64,000 bases of DNA from Mobula hypostoma (lineage: Eukaryota). The position numbers were made by a program, and so were the translations under genes. Under the pieces are notes generated by a model. The model was not told where the DNA came from. It was given only the letters and a program-made list of their open reading frames with translations, and searched no databases. The number at the start of each line of letters is the position of its first letter. Positions within the stretch are counted from its first letter, which is position 1. Of the stretch, positions 1 to 64,000 are shown piece by piece. The stretch spans positions 22,136,001 through 22,200,000 of the forward strand of contig NC_086097.1 of the NCBI RefSeq assembly GCF_963921235.1, in the 5' to 3' direction.

Positions 1-1731
1 TCTGCCTGACATCCTCTTTGAATGTGTCCTACTTTGTTGCATTTTCTGCATGGTTCACTTTTAAATGTCAATTGCTCGAGTGTTTATAAGCCCCTGGCAC
101 AATGGTAACACAATTTGTTCAGTCAGGCAGGTCTCTGTCTAGATGCTGCAATTTTGTTCATGTTTTCTTTCAATCCTGACTGCAACTCAGTTGCCTCTGT
201 TTCTGCTGTTTCTATTGATACAGTGATTTCAACTGCTCTTTTCAATGTGTGTTGTGTTTCAGTTAGGAGCCATTTTTCAATGCTTTCTCATAAGATTCCA
301 CAAACTAATTGATCTCTCAGTGTATCATTAAGCCGAAGACTGAACCGACAATGTTCAGACAATCTCTTCGATTTATCCACACATGTTGAAATGGACTCTC
401 CTTCCTTTTAATTCTGCATATGAAGCGTAAAGCATCCTGCAATCAACAATGGTTCTGGTTCTAAATGTTCTTGCATTCTGAGGTCTCCGCCGGTCAGAGT
501 TGATCATGGATATTGTATCCTAATTGTCTAGATACACAAACCTGGGCAGTATGATATGGAGAGTAAGCTGTTGCCCATGTAACAAGCTCCCCCTCTCCAT
601 GCATCTGATGAACCCAAAGGAATGGTAGAGACCAATACAGTTTGGTATCAGAAGCATTGCAGGAGTTGCTGGTCAGCATTGAACTTAATGTGTGACTGCC
701 TTAGGGACTCCAGTTTCGGACTTTTCCTTCAGGATTTACTCCTGAAGCCTTTCCCATGAGTAGGTATAGCCGCAAGGCAGCGGAGATTTGAGATCAAAGG
801 TTTCCTTTTCCTAGCTGAGCTGCAAAACATGGCTGATGAACCCTATTGGCCTGAAGCAATTGGTTTTAAGGCAACAGTAACCCACCTTTGCCCCTTCTCC
901 TGTCAGTAGAAAAGGTTCCGCTGGCCTTAGTAGCTAAACCACATGTGAAGGCCAAGACCTGGACTTGGTTGTCAAAGGCTATTTGAGGTGTAAGCCACTG
1001 GGAGCATTTAATAGGTGGGAGCTTGTCCCCATTACCATACCCCGGCTATAAGAGCCTTAAGGTTGTTATATTACTTGCATTACTTTCACAATATTAGCAA
1101 AGCTCGTTTCAGCTGGTTTGGTTGGAGCAGACAAACTTTTAACAAACTGTATGCACTTCCACTGATTGCACTCAACAAAACTGGCATCCACTTTTTATTG
1201 GTTCTTTCATTTGCTTTAAAATGCTGCTCAATTTGTTCAGTATACATTAGCCACTTATCAGCCATGCAATCAAACGCATGTAGCCAGCCATTTCTACTCT
1301 TTTGTTATTTATGATCATTATCACCCAGTACTCACTATTTATGAATCTGTCAATTAATCTGTTTTATGCCTTTTTTAAAAACTCAAATGTCTTGCTGTGC
1401 TTTTCTTTTAACTTGAACATCTGGCCATGCTTCAACAGGTAGGTAGTCGTATCGGGTTCATTTAAAACTTCATTGTCATCACTGTTATGTTTTATAACTC
1501 CAAAACATAAAACTAATTGAAAAAAAAATGGGAGCCCAGAAGAAGGTATCTTGGTTTCATCTTTACTTTAGCGAAGTACACCCTTGTGATGTGGTGGCCC
1601 TGATGATGTATTTCATCCATGTGCTTTTACATATAACCCATAAAGAATTATTTAAACAAACAAAGAATGGTTAATCAAACAATATATTTACCAGATTACT
1701 CACATATTACTGCAATATTAAATACACAACA
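1..1731 (-). mobile_element. Gypsy-type LTR retrotransposon, 5' part (LTR plus decayed gag), continuing off the window
   Basis: LTR 1483-1731 has TGTT...AACA termini. Minus strand reads gag-like ...AFDCMADKWLMYTEQIEQHFKAN... then MQEHLEPEPLLIA...LRDQLVCGI... and a CCHC knuckle CRKCNKVGHIQRGC near 10-50. Interrupted by an insertion at 478-1073. Confidence 0.8.
478..1073. mobile_element. Unclassified ~0.6-kb insertion into the Gypsy gag
   Basis: Flanked by an exact 8-bp direct repeat CTTGCATT (470-477 and 1074-1081). Removing it restores the gag reading ...IVKVMQEHLEP... No terminal inverted repeats seen. Confidence 0.7.
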
Positions 1732-2099
1732 TTGATCACTCTCTTTCCCCTCAGACCCTCTTTCTTGCACTGTAAAGCTATGTCCTCTCATTTTTGAAGC
1801 CCTTACTATGGGAGAAGTGTTGCAACTATCTCCCCCATACCTGTGCATTTCAAAATCTTATGTGCTGTACTTCTATCAGGTTACACCTCAGTCTTATTCC
1901 CTCCAGAGGAAACAAACCCAACCTATCCAGTCGTTGAAGCTTTTGTATCTGTTGCCTGATGGGAGAGAGAAGAAGAGATAACGTCAGGGGTGGGTAGGGT
2001 TTTTGATTATGTTGGCTGCTTTACTGAGGCAGCGAGAAGTATAGGGACCATGCATAGAGGGAAGTCTGATTTCCATGATGTGCTGTGCTTTGTTCACGA

Positions 2100-2885
2100 C
2101 TAAGGATCATAAGACATAGGAGCAGAATTAGGCCAGTTTCCTCTGCCATTCCACCATGGAGGATTTGTTATTCCTCTTAACCCCATTCTCTTGCCTTTTC
2201 CCTGTGACCTTTAAAATGTACTCAATGTTTTATTCTCCACAGCCATCTGTGGCAATGAATTCCACAGATTCACCACCTCTGGAGAAAGAAATTCCTCCTC
2301 ATCTCTGTTCTAAATAGACATCCCTCTGTTCTGAGGAGGTGCCTTTCAGTCCTAGATTCACCCGCCATAGGAAACATCCTCTCCACGTCCACTCCATCTA
2401 GGCTTTTCAACATTCGATAAGTTTCAATGAGATTCCCCCTCTTTCTTCTAAACTCCAGTGAGTATAGGACCAGAGCCATCAAATGCTCCTTATATATTAA
2501 CCCTTTTATACCCAGAATCATTCTCATGAACCTCCACTGGACCTTCTCCAATGTCAGCATATCTTTTCTAAGATAAAGGGCTCAAAGCTGTTCACAATAC
2601 CCCACGTGCAGTATGACCAAGGCATTGTATGCCTCAGTATAACATCCTTGTTTTTATGTTCTAATCCTCTCAAAATGAATGCTAACATTTCATTTGTGCT
2701 CCCTACCATCAACTCAGCCTGAAGGTTAACCTTTAGGGAATCCCGCACAAGGACTCCCCAGTCCCTTTGCACCTCTGATTTTTTTAGTTTTCCCCCCATT
2801 TAAAAAGTGGTCTAAGCCTTTATTCCTTCTACCAAGATCATAACCATACACTTCCCTAGACTATATTCCATTTGTCACTTTTCTG
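2100..2885 (-). mobile_element. CR1 LINE 3' fragment (decayed)
   Basis: ORFs 2270-2799 contain EVQRDWGVLV, LAFILRGLE and LYSLEFRRKRGNLIETY, typical of the CR1 ORF2 C-terminus. CR1 3' tail near 2105. Confidence 0.85.
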
Positions 2886-2904
2886 CAGATCCTTGCATTC
2901 ATCT

Positions 2905-3420
2905 GCAGAGCATTTGCCATACCAAGCTGTTAGGCATTCATGCAGAATGCTTTCTATGGAGCGTTGATAAAACACTTGTACAAGTTGTCAGGGATATGCT
3001 GAATTTCTTTAGCCTCCTCAGGAAGTAGATAAGTTGGTGAGCTTTCTTGGCTGTGACATCAAGTGGATGGACCAGGAAGGACAGGTTGTTGGTGATGCTC
3101 ACTCCTAGGAATTTGAACCCTCTCAACCTCAACCCTTCTGATGTAGATCGGAGCATGTGCACTGACCCCTTCCAGAGGTCAGTGACCGACTCTTCCATCT
3201 TGTTGACATTGTGGAAAAAGTTGTTGTCATGGAACAATGTTACTAAGCTTTCTATCTCCATCCTGCACTCCAACACATCATTATTTGAGATATGGCCCAC
3301 TACAGTGATAACATCTGCACACCTGTCACAGGATTTAAAGCAGAATATGGCCATGCAGTCTTGAGTGTACAGACAGTAGTTCCAGCATTGAATAATAATG
3401 ATCTTATTGATTGTTCTAAT
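2905..3420 (-). mobile_element. Rex1/Babar-like LINE RT fragment
   Basis: CADVITVVGHISNND...FKFLGVSITNNLS...KKAHQLIYFLRRLKKF. Confidence 0.75.
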
Positions 3421-3484
3421 CTGACAAAACCTAGGTCAAGGTCCAGAGCTTGGTGAGAACGGAGGTAGAAATTCATCAATTCAT

Positions 3485-3590
3485 CACAGGGAAAACGGAC
3501 AGACTGCTTACAGACAGCGGCGGGAATTGAACCTGGGTTGCTGTTACTGTAAAGTGTGTGCTAACCACTATGCTACTGTGTCGCCCATAG
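3485..3590 (-). mobile_element. tRNA-derived SINE head fragment
   Basis: Reverse complement has an A-box-like TAGCATAGTGG and a B-box GGTTCAATTCC. Confidence 0.6.
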
Positions 3591-4229
3591 CAACACTACA
3601 GCCAGCTTGCCCACTTTGCACTATGGTGGACAATTTTTTACTTTAATTATGTTATTTCTTGTAAAAATTATATATAATTGCATGTTTTTCTTGTGAATGT
3701 TATGTCTGTATGTGTCTGTGATTCTGCTGCAAGTAAATTTTTCGATGGACCTCTGCACACATGTACTTTGACTTTCAGCTGGCAAGACCATAGTAGTGAG
3801 AATATTTAGGTGAAAGAAACAGAACTTTGAGTATTTAATGTCAAAAATAGTAAGAGAGTCACAAGCTGTGTATTTAAAAAATAATTTAAATTTCACAAAT
3901 GCAATTTTTGGAAATTTTGAAGATACAAATGACATGGAGAGAAAATGCTAAGTGCAGTAAATTTAATCTCACTTCTTTCTCAACTATTATCATTGATACA
4001 TTAGCAGGATGAAGCAGTTCAATTAACAAAGCTGTGTTCCTTCAGTTCCATCACCATAATGGAAGAAGAGGGCTGATAGATGTGAGGGATGGTTTGGTTT
4101 GGGATATGGGAAGCAGAGATTTGGCAACTCATGTTTAAAAAGGTGGGAGGTATAGATTCATTAGGGTAGCTAAACGGTTACAAAAACGTAGAGGAAGATT
4201 TCTGCAGCTGAAGAGCTTTGAAGAAGTAC

Positions 4230-4860
4230 ATCAGGCAACATTTAAGGAGGTTAATAAATAGTCAACGTTTTGGGACTGCACAGGAAGATGGAAGAAGCCA
4301 GAATAAGAAGCTGGAGAAGGGGAAAGACTGGCAGGTGATAGGTAAGACCAGGTGAGGGGGAAGGTAGGTTGGGCAAGGGGAAGAACGAAGATGCTGCGTG
4401 GTGATAGGTGGAGGAGGTAAGGAGCTGAAGAAGAAGGAACCTGATAGGACAGGACCATTTAAAAAAGGGAAGGAGGAGAGGCACCAGAGGAATGTGATGG
4501 GGAAGTTAGAAGAAGAGAAGGGGTAAGAGCCAGAATGGGGAATGGACAAAGAGAGAAGGTGGGGTGGGGGAGAATTACTGGAAGTTCGAGAAATCAATGT
4601 TCATGTCACCAGGTTGAGGGCTACCCAGGTAGAATATGTGACATTGTTCATCCAACCTGAGAGTTGCTTCGTTGTGGCAATGAGGGAGGCCATGGGCCAA
4701 CGTGTTTGAATGGGAATGGGGAGTCAAATTGAAATGGTTGACCACTGGGAAATTCTGTCTTTCGTTGCAGATTAAATCTACATTGGGTTTCAGCATTGTA
4801 GAGGCAGCTGCACTGGTATTGCTCTGGATTTCCAGCATCTACAGAATCTCTTGTATTTAT
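4230..4860 (-). mobile_element. Penelope-like element 3' remnant (GIY-YIG endonuclease C-terminus plus pyrimidine-rich terminal region)
   Basis: PVVNHFNLTPHSHS...CHNEATLRLDEQCHIFYLGSPQPGDMNIDFSNF matches the fish PLE endonuclease tail (HFN...L.P.GMN pattern). Confidence 0.75.
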
Positions 4861-5179
4861 GTCAAAAGATAGATAGACTCAGGAGAATTTAGGGAAAAGG
4901 GAATAAATTGTTTTAGTCACAGAAATCTCAAGAAAAACAACAGAAACTGGACATCTGAAACAAAAATAGACAATGTTGGAAATCACCTGGTCCTGCACCC
5001 CTATGGAAAGAAAAACTGAGTTACTATTTCAGATCAAAAAGAGTCAGCTCAAGGATTCTTTAGCTAAAACATTGTCTCTGTTTTTGTTTCTGTTTCCATA
5101 GATGCTGACTGACCCACTGGACTTTTTTTTTCGCATTTTCTGTTTTGGTTTAGTGTTCGTCATGGGGTTAAGTAAGTTA

Positions 5180-5420
5180 CTAACATTTGAACATCTGATT
5201 TAGGTTCAGGCAGTTAACAGGGAGAAGGATGGAGTCGGGGACCAGGGATGGGCAATGGTGAAGGGTGCAACACTTCTTGTCAATACTCAGAAGGAAGAAC
5301 TTTCTGTTCATCCAGCAATGGAGTCTGACAATATAGAGATGGTCGAGGAACCAAGGGAAGTGACATTGAGGTAATGCCATGTGACGGTGTAACCATGGAA
5401 ACAGGTGAGTCACAATGAGG
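5180..5420 (-). mobile_element. Old L2-like LINE RT fragment
   Basis: LHCWMNRKFFLLSIDK resembles the L2 motif WMxxNFLQLNxxKTE. Confidence 0.45.
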
Positions 5421-5740
5421 CACCACATAGACCAGAATTAGGAGATTCAAGATTCAGATTTATTTACCACATGTAAATTGAAACATACAGTGAAATGTGT
5501 TGTTTGCATTAACAACCGACACACCAAGGATGTGCTGGGGCAGCCCACAATTGTCGCCACACATTCCAGCGCCAACATAGCATGCCCACAATGCTCGGCA
5601 GAGCATCACAGTACAAAACAAAACAGAGCACAACAAGCAACAAATCAAGTTCCATTCCTCGCTCCCATCTCTGCACATACACAATCCTCTAGCTTGAGTT
5701 GAGCCTCCAGCTTCCAGTACACTTGGGCTCGGACTCACAA

Positions 5741-8670
5741 ACATAAGAACATAAGAAATAGGAGCAGGAGTAGGCCATCTGACCCGTCGAGCCTGCACCG
5801 CCATTCAATAAAATCATGGCTGATCTGGCCATCTCCACCTACCTGCTGTTTCCCCATAACCCTTAATTCCCCTACTATGCAAAAACCTACCCAACCTTGT
5901 CTTAAATATATGTACTGTGTTACGTACCCCGTAACTGGGTTGTCAAACCAGCAGAAATGGAACACCTGTTGGAGTTTGTGATTACTAGGAACTAATAAAG
6001 TTGTATTAAAGAAATAAGTAATACAATACACTAACCACAAAGATATAAATGTAACAGGTTAGCAATGATAGTATACACATATACACAGAAATAGGGTAAA
6101 AGGAATCAACCAAGCTCTATCACAGTCTAGGGGTAAAATGATCAGTCTTAAGGTGAAGCGGAGTTCAGTTCAGTCTAGTGCAGTTCAAAGTAATCGCTGT
6201 TGTTGTACTGTTGGAGAGAGAGAGAGATGCAGTTGGTTTCAGGCAAACCTTTCGATGCCTTCTGATCCAGCTGTGGTCACCGACTGTGATCCCTCTGTTT
6301 CGGATGCGATCGTTTTTCCGTGGTGAACCGGGCACCCAGGCAAGGGTGGACACATACCAGATCCCCACCGATTGTACCTTTTCACCCTATGAGCCTCTGA
6401 CCAATTCCTGCGAATCAGTCCTCCAGACTCCCACCAACTTGTGGGGCACAATGCTCTTTCCAGGGTCTCGTAGTGTGTCCTGTGCCTCAGCAAACCCATT
6501 ATTTTTATCCCCCTGATGGGGTATCACCTGTCCATCAAACTTCAAACAGTTCAGGTTCAAAGCAAACTGTCTGTGGCAGACGCCAACATCTGAATTATGT
6601 GTCGCTTTCTCGTTAATCTCTCTCTTCTCTCTTATTAGCATTTTGAATGGTTCTCCATTTTCTCTCGTTATCTCTCTCATTAGCATCATCCGTTCTGCAG
6701 CTCTGCTTGGCATCACACATGACAACTGAGGTAGCCTCCACTGCTTGGGCAGAGAATTCCACAGATTCACCACTCTCTGGTAAAAGCAGTTCCTACTCAT
6801 CTCCGTCCTAAGTCTACTCCCCCAAATCTTGAGCCTATGTCTCCTAGTTCTACTCTCACCTACCAGTAGAAACAACTTTCCTGCCTCTACCTTATCTATC
6901 CCTTTCATAATTTTATATGTTTCTGTAAGATCTCCTCTTATCCTTCTGAATTCCAACAAGTACAGTCCCAGGTGACTCAATCTCTCCTCATAGTCTAACC
7001 CCTTCATCTCTGGAATCAACCTGGTGAACCTCCTCTGCACCACCCCCAAAGCCAATATAGCCTTCCTTAAGTAAGGAGACCAGAACTGCATGCAGTGCTC
7101 CAGGTGCGGCCTCACTAGTGCCCTGTACAGTTGCAGCATGACCTCCCTTTTCTTAAGTTCAATCCCTCTAGCAATAAAGGCCAACATCCCATTTGTCTTC
7201 TTGATAGCTTGCTGCACCTGTGAACCAACATTTTGTGATTCATACACAAACATTCCTTACTCCCTCTTCACAGCAGCATGCTGCAATTTTTTACCATTTA
7301 AATAATAATCTGCCCTTTCATTTTCCCTTCCAAAGTGGATGACCTCACATTTACCAACATTGTACTCCATCTGCCAGTCCTTCACCCACTCAGTTAACCT
7401 ATCTAAATCTCTCTGTATCTTCTGCACAATTTGCTTTTCCACTCAATTTAGCAACATTAGCAAACTTAGATACACTACACTTGGTCCCCTATTCCAGATT
7501 GTTAATGTGTATTGTGAAAAGTAGCGGGCCCAGCACCGACCCCTGCGGCACACCATTCACCGCTGATTGCCAACCAGAGTAACACCCATGTATCCCAACT
7601 CTCTGTCATCTATTAATTAACCAATCCTCTGTCCATGCTAATACATCACCTCCAACTCTATGCATCCTTATCTTATGGATGTCTTTTATGCGGCACCTTA
7701 TCAAACGCCTTCTGGAAATCCAAGTAAATAACATCCACCTGTTCATCTCTATCCACTGCACTCATTATATCCTCAAAGAACTCTAGTAGGTTTGTCAAAC
7801 AAGACCGCCCTTTACTGAATCCATGCTGCATCTGCCTGATGGATCCATTTCTTTCCAGATGCCTTGCTATTTCTTCTTTAATGATAACTTCAAGCATTTT
7901 CCCAACCACAGATGTTAAACTAACTGGCCTATAGTTGCCTGTGTTTTGCTTCCACCCTTTTTTGAACAGTGGCATGACACTTGCCATCTTCCAATCCACT
8001 GGGACCTTTCCAGAGTCCAGAGAATTTTAGTAAATTATCACCAAATCCTCTACTATAACTTCTGCCATTTCTTTCAGCACCCTGAGATGCATTCCATCAG
8101 GACCAGGGAACTTACCTATCTTCAGGCCCACAAGTTTGCTCAGCGCTACCTGTTTAGTGATAGCTATAGTATTGGGGTCCTCACCTCCCATCCATTTCAC
8201 AACATCTTTCTTTGACAAGTTAGATGTGTCCTCCACCATGAAGGCTGACACAAAATAGTCATTCAAAGCCTTGGCCACTTCCTCATTACCCAATATCAAT
8301 TCCCCTTTCTTGTCCTCTAAGGGACCGATGTTCAATTTTTCCACTTTATATAATTCTAAAATATTTTACGATCCATTTTTATATGTTGTTCTAGTTTATT
8401 TTCATAATCTAGCTTCCCTTTCTTTATTGCTCACCTACTGGTACTTTGTTGCTTTTTAAAGTTTCCCCAATCTTCCAATTTCCCACTCCTCTTGGAGACT
8501 TTGTATGCACAGGGTTTTAGTTCAATGCCTTCTTTTATTTCCATAGTTATCCAAGGTTGGTTCTCCCCACCTTTAATGTTCCTGCTTTTAACTGGGATGT
8601 ACTTTTATTGAGCACCTCTCTAAGAGAAAAATCTCTTTAAAGTCTTCCACTGTTCTTCAACCGTCCCACC
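5741..8670 (-). mobile_element. CR1 LINE, 5'-truncated and decayed, split by a solo LTR
   Basis: RT motifs [53 protein letters not shown] and LEFRRIRGDL. Tail ACATAAGAACATAAGAAATAGG at 5741. Confidence 0.9.
5918..6724. mobile_element. Solo LTR (807 bp) inserted in CR1
   Basis: TGTTACG...CATGACA termini. 4-bp TSD ACTG at 5914-5917 and 6725-6728. CR1 sequence rejoins cleanly across it. Confidence 0.85.
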
Positions 8671-8824
8671 ACGGGCAGGCCTCGGCTTCTCAACTCTTGA
8701 GACCCTTGAAATGAGATGGAAGAGATCCATGGGAAAAGTGGAAATAATTGTGATATAGTCTTAAAAGGCATAAAAAAAAGTTGGTTACTTGAAAAGGGAA
8801 ATATAGACAGAGAGTGAAGGTGAA

Positions 8825-9420
8825 TGCAGCCGGGATTTGACCAAGTGTCCACAGATTGAATTATATCAGCCATCACTGTCTGGTCTGGTCTGGTGCAGCA
8901 TCCCCTCACAATATACGAAGACTACAGTAAGCTGTCAGGTCAGCAGAAAAGGCCATTGGCTGCCGAACTTCTATGTATCCGGGACAAAGAAGCTGGCAGG
9001 AAGAATTATTGCGGATGCAGCCTACCCTGCAACCTGCCTTTTCCAAAAGCTCCCTTCTTGAAACTACTATAGGGCTATTAAACAAAAACCATGCCAACTT
9101 AAAAGTATCTTCTCCCAGGCAGTTAATCTGACTATCCATTCTAGTTAGCCCTTCCAACCACTCTATCTATTACCCCAAGTCACTGCACGACACTGTAAAC
9201 ACTTTAAACAACCTTTTATAATTCTGTTTTCATTGCTAATACATGCTGCTATTTGTGTGTTTATGCACATTTACTCCATATCTGTACCCTAACCTCTAAC
9301 TTTATTTGTTATATAATTCTTCACAATTGTTGAATGTTGCTTTTTATTGCCAACACCAGAGCAAATTTCTAAAATGTGTACATGTGCGTGGTGAATAAAG
9401 TTGATCTTTGATCCTTGATC
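8825..9420 (+). mobile_element. Decayed Rex1/Babar-like LINE 3' end
   Basis: IIADAAYPATCLFQKLPS resembles the I..D..HP...LF..LPSGRRYR tail. AATAAA plus a short tandem tail (GATCTT) near 9400-9420. Confidence 0.55.
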
Positions 9421-10139
9421 TTTTAAGAGATTCCATGGACTCAGGCTGTGAGACTGAGAACTTCCCTCATCCCTGCACATTCGAAGGCTCCAGATAAATT
9501 CTGTCAGTTCTGCACTCTGGGACTGACCTTGGAACAGCACATTATCAGCAAACAGGGAATTTGCAGCTGCAGCTGTTCCACTTGACCTGACTCATCCACT
9601 CTCTGATGCCTGCCAACCTGGTTTTAGATAATTAATTGAAAGAAGTGTGACACATATTTGGGGTTCAGCGGCACTGCAGTCACTCTACTGGATGAGTAAC
9701 TTAGGAACCTGGACTAATGATCTAGAGACAAGAGCTCAAGCCCTAACCAAGGCAACCGGGGAATTCAAACTTGGTCAATGAAATCATCTTGGGGTAAATG
9801 CTTGAATCAGTGAAAATGATTACGTAAGAAACCATCTGACACCTAGCCATGAGGTCAACTCTTAACCGGTTAACCACTTAAGCGGTTCCGGTCAAGAGCT
9901 GCAATGTCTGTTGATGTTATGGCTCAGATCTGGTTGTTCTTTTAGGCTCGTAGAGATGGGTTTGGAGGCAGCACAGAGAGTTAGGGGTCAGATTAGGGTT
10001 TAGGGAGAGAGATGAGGTGGAGTTAGAGGGTCAAAGGGAGTAAATAGTGAGATTGGGCGGGAGTTTGAGTCCAGTTTGGGGATGCTGGGATGCTCTGTAG
10101 TTAAACGTCAGCAATCCCAGAGGCCCATCCTGGGGTTGG

Positions 10140-10141
<2 letters not shown>

Positions 10142-10212
<71 letters not shown>

Positions 10213-10233
10213 ACAGAGAGAGAGAGAGAGAGA
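10142..10233. repeat. (GT)n microsatellite followed by (GA)n
   Basis: Direct reading of the sequence. Confidence 0.98.
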
Positions 10234-10347
10234 AAGTGGTGTGTTTTTCTGCTGTTACCTTGTTTTGTTTCGATGTTTTTATTATGCTGTACTGGGATGG
10301 TGACACTTATCAAAGTTCAAAGTAAATTGATTATCAGAGTATATATA

Positions 10348-11987
10348 CAGTTGAAGTCAGAAGTTTACATACATCTTAGCCAAATACACTTAAACTCAGT
10401 TTTTCACAATTCCTGACATTTAATTCTAGAAAACATTCCCTGTCTTAGGTCAGTTAGGATCACTACTTTATTTTAAGAATGTGAAATGTCAGAATAATAG
10501 TAGAGAGAATGATTTACTTCAGCTGTTATTTCTTTCATCACTTTCACAGTGGGTCAGAAGTTTACGTACACTTTGTTAGTATTTGGTAGCATTGCCTTTA
10601 AATTGTTTAACTTGGGTCAAATGTTTTGGATAGCCTTCCACAAGCTTCTCACAGTAAGTTGCTGGAATTTTGTTCCATTCCTCCAGACAGAACTGGTGTA
10701 ACTGAGTCAGGTTTGTAGGCCTCCTTGCTTGCACACGCTTTTTCAGTTCTGCCCTCATATTTTCAATCGGATTGAGGTCAGGACTTTGTGATGGCCACTC
10801 CAATACCTTGACTTTGTTGTCCTTAAGCAACTTTGCCACAACTTTGGAGGTATGCTTGGGGTCATTATCCATTTGGAAGACCCATTTGTGACCGAGCTTT
10901 AACTTCCTGGCTGATGTCTTGAGATGTTGCTTCAATATATCCACATAATTTTCCTTCCTCATGATGCCATCTATTTTGTGAAGTGCACCAGTCCCTCCTG
11001 CAGCAAAGCAGCCCCCACAACATGATGCTGCCACCCCCATGCTTCACGGTTGGGATGATTTTCTTCGGCTTGCAAGCGTCACCCTTTTTCCTCCAAACAT
11101 AACGATGGTCATTATGGCCAAACAGTTCAATTTTTGTTTCATCAGACCAGAGGACATTTCTCCAAAACGTATTATCTTTGTCCCCACGTGCACTTCCAAA
11201 CTGTAGTCTGGCTTTTTAATGGTGGTTTTGGAGCAGTGGCTTCTTCCTTGCTGGGCAGCCTTTCAGGTTATGTCGATATAGGACTCGTTTTACTGTGGAT
11301 ATAGATACTTGTCTACCTGTTTCCTCCAGCATCTTCACAAGGTCCTTTGCTGTTGTTCTGGGATTGATTTGCACTTTTCGCGCCAAAGTATGTTCATCTC
11401 TAGGAGACAGAATGCATCTCCTTCCTGAGCAGTATGATGGCTACGTGGTCCCATGGTGTTTATACTTGCATACTATTGTTTGTACAGATGAACGTGGTAC
11501 CTTCAGGCATTAGGAAATTGCTCCCAAGGATGAACCAGACTTGACATCATTTTCTGACCTCAATCCGACAGAATATTTGTGGGCAGAACTGAAAAAGCGT
11601 GTGCGAGCAAGGAGGCCTACAAACCTGACTCAGTTACACCAGTTCCGTCTGGAGGAATGGAACAAAATTCCAGCAACTTACTGTGAGAAGCTTGTGGAAG
11701 GCTGCCCAAAACGTTTAACCCAAGTTAAATGATTTAAAGGCAATGCAAACAAATACTAACAAAGTGTATGTAAACTTCTGATCCACTGGGAAAGTGATGA
11801 AAGAAATAAAAGCTGAAATAAATCATTCTCTCTACTATTATTCTGACATTTCACATTCTTAAAATAAAGTAGTTATCCTAACTGACCTAAGACAGGAAAT
11901 GTTTTCTAGGATTAAATGTCAGGAGTTGTGAAAAACTGAGTTTAAATGTATTTGGCTTAGGTATATGTAAATTTCTGACTTCAACTG
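10348..11987 (-). mobile_element. Sleeping Beauty-like Tc1 (IR/DR) DNA transposon, rearranged with two 3' ends
   Basis: TA|CAGTTGAAGTCAGAAGTTTACATAC...GTAAATTTCTGACTTCAACTG|TA, with TA TSD and inner direct repeats near 10550 and 11765. Inverted arms 10348-10781 and 11554-11987. Confidence 0.92.
10576..11543 (-). pseudogene. Tc1 DD34E transposase pseudogene, closely resembling Sleeping Beauty transposase
   Basis: KSGSSLGAIS*CLKVPRSSVQTIV...WSDETKIELFGHNDHRYVW...KHGGGSIMLWG (frameshift) CFAAGGTGALHKIDG...FQMDNDPKHTSK...WPSQSPDLNPIEN...KGNATKY*. First ~19 codons are absent, with one early stop and a frameshift. Confidence 0.9.
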
Positions 11988-11989
11988 TA

Positions 11990-13560
11990 TGTCACCATTT
12001 ACAACCCTGAGATTAATTTTCTTATTGTGGGCATATTCAACAAATCTATAGAATAGTAACTATAACAGAATCAATGAAAGACTGCACTACTAGCACGTTC
12101 AACCAGAGTGCAGACGACTACAAACTGTGCAAATGCAAAAAGAAGAAACAATAATATTAAATAAATAAATAAGCAATAAATATTGAGAACATGTGTTGAA
12201 AAGACCCTGAAAGTGAGTTTTTGGTTATGGGAACTTTTCAATGATGGGGCAAGTGAAATTGAGTGTAGCTCAATTTCTTGTTCAAGAGCCTGATGGTTGA
12301 GGGACAGTAGCCGTTCCTAATCTTGGTGGTGTGAGCCCTGAGGCTCTTGTACTTTCTTCCTGATTGCAGCAGTGAGAAGACAGCAGGTCTGGGTGGTGAG
12401 GGTCCCCGGATGCTGCTTTTTTGTGACAGCATTTGATGTAGATGTGCCCAATCATTGGGTTGGGGGCTTTAGTCATGGTAGACTAGGCCATATCCATTAC
12501 TTTTTGTAGAATTTTCCATTAAAGGGCATTGACCAGGTTGTGATGCAGCCAGTCAATATACTCCCCACTACACTTCCATCAAAGTTTATCAAAGTTTTAG
12601 ATGTCATGCCAAATCTCCACAAACTCCTAAGGAAGTAGAGGCACTGTTATGCTTTTTCATAATTGCATTTCAGTGCTGGGCCTTAAGAAAAAGAAAAGTA
12701 CACTGAAATAATAACACCTAGGAATTTAAATTTAAAACACTGACAACCTATGAGAACTGAGACAAGGGTCTCTGGTTTCCTTCTTCTGAAGTCGATCATC
12801 AGTTCCCTAGTCTTGCTGAATTGATCAGGAGGTTGCTGTCACTGAAAATCACTCAGCCAGATTTTCAATTTACCTCCTATACGCTGATTTATTGCCACCT
12901 TTGATTCGGCCTATGGCAGTGGTGTTGTCAGCAAACTTAAATATGGCATTGGAGCTGTGCTTAGCCTCACAGTCATAAGTGTAAAGCAAGTAGAGCAGAG
13001 GGCTAAGCACACAGCCTGTGGTGCACCTCTGTTGATAGAGATATTGTTGCCAACCTGAACTGACTGGAGTCTGCAAGTGAGGAAATAGAGGATCCAATTG
13101 CACAAGGAGGTATTGAGCCAAGGCCTTGAAGCTTATTGATTAGTTTTCTGGGAATGATGGGGTTGAATTCTGAGCTATAGTCAATAAGCTGCAACACACA
13201 TAAAAGTTGCTGGTGAACGCAGCAGGCCAGGCAGCATCTCTAGGAAGAGGTACAGTTGACGTCTCGGCCCGAAATGTGGACTGTACCTCTTCCTAGAGAT
13301 GCTGCCTGGCCTGCTGCGTTCACCAGCAACTTTTATGTGTGTTGCTCGAATTTCCAGCATCTGCAGATTTCCTCGTGCATGCACCTTTGCTGTCCAGATA
13401 TTCCAAGGTTGAGTGAAGAGCCAATGAAATGGCATCTGCTGTGGACCTGTTGTGATTGTTGGCAAATTAGAGGAGATCCAAGTCGCTTCTCAGACAGAAG
13501 TTGATATGTTTCATCATCACCCTCTCAAAACACTTCTTTAGTGTGGGTGTAAGTGATATT
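11990..13560 (-). mobile_element. Rex1/Babar-like LINE (RT plus 3' UTR; tail continues at ~10310-10347 on the other side of the Tc1)
   Basis: [40 protein letters not shown] and LLQSGRKYKSLRAHTT. Confidence 0.8.
13191..13377. mobile_element. Palindromic Penelope-terminus-derived mini-element
   Basis: GCAACACACATAAAAGTTGCTGGTGAACGCAGCAGGCCAGGCAGCATCTCTAGGAAGAGGTACAGT ... exact reverse complement ending ...TGTGTGTTGC. Same family as the copies at 33331 and 51975. Confidence 0.8.
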
Positions 13561-13668
13561 GGGTGATAGCACGTACCTCCCCACCCCTAGCACATCCTTG
13601 GGCATGTTGATTGTTAACACAAATAACACATTATACTACATGTTTTGATGGCTTTCTGATAAATAAAT

Positions 13669-13695
13669 CTGAATCCGAATCCGAATCCGAATCGG
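13669..13695 (+). repeat. (GAATCC)n tandem tail of a SINE-like repeat
   Basis: CTGAATCCGAATCCGAATCCGAATC follows AATAAA. Confidence 0.8.
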
Positions 13696-13839
13696 AGTCC
13701 TAACTGCCCTCAGAAGCAGCTAATCAAGCAACCTGGGGACATTTAGGCACTGATGATGAATGTTGACCTTACCAGGGAGGCCAGGCCTTGTGAATGAATG
13801 AACAACATTGCGAACACCTGCCAAAACATTTAGAACAAA

Positions 13840-14205
13840 TTAAAGAAGGTTAGTGAGCCCTTAGTGGGCAAAGGAAATGCTTCAAAGATAAAATCAAAAT
13901 CAGCCTGAAGAAACTCAGCATAACATCTAAAAACTGGGAAGACAAGACCCTCAACAGATACACCTGGAGGAAATCTGTTCAAGAGGGAGCAGAGCAACAT
14001 GAGAGTGACCTCCACTGAGCTGCAGGGAACAAGCATCAGCTGCAATAGGAGAGACTGAGCAACCAAAAGACCCAACCACTAACTACAGCCACCACTTACT
14101 TGTGTCTGTGCTGCACCAGAATGTGTGGATCCTGGATTGGCCTCCACTGCCACCAATAGACAACCCCTTAGGAGAACATCTTACTCAACTTGAATAACCA
14201 CACTA
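13840..14205 (+). mobile_element. RTE-clade LINE 3' fragment
   Basis: RKCFKDKIKISLKK, then a C-terminal zinc-finger-like CLCCTRMCGSWIGLHCH typical of RTE ORF ends. Confidence 0.6.
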
Positions 14206-14274
14206 CACCTATGCTTATGGGTAGTTAAGTATTCTTGAAGTTTTGTCACTTTTGTGAAGAGGGAGCTGCCTGAG

Positions 14275-14668
14275 ATAATTTATTGGCACAGCTAGTGCAT
14301 CAGTGATTGATTGACTGGATGCAAAGAGTGGGAATAAAGGGACCCTTTCTGACTGGCTGCCAGTGACTAGTGGTGTTCCTTAGGGGTCTGTGCTGGGGCC
14401 GATTCTTTTAATGATATATGTCAATGACTTGAATGATGGAATTGATGGCTTTACTGCAAGGTTTGCAGACAATATGAAGATGGTTGGAGGGTCAGGTAGT
14501 TTTGAAGAAGTAGAGAATCTACAGAAGGACCTAGACAAATAGGAGAATGGGCAAAGAAGTGGCCGATAGAATACAGTGTCAGGATGTGTATGGTAATGCA
14601 CTTTAGTAGAAGAAAAGAAAGAGTTGAAAGGAATTGAGAGTCCTTGTGTAGGATTCCCTAAAGGTTAA
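14275..14668 (+). mobile_element. CR1 RT fragment
   Basis: PVTSGVP*GSVLGPILLMIYVNDL...ARFADNMK. Confidence 0.8.
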
Positions 14669-17600
14669 TGTTATGTCTTTGCAACTAAATAACAATTAAC
14701 ATAAAAGTGCACACGCGGGAGATGGCTTTAACTGGTGTATTCACATTGCAGCAAGAGAGAGACAGAGAGACAATGCACTTGTGTAGACCAGTGGTCCCCA
14801 ACCTCCGGGCCGCAGACCAATACCGGGCCGCGAAGCATGCAGAGATGCAGCGGTAGCTGGAACGCACCTGGCACACCTTTAAGAAAAAAGCAGAAATAAA
14901 CAAGCTAATTAATTAGCTGCCGCCCGGCATGTAAATGTCGGCCCAGATCAGAGGGAATTGTGTGCCGGGCGGCCCAGATCAGAGATATTTATGTGCCAGG
15001 CGGCACCTAATTAATTAGTTTGTCTATTTCGGCTTTTTTCTTAAAGATGTGCTTGGTGCGTTCTGGCTACCTCAGCACCCCTGCATGCTTCGCGGCCCGG
15101 TATGGGTCCGCGGCCCGGAGGTTGGGGACCACTGGTGTGGACAACAGATCAATGCGCACGCTCAGACAACAGATAGTACATAGTGCTAAGAGGAGTCATT
15201 GATCTAAAAGAAACAGATCCATACTTTACACTTCCTTCTCCTTTAGATTAATGCAACATCAAACTGTATATGTACAAAACATTCAATTTCCCTTTCATAA
15301 ACCCATATTCCATATAAACATGCTTTCACTATAACGCTCCATAACTAACTTCATTGTTCTAAAGATTCAGTCTTTTGGGTGACACTCTGTTTCTTTCAAG
15401 TTAGCACCTCTGGACCTGGAGTGGCATCAGATTTGGTAGGTATCTTGTCTAAGATAATGTTCTCAATTTTCAGTGTCACATTGCTATCAGCGACATGATC
15501 TGAGAGGTAAGTCCGGTGGCTGTAATGTGTCCGTTTTGTTCAATACAATTGACTCCAGTGTGTTCTTCAGTTGAGCATCGAGTATCTGGTCCACATGACG
15601 TCTCCATGTCTGTGTACATCAGTGGCCCATTTCTTGTAGATATCCTATGGGGTCTCCACTTGTCTTCTCAATAATCACGCGCTAGGATTTCCTGTCCAAC
15701 CTCGAAGCTGCTTGCTGATTTACTTGGCAACTGGCTGAACTGTTTATTTTGCACTTCCCTCCGTAGGTCTGGTTTCAGGCGATCTATGATTCCTGTTCAT
15801 GAACAGCATTGCAGGTGTTTGATTTGTCATCACATGGACAGAGTTTCGATACACAAAAAGGAAGTTGCCCACCTTGTCCTGTAGAGAAATGTCCTCCTTG
15901 TCCATCACTTTAATGGACTTCCTGAATGTTTGGATAAACCCTGCAGCTAACTCATTTGCTGCTGGGTGGCGAGGAACTGACTTGAAATGTCTGATGCAAC
16001 TTACTTCATGAACAGTCGGAATTCTTCTGTCGTGTATTGTGGTCCGTTGTCACTCACAATTTGTTCTGGTAAGGCATTTCTGGTGGAGATAGTCCTCAGA
16101 GCAGTGACGGTCTTTGCTGAGGAGGTTGACTCCATTGGTATAACCTCCGGCCACTTCGAATGAGCATCCACAGCAATCAGAAACATGGAGTCCATGAATG
16201 GCCCAGCGAAGTCAATATGTACTCTTTGCCATGGTGAGATCAGCCACTCCCATGGGTGTGATGGTGCCTGTGTTACAGGTAGCAGTCATCATTGGAATTC
16301 CCTTACTGGGATTGAAAATAGATGCAAGGGGCTGGTGATCTATCACTAGCATAAACGTTTGTCCGTAGTGGTTGTTGTGGAACTTCTTTATTCCCCCTAC
16401 TAGACTAAGGGCCTCTTGGTCAATCTGTGCATGGTTGTGTTCTGCAGTCATCAGTGATATCGAGGCAAGCTCAATTGGGCACTCGGATCGATCCTTCATA
16501 GTGTGTTACCAAACAGCCCCAATGCCATAAGGGGACGCATCACATACCAGTCTGGTGAGCAGCAAAGGGTCATAAAGGGTGAGCAGTTCATCGATGTTAT
16601 TAGTCTCTTTGTTTCCTTCAATACTCTTTCACATTCTTTCAACCATTCCCAATTTGCTCCTGTTGGCAAAGGTGCATTCAATGGATGCAGCACTGTAGCA
16701 ATGTTTGGGAGAAATCAGTGGTGGTAGTCTACAAGACCCGAGTATGACCTGAGTTGTGACATACTTTCGTGTCTGAGTGCCTGTAGCTCTGCTTCAGTCT
16801 TTTCTTATGTAAGCCATGTTGTCAATGACAGGTCCATAATATGAGATTTCATTCTTGCGTGCAGACCATACTCACTTAGCCTGGTAAGCACTTTACCAGG
16901 GTTCTGGAGGTGCTCTTCATCATTTTTGCCTGCTACAATGATGAAATCAAGATAACATTGTGTTCTTGGGATAACTTGAGCACTTGTTCCCTTGCTCTTT
17001 GCCAAATTGTTAGAGCTGATGCAATGCCAAAGATGGGATGATTTTACTGGAACAGTCCCTGTGAGTGTTGATTGTGAGGAACTTCCTGCTTGACTCCTCA
17101 ATCTCCATTTGCAGATAGGGTTGTGACAAGTCAATATTTGAGAACCTCTCCCCACCTGCCAAAGATGTAACAATGTCTTCTATTCATGGCAGGGAATACT
17201 GCACATTATGCAGCACTGAGTTGATGCTCACTTTGAAATCTCTACATATGTGAACAGTTCTGGCCTTCCCATTCTTGATCACTGGAACAATGGGCATAGC
17301 CCAATGGCTCTGCTCAACTCTCAAGACAATTCCAGATGCCTTCACTCCAAGCACTGGAGTTCAGCCTCCACTCTAGGACATCGTGCATAAGGTACTGGAC
17401 ATGCTTTATGGATATTTAATGTTGCTGCTTCATCTAGTTCAAATCTGGTCTTCATGCTTTTAAGTTTACCAATCCACTTCTCAAACACTTTCTCATTAGC
17501 ATTGAGCAGCTGTTCCAGTCTTTGGTTAATGCTATCATTTGGGCTGCCGTTGCCTGGTGATACCACATTGAGAGCTTTGATTGTGTGTCAGTCTAGTTGG

Positions 17601-18840
17601 ATTTTTTCAACCATTCAAGTCCAAAAAGTGCTGACCCTCCATTTTTCAATACATAAGCTCGGCTGTGTTTGGCCTCCATACGTCACATTCACTTTCAGTT
17701 TGCCTTTGGGAGAGACTTTTTCACCTGTATAGGTCTTTAGCATCACTAAGGTCGCTGTAATAGTATCTTAGAAAACAGTCTGTTGTAGTCAGCCTCTGAA
17801 ATTATAGACAAAGCTGACCTGTGTCCTGTTCCATTCTCATTGTTACACCAGACACACCTATTGTGATACATATGATTTTTTGAACTACTTCAGTAACATT
17901 ATGCAATTCTGGGCATGACAGCTCACCTTTGTCAGATTCCATGTTGTCTGTTTCACATTCGATCACTTTATATATTTGCTTAGCTTTGTGTGTAAAACTT
18001 TTCACTTGGCGTGGTTTTTCTCTTTGGTCGTGCTTTTTGTCTGCCTTGCACACACTCACTATGTGACCTTGTCTGTGACACTTTCTGCAGACTTTTTCTT
18101 TGAACTAACAGTCATTTGCATTGTGGAAGATTTGCCATCTTTGGCTTTTTACACCATTCAGAGACACTTTGTGCATTTCATATTCTAACCTCTTTTTCTG
18201 TAGTTCTGCTGCATCCTTGGCTGAAATCTCTAATGATATTGCAATGGTCAATGCCCATTCTAAGGTTAGGTCTCTTTCTGACAGTAACCTCTTCTGAGTC
18301 CTTTGACTATGCAAGCCATGTGAAAACCTGTCCCTTAATGCATCAGAAAGTCCATCTCTAAAGTCGCAGTACTGGGAAAGTTTTTGCAGTTCTGCAATGT
18401 ATTTAGAAGTGTGTTCATCCTTTGACTAGTTCCTTTTGTAAAATCTAAATCTCTCAGCTATTACAAGTGATTTTGTAAAATTGTAACAATTTCATCAAAT
18501 GTCTTGCTTTCTGGCTTTTCGGGGGTTACTAGTTGCTTAAGAGACTGTACGTCCTAGGACCCATTAAGCTAAGAAGTGTGGGGGCTTTCTTTTGTTCCTC
18601 CATGTTGTTCATGTTTCAATACAGTTCCACCCTCTCAATATATGTCTCCCAGCCTTTATTAGCGCTATTAAATTCATCAGCTTTCCCGACTGAAGCCATT
18701 GTCACATTATTTTCATTTTAACTTTGCTAGTTCTGTCTTTCACTGTATACTAAGCAAGCAGTTACTCACACATTCCTTTGTTAGTGTCTGTGATGGTCTT
18801 CATACTGTTTAACTCTCGCCGTTTCATTCTGTAACTGTTA
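14669..18840 (-). mobile_element. Gypsy LTR retrotransposon (3' LTR, integrase, RNase H, RT, protease, gag; all decayed; 5' LTR missing)
   Basis: 3' LTR 14669-15230 (TG...CA) with PPT at 15231-15244. Integrase IDFAGPF/FLIAVDAHSKWPE/PEQIVSDNGPQ. RNase H AQIDQEALSLV/DHQPL. RT CYLDFIIVAG. Gag with C..CHRQGHI knuckle near 18050-18090. Confidence 0.88.
14789..15134. mobile_element. hAT (Charlie-like) MITE, 346 bp, largely palindromic
   Basis: CAGTGGTCCCCAACCTCCGGGCCGC...GCGGCCCGGAGGTTGGGGACCACTG. 8-bp TSD GTGTAGAC (14781-14788) / GTGTGGAC (15135-15142). Confidence 0.92.
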
Positions 18841-18984
18841 GTGCAGTTTGGTATGAAGGGATACAGGGAGAAGACAGGAGATTGGGGCTGATGGGAAATT
18901 TGGATCAGCCATGATGAAATGGTGGAACAGACTCAATGGGCCAAATGGACTAATTTTGCTGCTATAACTTATGGTCTTATGGTG

Positions 18985-20060
18985 TGGCACTTGTTTCACT
19001 TGCAAGGATAAATTCCAGGATGGAGATCAGTGGGGAGTGATGAGTGGACAAGGGAGCAATCCCTGTGGAAAGTCAAAATTGGCAGGGAAAGATGTGTTTG
19101 GAGGTGGGATCCCATTGGAGATGATGGAAGTTAAGGGAAATTATGTGCTGGACATGGAGGATACTGGAGTGGTAGGTGAGGGCACGAGGAACCCTTTCAC
19201 TGATGTGGCAGTGGGAGGATGGGGTGAGGGAAGATGTGCATGAAATGGAAGAGATGTAGGTGAGGGCATCATTGATGGTGGAGGAAGGGAAGCCCCTTTC
19301 TTTGAAGAAGGAGGACATGTCAGTATTTCTGGAATGAAAAGCATCATCCTGAGAGCAGATGCAGTGGAGTCAGAGGAACTAAGACAAGGAGATGGCATTT
19401 TTACAAGTGTCAGGGTAGGCAGAGGTATAGTCCAGATAGCTGTGAGAGTCTGTAGATTTGTAAAAGATATCAGTAGATAGACTGCCTCCAGAGATGAAGA
19501 CAGTGAGATTGAGAAAGGAGAGGGAGGTGTCAGAAATGGACCTAATAAATGTGAGGGCAGGGTGGAAGTTGGAGGCAAAGATGATGACGTCAATGAGCTC
19601 ATGGGTGCAGAAAGCAGCACCAATGCAGTCGTCAATGTCGGGTAGAAAAAGTTGGGAAGCAATGTTGATGTAGGCTTGGAAGATGGATCGTTCTACATAG
19701 CTGATGAAAAGGGAGGCATAGCTGGGACCCATGTGAGTGCCCATGGCTACATTTTTGGCTCGAAAGAAGTGGGAGGAACCAAACGAGAAATTATTGAGGG
19801 TGAGGATCAGTTCTGCCAGGCAGAGGAGAGTAGTGGTGGAAGGGAACTGGTTGGGTCTGTTATCTAAAAAGAAGCGGAGAGCTTTGAGGCCCTCATCATA
19901 GGGGATGAAGGTATATAAGGACTAGACATCCATAGTGAAAGTGAGACGATTGGGGCCAGGGAACTTAAAGTCATTGAAAAGATCCAGAGCGTGTGAAGTC
20001 TCATGGATGTAGGTAGGAATTGACTGAACTGGGGGTTTAAAACTGAGTCAAGATATGCAG
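18985..20060 (-). mobile_element. Penelope-like element RT fragment
   Basis: MGTHMGPSYASLF, DIDDCIGAA, LSTDIFYKSTDSHSYLDYTS and FFKERGFP...LTYH are PLE RT and thumb motifs. Confidence 0.85.
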
Positions 20061-20061
20061 A

Positions 20062-21612
20062 TGTAACAGCCTGGTTCACATTTTTACTGTTATGCTGTAG
20101 GTATTTCACTTTAGCAGTTCTGTAAGAGCAGTCTGTTTGGGTTATTGTTGAAGATAAGGATGATGAGGAATGTGTCATCCAATTAGGATGGTGGAACTGG
20201 GAAAAAGTTTGAGAGAACACTGGGGGGAGAGGTTTTGTGAGGGGCACTAAGGTTGGTTTTTGGTTTTTTTGTTTGGCGGGAGATGAAGAGAGAAGATGCT
20301 GGAGAGAACTGGTCGTAGGATTTGACTCAGTGGGGGACCGTGATTCGATGGAGCCAGGTGCCAAGATCGACTGACGATCGGTGAATATGAATTTTGGGAG
20401 AGTTGAGCTCCAACTTGTGCACATTTGACTGTTTAATTATAATGGGCTCTTTTTGTTTTTGTCTTTCTTTTCTTTACTAACCCTTCAGTTATCAAGTTTG
20501 CCGATGACACGACCGTGCTGGGTCTCATCAGCAAGAACGATGAGTCAGCATGCAGAGAGGAGGTGCAGCGGCTAACAGACTGGTACAGAGCCAACAACTT
20601 GTCTCTGAATGTAAACAAAACAAAAGGGATGGTTGTTGACTTCAGGAGGACATGGAACAACCACTCACCGCTGAACATCGACGACTCCTCAGTAGAGATC
20701 GTTAAGAGCACCAAATTTCTTGGTGTTCACCTGGTGGAGAATCTCACCTGGTCCCTCAACACCAGCTCCATAGCCAAGAAAGCCCAGCAGCGTCTCTACT
20801 TTCTGTGAAGGCTGAGAAAAGTTCATCTCCCACCCCCCATCCTCACCACATTCTACAGAGGTTGTGTCGAGAGCATCCTGAGCAGCTGCATCACTGCCTG
20901 GTTCGGAAATTGCACCATCTCGGATCGCAAGACCCTGCAGCGGATAGTGAGGTCAGCTGAGAAGATCATCGGGGTCTCTCTTCCCGCCATTACAGACATT
21001 TACACCACACGCTGCATCTGCAAAGCAAACAGCATTATGAAGGACCCCATGCACCCCTCATACAAACTCTTCTCCCTCCTACCATCTGGCAAAAGGCACC
21101 GAAGTATTCGGGCTCTCACGACCAGAGTATGTAACAGTTTCTTCCCCCAAGCCATCAGACTCCTCAATACCCAGAGCCCGGACTGACACCAACCTACTGC
21201 CCCCTACTGTGCCTATTGTCTTGTTTATTATTTATTGTAATGCCTGCACTGTTTTGTGCACTTTATGCAGTCCTGGGTAGGTCTGTAGTCTAGTGTAGTT
21301 TTGTGTTGTTTTACGTAGTTCAGTGTAGTTTTTGTATTGTTCATGTAGCACCACGGTCCTGAAAAACGTTGTCTCATTTCTACTGTGTACTGTACCAGCA
21401 ATTATGGTCGAAATGACAATAAAAAGTGACTTGGCTTGAGTTAATTCCTTTAATCGTATGCAGTGTGCTGTCTGCTGTTTCTTGGCATTGAGTTGTTACA
21501 GGGTAGCAAATTACACAGCATCCACACAGACTGGGGTCTGGGGTGGGAGAGCGGTCTCAATCTCATACATCTGGTCTGACTGGAGTGTGTCTTCCCTAGA
21601 CTTATGCAGCGA
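20062..21612. mobile_element. LTR (3' end eroded) split by a LINE insertion
   Basis: Starts TGTAACAGCC and resumes at 21444. Ends with ACACAGCATCCACAC...TTCCCTAGAC, similar to the ends of the solo LTRs at 37523 and 53960. Confidence 0.65.
20492..21438 (+). mobile_element. Rex1/Babar-like LINE, 5'-truncated, relatively well preserved
   Basis: KFADDTTVLGLI...LSLNVNKTK..VVDFRR...[10 protein letters not shown]...LLPSGKRHRSIR...FFPQAIRLLN. Tail AATAAA...GACTTGGCTTG. AGTTA repeated on both sides (20487-20491, 21439-21443). Confidence 0.85.
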
Positions 21613-22039
21613 AGGAAAAGCAGCAAGGTTTCACAGAGATAATCACAGTGAGGCAGGAACAAGCAGAAATAATGGCTCTACCTGGAAAGGAAGGTTTATG
21701 GATCATGGGTAGGAGAAATCTGTCTTTTATCATATCAAACAAGAGAAAATTGGCATCTGCAAATTTGCTTGTGTTTGTGATGCAGTGAAATGCGTTATTT
21801 GTGTCAATGACCAACACAGTCCAAGGAGTATGCTGGGGCCAGCCTGTACATATCACCATGCCTCTGGTGCAAACGTCCTGCAGCACGCTGACAACTCACA
21901 CATCCTAACTCATATATCTTTGGACTGTGGGAGAAAACTGGAGCACCCGGAGGAAACCCACATGTTCACAGGGAGCATGTATGAATTCCTTATAGATAGC
22001 AATAGGAGTTGAACCTCAGTCTTACAGCTTCCCTATCCA

Positions 22040-22370
22040 ATACAACACACACAAAATGCTGCAGGAACTCAGCAGGTCAGGCGCCATCTGTGGAAACGAA
22101 TAAACAGTCGACTTTCAGGCCGAAGCCCTTCTTCAGGACTGGAAAGGATGGGAAAGGATGCCACAATAAAAAGGCAGGGGGAGGTGGTGGAGGGAGGATA
22201 ACTAGAAAGTGATAGGTGAAGCCAGCTGGGCTGGAAAGACAAAGGGCTGGAGAGGAAGGAAATGTGATAGGGGAGAAGAGTGGACCATCGGAGAAAGGAA
22301 TGGAGAAGGGGACCCAAGTGGAGGTGATAGGAGGGTGGAAGAAGGTAAGAAGTCAAAGTGGGGAATGGCT
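22040..22370 (-). mobile_element. Penelope-derived terminal fragment with hammerhead-like motif
   Basis: Reverse complement of 22106-22140 is AGTC-CTGAAGA-AGGGCTTCGGCCT-GAAA-GTC-GACT. Purine-rich flank as at 4230-4570. Confidence 0.7.
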
Positions 22371-22676
22371 ATCCTATTACACCCCACCCTATGCACTTCC
22401 CAAATGCTCCCCAGCCAGACCCCTACCCATCCTGCTCCCTCAGCTTCACCCATTGGGGAACCCTCTCACCATCCTGATTGTTCAGCAGACTAAACGGTGA
22501 GCTTTATTTGTCACATGTATGTCGAAACATCAAAACAAACATGAAGTGCAACATTTGCATCAACGACCAACACAGTCCAAGGTTGCGTCCACAAGTATCG
22601 CCATGCTTCCGGTGCCAACATTGAATGCCCACAACTTACTAACTTTGACCTATATGCCATTGGAATGCGAGAGGAA

Positions 22677-24587
22677 ACATAGAAACATAGAAAATAGGTG
22701 CAGGAGTAGGCCATTCGGCCCTTTGAGCCTGCACCGCCATTTATTATGATCATGGCTGATCATCCAACTCAGAACCCCGCCCCAGCCTTCCCTCCATACC
22801 CCCTGACCCCTGTAGCCACAAGGGCCATATCTAACTCCCTCTTAAACATAGCCAATGAACTGGCCTCAACAGTTTCCTGTGGCAGAGAATTCCACAGATT
22901 CACCACTCTCTGTGTGTGTGAAGAAGTTTTTCCTAATCTCGGTCCTAAAAGGCTTCCCCTTTATCCTCAAACTGTGACCCCTCCTTCTGGACTTCCCCAA
23001 CATCGGGAACAATCTTCCTGCATCTAGCCTGTCCAATCCCTTTAGGATCTTATACGTTTCAATCAGATCCCCCCTCAATCTTCTAAATTCCAACGAGTAC
23101 AAGCCCAGTTCATCCAGTCTTTCTTCATATGAAAGTCCTGCCATCCCAGGAATCAATCTGGTGAACCTTCTTTGTACTCCCTCTATGGCAAAGATGTCTT
23201 TCCTCAGATTAGGGGACCAAAACTGCACACAATACTCCAGGTGTGGTCTCACCAAGGCCTTGTACAACTGCAGTAGTACCTCCCTGCTCCTGTACTCGAA
23301 TCCTCTCGCTATAAATGCCAGCATACCATTCGCCTTTTTCACCGCCTGCTGTACCTGCATGCCCACTTTCAATGACTGGTGTATAATGACACTCAGGTCT
23401 CGTTGCACCTCCCCTTTTCCTAATCGGCCACCATTCAGATAATAATCTGTTTTCCTATTTTTGCCACCAAAGTGGATAACTTCACACTTATCCACATTAA
23501 ATTGCATCTGCCATGAGTTTGCCCACTCACCCAACCTATCCAAGTCACCCTGCATCCTCTTAGCATCCTCCTCACTGCTAACACTGCCACCCAGCTTCGT
23601 GTCATCCGCAAACTTGGAGATGCTGCATTTAATTCCCTCACCCAAGTCATTAATATATATTGTAAACAACTGGGGTCCCAGCACTGAGCCTTGCAGTACC
23701 CCACTAGTCACCGCCTGCCATTCTGAAAAGGTCCCATTTATTCCCACTCTTTGCTTCCTGTCTGCTAACCAATTCTCCACCCACACCAATACCTTACCCC
23801 CAATACCGTGTGCTTTAAGTTTGCACACTAATCTCCTGTGTGGGACCTTGTCAAAAGCCTTTTGAAAATCCAAATATACCACATCCACTGGTTCTCCCCT
23901 ATCCACTCTACTAGTTACATCCTCAAAAAATTCTATGAGATTCGTCAGACATGATTTTCCTTTCACAAATCCATGCTGACTTTGTCCGATCATTTCACCG
24001 CTTTCCAAATGTGCTGTTATCACATCCTTGATAACTGACTCCAGCAGTTTCCCCACCACCGACATTAGGCTAACCGGTCTATAATTCCCCGGTTTCTCTC
24101 TCCCTCCTTTTTTAAAAAGTGGGGTTACATTAGCCACCCTCCAATCCTCAGGAACTAGTCCAGAATCTAACGAGTTTTGAAAAATTATCACTAATGCATC
24201 CACTATTTCTTGGGCTACTTCCTTAAGCACTCTAGGATGCAGACCATCTGGCCCTGGGGATTTATCTGCCTTCAATCCCTTCAATTTACCTAACACCACT
24301 TCCCTACTAACATGTATTTCACTCAGTTCCTCCATCTCACTGGACCCTCTGTTCCTTACTATTTCTGGAAGATTATTTATGTCCTCCTTAGTGAAGACAG
24401 AACCAAAGTAATTATTCAATTGGTCTGCCATGTCCTTGCTCCCCATAATCAATTCACCTGTTTCTGTCTGCAGGGGACCTACATTTGTCTTTACCAGTCT
24501 TTTCCTTTTTACATATCTATAAAAGCTTTTACAGTCCGTTTTTATGTTCCCCGCCAGTTTTCTCTCATAATCTTTTTTCCCCTTCCT
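22677..24587 (-). mobile_element. Young 5'-truncated CR1 LINE with a continuous RT reading frame, inserted into a SINE
   Basis: About 570 open codons: [68 protein letters not shown]. (AGAAACAT) tail at 22677. SINE halves at ~22500-22678 and ~24588-24670. Confidence 0.95.
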
Positions 24588-25259
24588 ACTGGAGCACTTG
24601 GAGGAAACGCGTGCAGTCACAAGGAGGACATACAAACTCTTCACAGACAGTGGTGGGAATCGAATCCCGATGACATATGACATTGTACCTGCCATTCCTA
24701 CTGTAGCTCTTAACATAAAATGCATGCAAGTTTTCCCTAAAGTACTGAGGCTGTCTGCTGCCATGGTGATGCCTGACGGTATGTGTTTTCCTTTTGTTAT
24801 CTGGTTAAAACAGAAGTTGCAGGATATGAAATCGGGATTTCATTCCCCCCCCACCCTACCCTAGAGAGTCAATTCTATCTTCTCAGGACGTTTGATTTAA
24901 ATCCCTGAAGGGTAAACATTTATTTAAACCAAAAGTCAGTTTAGGACAGAATTAATGTGGATGTGGAAAAATAGAACAGAGCTTAAGATTTTCTTGATGA
25001 ATTACTCAACCAAAAGCCACTTAAGAAAGGACAGTTTTACAATCTAGGAATTATAAACCCTGGACTTTGTTCTAGGCTGATTGCATATGCAGAGTTTCAA
25101 AGGAATGATTTAACCAGGAGTTGTCTGCAGAGCAAAGGAAAGGGAAGAGTGCCCGACAGTTCATGTCCTTTCACGCCACAAAGCACTGTATCCCCAATAC
25201 AGTCCGCGACGTCATGTTGGAAAGCTGGGAGTCACATTTGCACAGCACAATCCCAGATG

Positions 25260-25465
25260 GAGCATCACGGTAGTGTAGCGGTTAGCGTAACACTACTAAA
25301 GCATCAGCGACCTAGGTTCAATTCTTGCTGCTGTATGCAAGGAGTTTGTACACTTTCCCATGACTGCATAGGATTCTTCCAGGATCCCTGGTTTCTTCCC
25401 ACATTCCAAAGATGTGTGGGTCACGTGGGTGCAATTGGGTGGCATGAGCTAGTAGGCCAGAATCT
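25260..25465 (+). mobile_element. tRNA-derived V-SINE-like (HE1-like) SINE
   Basis: A box TAGTGTAGCGG, B box GGTTCAATTC, then GGAGTTTGTAC...GGTTTCTTCCCACATTCCAAAGA core. Confidence 0.75.
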
Positions 25466-27131
25466 CTAAGTAATTATCTCTCTCTCTCTCTCTCTCTCTA
25501 TGACAATTGGATAATCTATTCTCATGGTAACGTTTATTGGTCATAGACCCATAGAGTTACAGCATGTGCGAACAGGACTTTCAGCAGAACATATCCAAAC
25601 CGACCAAGCTGTCAATCTGAATTGTTCCATCTGCTTGAGCTTGGCCAATATTCCTCTGTACCTTTTCTATAAATGCACCTGTCCAAATATCTATGAAGCA
25701 TTATACCTGTCTTTCTGCTTCCTCAGATAGCTTATTTCATATAGCCACCTCCCTCTGTGTGAAAACTTTGCCACTCTCTTCCTTTAAGACCTTTCAGATT
25801 CAGATTTATCTATCAAATGCACATCAAAACATACAGTGAAATGCATTGTTTGTGTTAACAGCGAACACACCCCGGGGTGTGCCAGGGACAACCCACAAGT
25901 GTTTCCACACATTCTGGCACCAATTCTGCACTCACTTTAAACCTACACCCCCCTAATTTATTTAGAGACACAGTGAAGAACAGGCCCTTTGGCTCAACGA
26001 GCTGCACCGTTCAGTGACCAACCCACTTAACCCAAGTTTAATCACAGGACGTTTTACAATAACTAGTTAACCTACTGATGGATACATCTTTGGGCTGTGG
26101 GAGGAAACTGGAACACCTAATGGAAACCCATGTGATGATGGGGAGGACATTCATACTTCTTACAGATGGTGTCAGAGTTGAGCTCAAACTCCACTACCCC
26201 AAGCTACAATAGTGTCACAATAACCACTAGGCTACTGCAGTGGCCTGTTTTAGTCTACCCTACTTTGGGGAAAATATATATGTGATGTTTAACTTGCTTT
26301 TCCTCAGAACAATCCCATGAGACTGTTCCAATACAGGAGAAAATATAGGAACTATTATTAGGGTGCATTCACTTAATGGAGAGCATCTGTACATGACTTG
26401 TTTAAGGTGCAAAGGCTGATGCACAGATCATGGTCAGGGTCCAGTGACATTGGTCCACTGGGGACCATTCACTCCTGCAGCCTTCCTCTGCCTTCACTCC
26501 ATTGTGATGTGTCATCATCTTCTGCCAGCTCCACCGTTGAGGTCTTGGTTGAATCACTCATTGCCCAGAACCTCCGCCTTGACCTCACTGCCATTGGCGA
26601 CCCTACTGGGAGCCGGGTGCCGGATGGCACAAACTCCAGACAGCACTGCTATCGGGACCTCAGGAACTCACCAGCCTCTCCGCCATAACAAGGTGACGGT
26701 CCCTGGAGAAGGAGGTTCAGGAAATACAAAGCAAGCAGTGCATGATGATAGGAGGCTTAGACAGAGTGGACAGCCAGATACTTCTTTCCAGGGTGGAAAT
26801 GGCTGACGTGAGGGGGCATAATTTTAAGGTGACTGGGGGAAAATATACGAGGAATGTCAGAAGCAAAGATTGCCCTGCTGGGGGGTGGTGGTTGAGGCAG
26901 ACACTTTAGGTACATTTAAGAAAATCTTGGATAGGTACATGGTTGATAGAAAAATTGAGGAATTGAAGGAAAGGCTTAGATTGACCTTAGAGTAGGTTTA
27001 AAGATTGGCACAAGATTGCAGGCAAAGGGCATGAATTGTACTGTACTGTTCCATATCCTATGTCCTTCCTTATATTGATTATGCCATTGAGCCAGTACAT
27101 GTTCTCCCATTAAACAATACACCTATAAAAG

Positions 27132-27716
27132 TGTAACACTGTAAGATTTCACTGCTAATGTAATGGCTTCTCTGTAATGTTCTACTGCTAAGGTAATGGT
27201 GTCGCTGTAGCAGCAATGTTTGGGTTATGACCAGAGATAATGGGGCGTGTTAGCAAATGAGTGGGATGTTGTTCTTTCTTGTGTGTCTGGGAGCCAGGAA
27301 TTCACAGTCTTTTGCCAGGGAGAGATGAGGAGAGAAGACATGAATGGAGAGAGTTGGTGGACTGCCAGACAGAAAGGACTTGGAGCGAGGGTCCAAAGGT
27401 CAGTGATGATAGGAGGAGGTCGATGGTGAACGAACGTCCCTATCAGTGATTTCCAACATTGCACATTAAACTGTTTCATGAGAATGGATCCCTTTTCTTT
27501 TTTTGTTTTCTTTATTCACCATATAGTCAAATTAAGAATTATAAAGCTCATCATTTAATGGCGTATTGTGTACTGTTTGTTATTTCGTGGTACTGATTTG
27601 TAACAGGGGACATATTGCGCAGCACCCACCCAAACGAGATTTCTTAAGTTTGGCCGGGCTGGGGGGGAGGTGCTGTCATCCCCTATATTAAGCCGCTAGC
27701 CGAAGTGCGAGTTACA
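27132..27716. mobile_element. Solo LTR (585 bp)
   Basis: Perfect TGTAAC...GTTACA termini. Flanks AAAG / GAAG (4-bp TSD, one mismatch). Confidence 0.75.
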
Positions 27717-28394
27717 GAAGTTTGAGAGGATCCAGGACCCAGTCCCTCAGTGTCTGGTGACTCTAGAATGTGGTCACTTCCCACAAAGAGATTCTTAAAT
27801 AGGTACATGAAAAAAATGGAGGACTATGTGAGAGGAAAAGGTTAGGTTGGTGTTAGAGTGGGTTAAAAGGTCAGCATGACATTGTGGGCTGAAGGTCTTC
27901 CACTGAGCTGTAATGTTCTATGTTCCACAGTATGCCCTAAAACTTTTGTAATGGCTGTCAACACTGAGGAGTATTTCTGATGACATGCTTGATCTTCTTA
28001 TCGCAATGTCTTTGCAAGAGTGTTGAATGGATTCGAATGTTTGCTCCTTTAATCTAGGGCAGATTAGGTAAGTGAATCTCACAGATAACCCCAAGGTAAT
28101 GTTCGCCTTTTTGAATTGTCAGCACAAGCTATTAGCAATGCTAATAATGAGCAGATATTGTCCAGATGTACAGAGCAAATTCTAAGCAAGCCCAGGACAG
28201 CCTGGGCTTGTCGAATCTGAAGGGTCCCTGGGAAAAGGATGAACTACCTGGAGCTTTCATAGAATTTAAACAGTGGCTGAAGTCCAGTCGGTAAAATGCC
28301 AAGAATGAAAAGGGTAAAAACAAGAGAAAGTCCACTAGTGCAACGAAGAGGTCAAAGAAATATTATTTTGAGATCTGAAAAGAAGTTAACACTT

Positions 28395-29265
28395 CAGGGT
28401 GCAGAAAAGATGCTGCCTGGATTAAAGGGCATGTCTTATGAGGATAGATTTAGTGAGATAGGCGTGTGGCCAAGTGGTTAAGGCATCGGTCCAGTGATCT
28501 GAAGGTTGCTGGTTCGAGCCTCAGCTGAGGTAACGTGCTGTGTCCTTGAGCAAGGCACTTAACCACACATTGCTCTGCGATGACATCGGTGCCAAGCTGT
28601 ATCCGTCCTAATGCCCTTCCCTTGGACAACATCGGTGTCGTGGAGAGGGAAGACTTGCAGCATGGGCAACTGCCGGTCTTCCATACAACCTTGCCTAGGC
28701 CTGCACCCTGGAAACCTCCCAAAGTGCAAATCCATGGTCTCACGAGACTAACGGATGCCTATAAAAAAAGAAAGTGAGATAGGGCTTTCCTCTTTGGAGT
28801 GAAAGAGAATGCAAGGTGACTTGATAGAGGTGTACAAGGTGATAAGAGGCATAGTTAAAGTGGACAGCCAGTGACTTTTTCCCAGGGCAGAAATGGCTAA
28901 TGGAAGAGGTCATAATTTTGAAGTGATTGGAAAAATGTATGGAGGAGATAAACCAGCAAAGATGGAATGGTGGAGCAAACTTCAGGCCCAAATGACCTAA
29001 TTCAGCTCCCAAGTCTTGTTGTCTTATGTGAGTGGTAGGTTCTTTACATAGAGAGTGGTGCGTGCATGGAACACCCTGTCAGGGGTGATGGTAGAGGCAC
29101 GTACATTAGGGATATTTAAGAAAGTTTTAGATAGGCAGATGGATGATAGAAAAATGGAGGGCTATGTTGGAGGGAAGGTACAGATTGATTTTAGCGTAGG
29201 TTAAAAGGTTGGCATATCATGGGCTGAAGGGCCTGTACTGTGCTGTAGTGTTCCATGTACTATGT
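28395..29265 (+). mobile_element. CR1 3' fragment split by a SINE
   Basis: MLPGLKGMSYEDRFSE...GDLIEVYK, followed by the CR1 3' UTR GGGCTGAAGGGCCTGTACTGTGCTGTA. Confidence 0.8.
28461..28772 (+). mobile_element. Full-length tRNA-derived SINE with CORE-like domain
   Basis: A box TGGCCAAGTGG, B box GGTTCGAGCC, CORE-like GTGTCCTTGAGCAAGGCACTTAACC and A-rich tail. TSD AGTGAGATA(GG) at 28452 and 28773. Confidence 0.85.
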
Positions 29266-32200
29266 TTAACAAATCTAAACAAGACTTCAACGGTGCAAAC
29301 TCTAGAATTACAAACCCAACAACTTTATGTGATAACTTCACCAGAAAGAATGTGATTTCCCCCTCTTGGGTAGTTATACATGGGCAACAAATGTTGGCCT
29401 TCCAGTAACTCTTGAGTCCCAGAACAACAGGCATGATGGGCTGAATGGCCTACTGTTCATATGATTATGATGACCTGATGACCAGTCCTGATAAAAGGTT
29501 TTGGCCGAAACGTCAACGACTTATTTCTCTCCATTGATGCTGTCTGACCTGCTGAGTTCCTCCAGCATTTTGTGTTTGCTACTCCAGTATTCACTCTGCC
29601 ATGGAAATTCCCGCGTGAGCGGAGGAGGGTTGGGCATGTTGCTAGCAACCACATCCCCTAATGGTTCAAAAGGGTCAAAGGTTCATTTTGTTATCAAAGT
29701 ATGCCTGCGGAGTACAACTCTGAGATTCGTCTTCTCTAAATATCCATGAAATACAGAAAATAAATAGAGGTAATTGAAAGAAGAGACATCAAACTGCGCC
29801 CCCACCACATGAAAAGAAAGAGAAAAAAAAGCACATTAAAAATCTTTTACGTAATAACATCATCACATCAAACCAGCTGCTTAAAGCGAAACCCCAACTC
29901 AACATTGGTGGTTGCGAATTAGATACATTTGTCCCAATTAGGTTACCTTACAGAGGTCCCCCGAGAATTCACTAAAACTGACATGGTGAGCCTGTCTGGA
30001 GCTTGGACGAGTTGCCCGACTCGGACCCTGTGTTCCATGGGTGGGGGAACCGCAGGTGCCTCTGGCTCATCCAGAAGTGCGTTGACACGCTCATGGTCAT
30101 GTTGTGACAGCAGGGGCATGGCAGCAGAGTACTTCAAATCTTGGTGGGCCGGTTTAAAGTGATCCACCAAAATAACTTTCAGGTTTACCCCTCCTATCTG
30201 TGATATAAGTCTTTCTCCCCATTCCAAAATGCGCAATAGGCCATTGTAAGGGTGCCTAAGGGGATGTTGGTGTGCGTAATGCTGGAAGAAAACAGACAAG
30301 ACAGAATGTGGGTCAACAGGAACCCGAGAATACTGTACAGTATGATGGGAGGTAGGAACAGGTGAAAAAGAATCGGATTTACTGAGGAGGGTGGAAAGTT
30401 GTTGAGAGCCAACCTGGCAGTTATGGTGTCAGGAAAGAAATCTCCTGGCACTCATAAGAGCTACCCAGATACCAACTCAGCCCTGGACCACTGCAGGTCC
30501 TCCTTTGCAGCTGTTCTGAACCCCAGCAGAACCCATGGGAGCCAAACATGCCAATACTCGTCCATCAGGGAAGTGCACAGAGTACCCTTTAAGGAGCGGT
30601 AAAACTGCTCACATAGGCCATTGGACTATGGGTGATACACCGTGGTGTGATGTATCTTAACGCTTATGTTCTGGGCTATCACAGCCCAGAGGTCTGAATC
30701 GGGGGCCGCGGTCAGAGGAAATACCAGATGTGGCGCCAAACAAAGTAACCCAGTTGCTGATGAACACCCAAACCATGTCTGCGGCTGTCGTTGACTATAG
30801 TGGGACGACCTCTAGCCATCTGGTAGTATGTTAATAGTCATAGTCATACTTTATAGATCCTGGGGGAAATTGGTTTTCGTTCCACCATGGTAAGAAGGTA
30901 CAGGAGTCGTGGGAGGGGAGATAAGGACCAACAAGGTCCACATTGACATGGTCAAACTGTCGCTCAGGGACCTCAAAAGGTGCCAATAGCGCCTGAATAT
31001 GACGGTTAATTTTTGTCTGCTAGCACTCGACACGGGCTCCTTTCTGAGGCCGTGCCAAACAAACTTTAGTACAACCAGTTTCTGTGAGGCCTTCCAGCCT
31101 GAACGTGAGAAGCAATGTATTGAGTTGAAAACTGTCCATCTCCAGTTTGCGGGCACAATGGGGTAATGGGTGACCAGTTGAGATATCGTACTGGACAGAA
31201 ACCCCAGCTTCCCTGAAATTAGAATGAGCCAACCGCAGGCCTGTGACTGCTGATCGTTATGCCTGGACCTCTGGGTCAGTAGTCTGGTTGGCTGCCATGC
31301 CGGCGTAGACAACCCCTATGTGTACGGCCTCAACGGCTGGCCATGAGAGGCAATTAGCCATGGCATTATCTTTCCCCTTGATATGCTGTATATCAGTTGT
31401 GAACTCAGATACCTAGGCCCAGTGGCATTGCTGCCGTGCAGACCAAAAAGTCTGATATTTAGGTCATTGCGTGCACGAAAGGTTTGGGGTCAATGAACGC
31501 TGTGAAAAAGTGACTCTCTAGAAGAAAGCGAAAATGGTGGACAGCCGGATAGAGACCGAGAAGCTCAAGGTCAAACGTGCTGAACTTCCTTTCGGGGTGA
31601 TGGAGCTGCCGACTGAAGAAGGTGAGTGGCTGGCACACACCTCCAACCAACTGTTTATGCACAGCACCCACAGCACAGTCCGACGGGTCAGTAGTAATGG
31701 CTACAGGTGCATTGGGGAGTAGATGCACCAGGAGGGTCCCGTTGGAAAGAGCTTGTTTGGATCATTAAATGCCCTGGTTATGTCTGCTGACCAGTCAAGC
31801 ACGTGCTTAGGGGTATCACCTTTAACTGCTCTATAGAGGGGGAGCATAAGTTCAGCAGTCTGTGCAATAAAGTGGTGATAGAAATTGCTTATGCCTAACA
31901 ACTCCCGTAGTATTTTTTTGGTAGTGTGGGACAGTCGGAAATCCATAGTAGCAGCTACTTTTGATGGGAGGGGTTTCACATCTTCTGCGGAGATGCGATG
32001 GCCAAGAAAGTCAATGGTTGACAACCCAAGCTACCATTGAAGAGCGTTAATTATCAACCCGTGTTCGAGAAGTGTGTGGAGATGAATACGTGTTCAGATT
32101 TGGATGCACTGGTGACAGATATATAATCCAGGTAAACGAAAAGAATATCTATGTCTTTTAATACAGAGTCCGTCAGCTGTTGGAAAGTCCGTGTTGCATC

Positions 32201-33330
32201 TTTCAGTCCACACAGCATGCACAGAAACTCAAAAATGCCAAATGATGTTATCACAGCCATTTTGGGTATGTCCTCCAGCACACAGGCATCTGATGGTAGC
32301 CCCTAACTAGATAGACTTTGGAAAAAAATAACTTTCTGGCTAAATGTGCCGAAAACTCTTGAATGTGCTGGACTGCATGACGATTGGGAGTGGTGGCCTC
32401 TTTAAGGCATTGGTAATCACCACATGGGCGGCAGTCACCATCGGACTTAGGGGCCATATGGAGGGCTGAAGCCCAGGGGCTACTCATCTGGAATACAATT
32501 CTGAGTCTTCCCATGTTTGTAAACTCAGCTTTTGTGGTTCCAGTCTACGTGCATGGGCATGGCCTGGCGGGCCAGTTGTGGGAACGTGGTTCTCGACCAC
32601 ATGCTTTGTGACTGTAATGGAGAATGTGGGCTTGGTGAGGTCTGGGAATTGCCCAGCAGTCGAGTAAACTGACAAGCAGTGGTGCACGCACTTGACAGAG
32701 TCATTGTGGGGAACTTACTGGAGAAGCAGAGTAACGACCCAAAGTTCTTGACATCCACAAGACACAGTTCTCAAGATTGACTAACGGTCCTTGGGCACAC
32801 AGGAAATCTACATCATGCAGAGGTCTAGCCACTTTAACCAGGATGAAGTCCCACGTGTAACATCCCCCGCAGAAGCAGAAGTTCATCCTCCACGTCCCAT
32901 AAGTCTGGACCTTGCTGCTGTTAGCGGCCTCCAGCGAGGTTTCGTTACTCGTTGCCTTCTCATTAATAGGCAATGCTGGCAACACACTCACTCGAGCACC
33001 CGTGTCACACAGGAAGTGTCTGTAATAAACAGTAGACAACCCTGGCAGCTGGAACCCGTGGTGTTCACAGATCTCTGATGTCCTGCTGCACTGGCATTGT
33101 TGAAGCTGCAAGGTGGTCGGCACCTACTAGATTCCCTACCAAAGCAGGCTTGATAAAAGCATAGGCCTGGTGTCATCTGTTTCGCAGCCATGGGGTCCTT
33201 GCTGACCGGGGTTGTTGAGGTAGAGAAAGGAGGAGGGATGGTAGTGTAGCCTACCAGCCATTTTAGCAAGCTCCCTATAGCCCATCACAGGTGCATTAGC
33301 AAATGCTATGTGAACTTGGTCAGGCACTTG

Positions 33331-33538
33331 GAACGCAGCAGGCCAGGTAGCATCTATAGGAAGAGGTACAGTAAACGTTTCGGGCCGAGACCCTTCGTTA
33401 GTCCTGACGAAGGGTCTCGGCCCGAAATGTCGACTGTACCTCTTCCTATAGATGCTGCCTGGCCTGCTGCGTTCCACCAGCATTTTTTTGTGTGTGTTGC
33501 TTGAATTTCCAGCATCTGCAGATTTCCTCGTGTTTGCG
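33331..33538. mobile_element. Palindromic Penelope-derived mini-element with back-to-back hammerhead-like motifs
   Basis: 15-bp TSD TTGGTCAGGCACTTG (33316-33330) / TTGATCAGGCACTTG (33539-33553). Near-perfect hairpin centred at ~33402. Confidence 0.88.
33400..33435 (+). ncRNA. Candidate minimal type I hammerhead ribozyme (PLE-type)
   Basis: AGTC-CTGACGA-A-GGGTCTCGGCCC-GAAA-TGTC-GACT: stem I AGTC/GACT, CUGANGA and GAAA core, GUC cleavage triplet. Confidence 0.65.
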
Positions 33539-33997
33539 TTGATCAGGCACTTGCTGCATGAGGAGATCTTTAAAAATAGAACAAGGATGGTGATTTCCCA
33601 GTAGAGACAGTGTGTGGCCCATTAGCTCTGAAGGCTTACCATTACCGAAAACGGGCAAGGAAAGCAACTGTTTGGCATGCTCAGACCAAAATCCGTAAAA
33701 GGTGAGTTCTCAGCAATCGGTATTTATCGTGTTCAAGCGGCCGTTCTAGTAGATTCGCCACTCTCACAGCAATGGAGTTGCTGAGCGACGCTATCACAGA
33801 AAAATATTTAGTATTGTCGGCAGAGATTTCTCGCAGAGTGAACTGGGCCTCCGCTTGTATGAACCAAGTGACGGCATTTTGCTTCCAAAATCCAGGGAGC
33901 AAAATTCTTGCTTGCACCACGCCCCATATGTTTCAGTCTCAGGATTGCAACAACCAGTCCCAGAGGCATGTGTAACAGCACCTGCCACATCTCTTCC

Positions 33998-34240
33998 TGG
34001 GCGTTACGGTCGTGTAGCGGTTAGCACAGCACCTTACAGTGCCAGCTGTGAGATCAGGGTTCCATTTTCATTACTGCCTATAAAGAATTTGTATATTCTC
34101 CCTGTGACCAAGCTAGTTCCTCTGGGTGCTCTGGTTTCCTCCCACATTCCAAAGACATACAGTTAATGTTAGTGAGTTGTGAGTGTGTTATGTTGACGCC
34201 AGCAGTGTGACAACACTTGTGGGCTGCTCAACACCATGCT
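33998..34240 (+). mobile_element. tRNA-derived V-SINE-like SINE
   Basis: GTGTAGCGGTTAGC...GGGTTCCATT...GGGTGCTCTGGTTTCCTCCCACATTCCAAAGAC. Confidence 0.7.
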
Positions 34241-35729
34241 AATTGATTAGATTTATATCAACAATTCATTTCAAGACTCAAGATTGCTTAATGTCATTTC
34301 CAGTACAGAAATGTAAAGGAAAACAAAATAATTGTTCCTCTGGAACTGATGCTCTACAAAAAAAAAGACACAGTAAGATAAAGAACACAATAATAAAAAA
34401 GCACAATAAATATAAATACATAAGACAGATCGATAGAATACATAGATTGATTGTATGTGATAGGGCATGTTCTGAAGTTAGGGTATATAGCAAATATTAA
34501 CTTCAGCAACCAATCTTTAGAGCTGAAGGTGAATTGTAGATTAAATTTAAAATGGAGCCCTAGGCAATAGTTTCCTGGAGCTATGGACACCAGTTAACTG
34601 AAAACGAGAAAATACTGATTAATGTTCATTTAGGGAGTCTGGAGTGTGGGTGTGAAGAAGGAATTGTGAAAATTATATGTAATTCAAATAAATTAAGAGC
34701 TACGGGGAAAAGGCAGGCAGGTGGAGATGAGTCCATGGCCAGATCAGCCATGATCTTATTGAATGGCGGAGCAGACTCGATGGGCCAGATGGCTACTCCT
34801 GCTCCTATTTCTTATGTTGCTTGCGAAACATTGTAGAGACATTGTAAATATGGAATTGTCCTGCTGCTAAGCAAATAAAATGTCATGTAATATTAGGTCA
34901 AACAGGCCTCTTCCTCCGAAAGTGTCTCATTTTGTTGAATAAAACACTTCTTTATCAACTAACTTCAAAGACTCTCTGGTGACTTTGCTCACGTTATAGC
35001 AATATGTCCATAAAGTGATGCCAGGCACGAGTGTTTGTATATCAGGCTCCGACAGGAAATGATAAAGTAGTGGCTCTGGGGGTGGGGGGGTTGTTGTGGA
35101 GGGGTGGGTAACTATGTTTCAAAGTACATGTGACAAATAAAGCTGAATCTTTATCTTTATCTTCAAACTATATCCAGGCTATTTCAAATACTTTACAGCC
35201 GATGGTCCATTTCCAGGATCCGTTGTCAATCTGCATAGTAAGCTCCCAAAAATGACAAATAATAAGCTTACGTTAATTGTGGTTTATATACAATACAGGG
35301 CCAGGATATAAATAATTTAATAAAAATTGCAACAGCAGCAGCTCAAAATATTGCAAACATAAATTGAAAAAGCTAAAAATTAATATAAATTATACATGAT
35401 TTACACAACTAAGTAAACAAAAATAAACATGATTTATATATATATATATATTTAGATTTTTTTACACAGAGAGTAGTAGATGCATGGAACGTGTTGCTAG
35501 GGTTGATGGGAGAGAGAGATATATTAAGGATGTTTAAGAGACTGAAGGGTCTGGGTACATGGAAGAAAGAAAATATGGAGAACTATGTGAAAGGAAAGTA
35601 TAAGATTGATTTTGGAGAGGTTGAAACATACGGGCCAAAATGCCTGTCCTGTGCTGTCCTGCTCTATCTTTGATGTTTCATGATGACATGAGTGACATTG
35701 AGGGAAATATAGTTCGAGGTAGAATTATG

Positions 35730-36035
35730 TTTTTTTCAGCTCAGTTCTGGAACCTGATGGCAGTGGGGAAGAAGCTGTATGACCTTGAGGCCTGGGTCTT
35801 CAGGCTCCTGTACATTCTGTCTGATGGCAGCATCAAGAAGAGAGCATGACCCAGATGGTGGCGATCATAAATGATGGACGTTGCCCCCCTGACAAATCGC
35901 CTCTTGTAGATGCCCTCAGCGGTGAAGAGAGCTGTACTTGTGGTAAACCTGGCTGAGTTTACTAATCTCTGAACCTGTGTTCCTGTGCGTTGGAGTTTCA
36001 ATACCAAACCACGGTTCAGCCGGTCAGAATGCTAT
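35730..36035 (-). mobile_element. Rex1/Babar-like LINE 3' fragment
   Basis: IIYDRHHLGHALFLMLPSDRMYRSLKT...SFFPTAIRF. Confidence 0.7.
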
Positions 36036-36783
36036 GATTACTAATGTTTGTTGTGCAGTTGGGTAAATATATGCCAGGGTAATCGAGACAAGGTAATGCC
36101 AAGAGACCTTATTTGTCCAACTGCAAGTTCCAGGCATTATTTCCAAAATGTAGAATCACTGTCAATGCAGTGTTCACCTGTGGAGTGGGGCTTGAACTTA
36201 TAGCCCTACAGTTTCAGCTGCAGAAATTCCATATTGCTCCTCCTACAGTGCCACCTTGATCCCATAGCTCTCAAAGAAGGCATACTGTAAGTATGAGGTG
36301 TGAAATATTTCAACTTTCACCCTTAACCCAAAACAGTTAGTTCCAGTCTCCCCCTCCCCATTCCCCTACATTCTAGGCAATAAAGTCTTAACCTCTTCAA
36401 ACTCTCCCTGTAGCTAAAGTCTGCAAGACCTGGCAACGTCCTTGTAATGTGAATTTAGAGTGTTCACACATCAACCTTACAGAATGTCTATGGAGGGCTC
36501 CGGGGATCCGGGTGGCTCTGTAGGGGGATCGGTGTGTTAACATGCTAACTTCACATTACAAGGATGTTGCTGGGTCATGAGGAGCTTAGCTAGAGGGAAA
36601 GATTGAACAGGTTTATTCTCTAGAGTGCAGGAGAAAGAGGGGAGATTTGATAGAGGTATGCAGAATTATGAGGGGTATAGATAAGTTAAATACAAGCAGG
36701 CTTTTTCCACTGAGTTTGAGTGAGATTAGAAATAGAGGTCATTGGTTAAGGGTGAAAGGTGACATGCTTAGGGAGAACATGAG

Positions 36784-39700
36784 TCAAGTCAAGTCAAATT
36801 TATTTATAAAGCACATTTAAAAACAACCCATGTTGACCAAAGTGCTGTACAAACCATAACAGGTAGCTAAAATTACAAATACAAGAAACACAGATATAAA
36901 CAACAAGGCACACAACTTATAGGCACAAAATAAACAACACATGAGCCTAGGCACAAGCCAAAAATCGGCCATATCAGGAAGATTCAAATGTTAGTGAATA
37001 AAGGTAAGTTTTGAGCCTGGACTTAAAAGAGTCAATGGAGAGGGCAGATCTGCTAGGGAGGGGAATGCTGTTCCACGGTCTAGGGCTACAACAGCAAAGG
37101 AGCGGTCACCCCTGAACTTAAATTTAGATCGTGGGACAGCCAGGAGACCCAAGTCAGCCGACCTGAGGGACCTGGAAGTAGAATAACGGGTTAGAAGGTC
37201 TGCGATATAGGAGGGGGCCAGCCCATTTGGGGCTTTATAAACAAACAGGAGAACCTTAAAATCAATTCTAAACCATACTGGTAGCCAGTGGGGAGAGGCC
37301 AGGATAGAAGTAATATGGTCCCTCTTCCGGGCACCTGTCAGGAGCCTGGCTGTGGCGTTCTGGACCAGTTGCAGATGGGACAGGGACGACTGACTAATCC
37401 CAGTATACAGGGAGTTGGAGTAGTCCAAACGGGAGGATATAAGGGCGCGGATGACTTTCTCGAGATCTTTGAAAGAGAGAAACGACTTGATTTTGGCAAT
37501 AGTATGAAGCTGGAAAAAACTGTGTAAGGGGGTTTCGATTTTTATGTTACTGCGGAGGCTAATTAAAATGGCGTCTTTGTTATGTTAATCTGGGGAATGC
37601 GGCTTTGTTGTGTTAAACACTGAGAAAGTTTGCGCAACAGTTTGTTTTTGTTTTAGAGTCTGATAAGAGAGTGCTATTAACCAATTGGTTAGTTGTTATG
37701 GTTTCGGTGTATTTGAAGATACTGTATGCGCGGGGTTTTGGGGCAGAAGGCGGGAGAGCGAGACAGAGGATGGACGAGGTGCTGTGAGTCCGCTAATGGG
37801 GTCGGACCCCGAGAGGGATGTTCGGCGAGGAGACGGAGACGGACTCATGTGGAGTGTCTGGTCGACCACCATTGTTGGTCCCAGGCGGCCGGTCGAGGTG
37901 GTCCAAGGGGTCGCAGGGTGAAGAAGAAGGTCCTTGAGCTCCAAGGGTTTTGTGCACGAAGAGATTGAACTTTGATAAGTGTGGCGCCTTTTATTTTCCT
38001 TTTATATTTTATTCTCTTTTAATTATATAGTTCCAGTAATATCTATAAACTGTAAATCATTTAATTGCATCTGGTGTATTGTCTGTTATTTGGGCGGGGT
38101 AGGGTACCTCACACAGCATCCACACAAACGAATTATCCAGTTTGCCGGGGCCGAGGCTGTTTCCCTAGACGACAGCGAGCCGAGCGACCCTGAGGGTGGC
38201 CGGGGGGGCTACAACTGGCTTTTACTACTGCATTAACTTGCTTGTCAAACTTAAAAGCGGAATCAGATATCACACCAAGGTTTTTGACATGGGGTTTGAC
38301 AAGGGTGGACAGGTTACCAAGACTGTTGGTAATCACTTCGATGGAGTCCAGGGGGGCCAAATAGATAGGACAATTTCAGACTTACCTTCATTCAGCTGTA
38401 GGAAGCTTTGTGCCATCCAACACTTTATGTCCTCAAGACAGTTCATGAGGCTGACTCGATTTGACTGGTTGTTTGGTTTCAAGGGGAGATAAAGCTGTGT
38501 GTCATCAGCAGAACAATGGAAGGAAATGTCATGTTTTTGAACGGTTTGACCCGAGGGGAACCATGTACATAGAGAAAAGAATGGGACCTAGGATGGAACC
38601 TTGTGGGACCCTGCAGAAGAAACTAGCTGGAGAAGAGGAAAATTTGCCTACGTTGATGGAGAAGCTTCTATTTTTGAGGTAGGATGTGAACCAGTTCAAG
38701 GCAGTGCCATCAACACCAATCCCGTACTGGAGATGGTCTATTAAAACGGCATGATCCACAGTATCGAAGAAGAATTAGGATGGCAAAGTCACCTGAATCG
38801 GTAGAGAGGAGGAGATCATTGTACACTTTCAGCAGAGCAGACTCTGAGCTATGATAAGCCTTAAACCCTGACTGAAATCTTTCCAAGATGTTGTTTTGGT
38901 GTAGGTAGGGCAGAAATTGACTAAGAATAACCTTTTTGAGAACCTTTGACAGGAATGGAAATTTAGAAATAGGTCTATAGTTACCAGGTAAGGTACGGTC
39001 TAAGTTGGGTTTTTTCAGGAGAGGCTGGACCACAGCGCGCTTGAAGCAGGTTGGAACGGTACCAGTGGCCAGGGAGCTGTTGATAATAGAGAGGAAGCTG
39101 GGACCGGCTATGTCAAAGTCATCCTTCAGGAGGGCAGTGGGGACAATGTCAAGGGGGCAGGTTGCAAGTTTCATGGTGGAAACAATCTTTGTAAGGGAGG
39201 GTAGCGTGATGGGTTGGAAACAGTCCAGTTTAGATGAACAGACCAGTGAGACAGTAGGTCACAGGTGGGGGGGGGGGGGGGAATGTTCATTCTAATATCT
39301 TCAACTTTGCTAATGAAGAATTTTTAAAAATTCTTCGCACATCTAAACTAATACTGGGGGCGAGACAAATGACAGAATTTATGGTACTGAATAAGACCTT
39401 GAGATTATGAGAGTTGTTAGAAATTAGGTCAGAAAAGTATTTTGCTCTCGCAGCCTTAACTGCATCCTGATATTTGTGAAGATTGTATCTCAAAATTTCA
39501 AAGGAAATTTGAAGCTTATCACGCTTCCACTTTTGTTCGGATATTCTGCACTCCCTCCTCAGGGCTCTGGTGGTGTCGTTGAGCCAAGGCAGACCTTTAG
39601 GCTTAGGCTTTTTCGAATTTAAGGGGAGCAACAGTATTCAGAAGAGAAGAGCAGGTGGTATTAAATAAGTTCCTCAGTGCCGAGATGCAGAGGAGAAGCC

Positions 39701-40601
39701 GCAATAGTGCAGGTATTAGGAGCAACCATGGGAGCCTCAGAGAACTTACTGGCAGTCGAAGAGTTAATGTAACGAGAGCAACGTACAGGAAGATGAAATT
39801 TAGTTGGGGAAAAAGACAGAGAAGCAACAAACATAACAGCACTGTGATCCAACAGGCACGCACCAATTATTTCCACATTGCAGATCGAAAAACCAGACGA
39901 TAAGACCAGGTCAAGTGTATGGCCTAACATGTGAGTGGGTCCGGTGATAAGCAAAGCAAGATTAAAAGACTCAAGCAGATGCATAAAATCACTTACAGGA
40001 GGCTTAGCAGGACAGCAAACTTGAAAATTAAAGTCACCAAGAATCAGAACTCGATCAAAGTTGGGCATAGTATTTAAGAGGAAGTCCGCAAATTGAGTGA
40101 TAAAATCTTCATGTATTTTTGGTGGACGATACACAAGAGCAATTAAGAGGGGAGTGACCAGGCCCACTTTAATTAATTGCACCTCGAAGCTGGGGAAATA
40201 ATCAGAGTTCAGTAGACGGCAATTGAAATGGTTCTTAAGCACAGCGGCTAGACCCCCCTCCGCGTCTGGAGGGTCTAGGCATGCTAACAAAGTTACAGTC
40301 ATCTGGACAGAGTTCAACAAGTGCAGCAAGCTCACCAGTGCTTAACCAGGTTTCTGTCACCAGTAAGAAATCCAATCCTTGGGTGGTGAAAAAGTCACTG
40401 AGAATAAAAGTCTTATTGGATAAGGATCTCGTGTTGATCAGAGCCATTTTGACTGGGATAGCAGTATAATCCGACAACAGCTCCCTCGCCAGAGGGCGGA
40501 GGTTACGGAAGACTACTCCACCGTGCTTCACAAATGGCCTGGCAGGGAGTCCACAGGGCAGCGGACTGATGTCCAGGTCTGTGTCTGGGATAATCGGTCG
40601 T
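36784..40601 (-). mobile_element. L2-clade LINE with APE endonuclease and RT (frameshifted), interrupted by a solo LTR
   Basis: EN: LINTRSLSNK...LVTETWL, VYRPP, LGDFN, PTH..GHTLDLV, DH. RT: NYRPISKFPFLSKVL, FQSGF, VPQGSILGPILF. Tail: DYSNSLY...LQLVQN..ARLLT...HITSILASPHWLPV. (TTGAC)n 3' tail at 36784. Confidence 0.9.
37523..38213. mobile_element. Solo LTR (691 bp)
   Basis: TGTAAGGGGG...GGGCTACA. TSD ACTG (37519-37522, 38214-38217). L2 frame NAVVKAS|FFQLH is restored on removal. Paralog at 53960. Confidence 0.9.
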
Positions 40602-41329
40602 AGAACTTCTTCACTCAGAGCATGGTGGGAGTGTGGAATGAGCTGCCAGTAGAAATGGTCGGTGCAGGTTAAATTGTAGCATTTATTAGAAGTTTGGTTA
40701 AGTACACGGATGGGAGGGGTATGGAGGGCTTTGGTCCATGTGTGGGTTGATAGGACAAGTCAGAATAATAGTTTGGCATGGACTAGATGGGCCGAAGGGC
40801 CTGTTTCTGTACTACAGCACTTTATGACTCTGTGACATTGTTTTCTGCCATTAAAGGTCGAAAGCACTTGTCTGATAGCTCAGAGAGATGTTAAAAGTGA
40901 CAAGTAGTTGCTTGGTGTCAGTGTGATGATGTAATTACAGTGTGTAGGACTGCCAGCCATTTGAAATTCACTCTAAGTACGTTTGTGAAACAGACAGTCT
41001 GATGCAGTGGGAAAAGATCATTTAGGAGTCCAAAAAGCTGCTGTGTGAATCTTGACTCCAGGGACACATCTTCTCTATAATCACAGAAGCCACCTAAAGT
41101 CAGAGACCGGGAAACCTTTAAAAATCAATCCTGTCCATCTCTTTGTTTATGTTGTGTTTTTTTAAAAATCTCCTACTTTAAGTCTCCTCTTTGCTCTGCC
41201 TCTGTTGCCTGAAATTGCAGCTTCTGCCAAGCAGCCAGGACCTTCTCATGCATCAGAGTTTACCAGCCATTTACCACAGTGTCTGTTGTTAAATGAGGCT
41301 CCACAGTTGTAACAGGCATCAGAAGTTCA

Positions 41330-41565
41330 TAAACACAAGACATTCTGCAGATGCTGGAAATACAGAGTAACACACACACACACACGCACACACTTCTGCA
41401 AAAACTCAGCTGGTCAGGCAGCATCTGTGAGGGGAAATACATTGGCTTCTTCCCCCTTCCTTTCCAGTCCTGATGAAGGGCCCCAGCCCGAAATATCGAC
41501 TGTCTATTCCTCTCCATGGATGCTGCCTGACCTGCTGGGTTTCTCCAGCATTTTGTGCATGTGAA
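41330..41565 (+). mobile_element. Penelope-derived terminal mini-element (partly fold-back)
   Basis: ACACAAGACATTCTGCAGATGCTGGAAAT... followed by the opposite-orientation ...GATGCTGCCTGACCTGCTG...CCAGCATTTTGTG. Confidence 0.7.
41466..41501 (+). ncRNA. Candidate minimal hammerhead ribozyme with intact core
   Basis: AGTC-CTGATGA-A-GGGC-CCCA-GCCC-GAAA-TATC-GACT: perfect stems I and II, palindromic ATAT stem III, AUC cleavage triplet. Confidence 0.65.
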
Positions 41566-41599
41566 TAGAAAATCATGCAGATCTTTGAGACGGCCAGCT

Positions 41600-43116
41600 G
41601 TGAGTCACTGTGCAATGTGGCTCCTGACTTGATGTCAGTGCACGAGGATGAGGTTGTCTGATGGTTTGTTGCCTCCCTGGTGCCAGGGTCAGGGACATTT
41701 TGAATCGAGTCCATAGCATTCTTAAGTGGGAGGCTGAGCAAACAAAGGTTGTGGTGTTCATTGGTACCAATGATTGTGTGGGAGGGGTGATGAGGTCCAG
41801 CAAAGTGAGTTCCGGAAGTTAGGTGCCTCAGATCCTGTACATGTGTTAGTGCGGCCAGAAATAGGAAGATCATCCAGTTTAACATGTGGCTCAGGAGATG
41901 GTATAGGAGGAAGAATTCAGATTTTTGGATCATTGGACTCTCTTCCAGGGAAGGTGGGACCTGTATAGGAGGGATGGTTTGTACCTGAACTGGAGGGGGA
42001 CTAATATCCTAGTGGCAGGTTTCCTAGAGCTGAACGGGGTGGGGATGGATTGGTTAAAATAGAGCTGCAGGGGGATAGGAACCGAAGTGCCAGAACAGAC
42101 AGTGGAGGGGTTGTGGAGAATAATGTAAACAGGTGAAAATCTGCAGATACTGGAAATCCAGAGCAACACACACGAAATGCTGGAGGAACTCAGCATCTAT
42201 GGAAAAGAGTAAACAGTCGATGCTTCGGGCTGAGGCCTTTCATCAGGACTGGTGAAGGGTCTTGGCGTGAAACGTTGACTGTGTACTTTTTCCGAAAGAT
42301 GTTGTAAATCCTACATACAAAGTCAGGAATTGAAAGGTCAAGTACGGTGGGACTAATGCTTTGAACTGTATATATTTCAATGCAAGGAGTATTGTAGGAA
42401 AGGCAGATGAACGTAGAGAATGGATCAGCACCTGGAATTATAACGTTGTAGCCATTGGTGAGACTTGGTTGCAGGAAGGTCAGGACCGGCAGCTCAATGT
42501 TCCAGAATTCCATTGTTTTAGATGTGATAGAGTGAGAGGGATTAAATAGATAGGGTGGTATTACTAGTCAGGGAAAATGTCATGACAGTAGTCAGTCAAG
42601 ACAGATTAGAGAACTCGTCTAGTGAGATTTTATGGGTAGTACTGAGAAATAAGAAAGGTATGAGTACATTAATGGGATTATATAGACCATCCAACAGTCT
42701 GCGTGATTTGGAGGAGCAAATTTGGAAAGAGATCTCAGACTGTGGCAAGAAATATAAGAATGTTATAGTAGTCAATTTTAACTTTCCACATATTGACTGG
42801 GACTCCCGTACTGTAAAAGGGCTGGATGGTAAAAAGTTTGTTAAATGTGTTCAGCAAAGTTTCCTTAATCAGTACATAGAAGTCCCAAGTAGAAAGAGTG
42901 CAATACTAGATCTCCTGTTAGGGACTGAGTCAGGGCAGGTGACTGAAGTTTGTAGAGAACACTTTGCATCTCGTGATCATTAAGCTATTAGTATCAAGGC
43001 AGTTATGGAAAAGGATAGGTCTGGTGTTCAGGCTGAGATTCTAAGTTGGAGAAAGACCAATTATGATGGTATCAGAAAGGATCTGCCAAGTTGTGGTTTG
43101 GGACAGGTTGTTTTCT
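41600..43116 (+). mobile_element. CR1 LINE 5' portion (ORF1 esterase-like remnant plus APE endonuclease), with a Penelope-derived insert at ~42128-42295
   Basis: VCCLPGARVRDI, VFIGTND; YFNARSIVGKADE...IGETWL; YRPSNS; FNFPHIDW; ILDLLL; SRDH. Confidence 0.85.
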
Positions 43117-44828
43117 GGTAACAGTGAGAAAAGGGCATATCCTGGGTGCTGGAGGTCCTTAATAATGGATGCTGCCTTCCTGAGACACCACTCCCTGAAG
43201 ATGTCCTGGGTACGTCGTAGGCTAGTATCCAAGATGGAGCTGACTAAATTTGCAACCTTTTGCAGCTTCTTTCGGTCCTGTGCAGTAGCTCCCCCATAGC
43301 AGACAGTGTTGCGGCCTGTCAGAATGTTCTCCACAGTACATCTATATAAGTTTTTGAGTGTATTTGTTGACATGCCAAATCTCTTCACACTCCTAATGAA
43401 GTATAGTCACTGTCTTGCCTTTTTCATAACTGCAATGATATGTTAAGACTAAATTAGATCCTCAGAGATCTTGACACCCAGGAACTACTCCCACTCTCCA
43501 CTTCTGACCCCTCTATGAGAACTGGTATGTGTTCCTTCGTCTTACCCTTCCTGAAGTTCACAATCAGCTCTTTTGTCTTACTGACATTGAGTGCCAGGTT
43601 GTTGCTGCGACACCACTCCACTAGTTGGTATATCTCACTCCTGTACGCCCTCTCATCTCCATCTGAGATTCTACCAACAATAGTTGTATCATCAGCAAAT
43701 TTATAGATGGTATTTGAGCTATGCCTGGTCACACAGTCATGGGTATAGAGAGAGTAGAGCAGTGGGTTAAGCACACAACCCTGAGGTGCAACAGTGTTGA
43801 TCATCAGCGAGGAAGAGATATTATCACCAATCTACACAGATTATGGTCTTCTGGTTTGGAATTCAAGGATCCAATTGCACAGGGAGGTACAGAGGCCCAG
43901 GTTCTGTAACTTATCAATCAGAATTGTGGAAATGATGGTGTTAAATGCTGAGCTATAGTCGATGAACAGCATCCAGACATAAGTATTTGTATTGTCCAGG
44001 TGGTCTAAGGCCGTGTGAAGAGCCATTGACATTGCATCTGCCGTTGATCTATTGTGGCGATATGCAAATCGCAATGGGTCCAAGTCCTTGCTCAGGCAGG
44101 AGTTCAGTCTAGTCATGACATAGTCATAGTCATAGCCATAGTCATAGTCATACTTTATTGATCCCGGGGGAAATTGGTTTTCGTTACAGTTGACGAACCT
44201 CACAAAGTATTTCATCACTGTCGATGAGAGTGCTACCGGGCAATAGTCATTAAGGCAACCCACAATATTCTTCTTGGGCACTGGTATAATTGTTGCCTTT
44301 TTGAAGCAAGTGGGAACTTCTTCCCACAGCAGTGAGAGGCTGAAAATGTCCTTGAATACTCCCGCCAGTTGGTTGGCACAGGTTTTCAGAGCCTTACCAG
44401 GTACTCCTTCGGTGCCTTCCGCCTTGTGAGGGTTCACTCTCTTTAAAGACAGCCTGACATTGGCTTCTGAGACAGAGATCACAGGGTCATCAGGTGCAGC
44501 AGGGATCTTCACAGCTGTAGTTGTGTTCTCCCTTTCAAAATGGGCATAGAAGACATTGAGTTCATCTGGTAGTGAAGCATCGTTGCCATTCATGCTATTG
44601 GGTTTTGCTTTGTACGAAATAATGCCTTGCAAACCCTGCCAGAGTTGTGGTATATCCGATGTCGCCTCCAACCCCGTTCGAAATGGTCTCTTCACCCTTG
44701 AAATAGCCCTCCGCAGATCACATCGGGTTTTCTGGTACAGACCTGGGTCGCCAGACTTGAATGCCACAGACCTAGCCTTCAGTAGACGACGTACCTCCTG
44801 GTTCATTCACGGCTTTTGGTTTGGGTAG
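43117..44828 (-). mobile_element. Rex1/Babar-like LINE RT region
   Basis: 321-aa ORF with VPTCFKKATIIPVPKK, DYCPVAL, FAYRHNRST, FIDYSSAFNTII; then APQGCVLNPLLY, YKFADDTT and LYRCTVENIL. Confidence 0.9.
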
Positions 44829-44829
44829 T

Positions 44830-46695
44830 CTTACATACTGAGCTATAGGGTACCGAACAGTGTGGTAGAACAGAGGGATCTTGGAATACAGATCTATAAT
44901 TCCTTGGAAGTGGCATCACAGGTAGATAGGGTGGTAAAGAAATCTTTTGGCACATTGCCCTTCATAAATCAATGTATTGAGTACAGGAATTGGGATGCTA
45001 TGTTGTAATTAAAGAGACCTAGTTTGGAATATTATAACCGGTTTTGTTTGCCTACCTACAGTAAAGATGTAAATAAGATTGAAAGAGTGTAGAGAAAATT
45101 TACATGGATGTTGCTGAGACTTCAGGACATGAGTTATACGAAAATGTTGAGTAGTTTCGGACTTAATCCCTAGGACATAGAAGATTGAGTGGAGATTTGA
45201 TAGAGGTATACAAAATTATGTGGGGTATAGATAGGGTAAATGCAAACAGGCTTTTTCCACTGAGGCTGGGGGAGACTAGAACTAGAGGTCATAGGTTGAG
45301 GGTGAACGATGAAATGTTTAAGAGAAATACAAGGGGAAACTTTTTCACTCAGAGGGAGGTAAGAGTGCGGAATAAGCTCCCAATGTCAGTGGTGGGTGCG
45401 GCATTGATTTCAACTTTTAAGCAGAATTTGGATAGGAACATGAATGGGATGGACGGCAATGGTCTGGGATCAGGTGAATAAGACTAGGCAGATTTGTTGT
45501 GTATTTAAGATTTCAATAATATTTCAGTAAATTTGTGTATAAATAGGTTGATTAAGCATTCTTATTTGTTTAAATAATTTAAATTCTTCTGCATTCAAGA
45601 TGAGGTAGTAAATTGGATTAGATATCGACTTTGTGGGAGAAGCCAAAGAGTGATAGTAGAGGGTTTTCTCTCTGACTGGAGGCCTCTGGTAAGTGGTGCG
45701 CCACAGGGATCGGTGCTGGGTCCTTTGTTGTTTGCCATCTATATCAACGATCTGGATGATAATGTGGTTAACTAGAGCAGCAAATTTGCAAATGACACCA
45801 AGGCTGGGGTTGTGGTGGACAATGAGGATGGCTATCATTACCTGCAGAGGGATCTGGACCAGCTGGAAAATGGTCTGAAAAATGACAGATGGAATTTAAT
45901 GCAGACCTCTGTGAGGTGTTGCACTCTGGTAGGACCTAACCAGTTTAGGTCTTACACGGTGAACGGTACAGTACTGAGGAGTGTGGTAGAACAAAGGGAT
46001 CTGGGAATACAGGTCCTTAATTCATTGAAAGTGGTGTCACAGGTAGATAGGGTCGTAAAGAAAGCCTTTGGCACATTGGCTTTCATAAATCAATGTACTG
46101 AGTACAGAAGTTGGAAAGCTATATTGAAGTTGTATAAGACATTGGTGAGGCCTAATTTGCAGTACTGTGTGCAGTTTTGGTTACCTATCTACAGGAAAGA
46201 TATAAACAAGGTTGAAAGAGTATAGAGAAAATTTAGAAGGACATTGCTGGATCTAGAGTACCTGAGTTATAAGGAAAGGTTGAATAAGTTAGGACTTTAT
46301 TCCTTAGAACTTAGAAAATTGAGAGGGGATTTGATAGATATCTACGAAATAATGAGGAATATAGATAGGGTAAATGTAAGCAGGCTTTTTCCACTGAGGT
46401 TGTGAGGGACTACAACCAGAGGTCATTGGTTAAGGGTGAAAGATGAATAGTTTAAGGGGAACATGAAGGGAAACTTCTTCACTCAGACAGTTGTGGGAGT
46501 GTGGAATGAGCTCCTAGTACAAGTGGTGCATACAAGCTCGATGTTTAAGAAAAGTTCAAATAGGTACACGGATGGTAGGGATTATGGAGGGCTATGGTCC
46601 CGGTGCAGATCGATGGGAGTAGGCAGTTTAAATGGTTTTGGCATGGAATAGATAGGCTGAAGGGCCTGTTTCTGTAATGTACTTCTCTATGACTC
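44830..46695 (+). mobile_element. Two adjacent CR1 3' fragments (~44830-45490 and ~45580-46695)
   Basis: GDLIEVYKIM...RTRGHRL...[25 protein letters not shown]...LVRPNLQYCVQFW. Confidence 0.85.
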
Positions 46696-47165
46696 TAATT
46701 CATTATGGGTTATGTGTAAAACTACGTTATCATGCTACCACTTAATACATGCACGCCGCACTAAAGGAAACCCATGGTTAGATTCACATTTTGGACTCAC
46801 ATGTCTTCCTTTGAATTTATTTAATGTTTTGAAGTTACAAAACATAACAAGATTAACAGTTTGGTATGAACTAAATGGGTTGAAGGGCCTGTTCTGCGCT
46901 GTAGTGCTCCAGGACTTATGACCTACACTGGCTGAGTAACACATTCATTTTAAATTCGTTTTTAAGTCCTTCTATCATTTAATTCCTTCCTCTTTCTGTA
47001 ACCTCCTCCATCCATTCAAGCTTTAGAGATACAGGCTCTCTTCCATTTCTCGCATCTTGAATTAAGGCACTTTGCTCTTAGTGTGACAGTCAAAGGGGTC
47101 ATGGCTAAATTCAGGAACATCTCTCTAACTCTCCAGATCTCCGCCTCTCTTTATTCTCTTAAATC

Positions 47166-47487
47166 GGCAGCAGTTAGCGTAACACCTTTATGGTGCCAGC
47201 GATCAGTGATTGGGGTTCGATTCCTGTCGCTGTCTGGACGTTCTCCCCGTGACCACATGGGTTTCCTCTGGGTGCTCTGGCTTCATTCATTATTCTACAG
47301 GCATATGGTTAAGGTTAGTAAAATGCAGGCATGCTATGTTGGCAGAAGCATTGTGATACTTGCAAGCTGTCCCCAGCACACTCCCAGACTGTGTTGGTCA
47401 TTGACACAAAGGATGCATTTCACCGTATGTTTCAATGTTTTGATGTACCGTACATGTGACAAATAAAGCTCATCTTTTTCTTTATCT
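47166..47487 (+). mobile_element. tRNA-derived V-SINE-like SINE
   Basis: B box GGTTCGATTCC, then TTCTCCCCGTGACCACATGGGTTTCCTCTGGGTGCTC and a 3' part ending ACAAATAAAGCT. Confidence 0.75.
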
Positions 47488-47809
47488 CTAAAATGTTCCT
47501 TAGTACGTGCTTCTTTCAATAGGTTATTGCTTATCTGCCCTAATAATTCATTTGTGGTTTACTTCTGTTTTAGGACAGATTTGCTATCGTACGGGTACAA
47601 TATAAATAGTCATAGAGAGATAAAACACAAAACTGATCCTTCAGCCCACCAAAGCAATAACCTCCCACTTACACTAATCCCACATTCAACCACCCTCTCT
47701 TTACTTCCTCTTAGATTCAACAATTCATCAGTATGTTCAATGCAGTTTATAGTTCCAATATTCCTGAATATCATTAAGTTCTAGGCAGGGAAAAGGCAGG
47801 GATCTGTGA

Positions 47810-48440
47810 ACGGCTGGCTGGGAATGTCCACCCATATCTTTAACCTCTTGCTTTTGCCGTCTGAGGTACCCACTTGCTTCAAGGAGGCTTCAATTATACT
47901 GGTGCCTGAGAAGAACGTGGTAACCTGCTCCAATGACTATTGCCCACTATGATAAAGTGTTTTAAGAGGTTGGTGATGAAACATATCAACTCCTGCCTGA
48001 GAAGCAACTTGGATCTGCTCCAATTTGCCAACAATCTCAACAGGTCCACAGCAGTTGCCATTTCATTGGCTCTTCACTCAACCCTGGAGCATCTGGACAG
48101 CAAAGGTTCATACATCAGAATGTGCTTTATTGACTATAGGTCAGCATTCAACTACATCATTCTCACAAAACTAATCAATAAGCTTCAAGACCTTGGCCTC
48201 AACACCTCCTTGTGCAATTGGATCCTTGATTTCCTCACTTGCAGACTCCAGTCAGTTCAGATTGACAACAACATCTCTATCAACAGGCTGTGTGCTTAGC
48301 CCCCTGCTCTACTCACTTATGACTGTGTGGCTAATCACAGCTCCAATGCCATATTTAAATTTTCTGATGACACCACTGTCATAGGCCGAATCAAAGGTGG
48401 TGATGAATCAGTGTATTTGAGGGAGATTGAAAATCGGGGT
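47810..48440 (+). mobile_element. Rex1/Babar-like LINE RT fragment
   Basis: KCFKRLVM...LQFA...FIDYRSAFN...CNWILDFLT...FKFSDDTT. Confidence 0.85.
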
Positions 48441-48659
48441 GATATGGTGAGAGGGAAATGGGAATGGGGAATAGTGAAGGAGAGGGGTGGGGCATTACCA
48501 GATTTTCTATGGTTTCTGCATCCCCCCCCCCCCCCAGCCTCTTAGGATCATTATCCTCCTCTCATCTCTCATTCAGTTGACTGCCTGTAGGACTGCCTTG
48601 GAACCTCAGTAAGTGTGCAACACTTACGTTACATTATATAAATAATATTAACATTTACT

Positions 48660-49560
48660 TTATACTGACAATCGTCTCTGCTGTTTCATGAAATTGTTAT
48701 CCTCTAATTTTTGAATTATTTCAGCCTTCTACCTTCTCAGTTGATATACAATAAGCAACATAATTATCAGGGTACATAAAATTAGCATTACAGCAGCATG
48801 CGATACTGTTCTCACCCACGGACGTGTTTGAACATTTGTTCCCCAATTCCAAAACTAACTCCAAAAGCCTGAGTCACCCACTATTTCATTTGCCTTAGCA
48901 GCATGTGTTTTAATTACTTTAATGTGTTTAGTCCATTTCTGGATTGTCACCCTTTCTTCCTCTACAACACATGTCCAGTCTGTAGTCAAGTGCGGAATTG
49001 GTGGCAACTCAGTAACAGCATTGTCCCACAGATATTGATCTGTATCAGAGCATTGGATCTTGAAGTTCTCCTTCATTACTGTGTTTCCTGTTGGTTGAGA
49101 CAAAGTTCGTCCTCCAATGGCCAGATGTAAAGTCACATTCCCTATGGCGACATGGTGACTTTCCAAAAGGACATTGTTTCCATCCCTTGTATAACTCGTG
49201 GACACTGTTGCTCTGTGAGGGGTGATGGATAAGTTCGTGGTCTCAGGTAGAAGGTGATGAGTTATACAGCTCTCGCTACATGTACGTGCAGTGCAACTCT
49301 TTGAGTGATTATGCAGAACTTAGGCCACAAACTTATCAATCACCCCTGCTGTTCTCCTGTATACAGTTAATGATCAAAGCATCCTTTGAAAAATACTTGG
49401 CTGTAACCCCCCCCCCAATAGATATCTCGAGTGAACCTGTCCCACTCACATTCACATGAACGTGATCCCACAGAACTATAATCTTTACCAAAGGGCTGCG
49501 CACCAAATGGACCTAAAAACTGACTATTATTCTCTCTGGGATACTTGATGTGAGTCTTCA
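48660..49560 (-). pseudogene. env-like type I membrane glycoprotein C-terminal remnant
   Basis: ORF 48855-49205 read through a TAG gives ...KTHAAKANEIVGDSGFWS*FWNWGTNVQTRPWVRTVSHAAVMLILCTLIIMLLIVYQLRR*KAEIIQK...LSV*: helical segment, Trp-rich region, TM helix, basic stop-transfer residues, short tail. NVT sequon present. Confidence 0.6.
49219..49346. mobile_element. Small mariner-like MITE inside the env remnant
   Basis: 28-bp inverted termini GGGGTGATGGATAAGTTCGTGGTCTCAG / CTTAGGCCACAAACTTATCAATCACCCC (4 mismatches). No clean TA TSD. Confidence 0.6.
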
Positions 49561-50599
49561 CCTTTGTGACTGTGTCCTTTTACCTTCACATATATCCCAC
49601 ATTTGGCTCTCCTCTCACCACCCTGTACTGATGAAGAGCCATCTGCAAAAAAATTAAAATGGGGTTTTTATTTTTCCTTTGTGTCTTTGTTCTTAGATAT
49701 TGCTTTCTGACCTCATTCTACCTCCTCCATTATTATTTGATACAAATGGTCCCTTGTGATCATTTGCTATCATTTTCTGATGCCCATGCAGTTCTCCAGT
49801 ACAATAAAGATTATCTGCAAGGGAGGTAGAAACTTTGGTACCCTTTACAACTACATCTCAACCTTGCAGTGTCAGGGCAGACTAACCAAGTCATTTTAAT
49901 TCAAACATCCAACAGTGGCTAGGTAAATATGTTCTATAAAAAAAGTCTTGTTAGTAAAAGCAACTTTTAGGATAGCTCCCCAAATGTTCCAGTCTTCACA
50001 AAATGTCAAATTCAAATTCCAAATTTTACTGTCCACTAATGAGTGATTTTCCTGAATGTCCATTTCCTTCAGAAATGTGGGCATCTCATCTTCGGATTAG
50101 AAATGCACAAATTTCGTTCTCAACCCAGATTACTGCTGGCCAGTATGGAAACTGAGCTTCCTTAAATTCAATTCCATGGAAAACAAATAAAGAAACACAA
50201 ATCAAAACATAGACAGGACAAACAAAAATCCTTGCCTGTACTGTTCTTCCTTTATAACCTGCTGTAAGTACTATAACTGCAAAACTTAAAATAAACAGTT
50301 AATTACCTCCATGAAAAAAATTCCAAATGTTTCTCAAAGAGCGAAGGAAAAGTGAAAAAAACTGCTGGCCAGGGGCCCCCGACACATTAACGCATTGATG
50401 CAATCTCTCTCACTTGAAACATGCAAGCAATTTACTCTTTAAACCATTTCAGAAAATCTCTTGTTCCTGTTGTCACAATATTGAGATACAAATTGACAAC
50501 ATTAATGTGTTATTCTGAGCCTTTAAAACAAAGAGACTTCATGCATAAGTAAACAACATTCAACAAGTTTAAAGCATGAAATCTCCACATTAACCAATA

Positions 50600-50802
50600 T
50601 TCCAACCTATCGCTCCCCAGTTTCTTTATACTCCCTCCCCAAGTCACCTGTCTTCTAGCTTGTACACCTTCCCCTCCCCCACTATCTTATTTTGGCATCT
50701 TTCCCCTTCCTGAAGAAAGGTCTTAGCCTGAAATGTCGACATTTCCAAAGATGTTGCCTGACATGCTGAGTTCCTCCAGCATTTTGTGCGTGTTTGTGTT
50801 GC
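50600..50802 (+). mobile_element. Penelope-derived terminal fragment
   Basis: CCTGAAGAAAGGTCTTAGCCTGAAATGTCGAC...GCTGAGTTCCTCCAGCATTTTGTG. Confidence 0.65.
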
Positions 50803-51974
50803 GAGAGTGAATTGACCATTCACTGACCAGAAGAAGGGTGACTACTGCGACTGAATGGTCCCGAGAACAACCGAGGCTGACTACATAAGGAAAGAGCGGG
50901 GCCAAATTTGGCCAAGGAGTCTCCCATGGGAGAGTGGTCAAGAAATTTAGGGAGATTGAAGAAGAAGCTGAACTGCAAACTGTGAAGAATAGGAGGAAAA
51001 TTGAGAGAGAGGATGATACAAGTTCCTGGAGGATTATAAAATTATAAGGAGAAAGCTGATGTAGGTAGGGGAGCATAGGGTTGCTGGGCATGGGTTAGGT
51101 CCTGGTCGGAGCTTTGGGTCACTCTCAGATTATTTGAGAAATTAGTCAACAGAGGACTGACAGTTAAAACCAGAGAGGTTTGATGGATATTCTCTTTTAA
51201 TATTTCCTGTGTTCATTGATCCCCTCTGGGGGGGAGGATTTGGGAGTGTAGTGGTTAGCATACCTGGGGGAAGCAACAGAGTCTGTCCCTGTGGCTCAGA
51301 AGGGTAGGGAAAGAATGGAAGCAGCAGTAATAGGGGACTCTATAGTTAAGGGGTCAGATAGGCGATTCTGTGGACGCAGGAAAGAAACGTGGATGGTAGT
51401 CTGCCTCCCAGGTGCCAGGGTCCGGGATGTTTCAGATGGTGTCCACAATATTCTGAAGTGGGATGGTGAACAGCCAGAGGTTGTGGTACATATTGGTACC
51501 AACGATATAAGTAGGAAAAGGGAGGAGGTCCTGAAAACAGACTACAGGGATTTAGGAAGGAAGTTGAGAAGCAGGACCTCAAAGGTAGTAATCTCGGGAT
51601 TACTGCCTGAGCCATGCAACGGTGAGTATAGGAATAGAGTGAGGTGGAGAATAAATGCGTGGCTGAGGGTTTGGAGCAGGGCGCAGGGATTCAGATTTCT
51701 GGATCATTGGGACCTCTTTTGGGACAGGTGTGACCTGTACAAAAAGCACGGGTTGCACTTGAATCTGAGGGGGACCGATACCCTGGCAGGGAGGTTTGCT
51801 AAGGCTATTGGGGAGAGCTTAAACTAGAATTGCTGGGGGGGGTGGGAACCGAACTGAAGAGACAGAGGAAGGGGCAGTCGGCTCACAAATAGAGAAAGCT
51901 TGGAGACTGTACAAGAGGGAGGATAGGCAGATGATAAAGAAGGGATATGCTCAGACAGATGGTTTGAGATGTAT

Positions 51975-52134
51975 GCCAGGCAGCATCTCTAGGAAGAAGT
52001 ACAGTCGACGTTTCAGGCTGAGACCCTTCGTCGGGACATACCTCTTCCTAGAGATGCTGCCTGGCCTGCTGCGTTCACCAGCAACTTTGATGTGTGTTGC
52101 TTGAATTTCCAGCAACTGCAGATTTCCTTGTGTT
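51975..52134. mobile_element. Palindromic Penelope-derived mini-element inserted in CR1
   Basis: GCCAGGCAGCATCTCTAGGAAGAAGTA...TACCTCTTCCTAGAGATGCTGCCTGGC. TGGTTTGAG duplicated at 51960-51968 and 52135-52143. Confidence 0.8.
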
Positions 52135-53959
52135 TGGTTTGAGGCATGTCTATTTTAATGCAAGAAGCATCATGAACAAAGCGGATGAGCTTGGAGCATG
52201 GATCAGTACTTGGAGCTATGATATTGGGGTCAATACAGAGACTTGGATGGCTCAGGGGCAGGAATAGTTACTTCAAGTGCCAGGCTTTAGATGTTTCAAA
52301 AAGGACAGGGAGAAAGGCAAAAGAGGTGGGGGCATGGCACTGCTGATCAGAAATAGTGTCAAGGCTGCAGAAAAGGAGAAAGTCATGGAGGGATTATCTA
52401 CTGAGTCTCTGTGGCTGAAAGTTAGAAACAGGAAAGGGTCAATAACTCTATTGGGTGTTTTTATAGACCACCCAATAGTAACAGGGACATCGAGGAACAG
52501 ATAAAGAGAGATTCTGGGAAGGTGTATTAATAACAGGGTTGTCGTGGTGGGAGATCTGAATTTCCCAGACATTGATTGACATCTCCCTAAAGTGAGGGGT
52601 TTAGATGGGGTGGAGTTTGTTAGGTGTGTTCAGGAAGGCTTCTTGACACAATATGTAGATAAGCCTACAAGAGGAGAGGCTGTACCTGATCCAGTATTGG
52701 GAAAAGAACCTGGTCAGGTGTCAGGTCTCTCAGTGGGAGAGAATTTTGGAAATAGTAATCACAATTCTGTCTCCTTTACCATAGCGTTGGAGAGGGATAG
52801 GAATAGACAAGTTAGGAAAGTGTTTAATTGGAGTAAGGGGAAATATGAAGCTATCAGGCAAGAACTTGGAACTTGGAGAGGGAGGAGGTTGCTGAGCCTC
52901 TGACAATGATCTTTGCATCATCAGTGGGGGCAGGAGAGGTTCCAGAGGGTTGGAGAGTTGCAGATGTTGTTCTCTTATTCAAGAAAGGGAGTAGAGATAG
53001 CCCAGGAAATTATAGATCAGTGAGTCTTACTTCAGTGGTTGGTAAATTGATGGAGAAGATCCTGAGAGGCAGGATTTATGAACATTTGGAGAGGCATAAT
53101 ATGATTAGAAATAGTCAGCATGGATTGTCAAAGGCAGGTCGTGCCTTACAAGCCGGATTGAATTTTTTGAGGATGTGTCTAAACACATTGATGAAGGTAG
53201 AGCAGTAGATGTAGTGTATATGGAATTCAGAAAGGCATTTGATAAGGTACCCCATGCAAGGCTTTTTGAGAAAGTAAGAAGACTTGGGATCCAAGGGGAC
53301 ATTGCTTTGTGGATCCAGAATTGGCTTTCTCACAGAAGGCAAAGAGTGGTTGTAGATGGGTTATGTTCTGCATGGAGGTTGGTGATCAATGGTTTGGTGA
53401 TCAGTGGTGTGCCTCAGGGATCTGTTTTGGGACCCCTTCTATTCGTGATTTTTATAAATGACCTGGATGAGGAAGTGGATGGATGAGTTAGTAAATTTGC
53501 TGATGACACGAAGGCTGGGGGTGTTGTGGATAGTGTGGAGGGCTATCAGAGGTTACCGTGGGACATTGATAGGATGCAAACTGGGCTGAGAAGTGGCAGA
53601 TGGAGTTCGACCCAGATAAGTGTGAAGTGGTTCATTTGGTAGGTCAAATATGATAGCAGAATATAGTATTAATGGTAAGAGTCTTGGCTGTGTGGAGGAT
53701 CAGAGGGATCTTGGGGTCCGAGTCCATAGGACACTCAAAGCTACTGTGCAAGTTGACTCTGTGGTTAAGAAGGTATACGGTGCATTGGCCTTCATCAACT
53801 GTGGGATTGAGTTTAAGAGCCGAGGGGTAATGTTACAGATGCATAGGACCCTGGTCAGAACCCCCTTGGAGTACTGTGCTCAGTTCCAGTCACCTCAGTA
53901 TAGGAAGGATGTGGAAACTATAGAAAGGGTGCAGAGGAGATTTACAAGAATGTTACCTG

Positions 53960-54662
53960 TGTAAGGGGTTTCTTTTTTTTTACGTCACTGCGTAGTCTAA
54001 CTAAAATGGCTTCTTTGTTAAGTTATAATTGAAAGCGCTTCTTTGTTATGTTAACTGCTGAGAAAGTCCTCCCACTAGCAGTTTGTTTGGATCATGTTAC
54101 TGATAAGAAGATGTTACGAACCAATTGGGATAGTTGTCATGTTTTTGCTGTGTCTGTAAGATATTGTATGCGCGGGGTTTTGGGGCAGAAGGCGGGAGAG
54201 AGAGACAGAGAATGGACCAGGTGCTGTGAGTCTGCTAACGGGGTCGGACCCCAAGTGGGGCGTTCGGCGAGGAGAGAGGATGGAGACGGACTCGTGTGGA
54301 GCATCTGGTCGACCACCGTTGTTGGTCCCAGGCGGCCGGTCGAGGTGGTTCGAGGGGTCACAGGGTGAAGAAGAAGGGTCCTGAGCTCCAACTATTTGTG
54401 CACAAAGAGATTGAACTTTGATAAGTGTGGCGTCTTTTATTTTCCTTTTATATTTTATTCTCTATTAATTATATAGTTCCAGTAATATCTATAAACTGTA
54501 AATCATTTAATCGTATCTGGTGTATTGTCTGTTATTTGGGTGGGGTGGGGTACATCACACAGCATCCATACAAACTGATTACTCAGTTTGGCGGGGTCGA
54601 GGGCTGTTTCCCTAGACGACAGCGAGCCGAGCGACCCTGAGGCTGGCCGGGGAGCGGGTACA
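53960..54662. mobile_element. Solo LTR (703 bp), same family as 37523-38213
   Basis: TGTAAGGGG...GGGTACA. Flanks CCTG / TCTG. Long near-identical blocks shared with the 37523 copy. CR1 'MLP|GLG' rejoins. Confidence 0.9.
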
Positions 54663-56054
54663 TCTGGATTGGGGAACATGCCTTATGAGGTTGAGTAAAC
54701 TCGGTCTTTTCTCCTTGGAGCTGCGGAGGATGAGAGGTGGCCTGATAGAGGAGTATAAGATGTTGAGAGGCATTGATCATATGGATAGTCAGAGATTTTT
54801 TCCCAGGGCTGAAATGGCTAACACAAGGGGGCATAGTTTTAAGGTGCTTGGAAGCAGGTACAGAGGAGATGTCAGTGGTAAGTTTTTTTACACAGAGAGT
54901 GGTGAGTTCGTGGAATGGGCTGCCGGCGACGGTGGTGGAGGCAGATACGATAGGGCCTTTTACGAGATCCCTGGATAGGTACATGGAACTTAGAAAAATT
55001 GAGGGCTATGAGTAACCCTAGGTAATTTCTAAAGGAAGTAAAGTTTGGCACAGCATTGTGAACTGAAGGGCCTTTGTGTGCTGTAGGTTTTCTATGTTCT
55101 ATAAAACCAATGACCCAGGTTCAAGTCCACTACCGTCTGTAAGGAGAATGTTCCTTCTCCCTGTGACCTCGAGCGTTTCCTTCCTGGTGCTCCGGATTAT
55201 TCCAAAAGATGTATGGGTTGGTAGCTTAGTTAGTCACATGGGTGTAATTGGGTGGCGTGGGCTCGTTTGGTTGGAAGGACCTGTTACCATGTTGTATCAG
55301 TAAATAAATAATCAATTAATCAATCAGAGTTGGGTTTCATATGTTGTGAATTTTGTTGTTTTGCGGTAGCAGCGCATTGCAATACATAAAAATACTGTTT
55401 ATGATGACAGACGAGGAAGCTCGTTTAACTCAACAACTGTTTTTATTGTGATAAACACAAAACCAGCTTGGGCGCACTGACCTGGGGTGAGAACTCACTC
55501 GGTCACATACCGACCGGGGAAGGTGATGATTGCACACCCTGGTTACAGTCAGGGCAACCCACAAACACAGAAGGAAGTCAATGTATCACTCAAGCTAAAA
55601 TGTAACAATAAACGAACCTGAACATCCCACCATAATTCCACAAAAGCATTTGAACAGGAGAATAATAAATAGTGCTGGTCATTAGGAATGCTGGGATGGG
55701 CTTTCGACCACCCCCCCCAATCCCGGAGCATCACAATGCCCCCACCGAAGGGGTCTGCCATCCCCAGCAGCCCCAGGGTCCACGACAAAGTCCAAGAGTC
55801 CCGGTTGTGATGGATGCTGCCGCCTATGGCACTGGGAGGTGTCAGTAGCTCCCTCCCAGGGGACGCACTGTTCGGTGAGGCTAGATACAGGGCGCCTAGC
55901 GTGTTACTTCCTTTCTTCAACCTTGCTGGGTCGGTGGCGGCCAAGGGAAAATATGGTGCCAGCCGGTTCTGGTGCAGCACAACTGCCTTCTGCTGCTCAG
56001 GAAACTGCACCTGGTACATATACCACATCAGAGATGTGGTTGAGAACCTTTCCC

Positions 56055-58447
56055 TGTCACCAGGTTCGGACATGGCCCAAGTGCAGAGTGAGAGACACTA
56101 AAGTGGGTCAATAGTTCTCAGACTTTAATGTGAACAATAAACGCTAGGCCAAACTTGGCCATTAACTAAAACACTCAAATGGAAAACAAAACCTACACTG
56201 CGGATGAAAAGAACAACTAAGAATAAAACGAATACTGATAGTCTTCAGAATCAGTTGACTCAACAGTCCAATTTCTCAGGTAAGGCGGAATGAAGATAAC
56301 GAAGCGTAGCTATGTCCAAGTCTCGACAAACACTGCGACGGACTGAATGGAGTTAAATACTATCGCAATGAAATGATAATTAGCTTGCACGTGCATATTC
56401 ATGAGCACAATTGCTGAATCTGATGTGTTGCCGAATCCGTGGTTGTGACAGGGGCCCCCTCTCTAGGAACAGCCCCTGAGGCGCCACAGATCTGTGTCCG
56501 CTAGAAGTCCCGAATGAGGGACTCGTCCAAGATGTCCTCCAGTGATGCTGGTAGATACGTGCCATGGTATGCACTGCCAATATCAATGCCAAAGACTTCC
56601 ATGTAGAGACAGAAGCAAGAGCTTAGACAGAGGTAGCTCAACCAAGTGACACCGTGAGACAAATCATTCTCAAAATAAGACTCTCTGGTGCTAATCTGGC
56701 ATCTACTTCAAGAATAAAACTGACACAGAATCTGAGTTTATCAAAATAAACTTAAACTTAAACAAAAAGCACCAGGAAACCACATCACAAAGAGCGAGTT
56801 GCTTGAGAAAAATACAAGAAACTCTAAAGCCATTATTAATTATTAAGTAACAATTAACCAGTTCAGGAGCTCTAAAAACCTCAGAGGCCTGCAGTAGTCA
56901 CTATAGGACAACACCCCTCCTCTCTGATAGCTGGCACCTGATGGCCCAGGAAAACCTGAAAACTCGAGATCCAGGGATGACTCGAGAGACATGGGGAACT
57001 TGAGGGGGAGACATGGGGAACTTGAGAGGCAGTGGGATTTGGGGATCCAGAGAGACTGAGACCTGGGAACCCCAACAGACTGAGAGACCAGGGAACCTCG
57101 AGTGAGATCAAGAAATCTCAGGCGAGGCTGAGAGGGAAACTTGGGAGTCCTCAAGATGGGGAGGACATTGAAAAATCCTAAACACATTGAATAAGCCTTG
57201 AAACAATCGGAAAATAAAACCCTTGGGAACATGGAGTAAAGTTCTCGGGTATCCTTGAAACCGTGAACCTTGAAACCTAGAGAAGGAACTTTTTCAAATC
57301 TTGTTCACAGTGTTTTATCTTTCACAATTTTTCCAGAGACAATTAGGATATACTCTCAACTTTACAGATCGAGACAGCATAGACAGGTTTCTTTCATCAC
57401 TAAGCTAGCTAGTTCTCTGTAGATCTGTTTAATTTGCTACATGAAATTACATATTTCCCAGTCTGTACCATGATTTTTGTCAAGGGGTTAAAAAAATACT
57501 TTTGATAGGGTTACTTCACTTGTATATTTGCACACACCAGCCAGGGATCAGCTTTTGGAGTAGGGCTCTTCCAGAATTTACACTGTAGAGTTGATGATGA
57601 TTTGTTGAATCGATTGATCAACTTGTTTGAAGCGCTCATTTGTTATGCAGACCTGAGTCACAGGACTACAGTGCTGGGAACGTGGGTACTTGTGACATTG
57701 AAAAGCTTGGAATGGATACTGGAGAAACTCAATGTAGACTAGCGAAGCTCGGTACGTAGACTTGGGACTCTGGAATGTAGAGTCAGGACATGCACTCAGA
57801 ATAAAGGCATCCTCTCTTCAAGCCGTCAATGTCAAAATGTCACTGTTCAAACTTTGCTGCGTCCATTACTTGGCAAGATCCTTCCGTCACGCTGGAGACA
57901 GAAACAAGAGTTCATACATAGGAATTCCAACAGAACATTGTTGCCTCAACGAATCACTGTGACCAATGAATCACGTGGCCAAGGTCAGCTGCTCTCTCTC
58001 GGCTGGGTCCATCTTTGCGTGGTCAAGACTTGCTGTCACCGGGTTCGGACATGGCCCAAGTGCGGAGAGAGAGACGCTGAAATGGGTCGATAGTACGCAG
58101 ACTTTAATGCGGACAGTGTTAAAGGGAAAACAAAACAATAAACGCTCGGCCAAACAGGGCTGTTAACCAAAACACTAAAATGGAAAACGAAGCCTACACT
58201 GCAGCTGAAAAGAACAACCAAGAATAAAACGAATACCGCTAGTCTTCAGAGTCAGTTGACTCGACAGTCCAATTTCTCAGGCAAGGTGGATTGCAGCAAA
58301 GCGTTGCTGTGTCCAAGTCTCGACCAATACTGCAACGGAATGAATGGAGTTAAATACTATCACAATGAAATAATAATTAGCTGACACTTGCATATTCTTG
58401 AGCGCATTTGCTGAATCTGATGCGCTGCCGTATCGGTGGTTGTGACG
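56055..58447 (-). mobile_element. Non-autonomous LTR element (chromovirus/Sushi-like derivative) nested in the Gypsy integrase
   Basis: LTRs 56055-56450 and 58034-58447 (TGTCAC...GTGACA/G). 5-bp TSD TTCCC/CTCCC. PPT GAGAGGGGGCCCC. Gag start MDPAE just inside the 5' LTR. Chromodomain-end-like DILDESLIRDF near 56505-56540. No RT or integrase core. Confidence 0.85.
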
Positions 58448-60521
58448 CTCCCAGCCCTGTCCAGTGACTCCCCCGTTTGAGGGATAGTCTCATCTTCCTG
58501 ATGGGCAGTAGACGTGTACTGGTCACTCCAGTAAAGTCGTGTCCCTGGCTACGGGCACCAGAAGCCCATTTTTGGCAGCTGCTGGTTGCGCTTTGGCTCT
58601 GCCAAGCCGCACTGTGAACAGCCTACCGACGCTGCAGGTGCTCCCCAACCCGGCCTCCTCAGGAGTCTCTGGCTCAGGAGGGATCCAGACACCTGATTCA
58701 CCAGTGTGTGTGCAGCTCCCACCGAACGTGAGCACAGCCTGCGTGCGTGTGGTGCTGTCCTGAACGGCAGTCCGGTATGCTCACAATACCAGGGGTGGGT
58801 AGCGATCCCAATCGCGCTGGTGTTGGCTGACGAGGATGGTAGGCTGCGTAGCCAGCGTGGGGGTTAGAGCACTCCACCAGCCCGTCACTTTGCAGGTAAA
58901 GGGGGGTGGTCCGCGTTTTGGACATTCTCAGCCACCTGCAGACCTCACCAAGCACCTGTGCCTCAAAGTTGCACCCCGGTCGCTGTGGAATTCCTCAGGG
59001 ATGCCGAAGTGGCAGAAAAACTCCCCCATGAGTCCCTCAGCAGTGATGATGGTTCAGCGGTCTGGGACTGCGCACGCCTCTGGCCACTTCTTGAAATAAT
59101 CCATGGACACGAGGACGTAGCTGTTCTCGGTGTCCATGCAGGGGAAGGGGCCCAGGATGTCCACCACTACGCGTGCGACTGGCAGTCTGGCCCCTTCTGC
59201 AACGTGCAAGTGTCACAGTAATGCATGACCCTCTCCACACCCTGCCTGCGCCCAGACCAGCAGAAGGCTTTGCACAGCTTGCCCAACGTTTTTGCAACCC
59301 CAAAATGGCCAGCAACCACCAGCCCGTGCACCAACTACAGCACCGTGATGTGGGGCCCCCGGGGGACCAACAGCTTCAGGAGATGTCGGGAAGCTGCTCC
59401 CGCCGGAACAAAAGCCCGTCGCACACTTCCAGCGTGCCTCGCTGAGGATATAGGGCTTTGGTCTCTGGATCCATGTGGAGACCTCCCACCACCCCACCCG
59501 CTGCGTCACGCTCTGCCATCCCGTCACCTGGGCAAGCACAGGGTCGCTCACCTGCTCGCTGCCAGCTGCTGGTGGCCCATGGTGGGGAGTTCGCTGCCAG
59601 CTGTCACTCGAGGCGCCATCTCTGCCGCTTGCCCTTGGCTCTGCTCCTTGAGGTGGTGGCAGTAGCAACACTTGGATGACTCACAAGGGTGGCGGGAGAG
59701 GGCGTCAGCATTGCTATGGTGCCCACGGTGCGGTGATGTACCTCGAAATTGAGAGCCTCCAGCCGCCATGCCAGCTGCCCCTCGGGATTGTGGAAGTTGA
59801 ACAGCGTGGTCCATGTGAAGCAGGAACCTTCAACAGAAGAGGTAAGAGCTGACGTGGTGGATGCCGCGGTAGCGCGGCCGGTGTTGTCGTGCTGTGTCAG
59901 TGCGGTTGCTGATGACAGGCAAGGTGACCAGCACTGGGGTGAACGGTGATGGTGGGTATCGCCCCGTCGCAGGTTATGGCGTGTGCTCTGTGTTGCGTTA
60001 GGCCGCTGCAGGGTGTGCTGCACTATGGCGGACCACTGCGAGACTGGTGGCGGTTGTTCCTGCCCTGCCGGAGATTCACGGCTTCAACGCCGAGGTAGAG
60101 TGTTGTCCACGCAGCTCCCCAGCGGGACAGCAGGTCCAGGCCAATGATTCAGGGAGAGCCGGATGACAGATAGCCACACCTCGTGCTCCACTGCGTTTTC
60201 CCCACTTCAACACACACCCACCTCATCCTTCTCATCGCTACACAGTTGCCGGAGACCGCAGTGTCCACCCAGGCTGGTCCGTGTTGGGGAGGACATCCAG
60301 ACAGATGATGGTGACGGTTGACCCCCGTGTCCACAAACGCACAGCATCTGATGCCCTTCTTCCCTCTGCCAGCACCTCGGCCACTGATGACTGTAATGTC
60401 AGGTGAACATGCTGCTGAAGGCGTTCCGGTGTCAGTGCCTTTACAAAGGCGTGGCGGGCAAGCTCTTCCTGAGCTGCTAGAGGGAACTGGGGATAGGCAT
60501 GCTGAGCACAGTGGCAGAGAG

Positions 60522-61180
60522 GGGAGGAGAAGATGGCGGCATGCGCGGCGGCAATGAAGTGATATTGTATTTGTGAAGTAGGATGCCGTGCACAATCCTG
60601 ATTTGATGGAGACAGCCGTGTGAAGCACAGAGGAACATCTGGAGTAACTTCTGAAATGCCCGCTTCACTGCCACTGCTACTGTGAGATCGAGAATCTCCG
60701 GAGGGGAAGGCCCCAAATCCTTGGCTTTGCCTATTGCCTGTTGCCGGGACTGGGGTTAAAGCGCTCAGCAGAGATGGTGCTCGGTGTCAGAGGGCTGGTT
60801 GGAGGCTCGAAGTTTTCGGAGGGACTCAAGAGTCGGTTGTGGTCGGATGCTTCCAGGATGCTGCATCGGCAAGTTTGCGGCACTGGAAGCTCATGGCAGG
60901 GAGAGTTTTTCTTCCTTCTCCGTCTACGTGAGATGATGGGACTTCGAGAGACTTTGAGACTTTTTTTACTGTGCCCATGGTCTGTTCTTATCAAATCACG
61001 GTATTGCTTTGCACTGTTGTAACTGTATGTTATAATTATGTGTTTTTTGTCAGTTTTTCAGTCTTGGTCTGTCCTGTGTTTCTGTGATATCATTCTGGAG
61101 GAACATTGTATCATTTCTTAATGCATGCATTACTAAATGACAATAAAAGAGGACTGTGTGTCCTCATAATCTAATATAAT
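60522..61180 (+). mobile_element. Non-coding retroposon-like insertion in the Gypsy gag/pro region
   Basis: Begins GGAGGAGAAGATGGCGGC and ends AATAAAAGAGG...CATAATCTAATATAATC (LINE-like short-repeat tail). Boundaries approximate. Confidence 0.55.
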
Positions 61181-61795
61181 CAAATGGCCCCAGGGTTTCT
61201 TCCACGTGGTGTTGTCTGCTGCCCAGTCCTGACCTCTGTCCGAAATGCAGCCCCAGCACCGCTAGGAGGGCCCTGCAGCTACACGGCTCAGCCAGTGTTA
61301 GGTCGAGGAGGGCCTGCAGTGCATTCCCCTCCAGTGCCAGGGCAAGGTGCACTGCCGTCTCGGTGCGGCAGGTTTTAGTTGTGCCAGGTAAGGCTCCAGG
61401 CAGCCGGTACCATTGTATCTGGGAAGCTGCAGGGTGGGCCTTATGGAGTGATTTGCTGAGGCCCATCAGTCTTCCTCTTGCTCTGGCAGCATCGGTTGTG
61501 CCTGCCATGTTGCCCATCCTCGCATGACTACGGCATCTCGGACTCCCCAGTGCGGACCACAAGGGAAGTGGGTGATGTGCCCCACTGTGTCTCCCGGGTT
61601 GGGGAGTTTGGGTACGCTCACCCCTGCAAGATTCCCTGTGAAGGTACGATGCTCGGTTCCCAGGCTCTCCCTCCGGGTCAGTGGCCTGTCTTTGGGAGCC
61701 CGGCGGGGGAGGGTGGGGGGAGGTATACTGCTCGGACCCTCATCTTAAAATGCTCCAAACAGTGTCATAGCTCTTCAATCTTGTCAGTTTATAAC

Positions 61796-61811
61796 CCCAC
61801 TCCTGACACCA
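61796..61811 (-). promoter_or_regulatory. Primer-binding site complementary to the tRNA-Leu 3' end
   Basis: Reverse complement TGGTGTCAGGAGTGGG sits directly inside the 5' LTR. Confidence 0.8.
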
Positions 61812-61970
61812 ATTTGGCGAGCATTTGCTCCATGACAATGGATGAAGAAGCTTGTTTGACTCAACAACTGCTTTTATTCTGATAAACACAAAAACAGGCC
61901 GGGCACTATGACCTGGGGAAAGAACAGCTCAGTCACGTACAGATGCGGGAGGGGGTGTGTGATTCAAACA

Positions 61971-62322
61971 TACATGATGAAAGGAATTGATCGTGTGGTT
62001 AGTCAGAGGCTTTTTCCCAGGGCTGAAATGGTTGCCACAAGTGGACACAGGTTTAAGGTGCTGGGGAGTAGGTACAGAGGAGATGTCAGGGGTAAGTTTT
62101 TTACTCAGAGAGTGGCGAGTGTGTGGAATGGGCTGCCGGCAACGGTGGTGGAGGTGGATACGATAAGGTCTTTTAAGAGACTTTTGGATAGGTACATGGA
62201 GCTTAGAAAAATAGAGGGTTATGGGGAAGTCTAGTAATTTCTAAGGTAAGGACATGTTCGGCACAGCTTTGTGGGCCGAAGGGCCTGTATTGTGCTGTAG
62301 GTTTTCTATGTTTTTATGTTCC
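61971..62322 (+). mobile_element. CR1 3' fragment inserted in the 5' LTR
   Basis: MKGIDRVVSQRLFP...GKFFTQRVASVWNGLP, followed by the CR1 3' UTR and (TATGTTT) tail. Confidence 0.85.
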
Positions 62323-63520
62323 TATACTCCAGTTACAAACAGGGTGGTCCACAAATACACAAGCAAATAACTAAAATCCAAGCTAAAATGTAACAGTAAA
62401 TGACCTGATGACCCCACTATAATCCCACAAAAGCATTTCAACGCAAGAACAATTAATAGCGCTGGTCATTAGGAATGCTGGGGCGGGCTGTCAACCCGGC
62501 CCCACCCCCAAGTGACACAATACAGTATATGTATAAATTAAGTTAAATAAGCAGTGCAAAACGAGATCAAAAATAGTGAAATAGTGTGCATGAGGTGGTT
62601 CATTGTTCATTGATAGATAGATCAATAAATCAATAAGTAAAACATATCCCGTTTCAGCTGAATTACTGAAGGCATTGCTCAGAATCTGAAGCCCCTTGGC
62701 CACTGCAGCACCAGTCAACCGTGTCCCTTCCATCAATCCAAGCGAATTCATCGCTCCTTCTCGACAGAATAATCAGGCCATTGGGCTGAGGGATTCAGAG
62801 TGACCTCTAAAGCTCCTGTACTTATCGCAGTTGGCTGAACCCCAGGCAGCGTTATTGCATGGGACAATTTGCGAATGTTGTGTGTGATTAATAACTGTGA
62901 AAGCTGCATTCAAGCCATTAGAGTGGCATGTGTTTTAACCCCCTGCAATGCACTGTTATTTTCAAGAATTAAACTAACATGCAGGGCTGTGTATATGAAG
63001 CATGCTGCTTGGCCAAGTACTAGTTGGCAACTTTTCTGGCAGATAAAATCTACTACAGCAAGCAGATGTGCTAAGGTGTTTGCAGGTTAAGTAAATCTTT
63101 GGGAGATTACCAATTGCCAGCGCAGTATTAAGGGAGTGTTCTCCTTTCAAAGGTGTCAGTCTGCAGATGGGGTGCTGAACTGAATCTCAGTCCATGGTTT
63201 TGTTTAGGATTGGAGCCTCCTGCTAAGCCAATATTGACTGGTTTTCTGTCATATCCGGCAATGACAGTAGAAACCCGTGCGGGAGAGCATTTTTAAAGTG
63301 GAAAAGCCGTCGCACTGGGGCAGGCCCACTCTCTTCACCTCAGAAGTCTGGGTCTAATGGTACAAGAAATCATCACGAATTTCGCAGACGCCAACCCTGT
63401 GGTAAAATCTCGGCCCAAGCCACACCCACCTGAACTTAGGTCACGTTCCCCAGTCTATGTTATCAATACTGCTTTGTGGTTCACATTAATGTGGTACAGT
63501 GAACCGCAATGCTTCAGTAG

Positions 63521-64000
63521 ACAATAGACAATAGGTGCAGGAGTAGGCTATTCAGCCCTTTGAGCCAGCACCACCATTCACTGTGATCATGGCTAATCAT
63601 CCACAATCAGTATCCAGTTCCTGCCTTATCCCCATATCCCTTGACTCCACTATCTTTAACAGCTCTGCCTAACTCTTTCTTGAAAGAATCCAGAGAACTA
63701 GCCTTCACTGCCTTCTGAGGCAGAGCATTCCACAGAACCACAACCCTCTGTGTGAAAAAGTTTTTCCTCAACTCCAGTCTAAATTGTCCACCCCTTATTC
63801 TTAAACTGTGGCCTCTGGTTCTGGACTTCCCCAACATCAGGAACATGTTTCCTGCCTCTAGCGTATCCAATCCCTTAATAATCTTATATGTTTCAATCAG
63901 ATCCCCTCTCATCCTTCTAAATTCCAGTGTATACAAGCCCAGTCACTCCAACCTTTCAACATATGACAGTCCTGCCATCCCGGGTATTAACCTCGTGAAC
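63521..64000 (-). mobile_element. CR1 3' end (continues off window)
   Basis: LEFRRMRGDLIETYKI...NFFTQRVV.LWNALP. (AGACAAT) tail. Confidence 0.92.

Follow-up and report, generated by a model that had tools for sequence, protein, structure and literature searches.

An envelope protein (Env) with a paramyxovirus/pneumovirus F-like fold has been published for lokiretroviruses (PMC7947760), and the Env of foamy viruses has the same F-type fold, these proteins being termed 'class Ib' fusion proteins (Fernandez et al. 2024, PMC11468914, in part; papers so marked are cited from portions of their text). Lokiretroviruses are recognized by a reverse transcriptase (RT) that groups with loki RTs as sister to all other retroviruses, an integrase (IN) nearest to CGIN1/NYNRIN, and a PF00523-like Env. 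When Wang and Han screened for them, none of six chondrichthyan genomes scored positive (PMC7947760). SnRV-like retroviruses are recognized by an RT/Pol that clusters with snakehead retrovirus (SnRV) and by gag and pro-pol sharing one frame, with read-through of a stop codon. The gag of SnRV combines a coiled-coil region with one zinc finger (PMC2717909, in part). Coelacanth and frog hosts are named for the SnRV-containing clade by Naville and Volff (PMC4977317, in part), and SnRV-like endogenous retroviruses (ERVs) have already been reported in cartilaginous fish (PMC4422223, in part). The nearest relatives given for the domesticated bird ERV Ovex1 are SnRV and class III (PMC2717909, in part). 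In the literature searched, some of it in part, we found no statement that SnRV or epsilonretroviruses have an F-like Env; one may already be in print.

The DNA analyzed here, referred to as the window, is a 64,000-nt stretch of Mobula hypostoma contig NC_086097.1 (positions 22,136,001 to 22,200,000 of assembly GCF_963921235.1). An initial annotation had read part of its minus strand as a cryptic ERV, possibly loki-like, set in otherwise unique-looking DNA. The parts named, in retroviral order, were a tether-like segment, an RNase H start, an env-like membrane-protein tail beyond a large deletion, and a polypurine tract (PPT). Minus-strand positions 48540–49875, perhaps extending up to 50201, are indeed a heavily deleted ERV copy, and that copy is a member of a multi-copy family. 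Its surviving parts and neighbors are listed in Table 1.

Table 1. Features of the deleted ERV copy and of the adjoining repeats (window coordinates).
Feature	Position	Strand	Evidence
LINE reverse-transcriptase fragment	47937..48510	+	RT-like ORFs; blastn to c40 2209-2798 insert
G-run at LINE-fragment junction, non-homologous to the family PPT	48521..48539	-	alignment
Post-env untranslated stretch of the ERV	48540..48728	-	alignment with 16 copies; blastn end points
env C-terminal part	48729..49212	-	tblastn to P0004; structure-model elements
MITE inserted in env, where ~1 kb of env is missing	49218..49347		terminal inverted repeats; genome search
env surface-subunit (SU) region fragment	49352..49545	-	blastn to c40, c45, c2
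RNase H remnant (PF00075 type)	49588..49667	-	BLASTP to P0057 624-643, 742-747
Tether C-terminal end (degenerate Gypsy-type RNase H) and linker to RNase H	49645..49875	-	tblastn; DNA match
Possible 5' leader of the deleted ERV derivative	49930..50201	-	blastn 50201-49930 = L019 125-394, 74%

The tether-like segment and the RNase H start both hold up. The former, which contains stops and one frame change, matches the tether-end ORFs of two family copies, c40 and c2, with tblastn E values of 8.8e-8 and 3.9e-11. At the DNA level, window 49773–49608 corresponds to c40 7538–7701 and c2 2002–2169. The first RNase H strand, FADGSS..GIY, aligns with residues 624–643 of a frog Pol, P0057, whose Pfam RNase_H domain spans residues 619–767. 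Because pairwise BLASTP by itself is weak here (E 0.066), the placement relies on DNA colinearity with full copies. The next residues, KVKGHS, correspond to P0057 742–747, and an internal deletion within RNase H follows from this. What is left of the domain runs straight from its first strand into the C-terminal KVKGHS motif, with its middle part lost.

Upstream of the env SU fragment, deletion has removed what remained of RNase H together with the integrase and the beginning of env. The fragment itself aligns by blastn with c40 10280–10496 (69%), c45 10157–10303 (75%), and c2 10175–10322 (72%). Relative to c40, the copy lacks the segments from about 7701 to 10280 and from about 10496 to 11501, in line with the large deletion originally proposed. 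The internal deletion junctions of the window copy, that upstream of the SU fragment being identical, recur at no fewer than two other loci, L013 and L019, whose flanks are different.

The env tail, 49223–48735, matches residues 550–710 of P0004, an intact Env relative (tblastn, 35% identity, E 1.3e-25). It contains the end of a beta-rich domain, a C-terminal heptad helix, a W-rich membrane-proximal motif, a transmembrane (TM) anchor, and a short tail. It is interrupted by one in-frame TAG (48855–48857) and ends in a TAG at 48729–48731. The first ~34 residues of the 154-aa ORF found here derive from the MITE and not from env. The MITE, also correctly recognized at the outset, has terminal inverted repeats of 29 nt that are 86% complementary; a genome search gave 910 first-look candidates, and the 40 that were scored showed 85–93% identity.

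A Pfam search with the window's six ORF pieces found no family for five of them and, for the sixth, one chance match at E 0.21. The absence of Pfam families from the window's own pieces is what would be expected of chance ORFs or parts of host genes. Such a reading is already refuted by the Env protein match and by ~80% DNA homology to dozens of copies, reaching into pol and the LTRs, and we accord it practically no weight. The DNA is also far from unique: the env-tail part has 39 other genomic matches at 78–86% identity.

At the 3' side, family homology ends at 48540, before the family PPT and 3' LTR, in an alignment with 16 copies. The blastn end points fall at 48540–48544 in 18 of 19 loci, and in L014 an insertion interrupts the match at 48657, after which it resumes to 48540. 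The family PPT, AAGAGGAGGGAGA, is followed by the LTR start TGTTGG (c40 12192–12210). These elements lie ~25 nt beyond the end of homology and are missing from the window; the G-rich run was thus mistaken for a PPT. A 28-nt match between the G-run region and the L013 LTR (E 5e-4) was judged to be low-complexity noise. The LINE fragment lies outside the ERV on the opposite strand, abuts the truncated 3' end, and forms an inverted repeat with another LINE copy, I1.

At the 5' side, homology to the possible leader is restricted to the stretch of L019 just after the 5' LTR end, L019 6–104 corresponding to the 3' end of the family LTR. In the window, no LTR is recognizable upstream of the leader stretch, and a protein-level search upstream of 49875 was empty. 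By blastn and alignment with family copies, neither a 5' nor a 3' LTR was found in the window copy. The string TGGGGGCTCG, which resembles a primer-binding site of the MLV type, is absent from the window; it was present in one of eight sequences scanned (c45) and was dropped from consideration.

These observations suggest a history for the copy. It would descend from a deletion derivative that, before it spread, had already lost gag, PR, and RT, as well as the greater part of RNase H, IN, and env. The window copy would later have gained the MITE and lost its PPT and 3' LTR at the junction with the LINE fragment. As it stands, it presumably encodes nothing and has no present function.

The family itself is better preserved elsewhere. 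It is multi-copy in this 3.48-Gb, elasmobranch-type genome, with at least 152 env matches at E ≤ 0.001 (150 of 345 candidates scored). The multi-copy LTR-gag-pol-env relatives for which a search had been proposed exist as full-length copies in the same genome. Full copies are ~13 kb long. The LTRs, of roughly 840 bp, are bounded by TG..CA, the 3' LTR is preceded by a purine tract, and there is a target duplication of 4 bp. Around the junction of gag and pro-pol the copies are badly broken. The overall order is LTR, gag (with a coiled coil and one CCHC zinc knuckle), PR, RT, tether, RNase H, IN, env, LTR. In c40, the LTRs start at 86 and 12205 (TGTTGG..), a purine tract precedes the 3' LTR, and ATGC is found on both flanks. 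The LTR K2P distance is 0.22 over 714 sites. Pfam domains in c40 follow the retroviral order: zf-CCHC (5.8e-8), RVT_1 (1e-12 to 7e-14), RT_RNaseH_2 (1.8e-9), RNase_H (2.2e-13), Integrase_H2C2 (4.7e-16), and rve (4e-17). The c40 gag ORFs hold a single zf-CCHC stretch and weak coiled-coil-type matches (Csm1_N, COG3_N, and bZIP, at ~1e-3); this is the SnRV-like combination of a coiled coil with a single zinc finger. The features used to assign an element to the Retroviridae, namely LTR-gag-pol-env, a PPT, and a target-site duplication, are all present in full copies.

c40 carries two RNases H, RT_RNaseH_2 followed by the PF00075 RNase_H, as does the relative P0057. The initial reading of a cryptic ERV remnant in retroviral gene order is borne out. 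The RNase H pair also bears on the idea of an env-carrying Ty3/Gypsy element of the errantivirus type. That the tether region still scores as RT_RNaseH_2 is compatible with a Ty3/Gypsy origin, and metazoan errantiviruses commonly carry an F-type env (bioRxiv 10.1101/2023.10.26.564294, in part). Such an origin is nevertheless very improbable. A second RNase H of PF00075 type follows the tether, the same preprint reports no intact homologues of invertebrate errantiviruses in vertebrates, and the RT stands apart from Ty3/Gypsy. In an RT tree of 32 rows, which included 11 Ty3/Gypsy rows and no lokiretrovirus, foamy, epsilon, or gamma references, the branch separating the family's RT from Ty3/Gypsy had 100/100 support and a length of 0.93. 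The family and P0141 fall together in a 100/100 clade. Branching within this clade is not resolved, and P0141 sits on a long branch (0.99). P0141 is identified as SnRV Pol by an RT string match to the SnRV row in the Wang and Han supplement (PMC7947760). The family's RT clade also includes bird 'NYNRIN-like' Pols lacking YxDD, which constitutes a likeness to Ovex1. Ovex1, however, is present once, as a host locus, and its ORF3 is unrelated (PMC2717909, in part), whereas the present family is multi-copy and decayed.

The closest known systems are SnRV and SnRV-like ERVs, such as CmiERV lineage I of the elephant shark (Han 2015, PMC4422223, in part); among the named references compared, the SnRV RT is the nearest. 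The c40 RT (103 aa) is 63% identical to P0141 over ~96 aa by BLASTP. Part of the lineage call rests on hand-counted identities because the loki, foamy, epsilon, and gamma references existed only as printed supplement rows, compared by eye; SnRV was compared by BLASTP as well. Over ~180 aa, the hand-counted RT identities are ~55% for SnRV, 37% for Loki-Pfl, 36% for Loki-Aro, 36% for FFV, and 35% for ZFERV-2. Over 97 aa they are 62% for SnRV, in agreement with BLASTP, and 46% for loki. The family, SnRV, and the frog and coelacanth relatives of SnRV share the motif LPQGF. The database Pols nearest to the family are from coelacanth and frogs and are labeled 'NYNRIN-like' by NCBI, a label also given to non-loki ERVs. 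Likeness to SnRV thus includes the gag coiled coil with one zinc knuckle, the dual RNase H, and the coelacanth and frog relatives. There are differences: the present family is endogenous, decayed, and, with an LTR K2P of 0.22, old, and when the RT of the degenerate copy P0056 is compared with P0141 over its whole length (334 aa), the identity falls to 38%, less than the 47–50% that P0056 shows to frog 'NYNRIN-like' ERV Pols. An IMG/VR scan with the RT alignment gave 14 loci, of which 13 were ~7–7.7-kb contigs with the RT near the end, taken as caulimovirus-like, and one was a 545-bp fragment; no retrovirus was among them.

A lokiretrovirus remnant, which would be the first in cartilaginous fishes, has several points in its favor. 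Gene order, the tether plus RNase H, an RXKR-type cleavage site, and an F-like Env agree with the published description of lokiretroviruses (PMC7947760). By eye, two short motifs are common to the printed loki Envs and the family, namely a K-[IV]-H-N-V-G block and, next to the membrane, one rich in W. In addition, the best solved match of the family's RNase H is that of foamy virus, with which Wang and Han group the loki RNase H (PMC7947760). The RT argues otherwise, being nearer to SnRV (55%, and 62–63% over the shorter span) than to any loki row counted. At the position of LPQGF, each of the 24 printed loki RTs reads P-F-G (PFGY in 23, PFGL in one). Moreover, two of the six chondrichthyan species that were loki-negative in the Wang and Han screen carry homologues of the family env. 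The Env is F-like, as expected of a lokiretrovirus, but this property is shared with foamy viruses (PMC11468914, in part). A lokiretrovirus origin is therefore quite improbable, and the loki-like lineage of the initial annotation is not sustained.

A foamy-like, spumaretrovirus-related ERV of cartilaginous fish is likewise an unlikely source. Foamy virus is the best solved-structure sequence match for RT, RNase H, and IN: the RT scores 142 bits against foamy virus, 118 against MLV/XMRV, and 107 against Ty3, and the integrase scores 125.7 bits against PFV IN, about equal to its 119 bits against P0141. No SnRV protein is present in the PDB, however, which tilts any ranking by solved structures toward foamy virus. 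A paper on endogenous foamy viruses of cartilaginous fish is reference 5 of PMC11468914 (in part). The foamy and family Envs share the F-type structural core and an N-terminal subunit larger than that of paramyxovirus F, and foamy Env has the lowest rmsd and the highest identity among the VIA-align matches listed. Against these likenesses stand a gag CCHC knuckle in c40, which SnRV has and spumaviruses lack (PMC2717909, in part), hand-counted RT identities of 35–36% to FFV and the fish foamy-like ZFERV-2 against 55% to SnRV, and a family Env with no evidence of a foamy leader peptide or second membrane span.

The preferred reading is that the window copy is a non-functional relic of an ERV family that is quite likely SnRV-like, related to class III, and not a lokiretrovirus. 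It is probably an ordinary ERV relic of that lineage.

The family Env was characterized through P0004, a protein of 733 aa, whose AF2 model is of middling confidence (pLDDT 63.6, pTM 0.42). From the N terminus it has a signal peptide, an extra beta-rich region, and a furin-type RRRR site (residue 279), directly followed by a hydrophobic fusion peptide. Next come a long heptad helix and the F-like beta domains, and then another heptad helix, a W-rich motif close to the membrane, and the TM anchor. Comparison of the envelope structure with paramyxovirus F had been suggested with the first reading, and the predicted fold is F-like. In Foldseek searches of the PDB, the top matches are all F proteins (RSV F, E 2.6e-11; 219 matches at E ≤ 0.001). 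VIA-align gives Z 10.9 for RSV F, 10.8 for hPIV3 F, and 7.6 for foamy-virus Env 8rm0 (rmsd 4.5 Å over 260 residues); the 50 matches listed are all F proteins or foamy Env, with Z from 7.6 to 10.9. An env-family profile reaches F0 sequences of the hPIV3 type (E 2e-4). P0036, a homologue from a metagenome (E 1.5e-5 to P0004), matches PF00523 at E 4.7e-6, below the Pfam cut-off, while the 548-aa and 733-aa env relatives do not match PF00523 (Fusion_gly) directly at E ≤ 10. ESM Atlas scores of at most 0.85 to coronavirus spike, HA, F0, and baculovirus F clusters are leads only.

The likeness to paramyxovirus and pneumovirus F (PF00523) extends to the fold and to the order of cleavage site, fusion peptide, HRA, beta domains, HRB, and TM. 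The differences are an identity of 8–15%, ~210 aa of extra N-terminal sequence in the family Env, and its encoding by a retrovirus. A regex scan of P0004 found no CX6CC, CX6C, or CWLC, so the absence of gamma-type Env motifs noted at the start stands. By its predicted structure, then, the family Env belongs among the class I fusion proteins of paramyxovirus/pneumovirus-F and foamy-virus type. An F-like Env is not specific to lokiretroviruses, because foamy Env has the same fold (PMC11468914, in part) and the predicted Env models of WDSV and WEHV-1 likewise match it. To go from 'no CX6CC' to 'loki-like' is thus an unsafe inference.

Among the copies scored, a single locus retains an open env frame, of 741 codons (G000:C2:126459289-126461514), and it adjoins degraded pol remnants. 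A 745-aa protein annotated in Hypanus sabinus is 93% identical to the intact env. A word-based homologue search with the intact env returned one protein only. The locus is a candidate captured envelope gene in a live-bearing ray lineage.

To summarize, the piece in the window is genomic debris, and the family is the more informative object. It pairs SnRV-looking Pol domains with an envelope of paramyxovirus-F/foamy fold, and this env may have been swapped in by recombination relative to the SnRV-like pol. We raise as a tentative proposal, one we hold to be less probable than its negation, that the F-type envelope occurs also in the SnRV-like orthoretroviral lineage of sharks, rays, and frogs and, on predicted models, in epsilonretroviruses, which would put it forward as a possible ancestral envelope of the early retroviruses of fish, and that the intact env copy has perhaps been kept by selection as a stingray host gene. 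If a tree were to confirm the pairing, no fewer than three deep lineages of retroviruses (loki, spuma, and SnRV-like) would have F-like envelopes. The pairing bears on the question of whether retroviruses began with an F-type fusogen or acquired it by repeated exchange with negative-strand RNA viruses.

On the minus strand of the window, between 49875 and 48540, retroviral pieces are recognizable in the correct order (table below). The initial annotation had seen most of this correctly, as the tether end, the RNase H start and the Env C-terminus all aligned with retroviral relatives. Large deletions, of which it had proposed one, are also present: the RNase H start is joined directly to KVKGHS, and Env is reduced to a scrap of SU and its last fifth. 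Since both RNase H scraps fall within the RNase_H domain of a frog Pol, P0057 (residues 619–767), the window RNase H is internally deleted.

Features of the window copy, in element order
Feature	Window position	Strand	Remarks
Tether end and linker	49875–49645	minus	
RNase H remnant	49667–49588	minus	first strand (FADGSS..GIY) fused directly to C-terminal KVKGHS; P0057 residues 624–643 and 742–747
env SU scrap	49545–49352	minus	corresponds to 10280–10496 of the fuller copy c40
MITE	49347–49218		130 bp; 29-nt terminal inverted repeats
env C-terminus	49212–48729	minus	one in-frame TAG; 35% identity to residues 550–710 of the intact relative P0004, E 1.3e-25
Post-env stretch	48728–48540	minus	

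The MITE recognized earlier within env was confirmed, with 910 first-look candidates in the genome; the 40 scored are 85–93% identical, and copies often adjoin partial inverted copies of themselves. A G-rich run followed by TG had been taken for the polypurine tract (PPT). This candidate is rejected: family homology ends at window 48540, and 16 aligned copies run about 25 nt further to the PPT and LTR start. The G-run lies at the junction with a LINE RT fragment of the opposite strand.

Window 48500–49945 was searched against the source genome (3.48 Gb, 200 contigs), giving 46 listed matches; of 1493 first-look candidates, a number inflated owing to the MITE inside the query, 40 were scored. 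The env-tail part (query about 730–1406) matches at least 39 places besides the window, at 78–86% identity, so that this DNA is not the unique sequence it had been thought to be. In 17 of 19 fetched loci the homology begins at window 49212–49214 (49197 and 49207 in the remaining two), and in 18 it ends at 48540–48544; in locus L014 it is interrupted at 48657 by an insertion and resumes to 48540. Among the matches listed, two loci, L013 and L019, also match the upstream part. They share the internal junctions of the window copy, but their flanks differ, and in L019 an LTR end lies about 25 nt ahead of the stretch homologous to window 50201–49930. We infer copying of a deletion derivative in which gag-PR-RT and the greater part of RNase H-IN-env were already missing; insertion of the MITE and loss of the 3′ end would have followed in the window copy. 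What is left in the window is a dead ERV fragment of an ordinary kind.

Other retroelement debris is dense around the relic. LINE RT and endonuclease fragments lie on the plus strand (45776–46405, 47937–48545 and 51252–53208). On the minus strand, other LTR elements account for integrase-like and RT-like matches (58721–59313, 30464–30965 and 16598–16954).

Fuller LTR-gag-pol-env copies could be recovered, as anticipated. Mutual comparison of six copies, each with 10 kb of upstream sequence, shows that the family is an LTR element roughly 13 kb long. The LTRs of copy c40 (L022+L004) start with TGTTGG at 86 and 12205 and end in ..AACA; the purine run AAGAGGAGGGAGA precedes the 3′ LTR, and ATGC is found on both flanks. 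Pfam matches are, in order, a CCHC zinc knuckle (5.8e-8), RVT_1 (1.4e-12 and 6.9e-14), RT_RNaseH_2 (1.8e-9), RNase_H PF00075 (2.2e-13), Integrase_H2C2 (4.7e-16) and rve (4e-17). The succession of a Gypsy-type RNase H remnant and a second RNase H is the hallmark of retroviruses that Malik & Eickbush described (quoted in PMC7947760). The upstream gag ORFs have only weak coiled-coil-type matches, and no Pfam family was found for the env ORFs of c40. The c40 LTR pair differs by K2P 0.22 over 714 aligned sites; thus, the family is old: the mammalian rate used by Han 2015 (PMC4422223) would put it at about 50 My, and slower shark rates would put it further back. Another copy, c45 (L014/L023), carries nested, mutually inverted repeats, 92–94% identical to each other, at oriented positions 4148–8274; these are younger insertions in an old provirus.

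The lineage was assessed by comparing printed reference RT rows by eye, identities being hand counts. Over about 180 core positions, the family RT is about 55% identical to snakehead retrovirus (SnRV), versus 37% for Loki-Pfl, 36% for Loki-Aro, 36% for FFV and 35% for ZFERV-2; over 97 positions of the intact c40 RT ORF, the values are 62% for SnRV, 46% for Loki-Pfl and 42% for FFV. A word-based search found P0141, a Pol of 1362 aa with an RT string that agrees with the printed row for SnRV. BLASTP of the c40 RT ORF against P0141 gives 63%, which agrees with 62% and so validates the hand count. For a degenerate family copy, P0056, identity to P0141 is 38% over 334 aa (228 bits); it is 32% over 268 aa for IN and 36% over 89 aa for RNase H.

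The initial annotation had put forward a loki-like origin as plausible. Lokiretroviruses have an F-like Env and are defined by RT phylogeny (PMC7947760). The family RT has LPQGF, as do SnRV and coelacanth and frog relatives, versus P-F-G in all 24 printed loki RTs (PFGY in 23, PFGL in one). Together with the RT identities, this makes a loki assignment unlikely. The loki screen, as given in its supplement (PMC7947760), has six chondrichthyan genomes, none positive; two of these, Scyliorhinus torazame and Chiloscyllium punctatum, have homologues of the family Env.

The main rival is a foamy-like family. Among solved structures, the RT matches foamy virus at 142 bits (XMRV/MLV 118, Ty3 107, HIV-2 55), IN matches PFV at 125.7 (Ty3 109.5), and PFV RNase H is the best RNase H match. 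The family Gag, however, combines a coiled coil with a single zinc finger. This is the make-up that PMC2717909 gives for SnRV Gag, and in that account spumaviruses have no zinc finger. In an IQ-TREE analysis of 32 RT rows, the family, P0141, Xenopus, Latimeria, frog and bird rows form one 100/100 clade apart from the 11 Ty3/Gypsy rows; branching within it is not resolved, and P0141 sits on a long branch. Elephant shark is already known to carry ERVs of SnRV-like type (PMC4422223), and hosts named in PMC4977317 include coelacanth, zebrafish, amphibians and reptiles. Taken together, RT identities, LPQGF, the RT clade, Gag and known hosts lead us to read the family as probably SnRV-like and class III-related. 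Four bird 'NYNRIN-like' rows (P0061, P0063, P0064 and P0069) lack YxDD and form a tight 100/100 group within the SnRV/family clade; they fit the domesticated Ovex1 locus as described in PMC2717909.

A genome search with a natural env segment, one stop read through as X, gave at least 152 matches at E ≤ 0.001 (150 of 345 candidates scored), the majority full of stops. Two copies stand out for their open frames: one of 548 codons (L030), and a complete, F-like one of 741 codons in a related subfamily (L057:3290–5515, i.e., G000:C2:126459289–126461514, plus strand). The latter, counted from its first Met, is P0004, with a signal-like N-terminus, eight N-glycosylation sequons and 15 Cys. It has a single furin-type site (RRRR at 279), after which comes a G-rich, hydrophobic peptide. 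A motif scan of P0004 found no CX6CC, CX6C or CWLC, in line with the earlier view that Env is not gamma-type.

HMMER found only 36 Env relatives among 1.84 billion representatives; the 20 looked up comprise 17 from shark, skate, sawfish or ray, two from frog and one metagenome cluster. Those that bear a name are all either 'uncharacterized' or mis-merged gene models. Stretches 41–60% identical to Env occur in P0016 (Pristis pectinata, 880 aa, 'TRP channel pyrexia-like') and in P0030 (Heterodontus francisci, 545 aa, 'fbxo15 isoform X3'); they are probably ERV pieces fused into host gene predictions. The metagenome homologue P0036, a 571-aa F-like protein from a 21-member cluster on ENA contigs of up to 8.9 kb, matches the family Env at E 1.5e-5; its PF00523 Fusion_gly match (E 4.7e-6) is below the Pfam cut-off.

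The env-family profile matches paramyxovirus F0 chains (E 2e-4) across the beta domains and C-terminal heptad region. The AlphaFold2 model of P0004 (mean pLDDT 63.6, pTM 0.42) is confident at 210–270 and 350–590. Foldseek gave 219 PDB matches at E ≤ 0.001, led by post-fusion RSV F (E 2.6e-11), then Langya, hPIV3, NDV and hMPV F. VIA-align gave RSV F Z 10.9 (322 residues, rmsd 15.6), hPIV3 F Z 10.8 (341, 7.0), Nipah F Z 10.6 (277, 5.7) and foamy-virus Env 8rm0 Z 7.6 (260, 4.5; 15% identity); the best 50 entries listed are all F proteins or foamy Env. Best BFVD matches include the predicted structures of WEHV-1 Env (3.7e-13) and WDSV Env (4e-11), which suggests that epsilonretroviral Env may be F-type too; arli-, lispi- and chu-virus glycoproteins, baculovirus F and feline foamy virus gp130 also match, as does a 928-aa viral protein, A0A384ZVF2 (E 2.1e-14). 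The profile, Foldseek, VIA-align and BFVD matches together indicate that the family Env is of the F-like 'class Ib' kind that Fernandez et al. 2024 (PMC11468914) set out. This bears out the F-like Env that the initial annotation had in view.

Of 61 copies scored, the L057 env alone is intact; the next best are 51–81% identical, nearly all with in-frame stops. The degraded remnants of PR, RNase H and IN upstream of it contain no ORF of at least 100 aa. Hypanus sabinus has an annotated 745-aa protein 93% identical to P0004, and in a run from another organism, a 2875-nt contig spans the ORF with a divergence of about 5.5%; among the indels listed for that contig, all are downstream of the env stop. 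This pattern fits selection on the ORF, without proving it, and makes L057 env a candidate captured env gene in stingrays. For the family as a whole, in the papers and supplements covered, no statement of an F-type env in an SnRV-like lineage was found; its carriage by such a lineage may be new.
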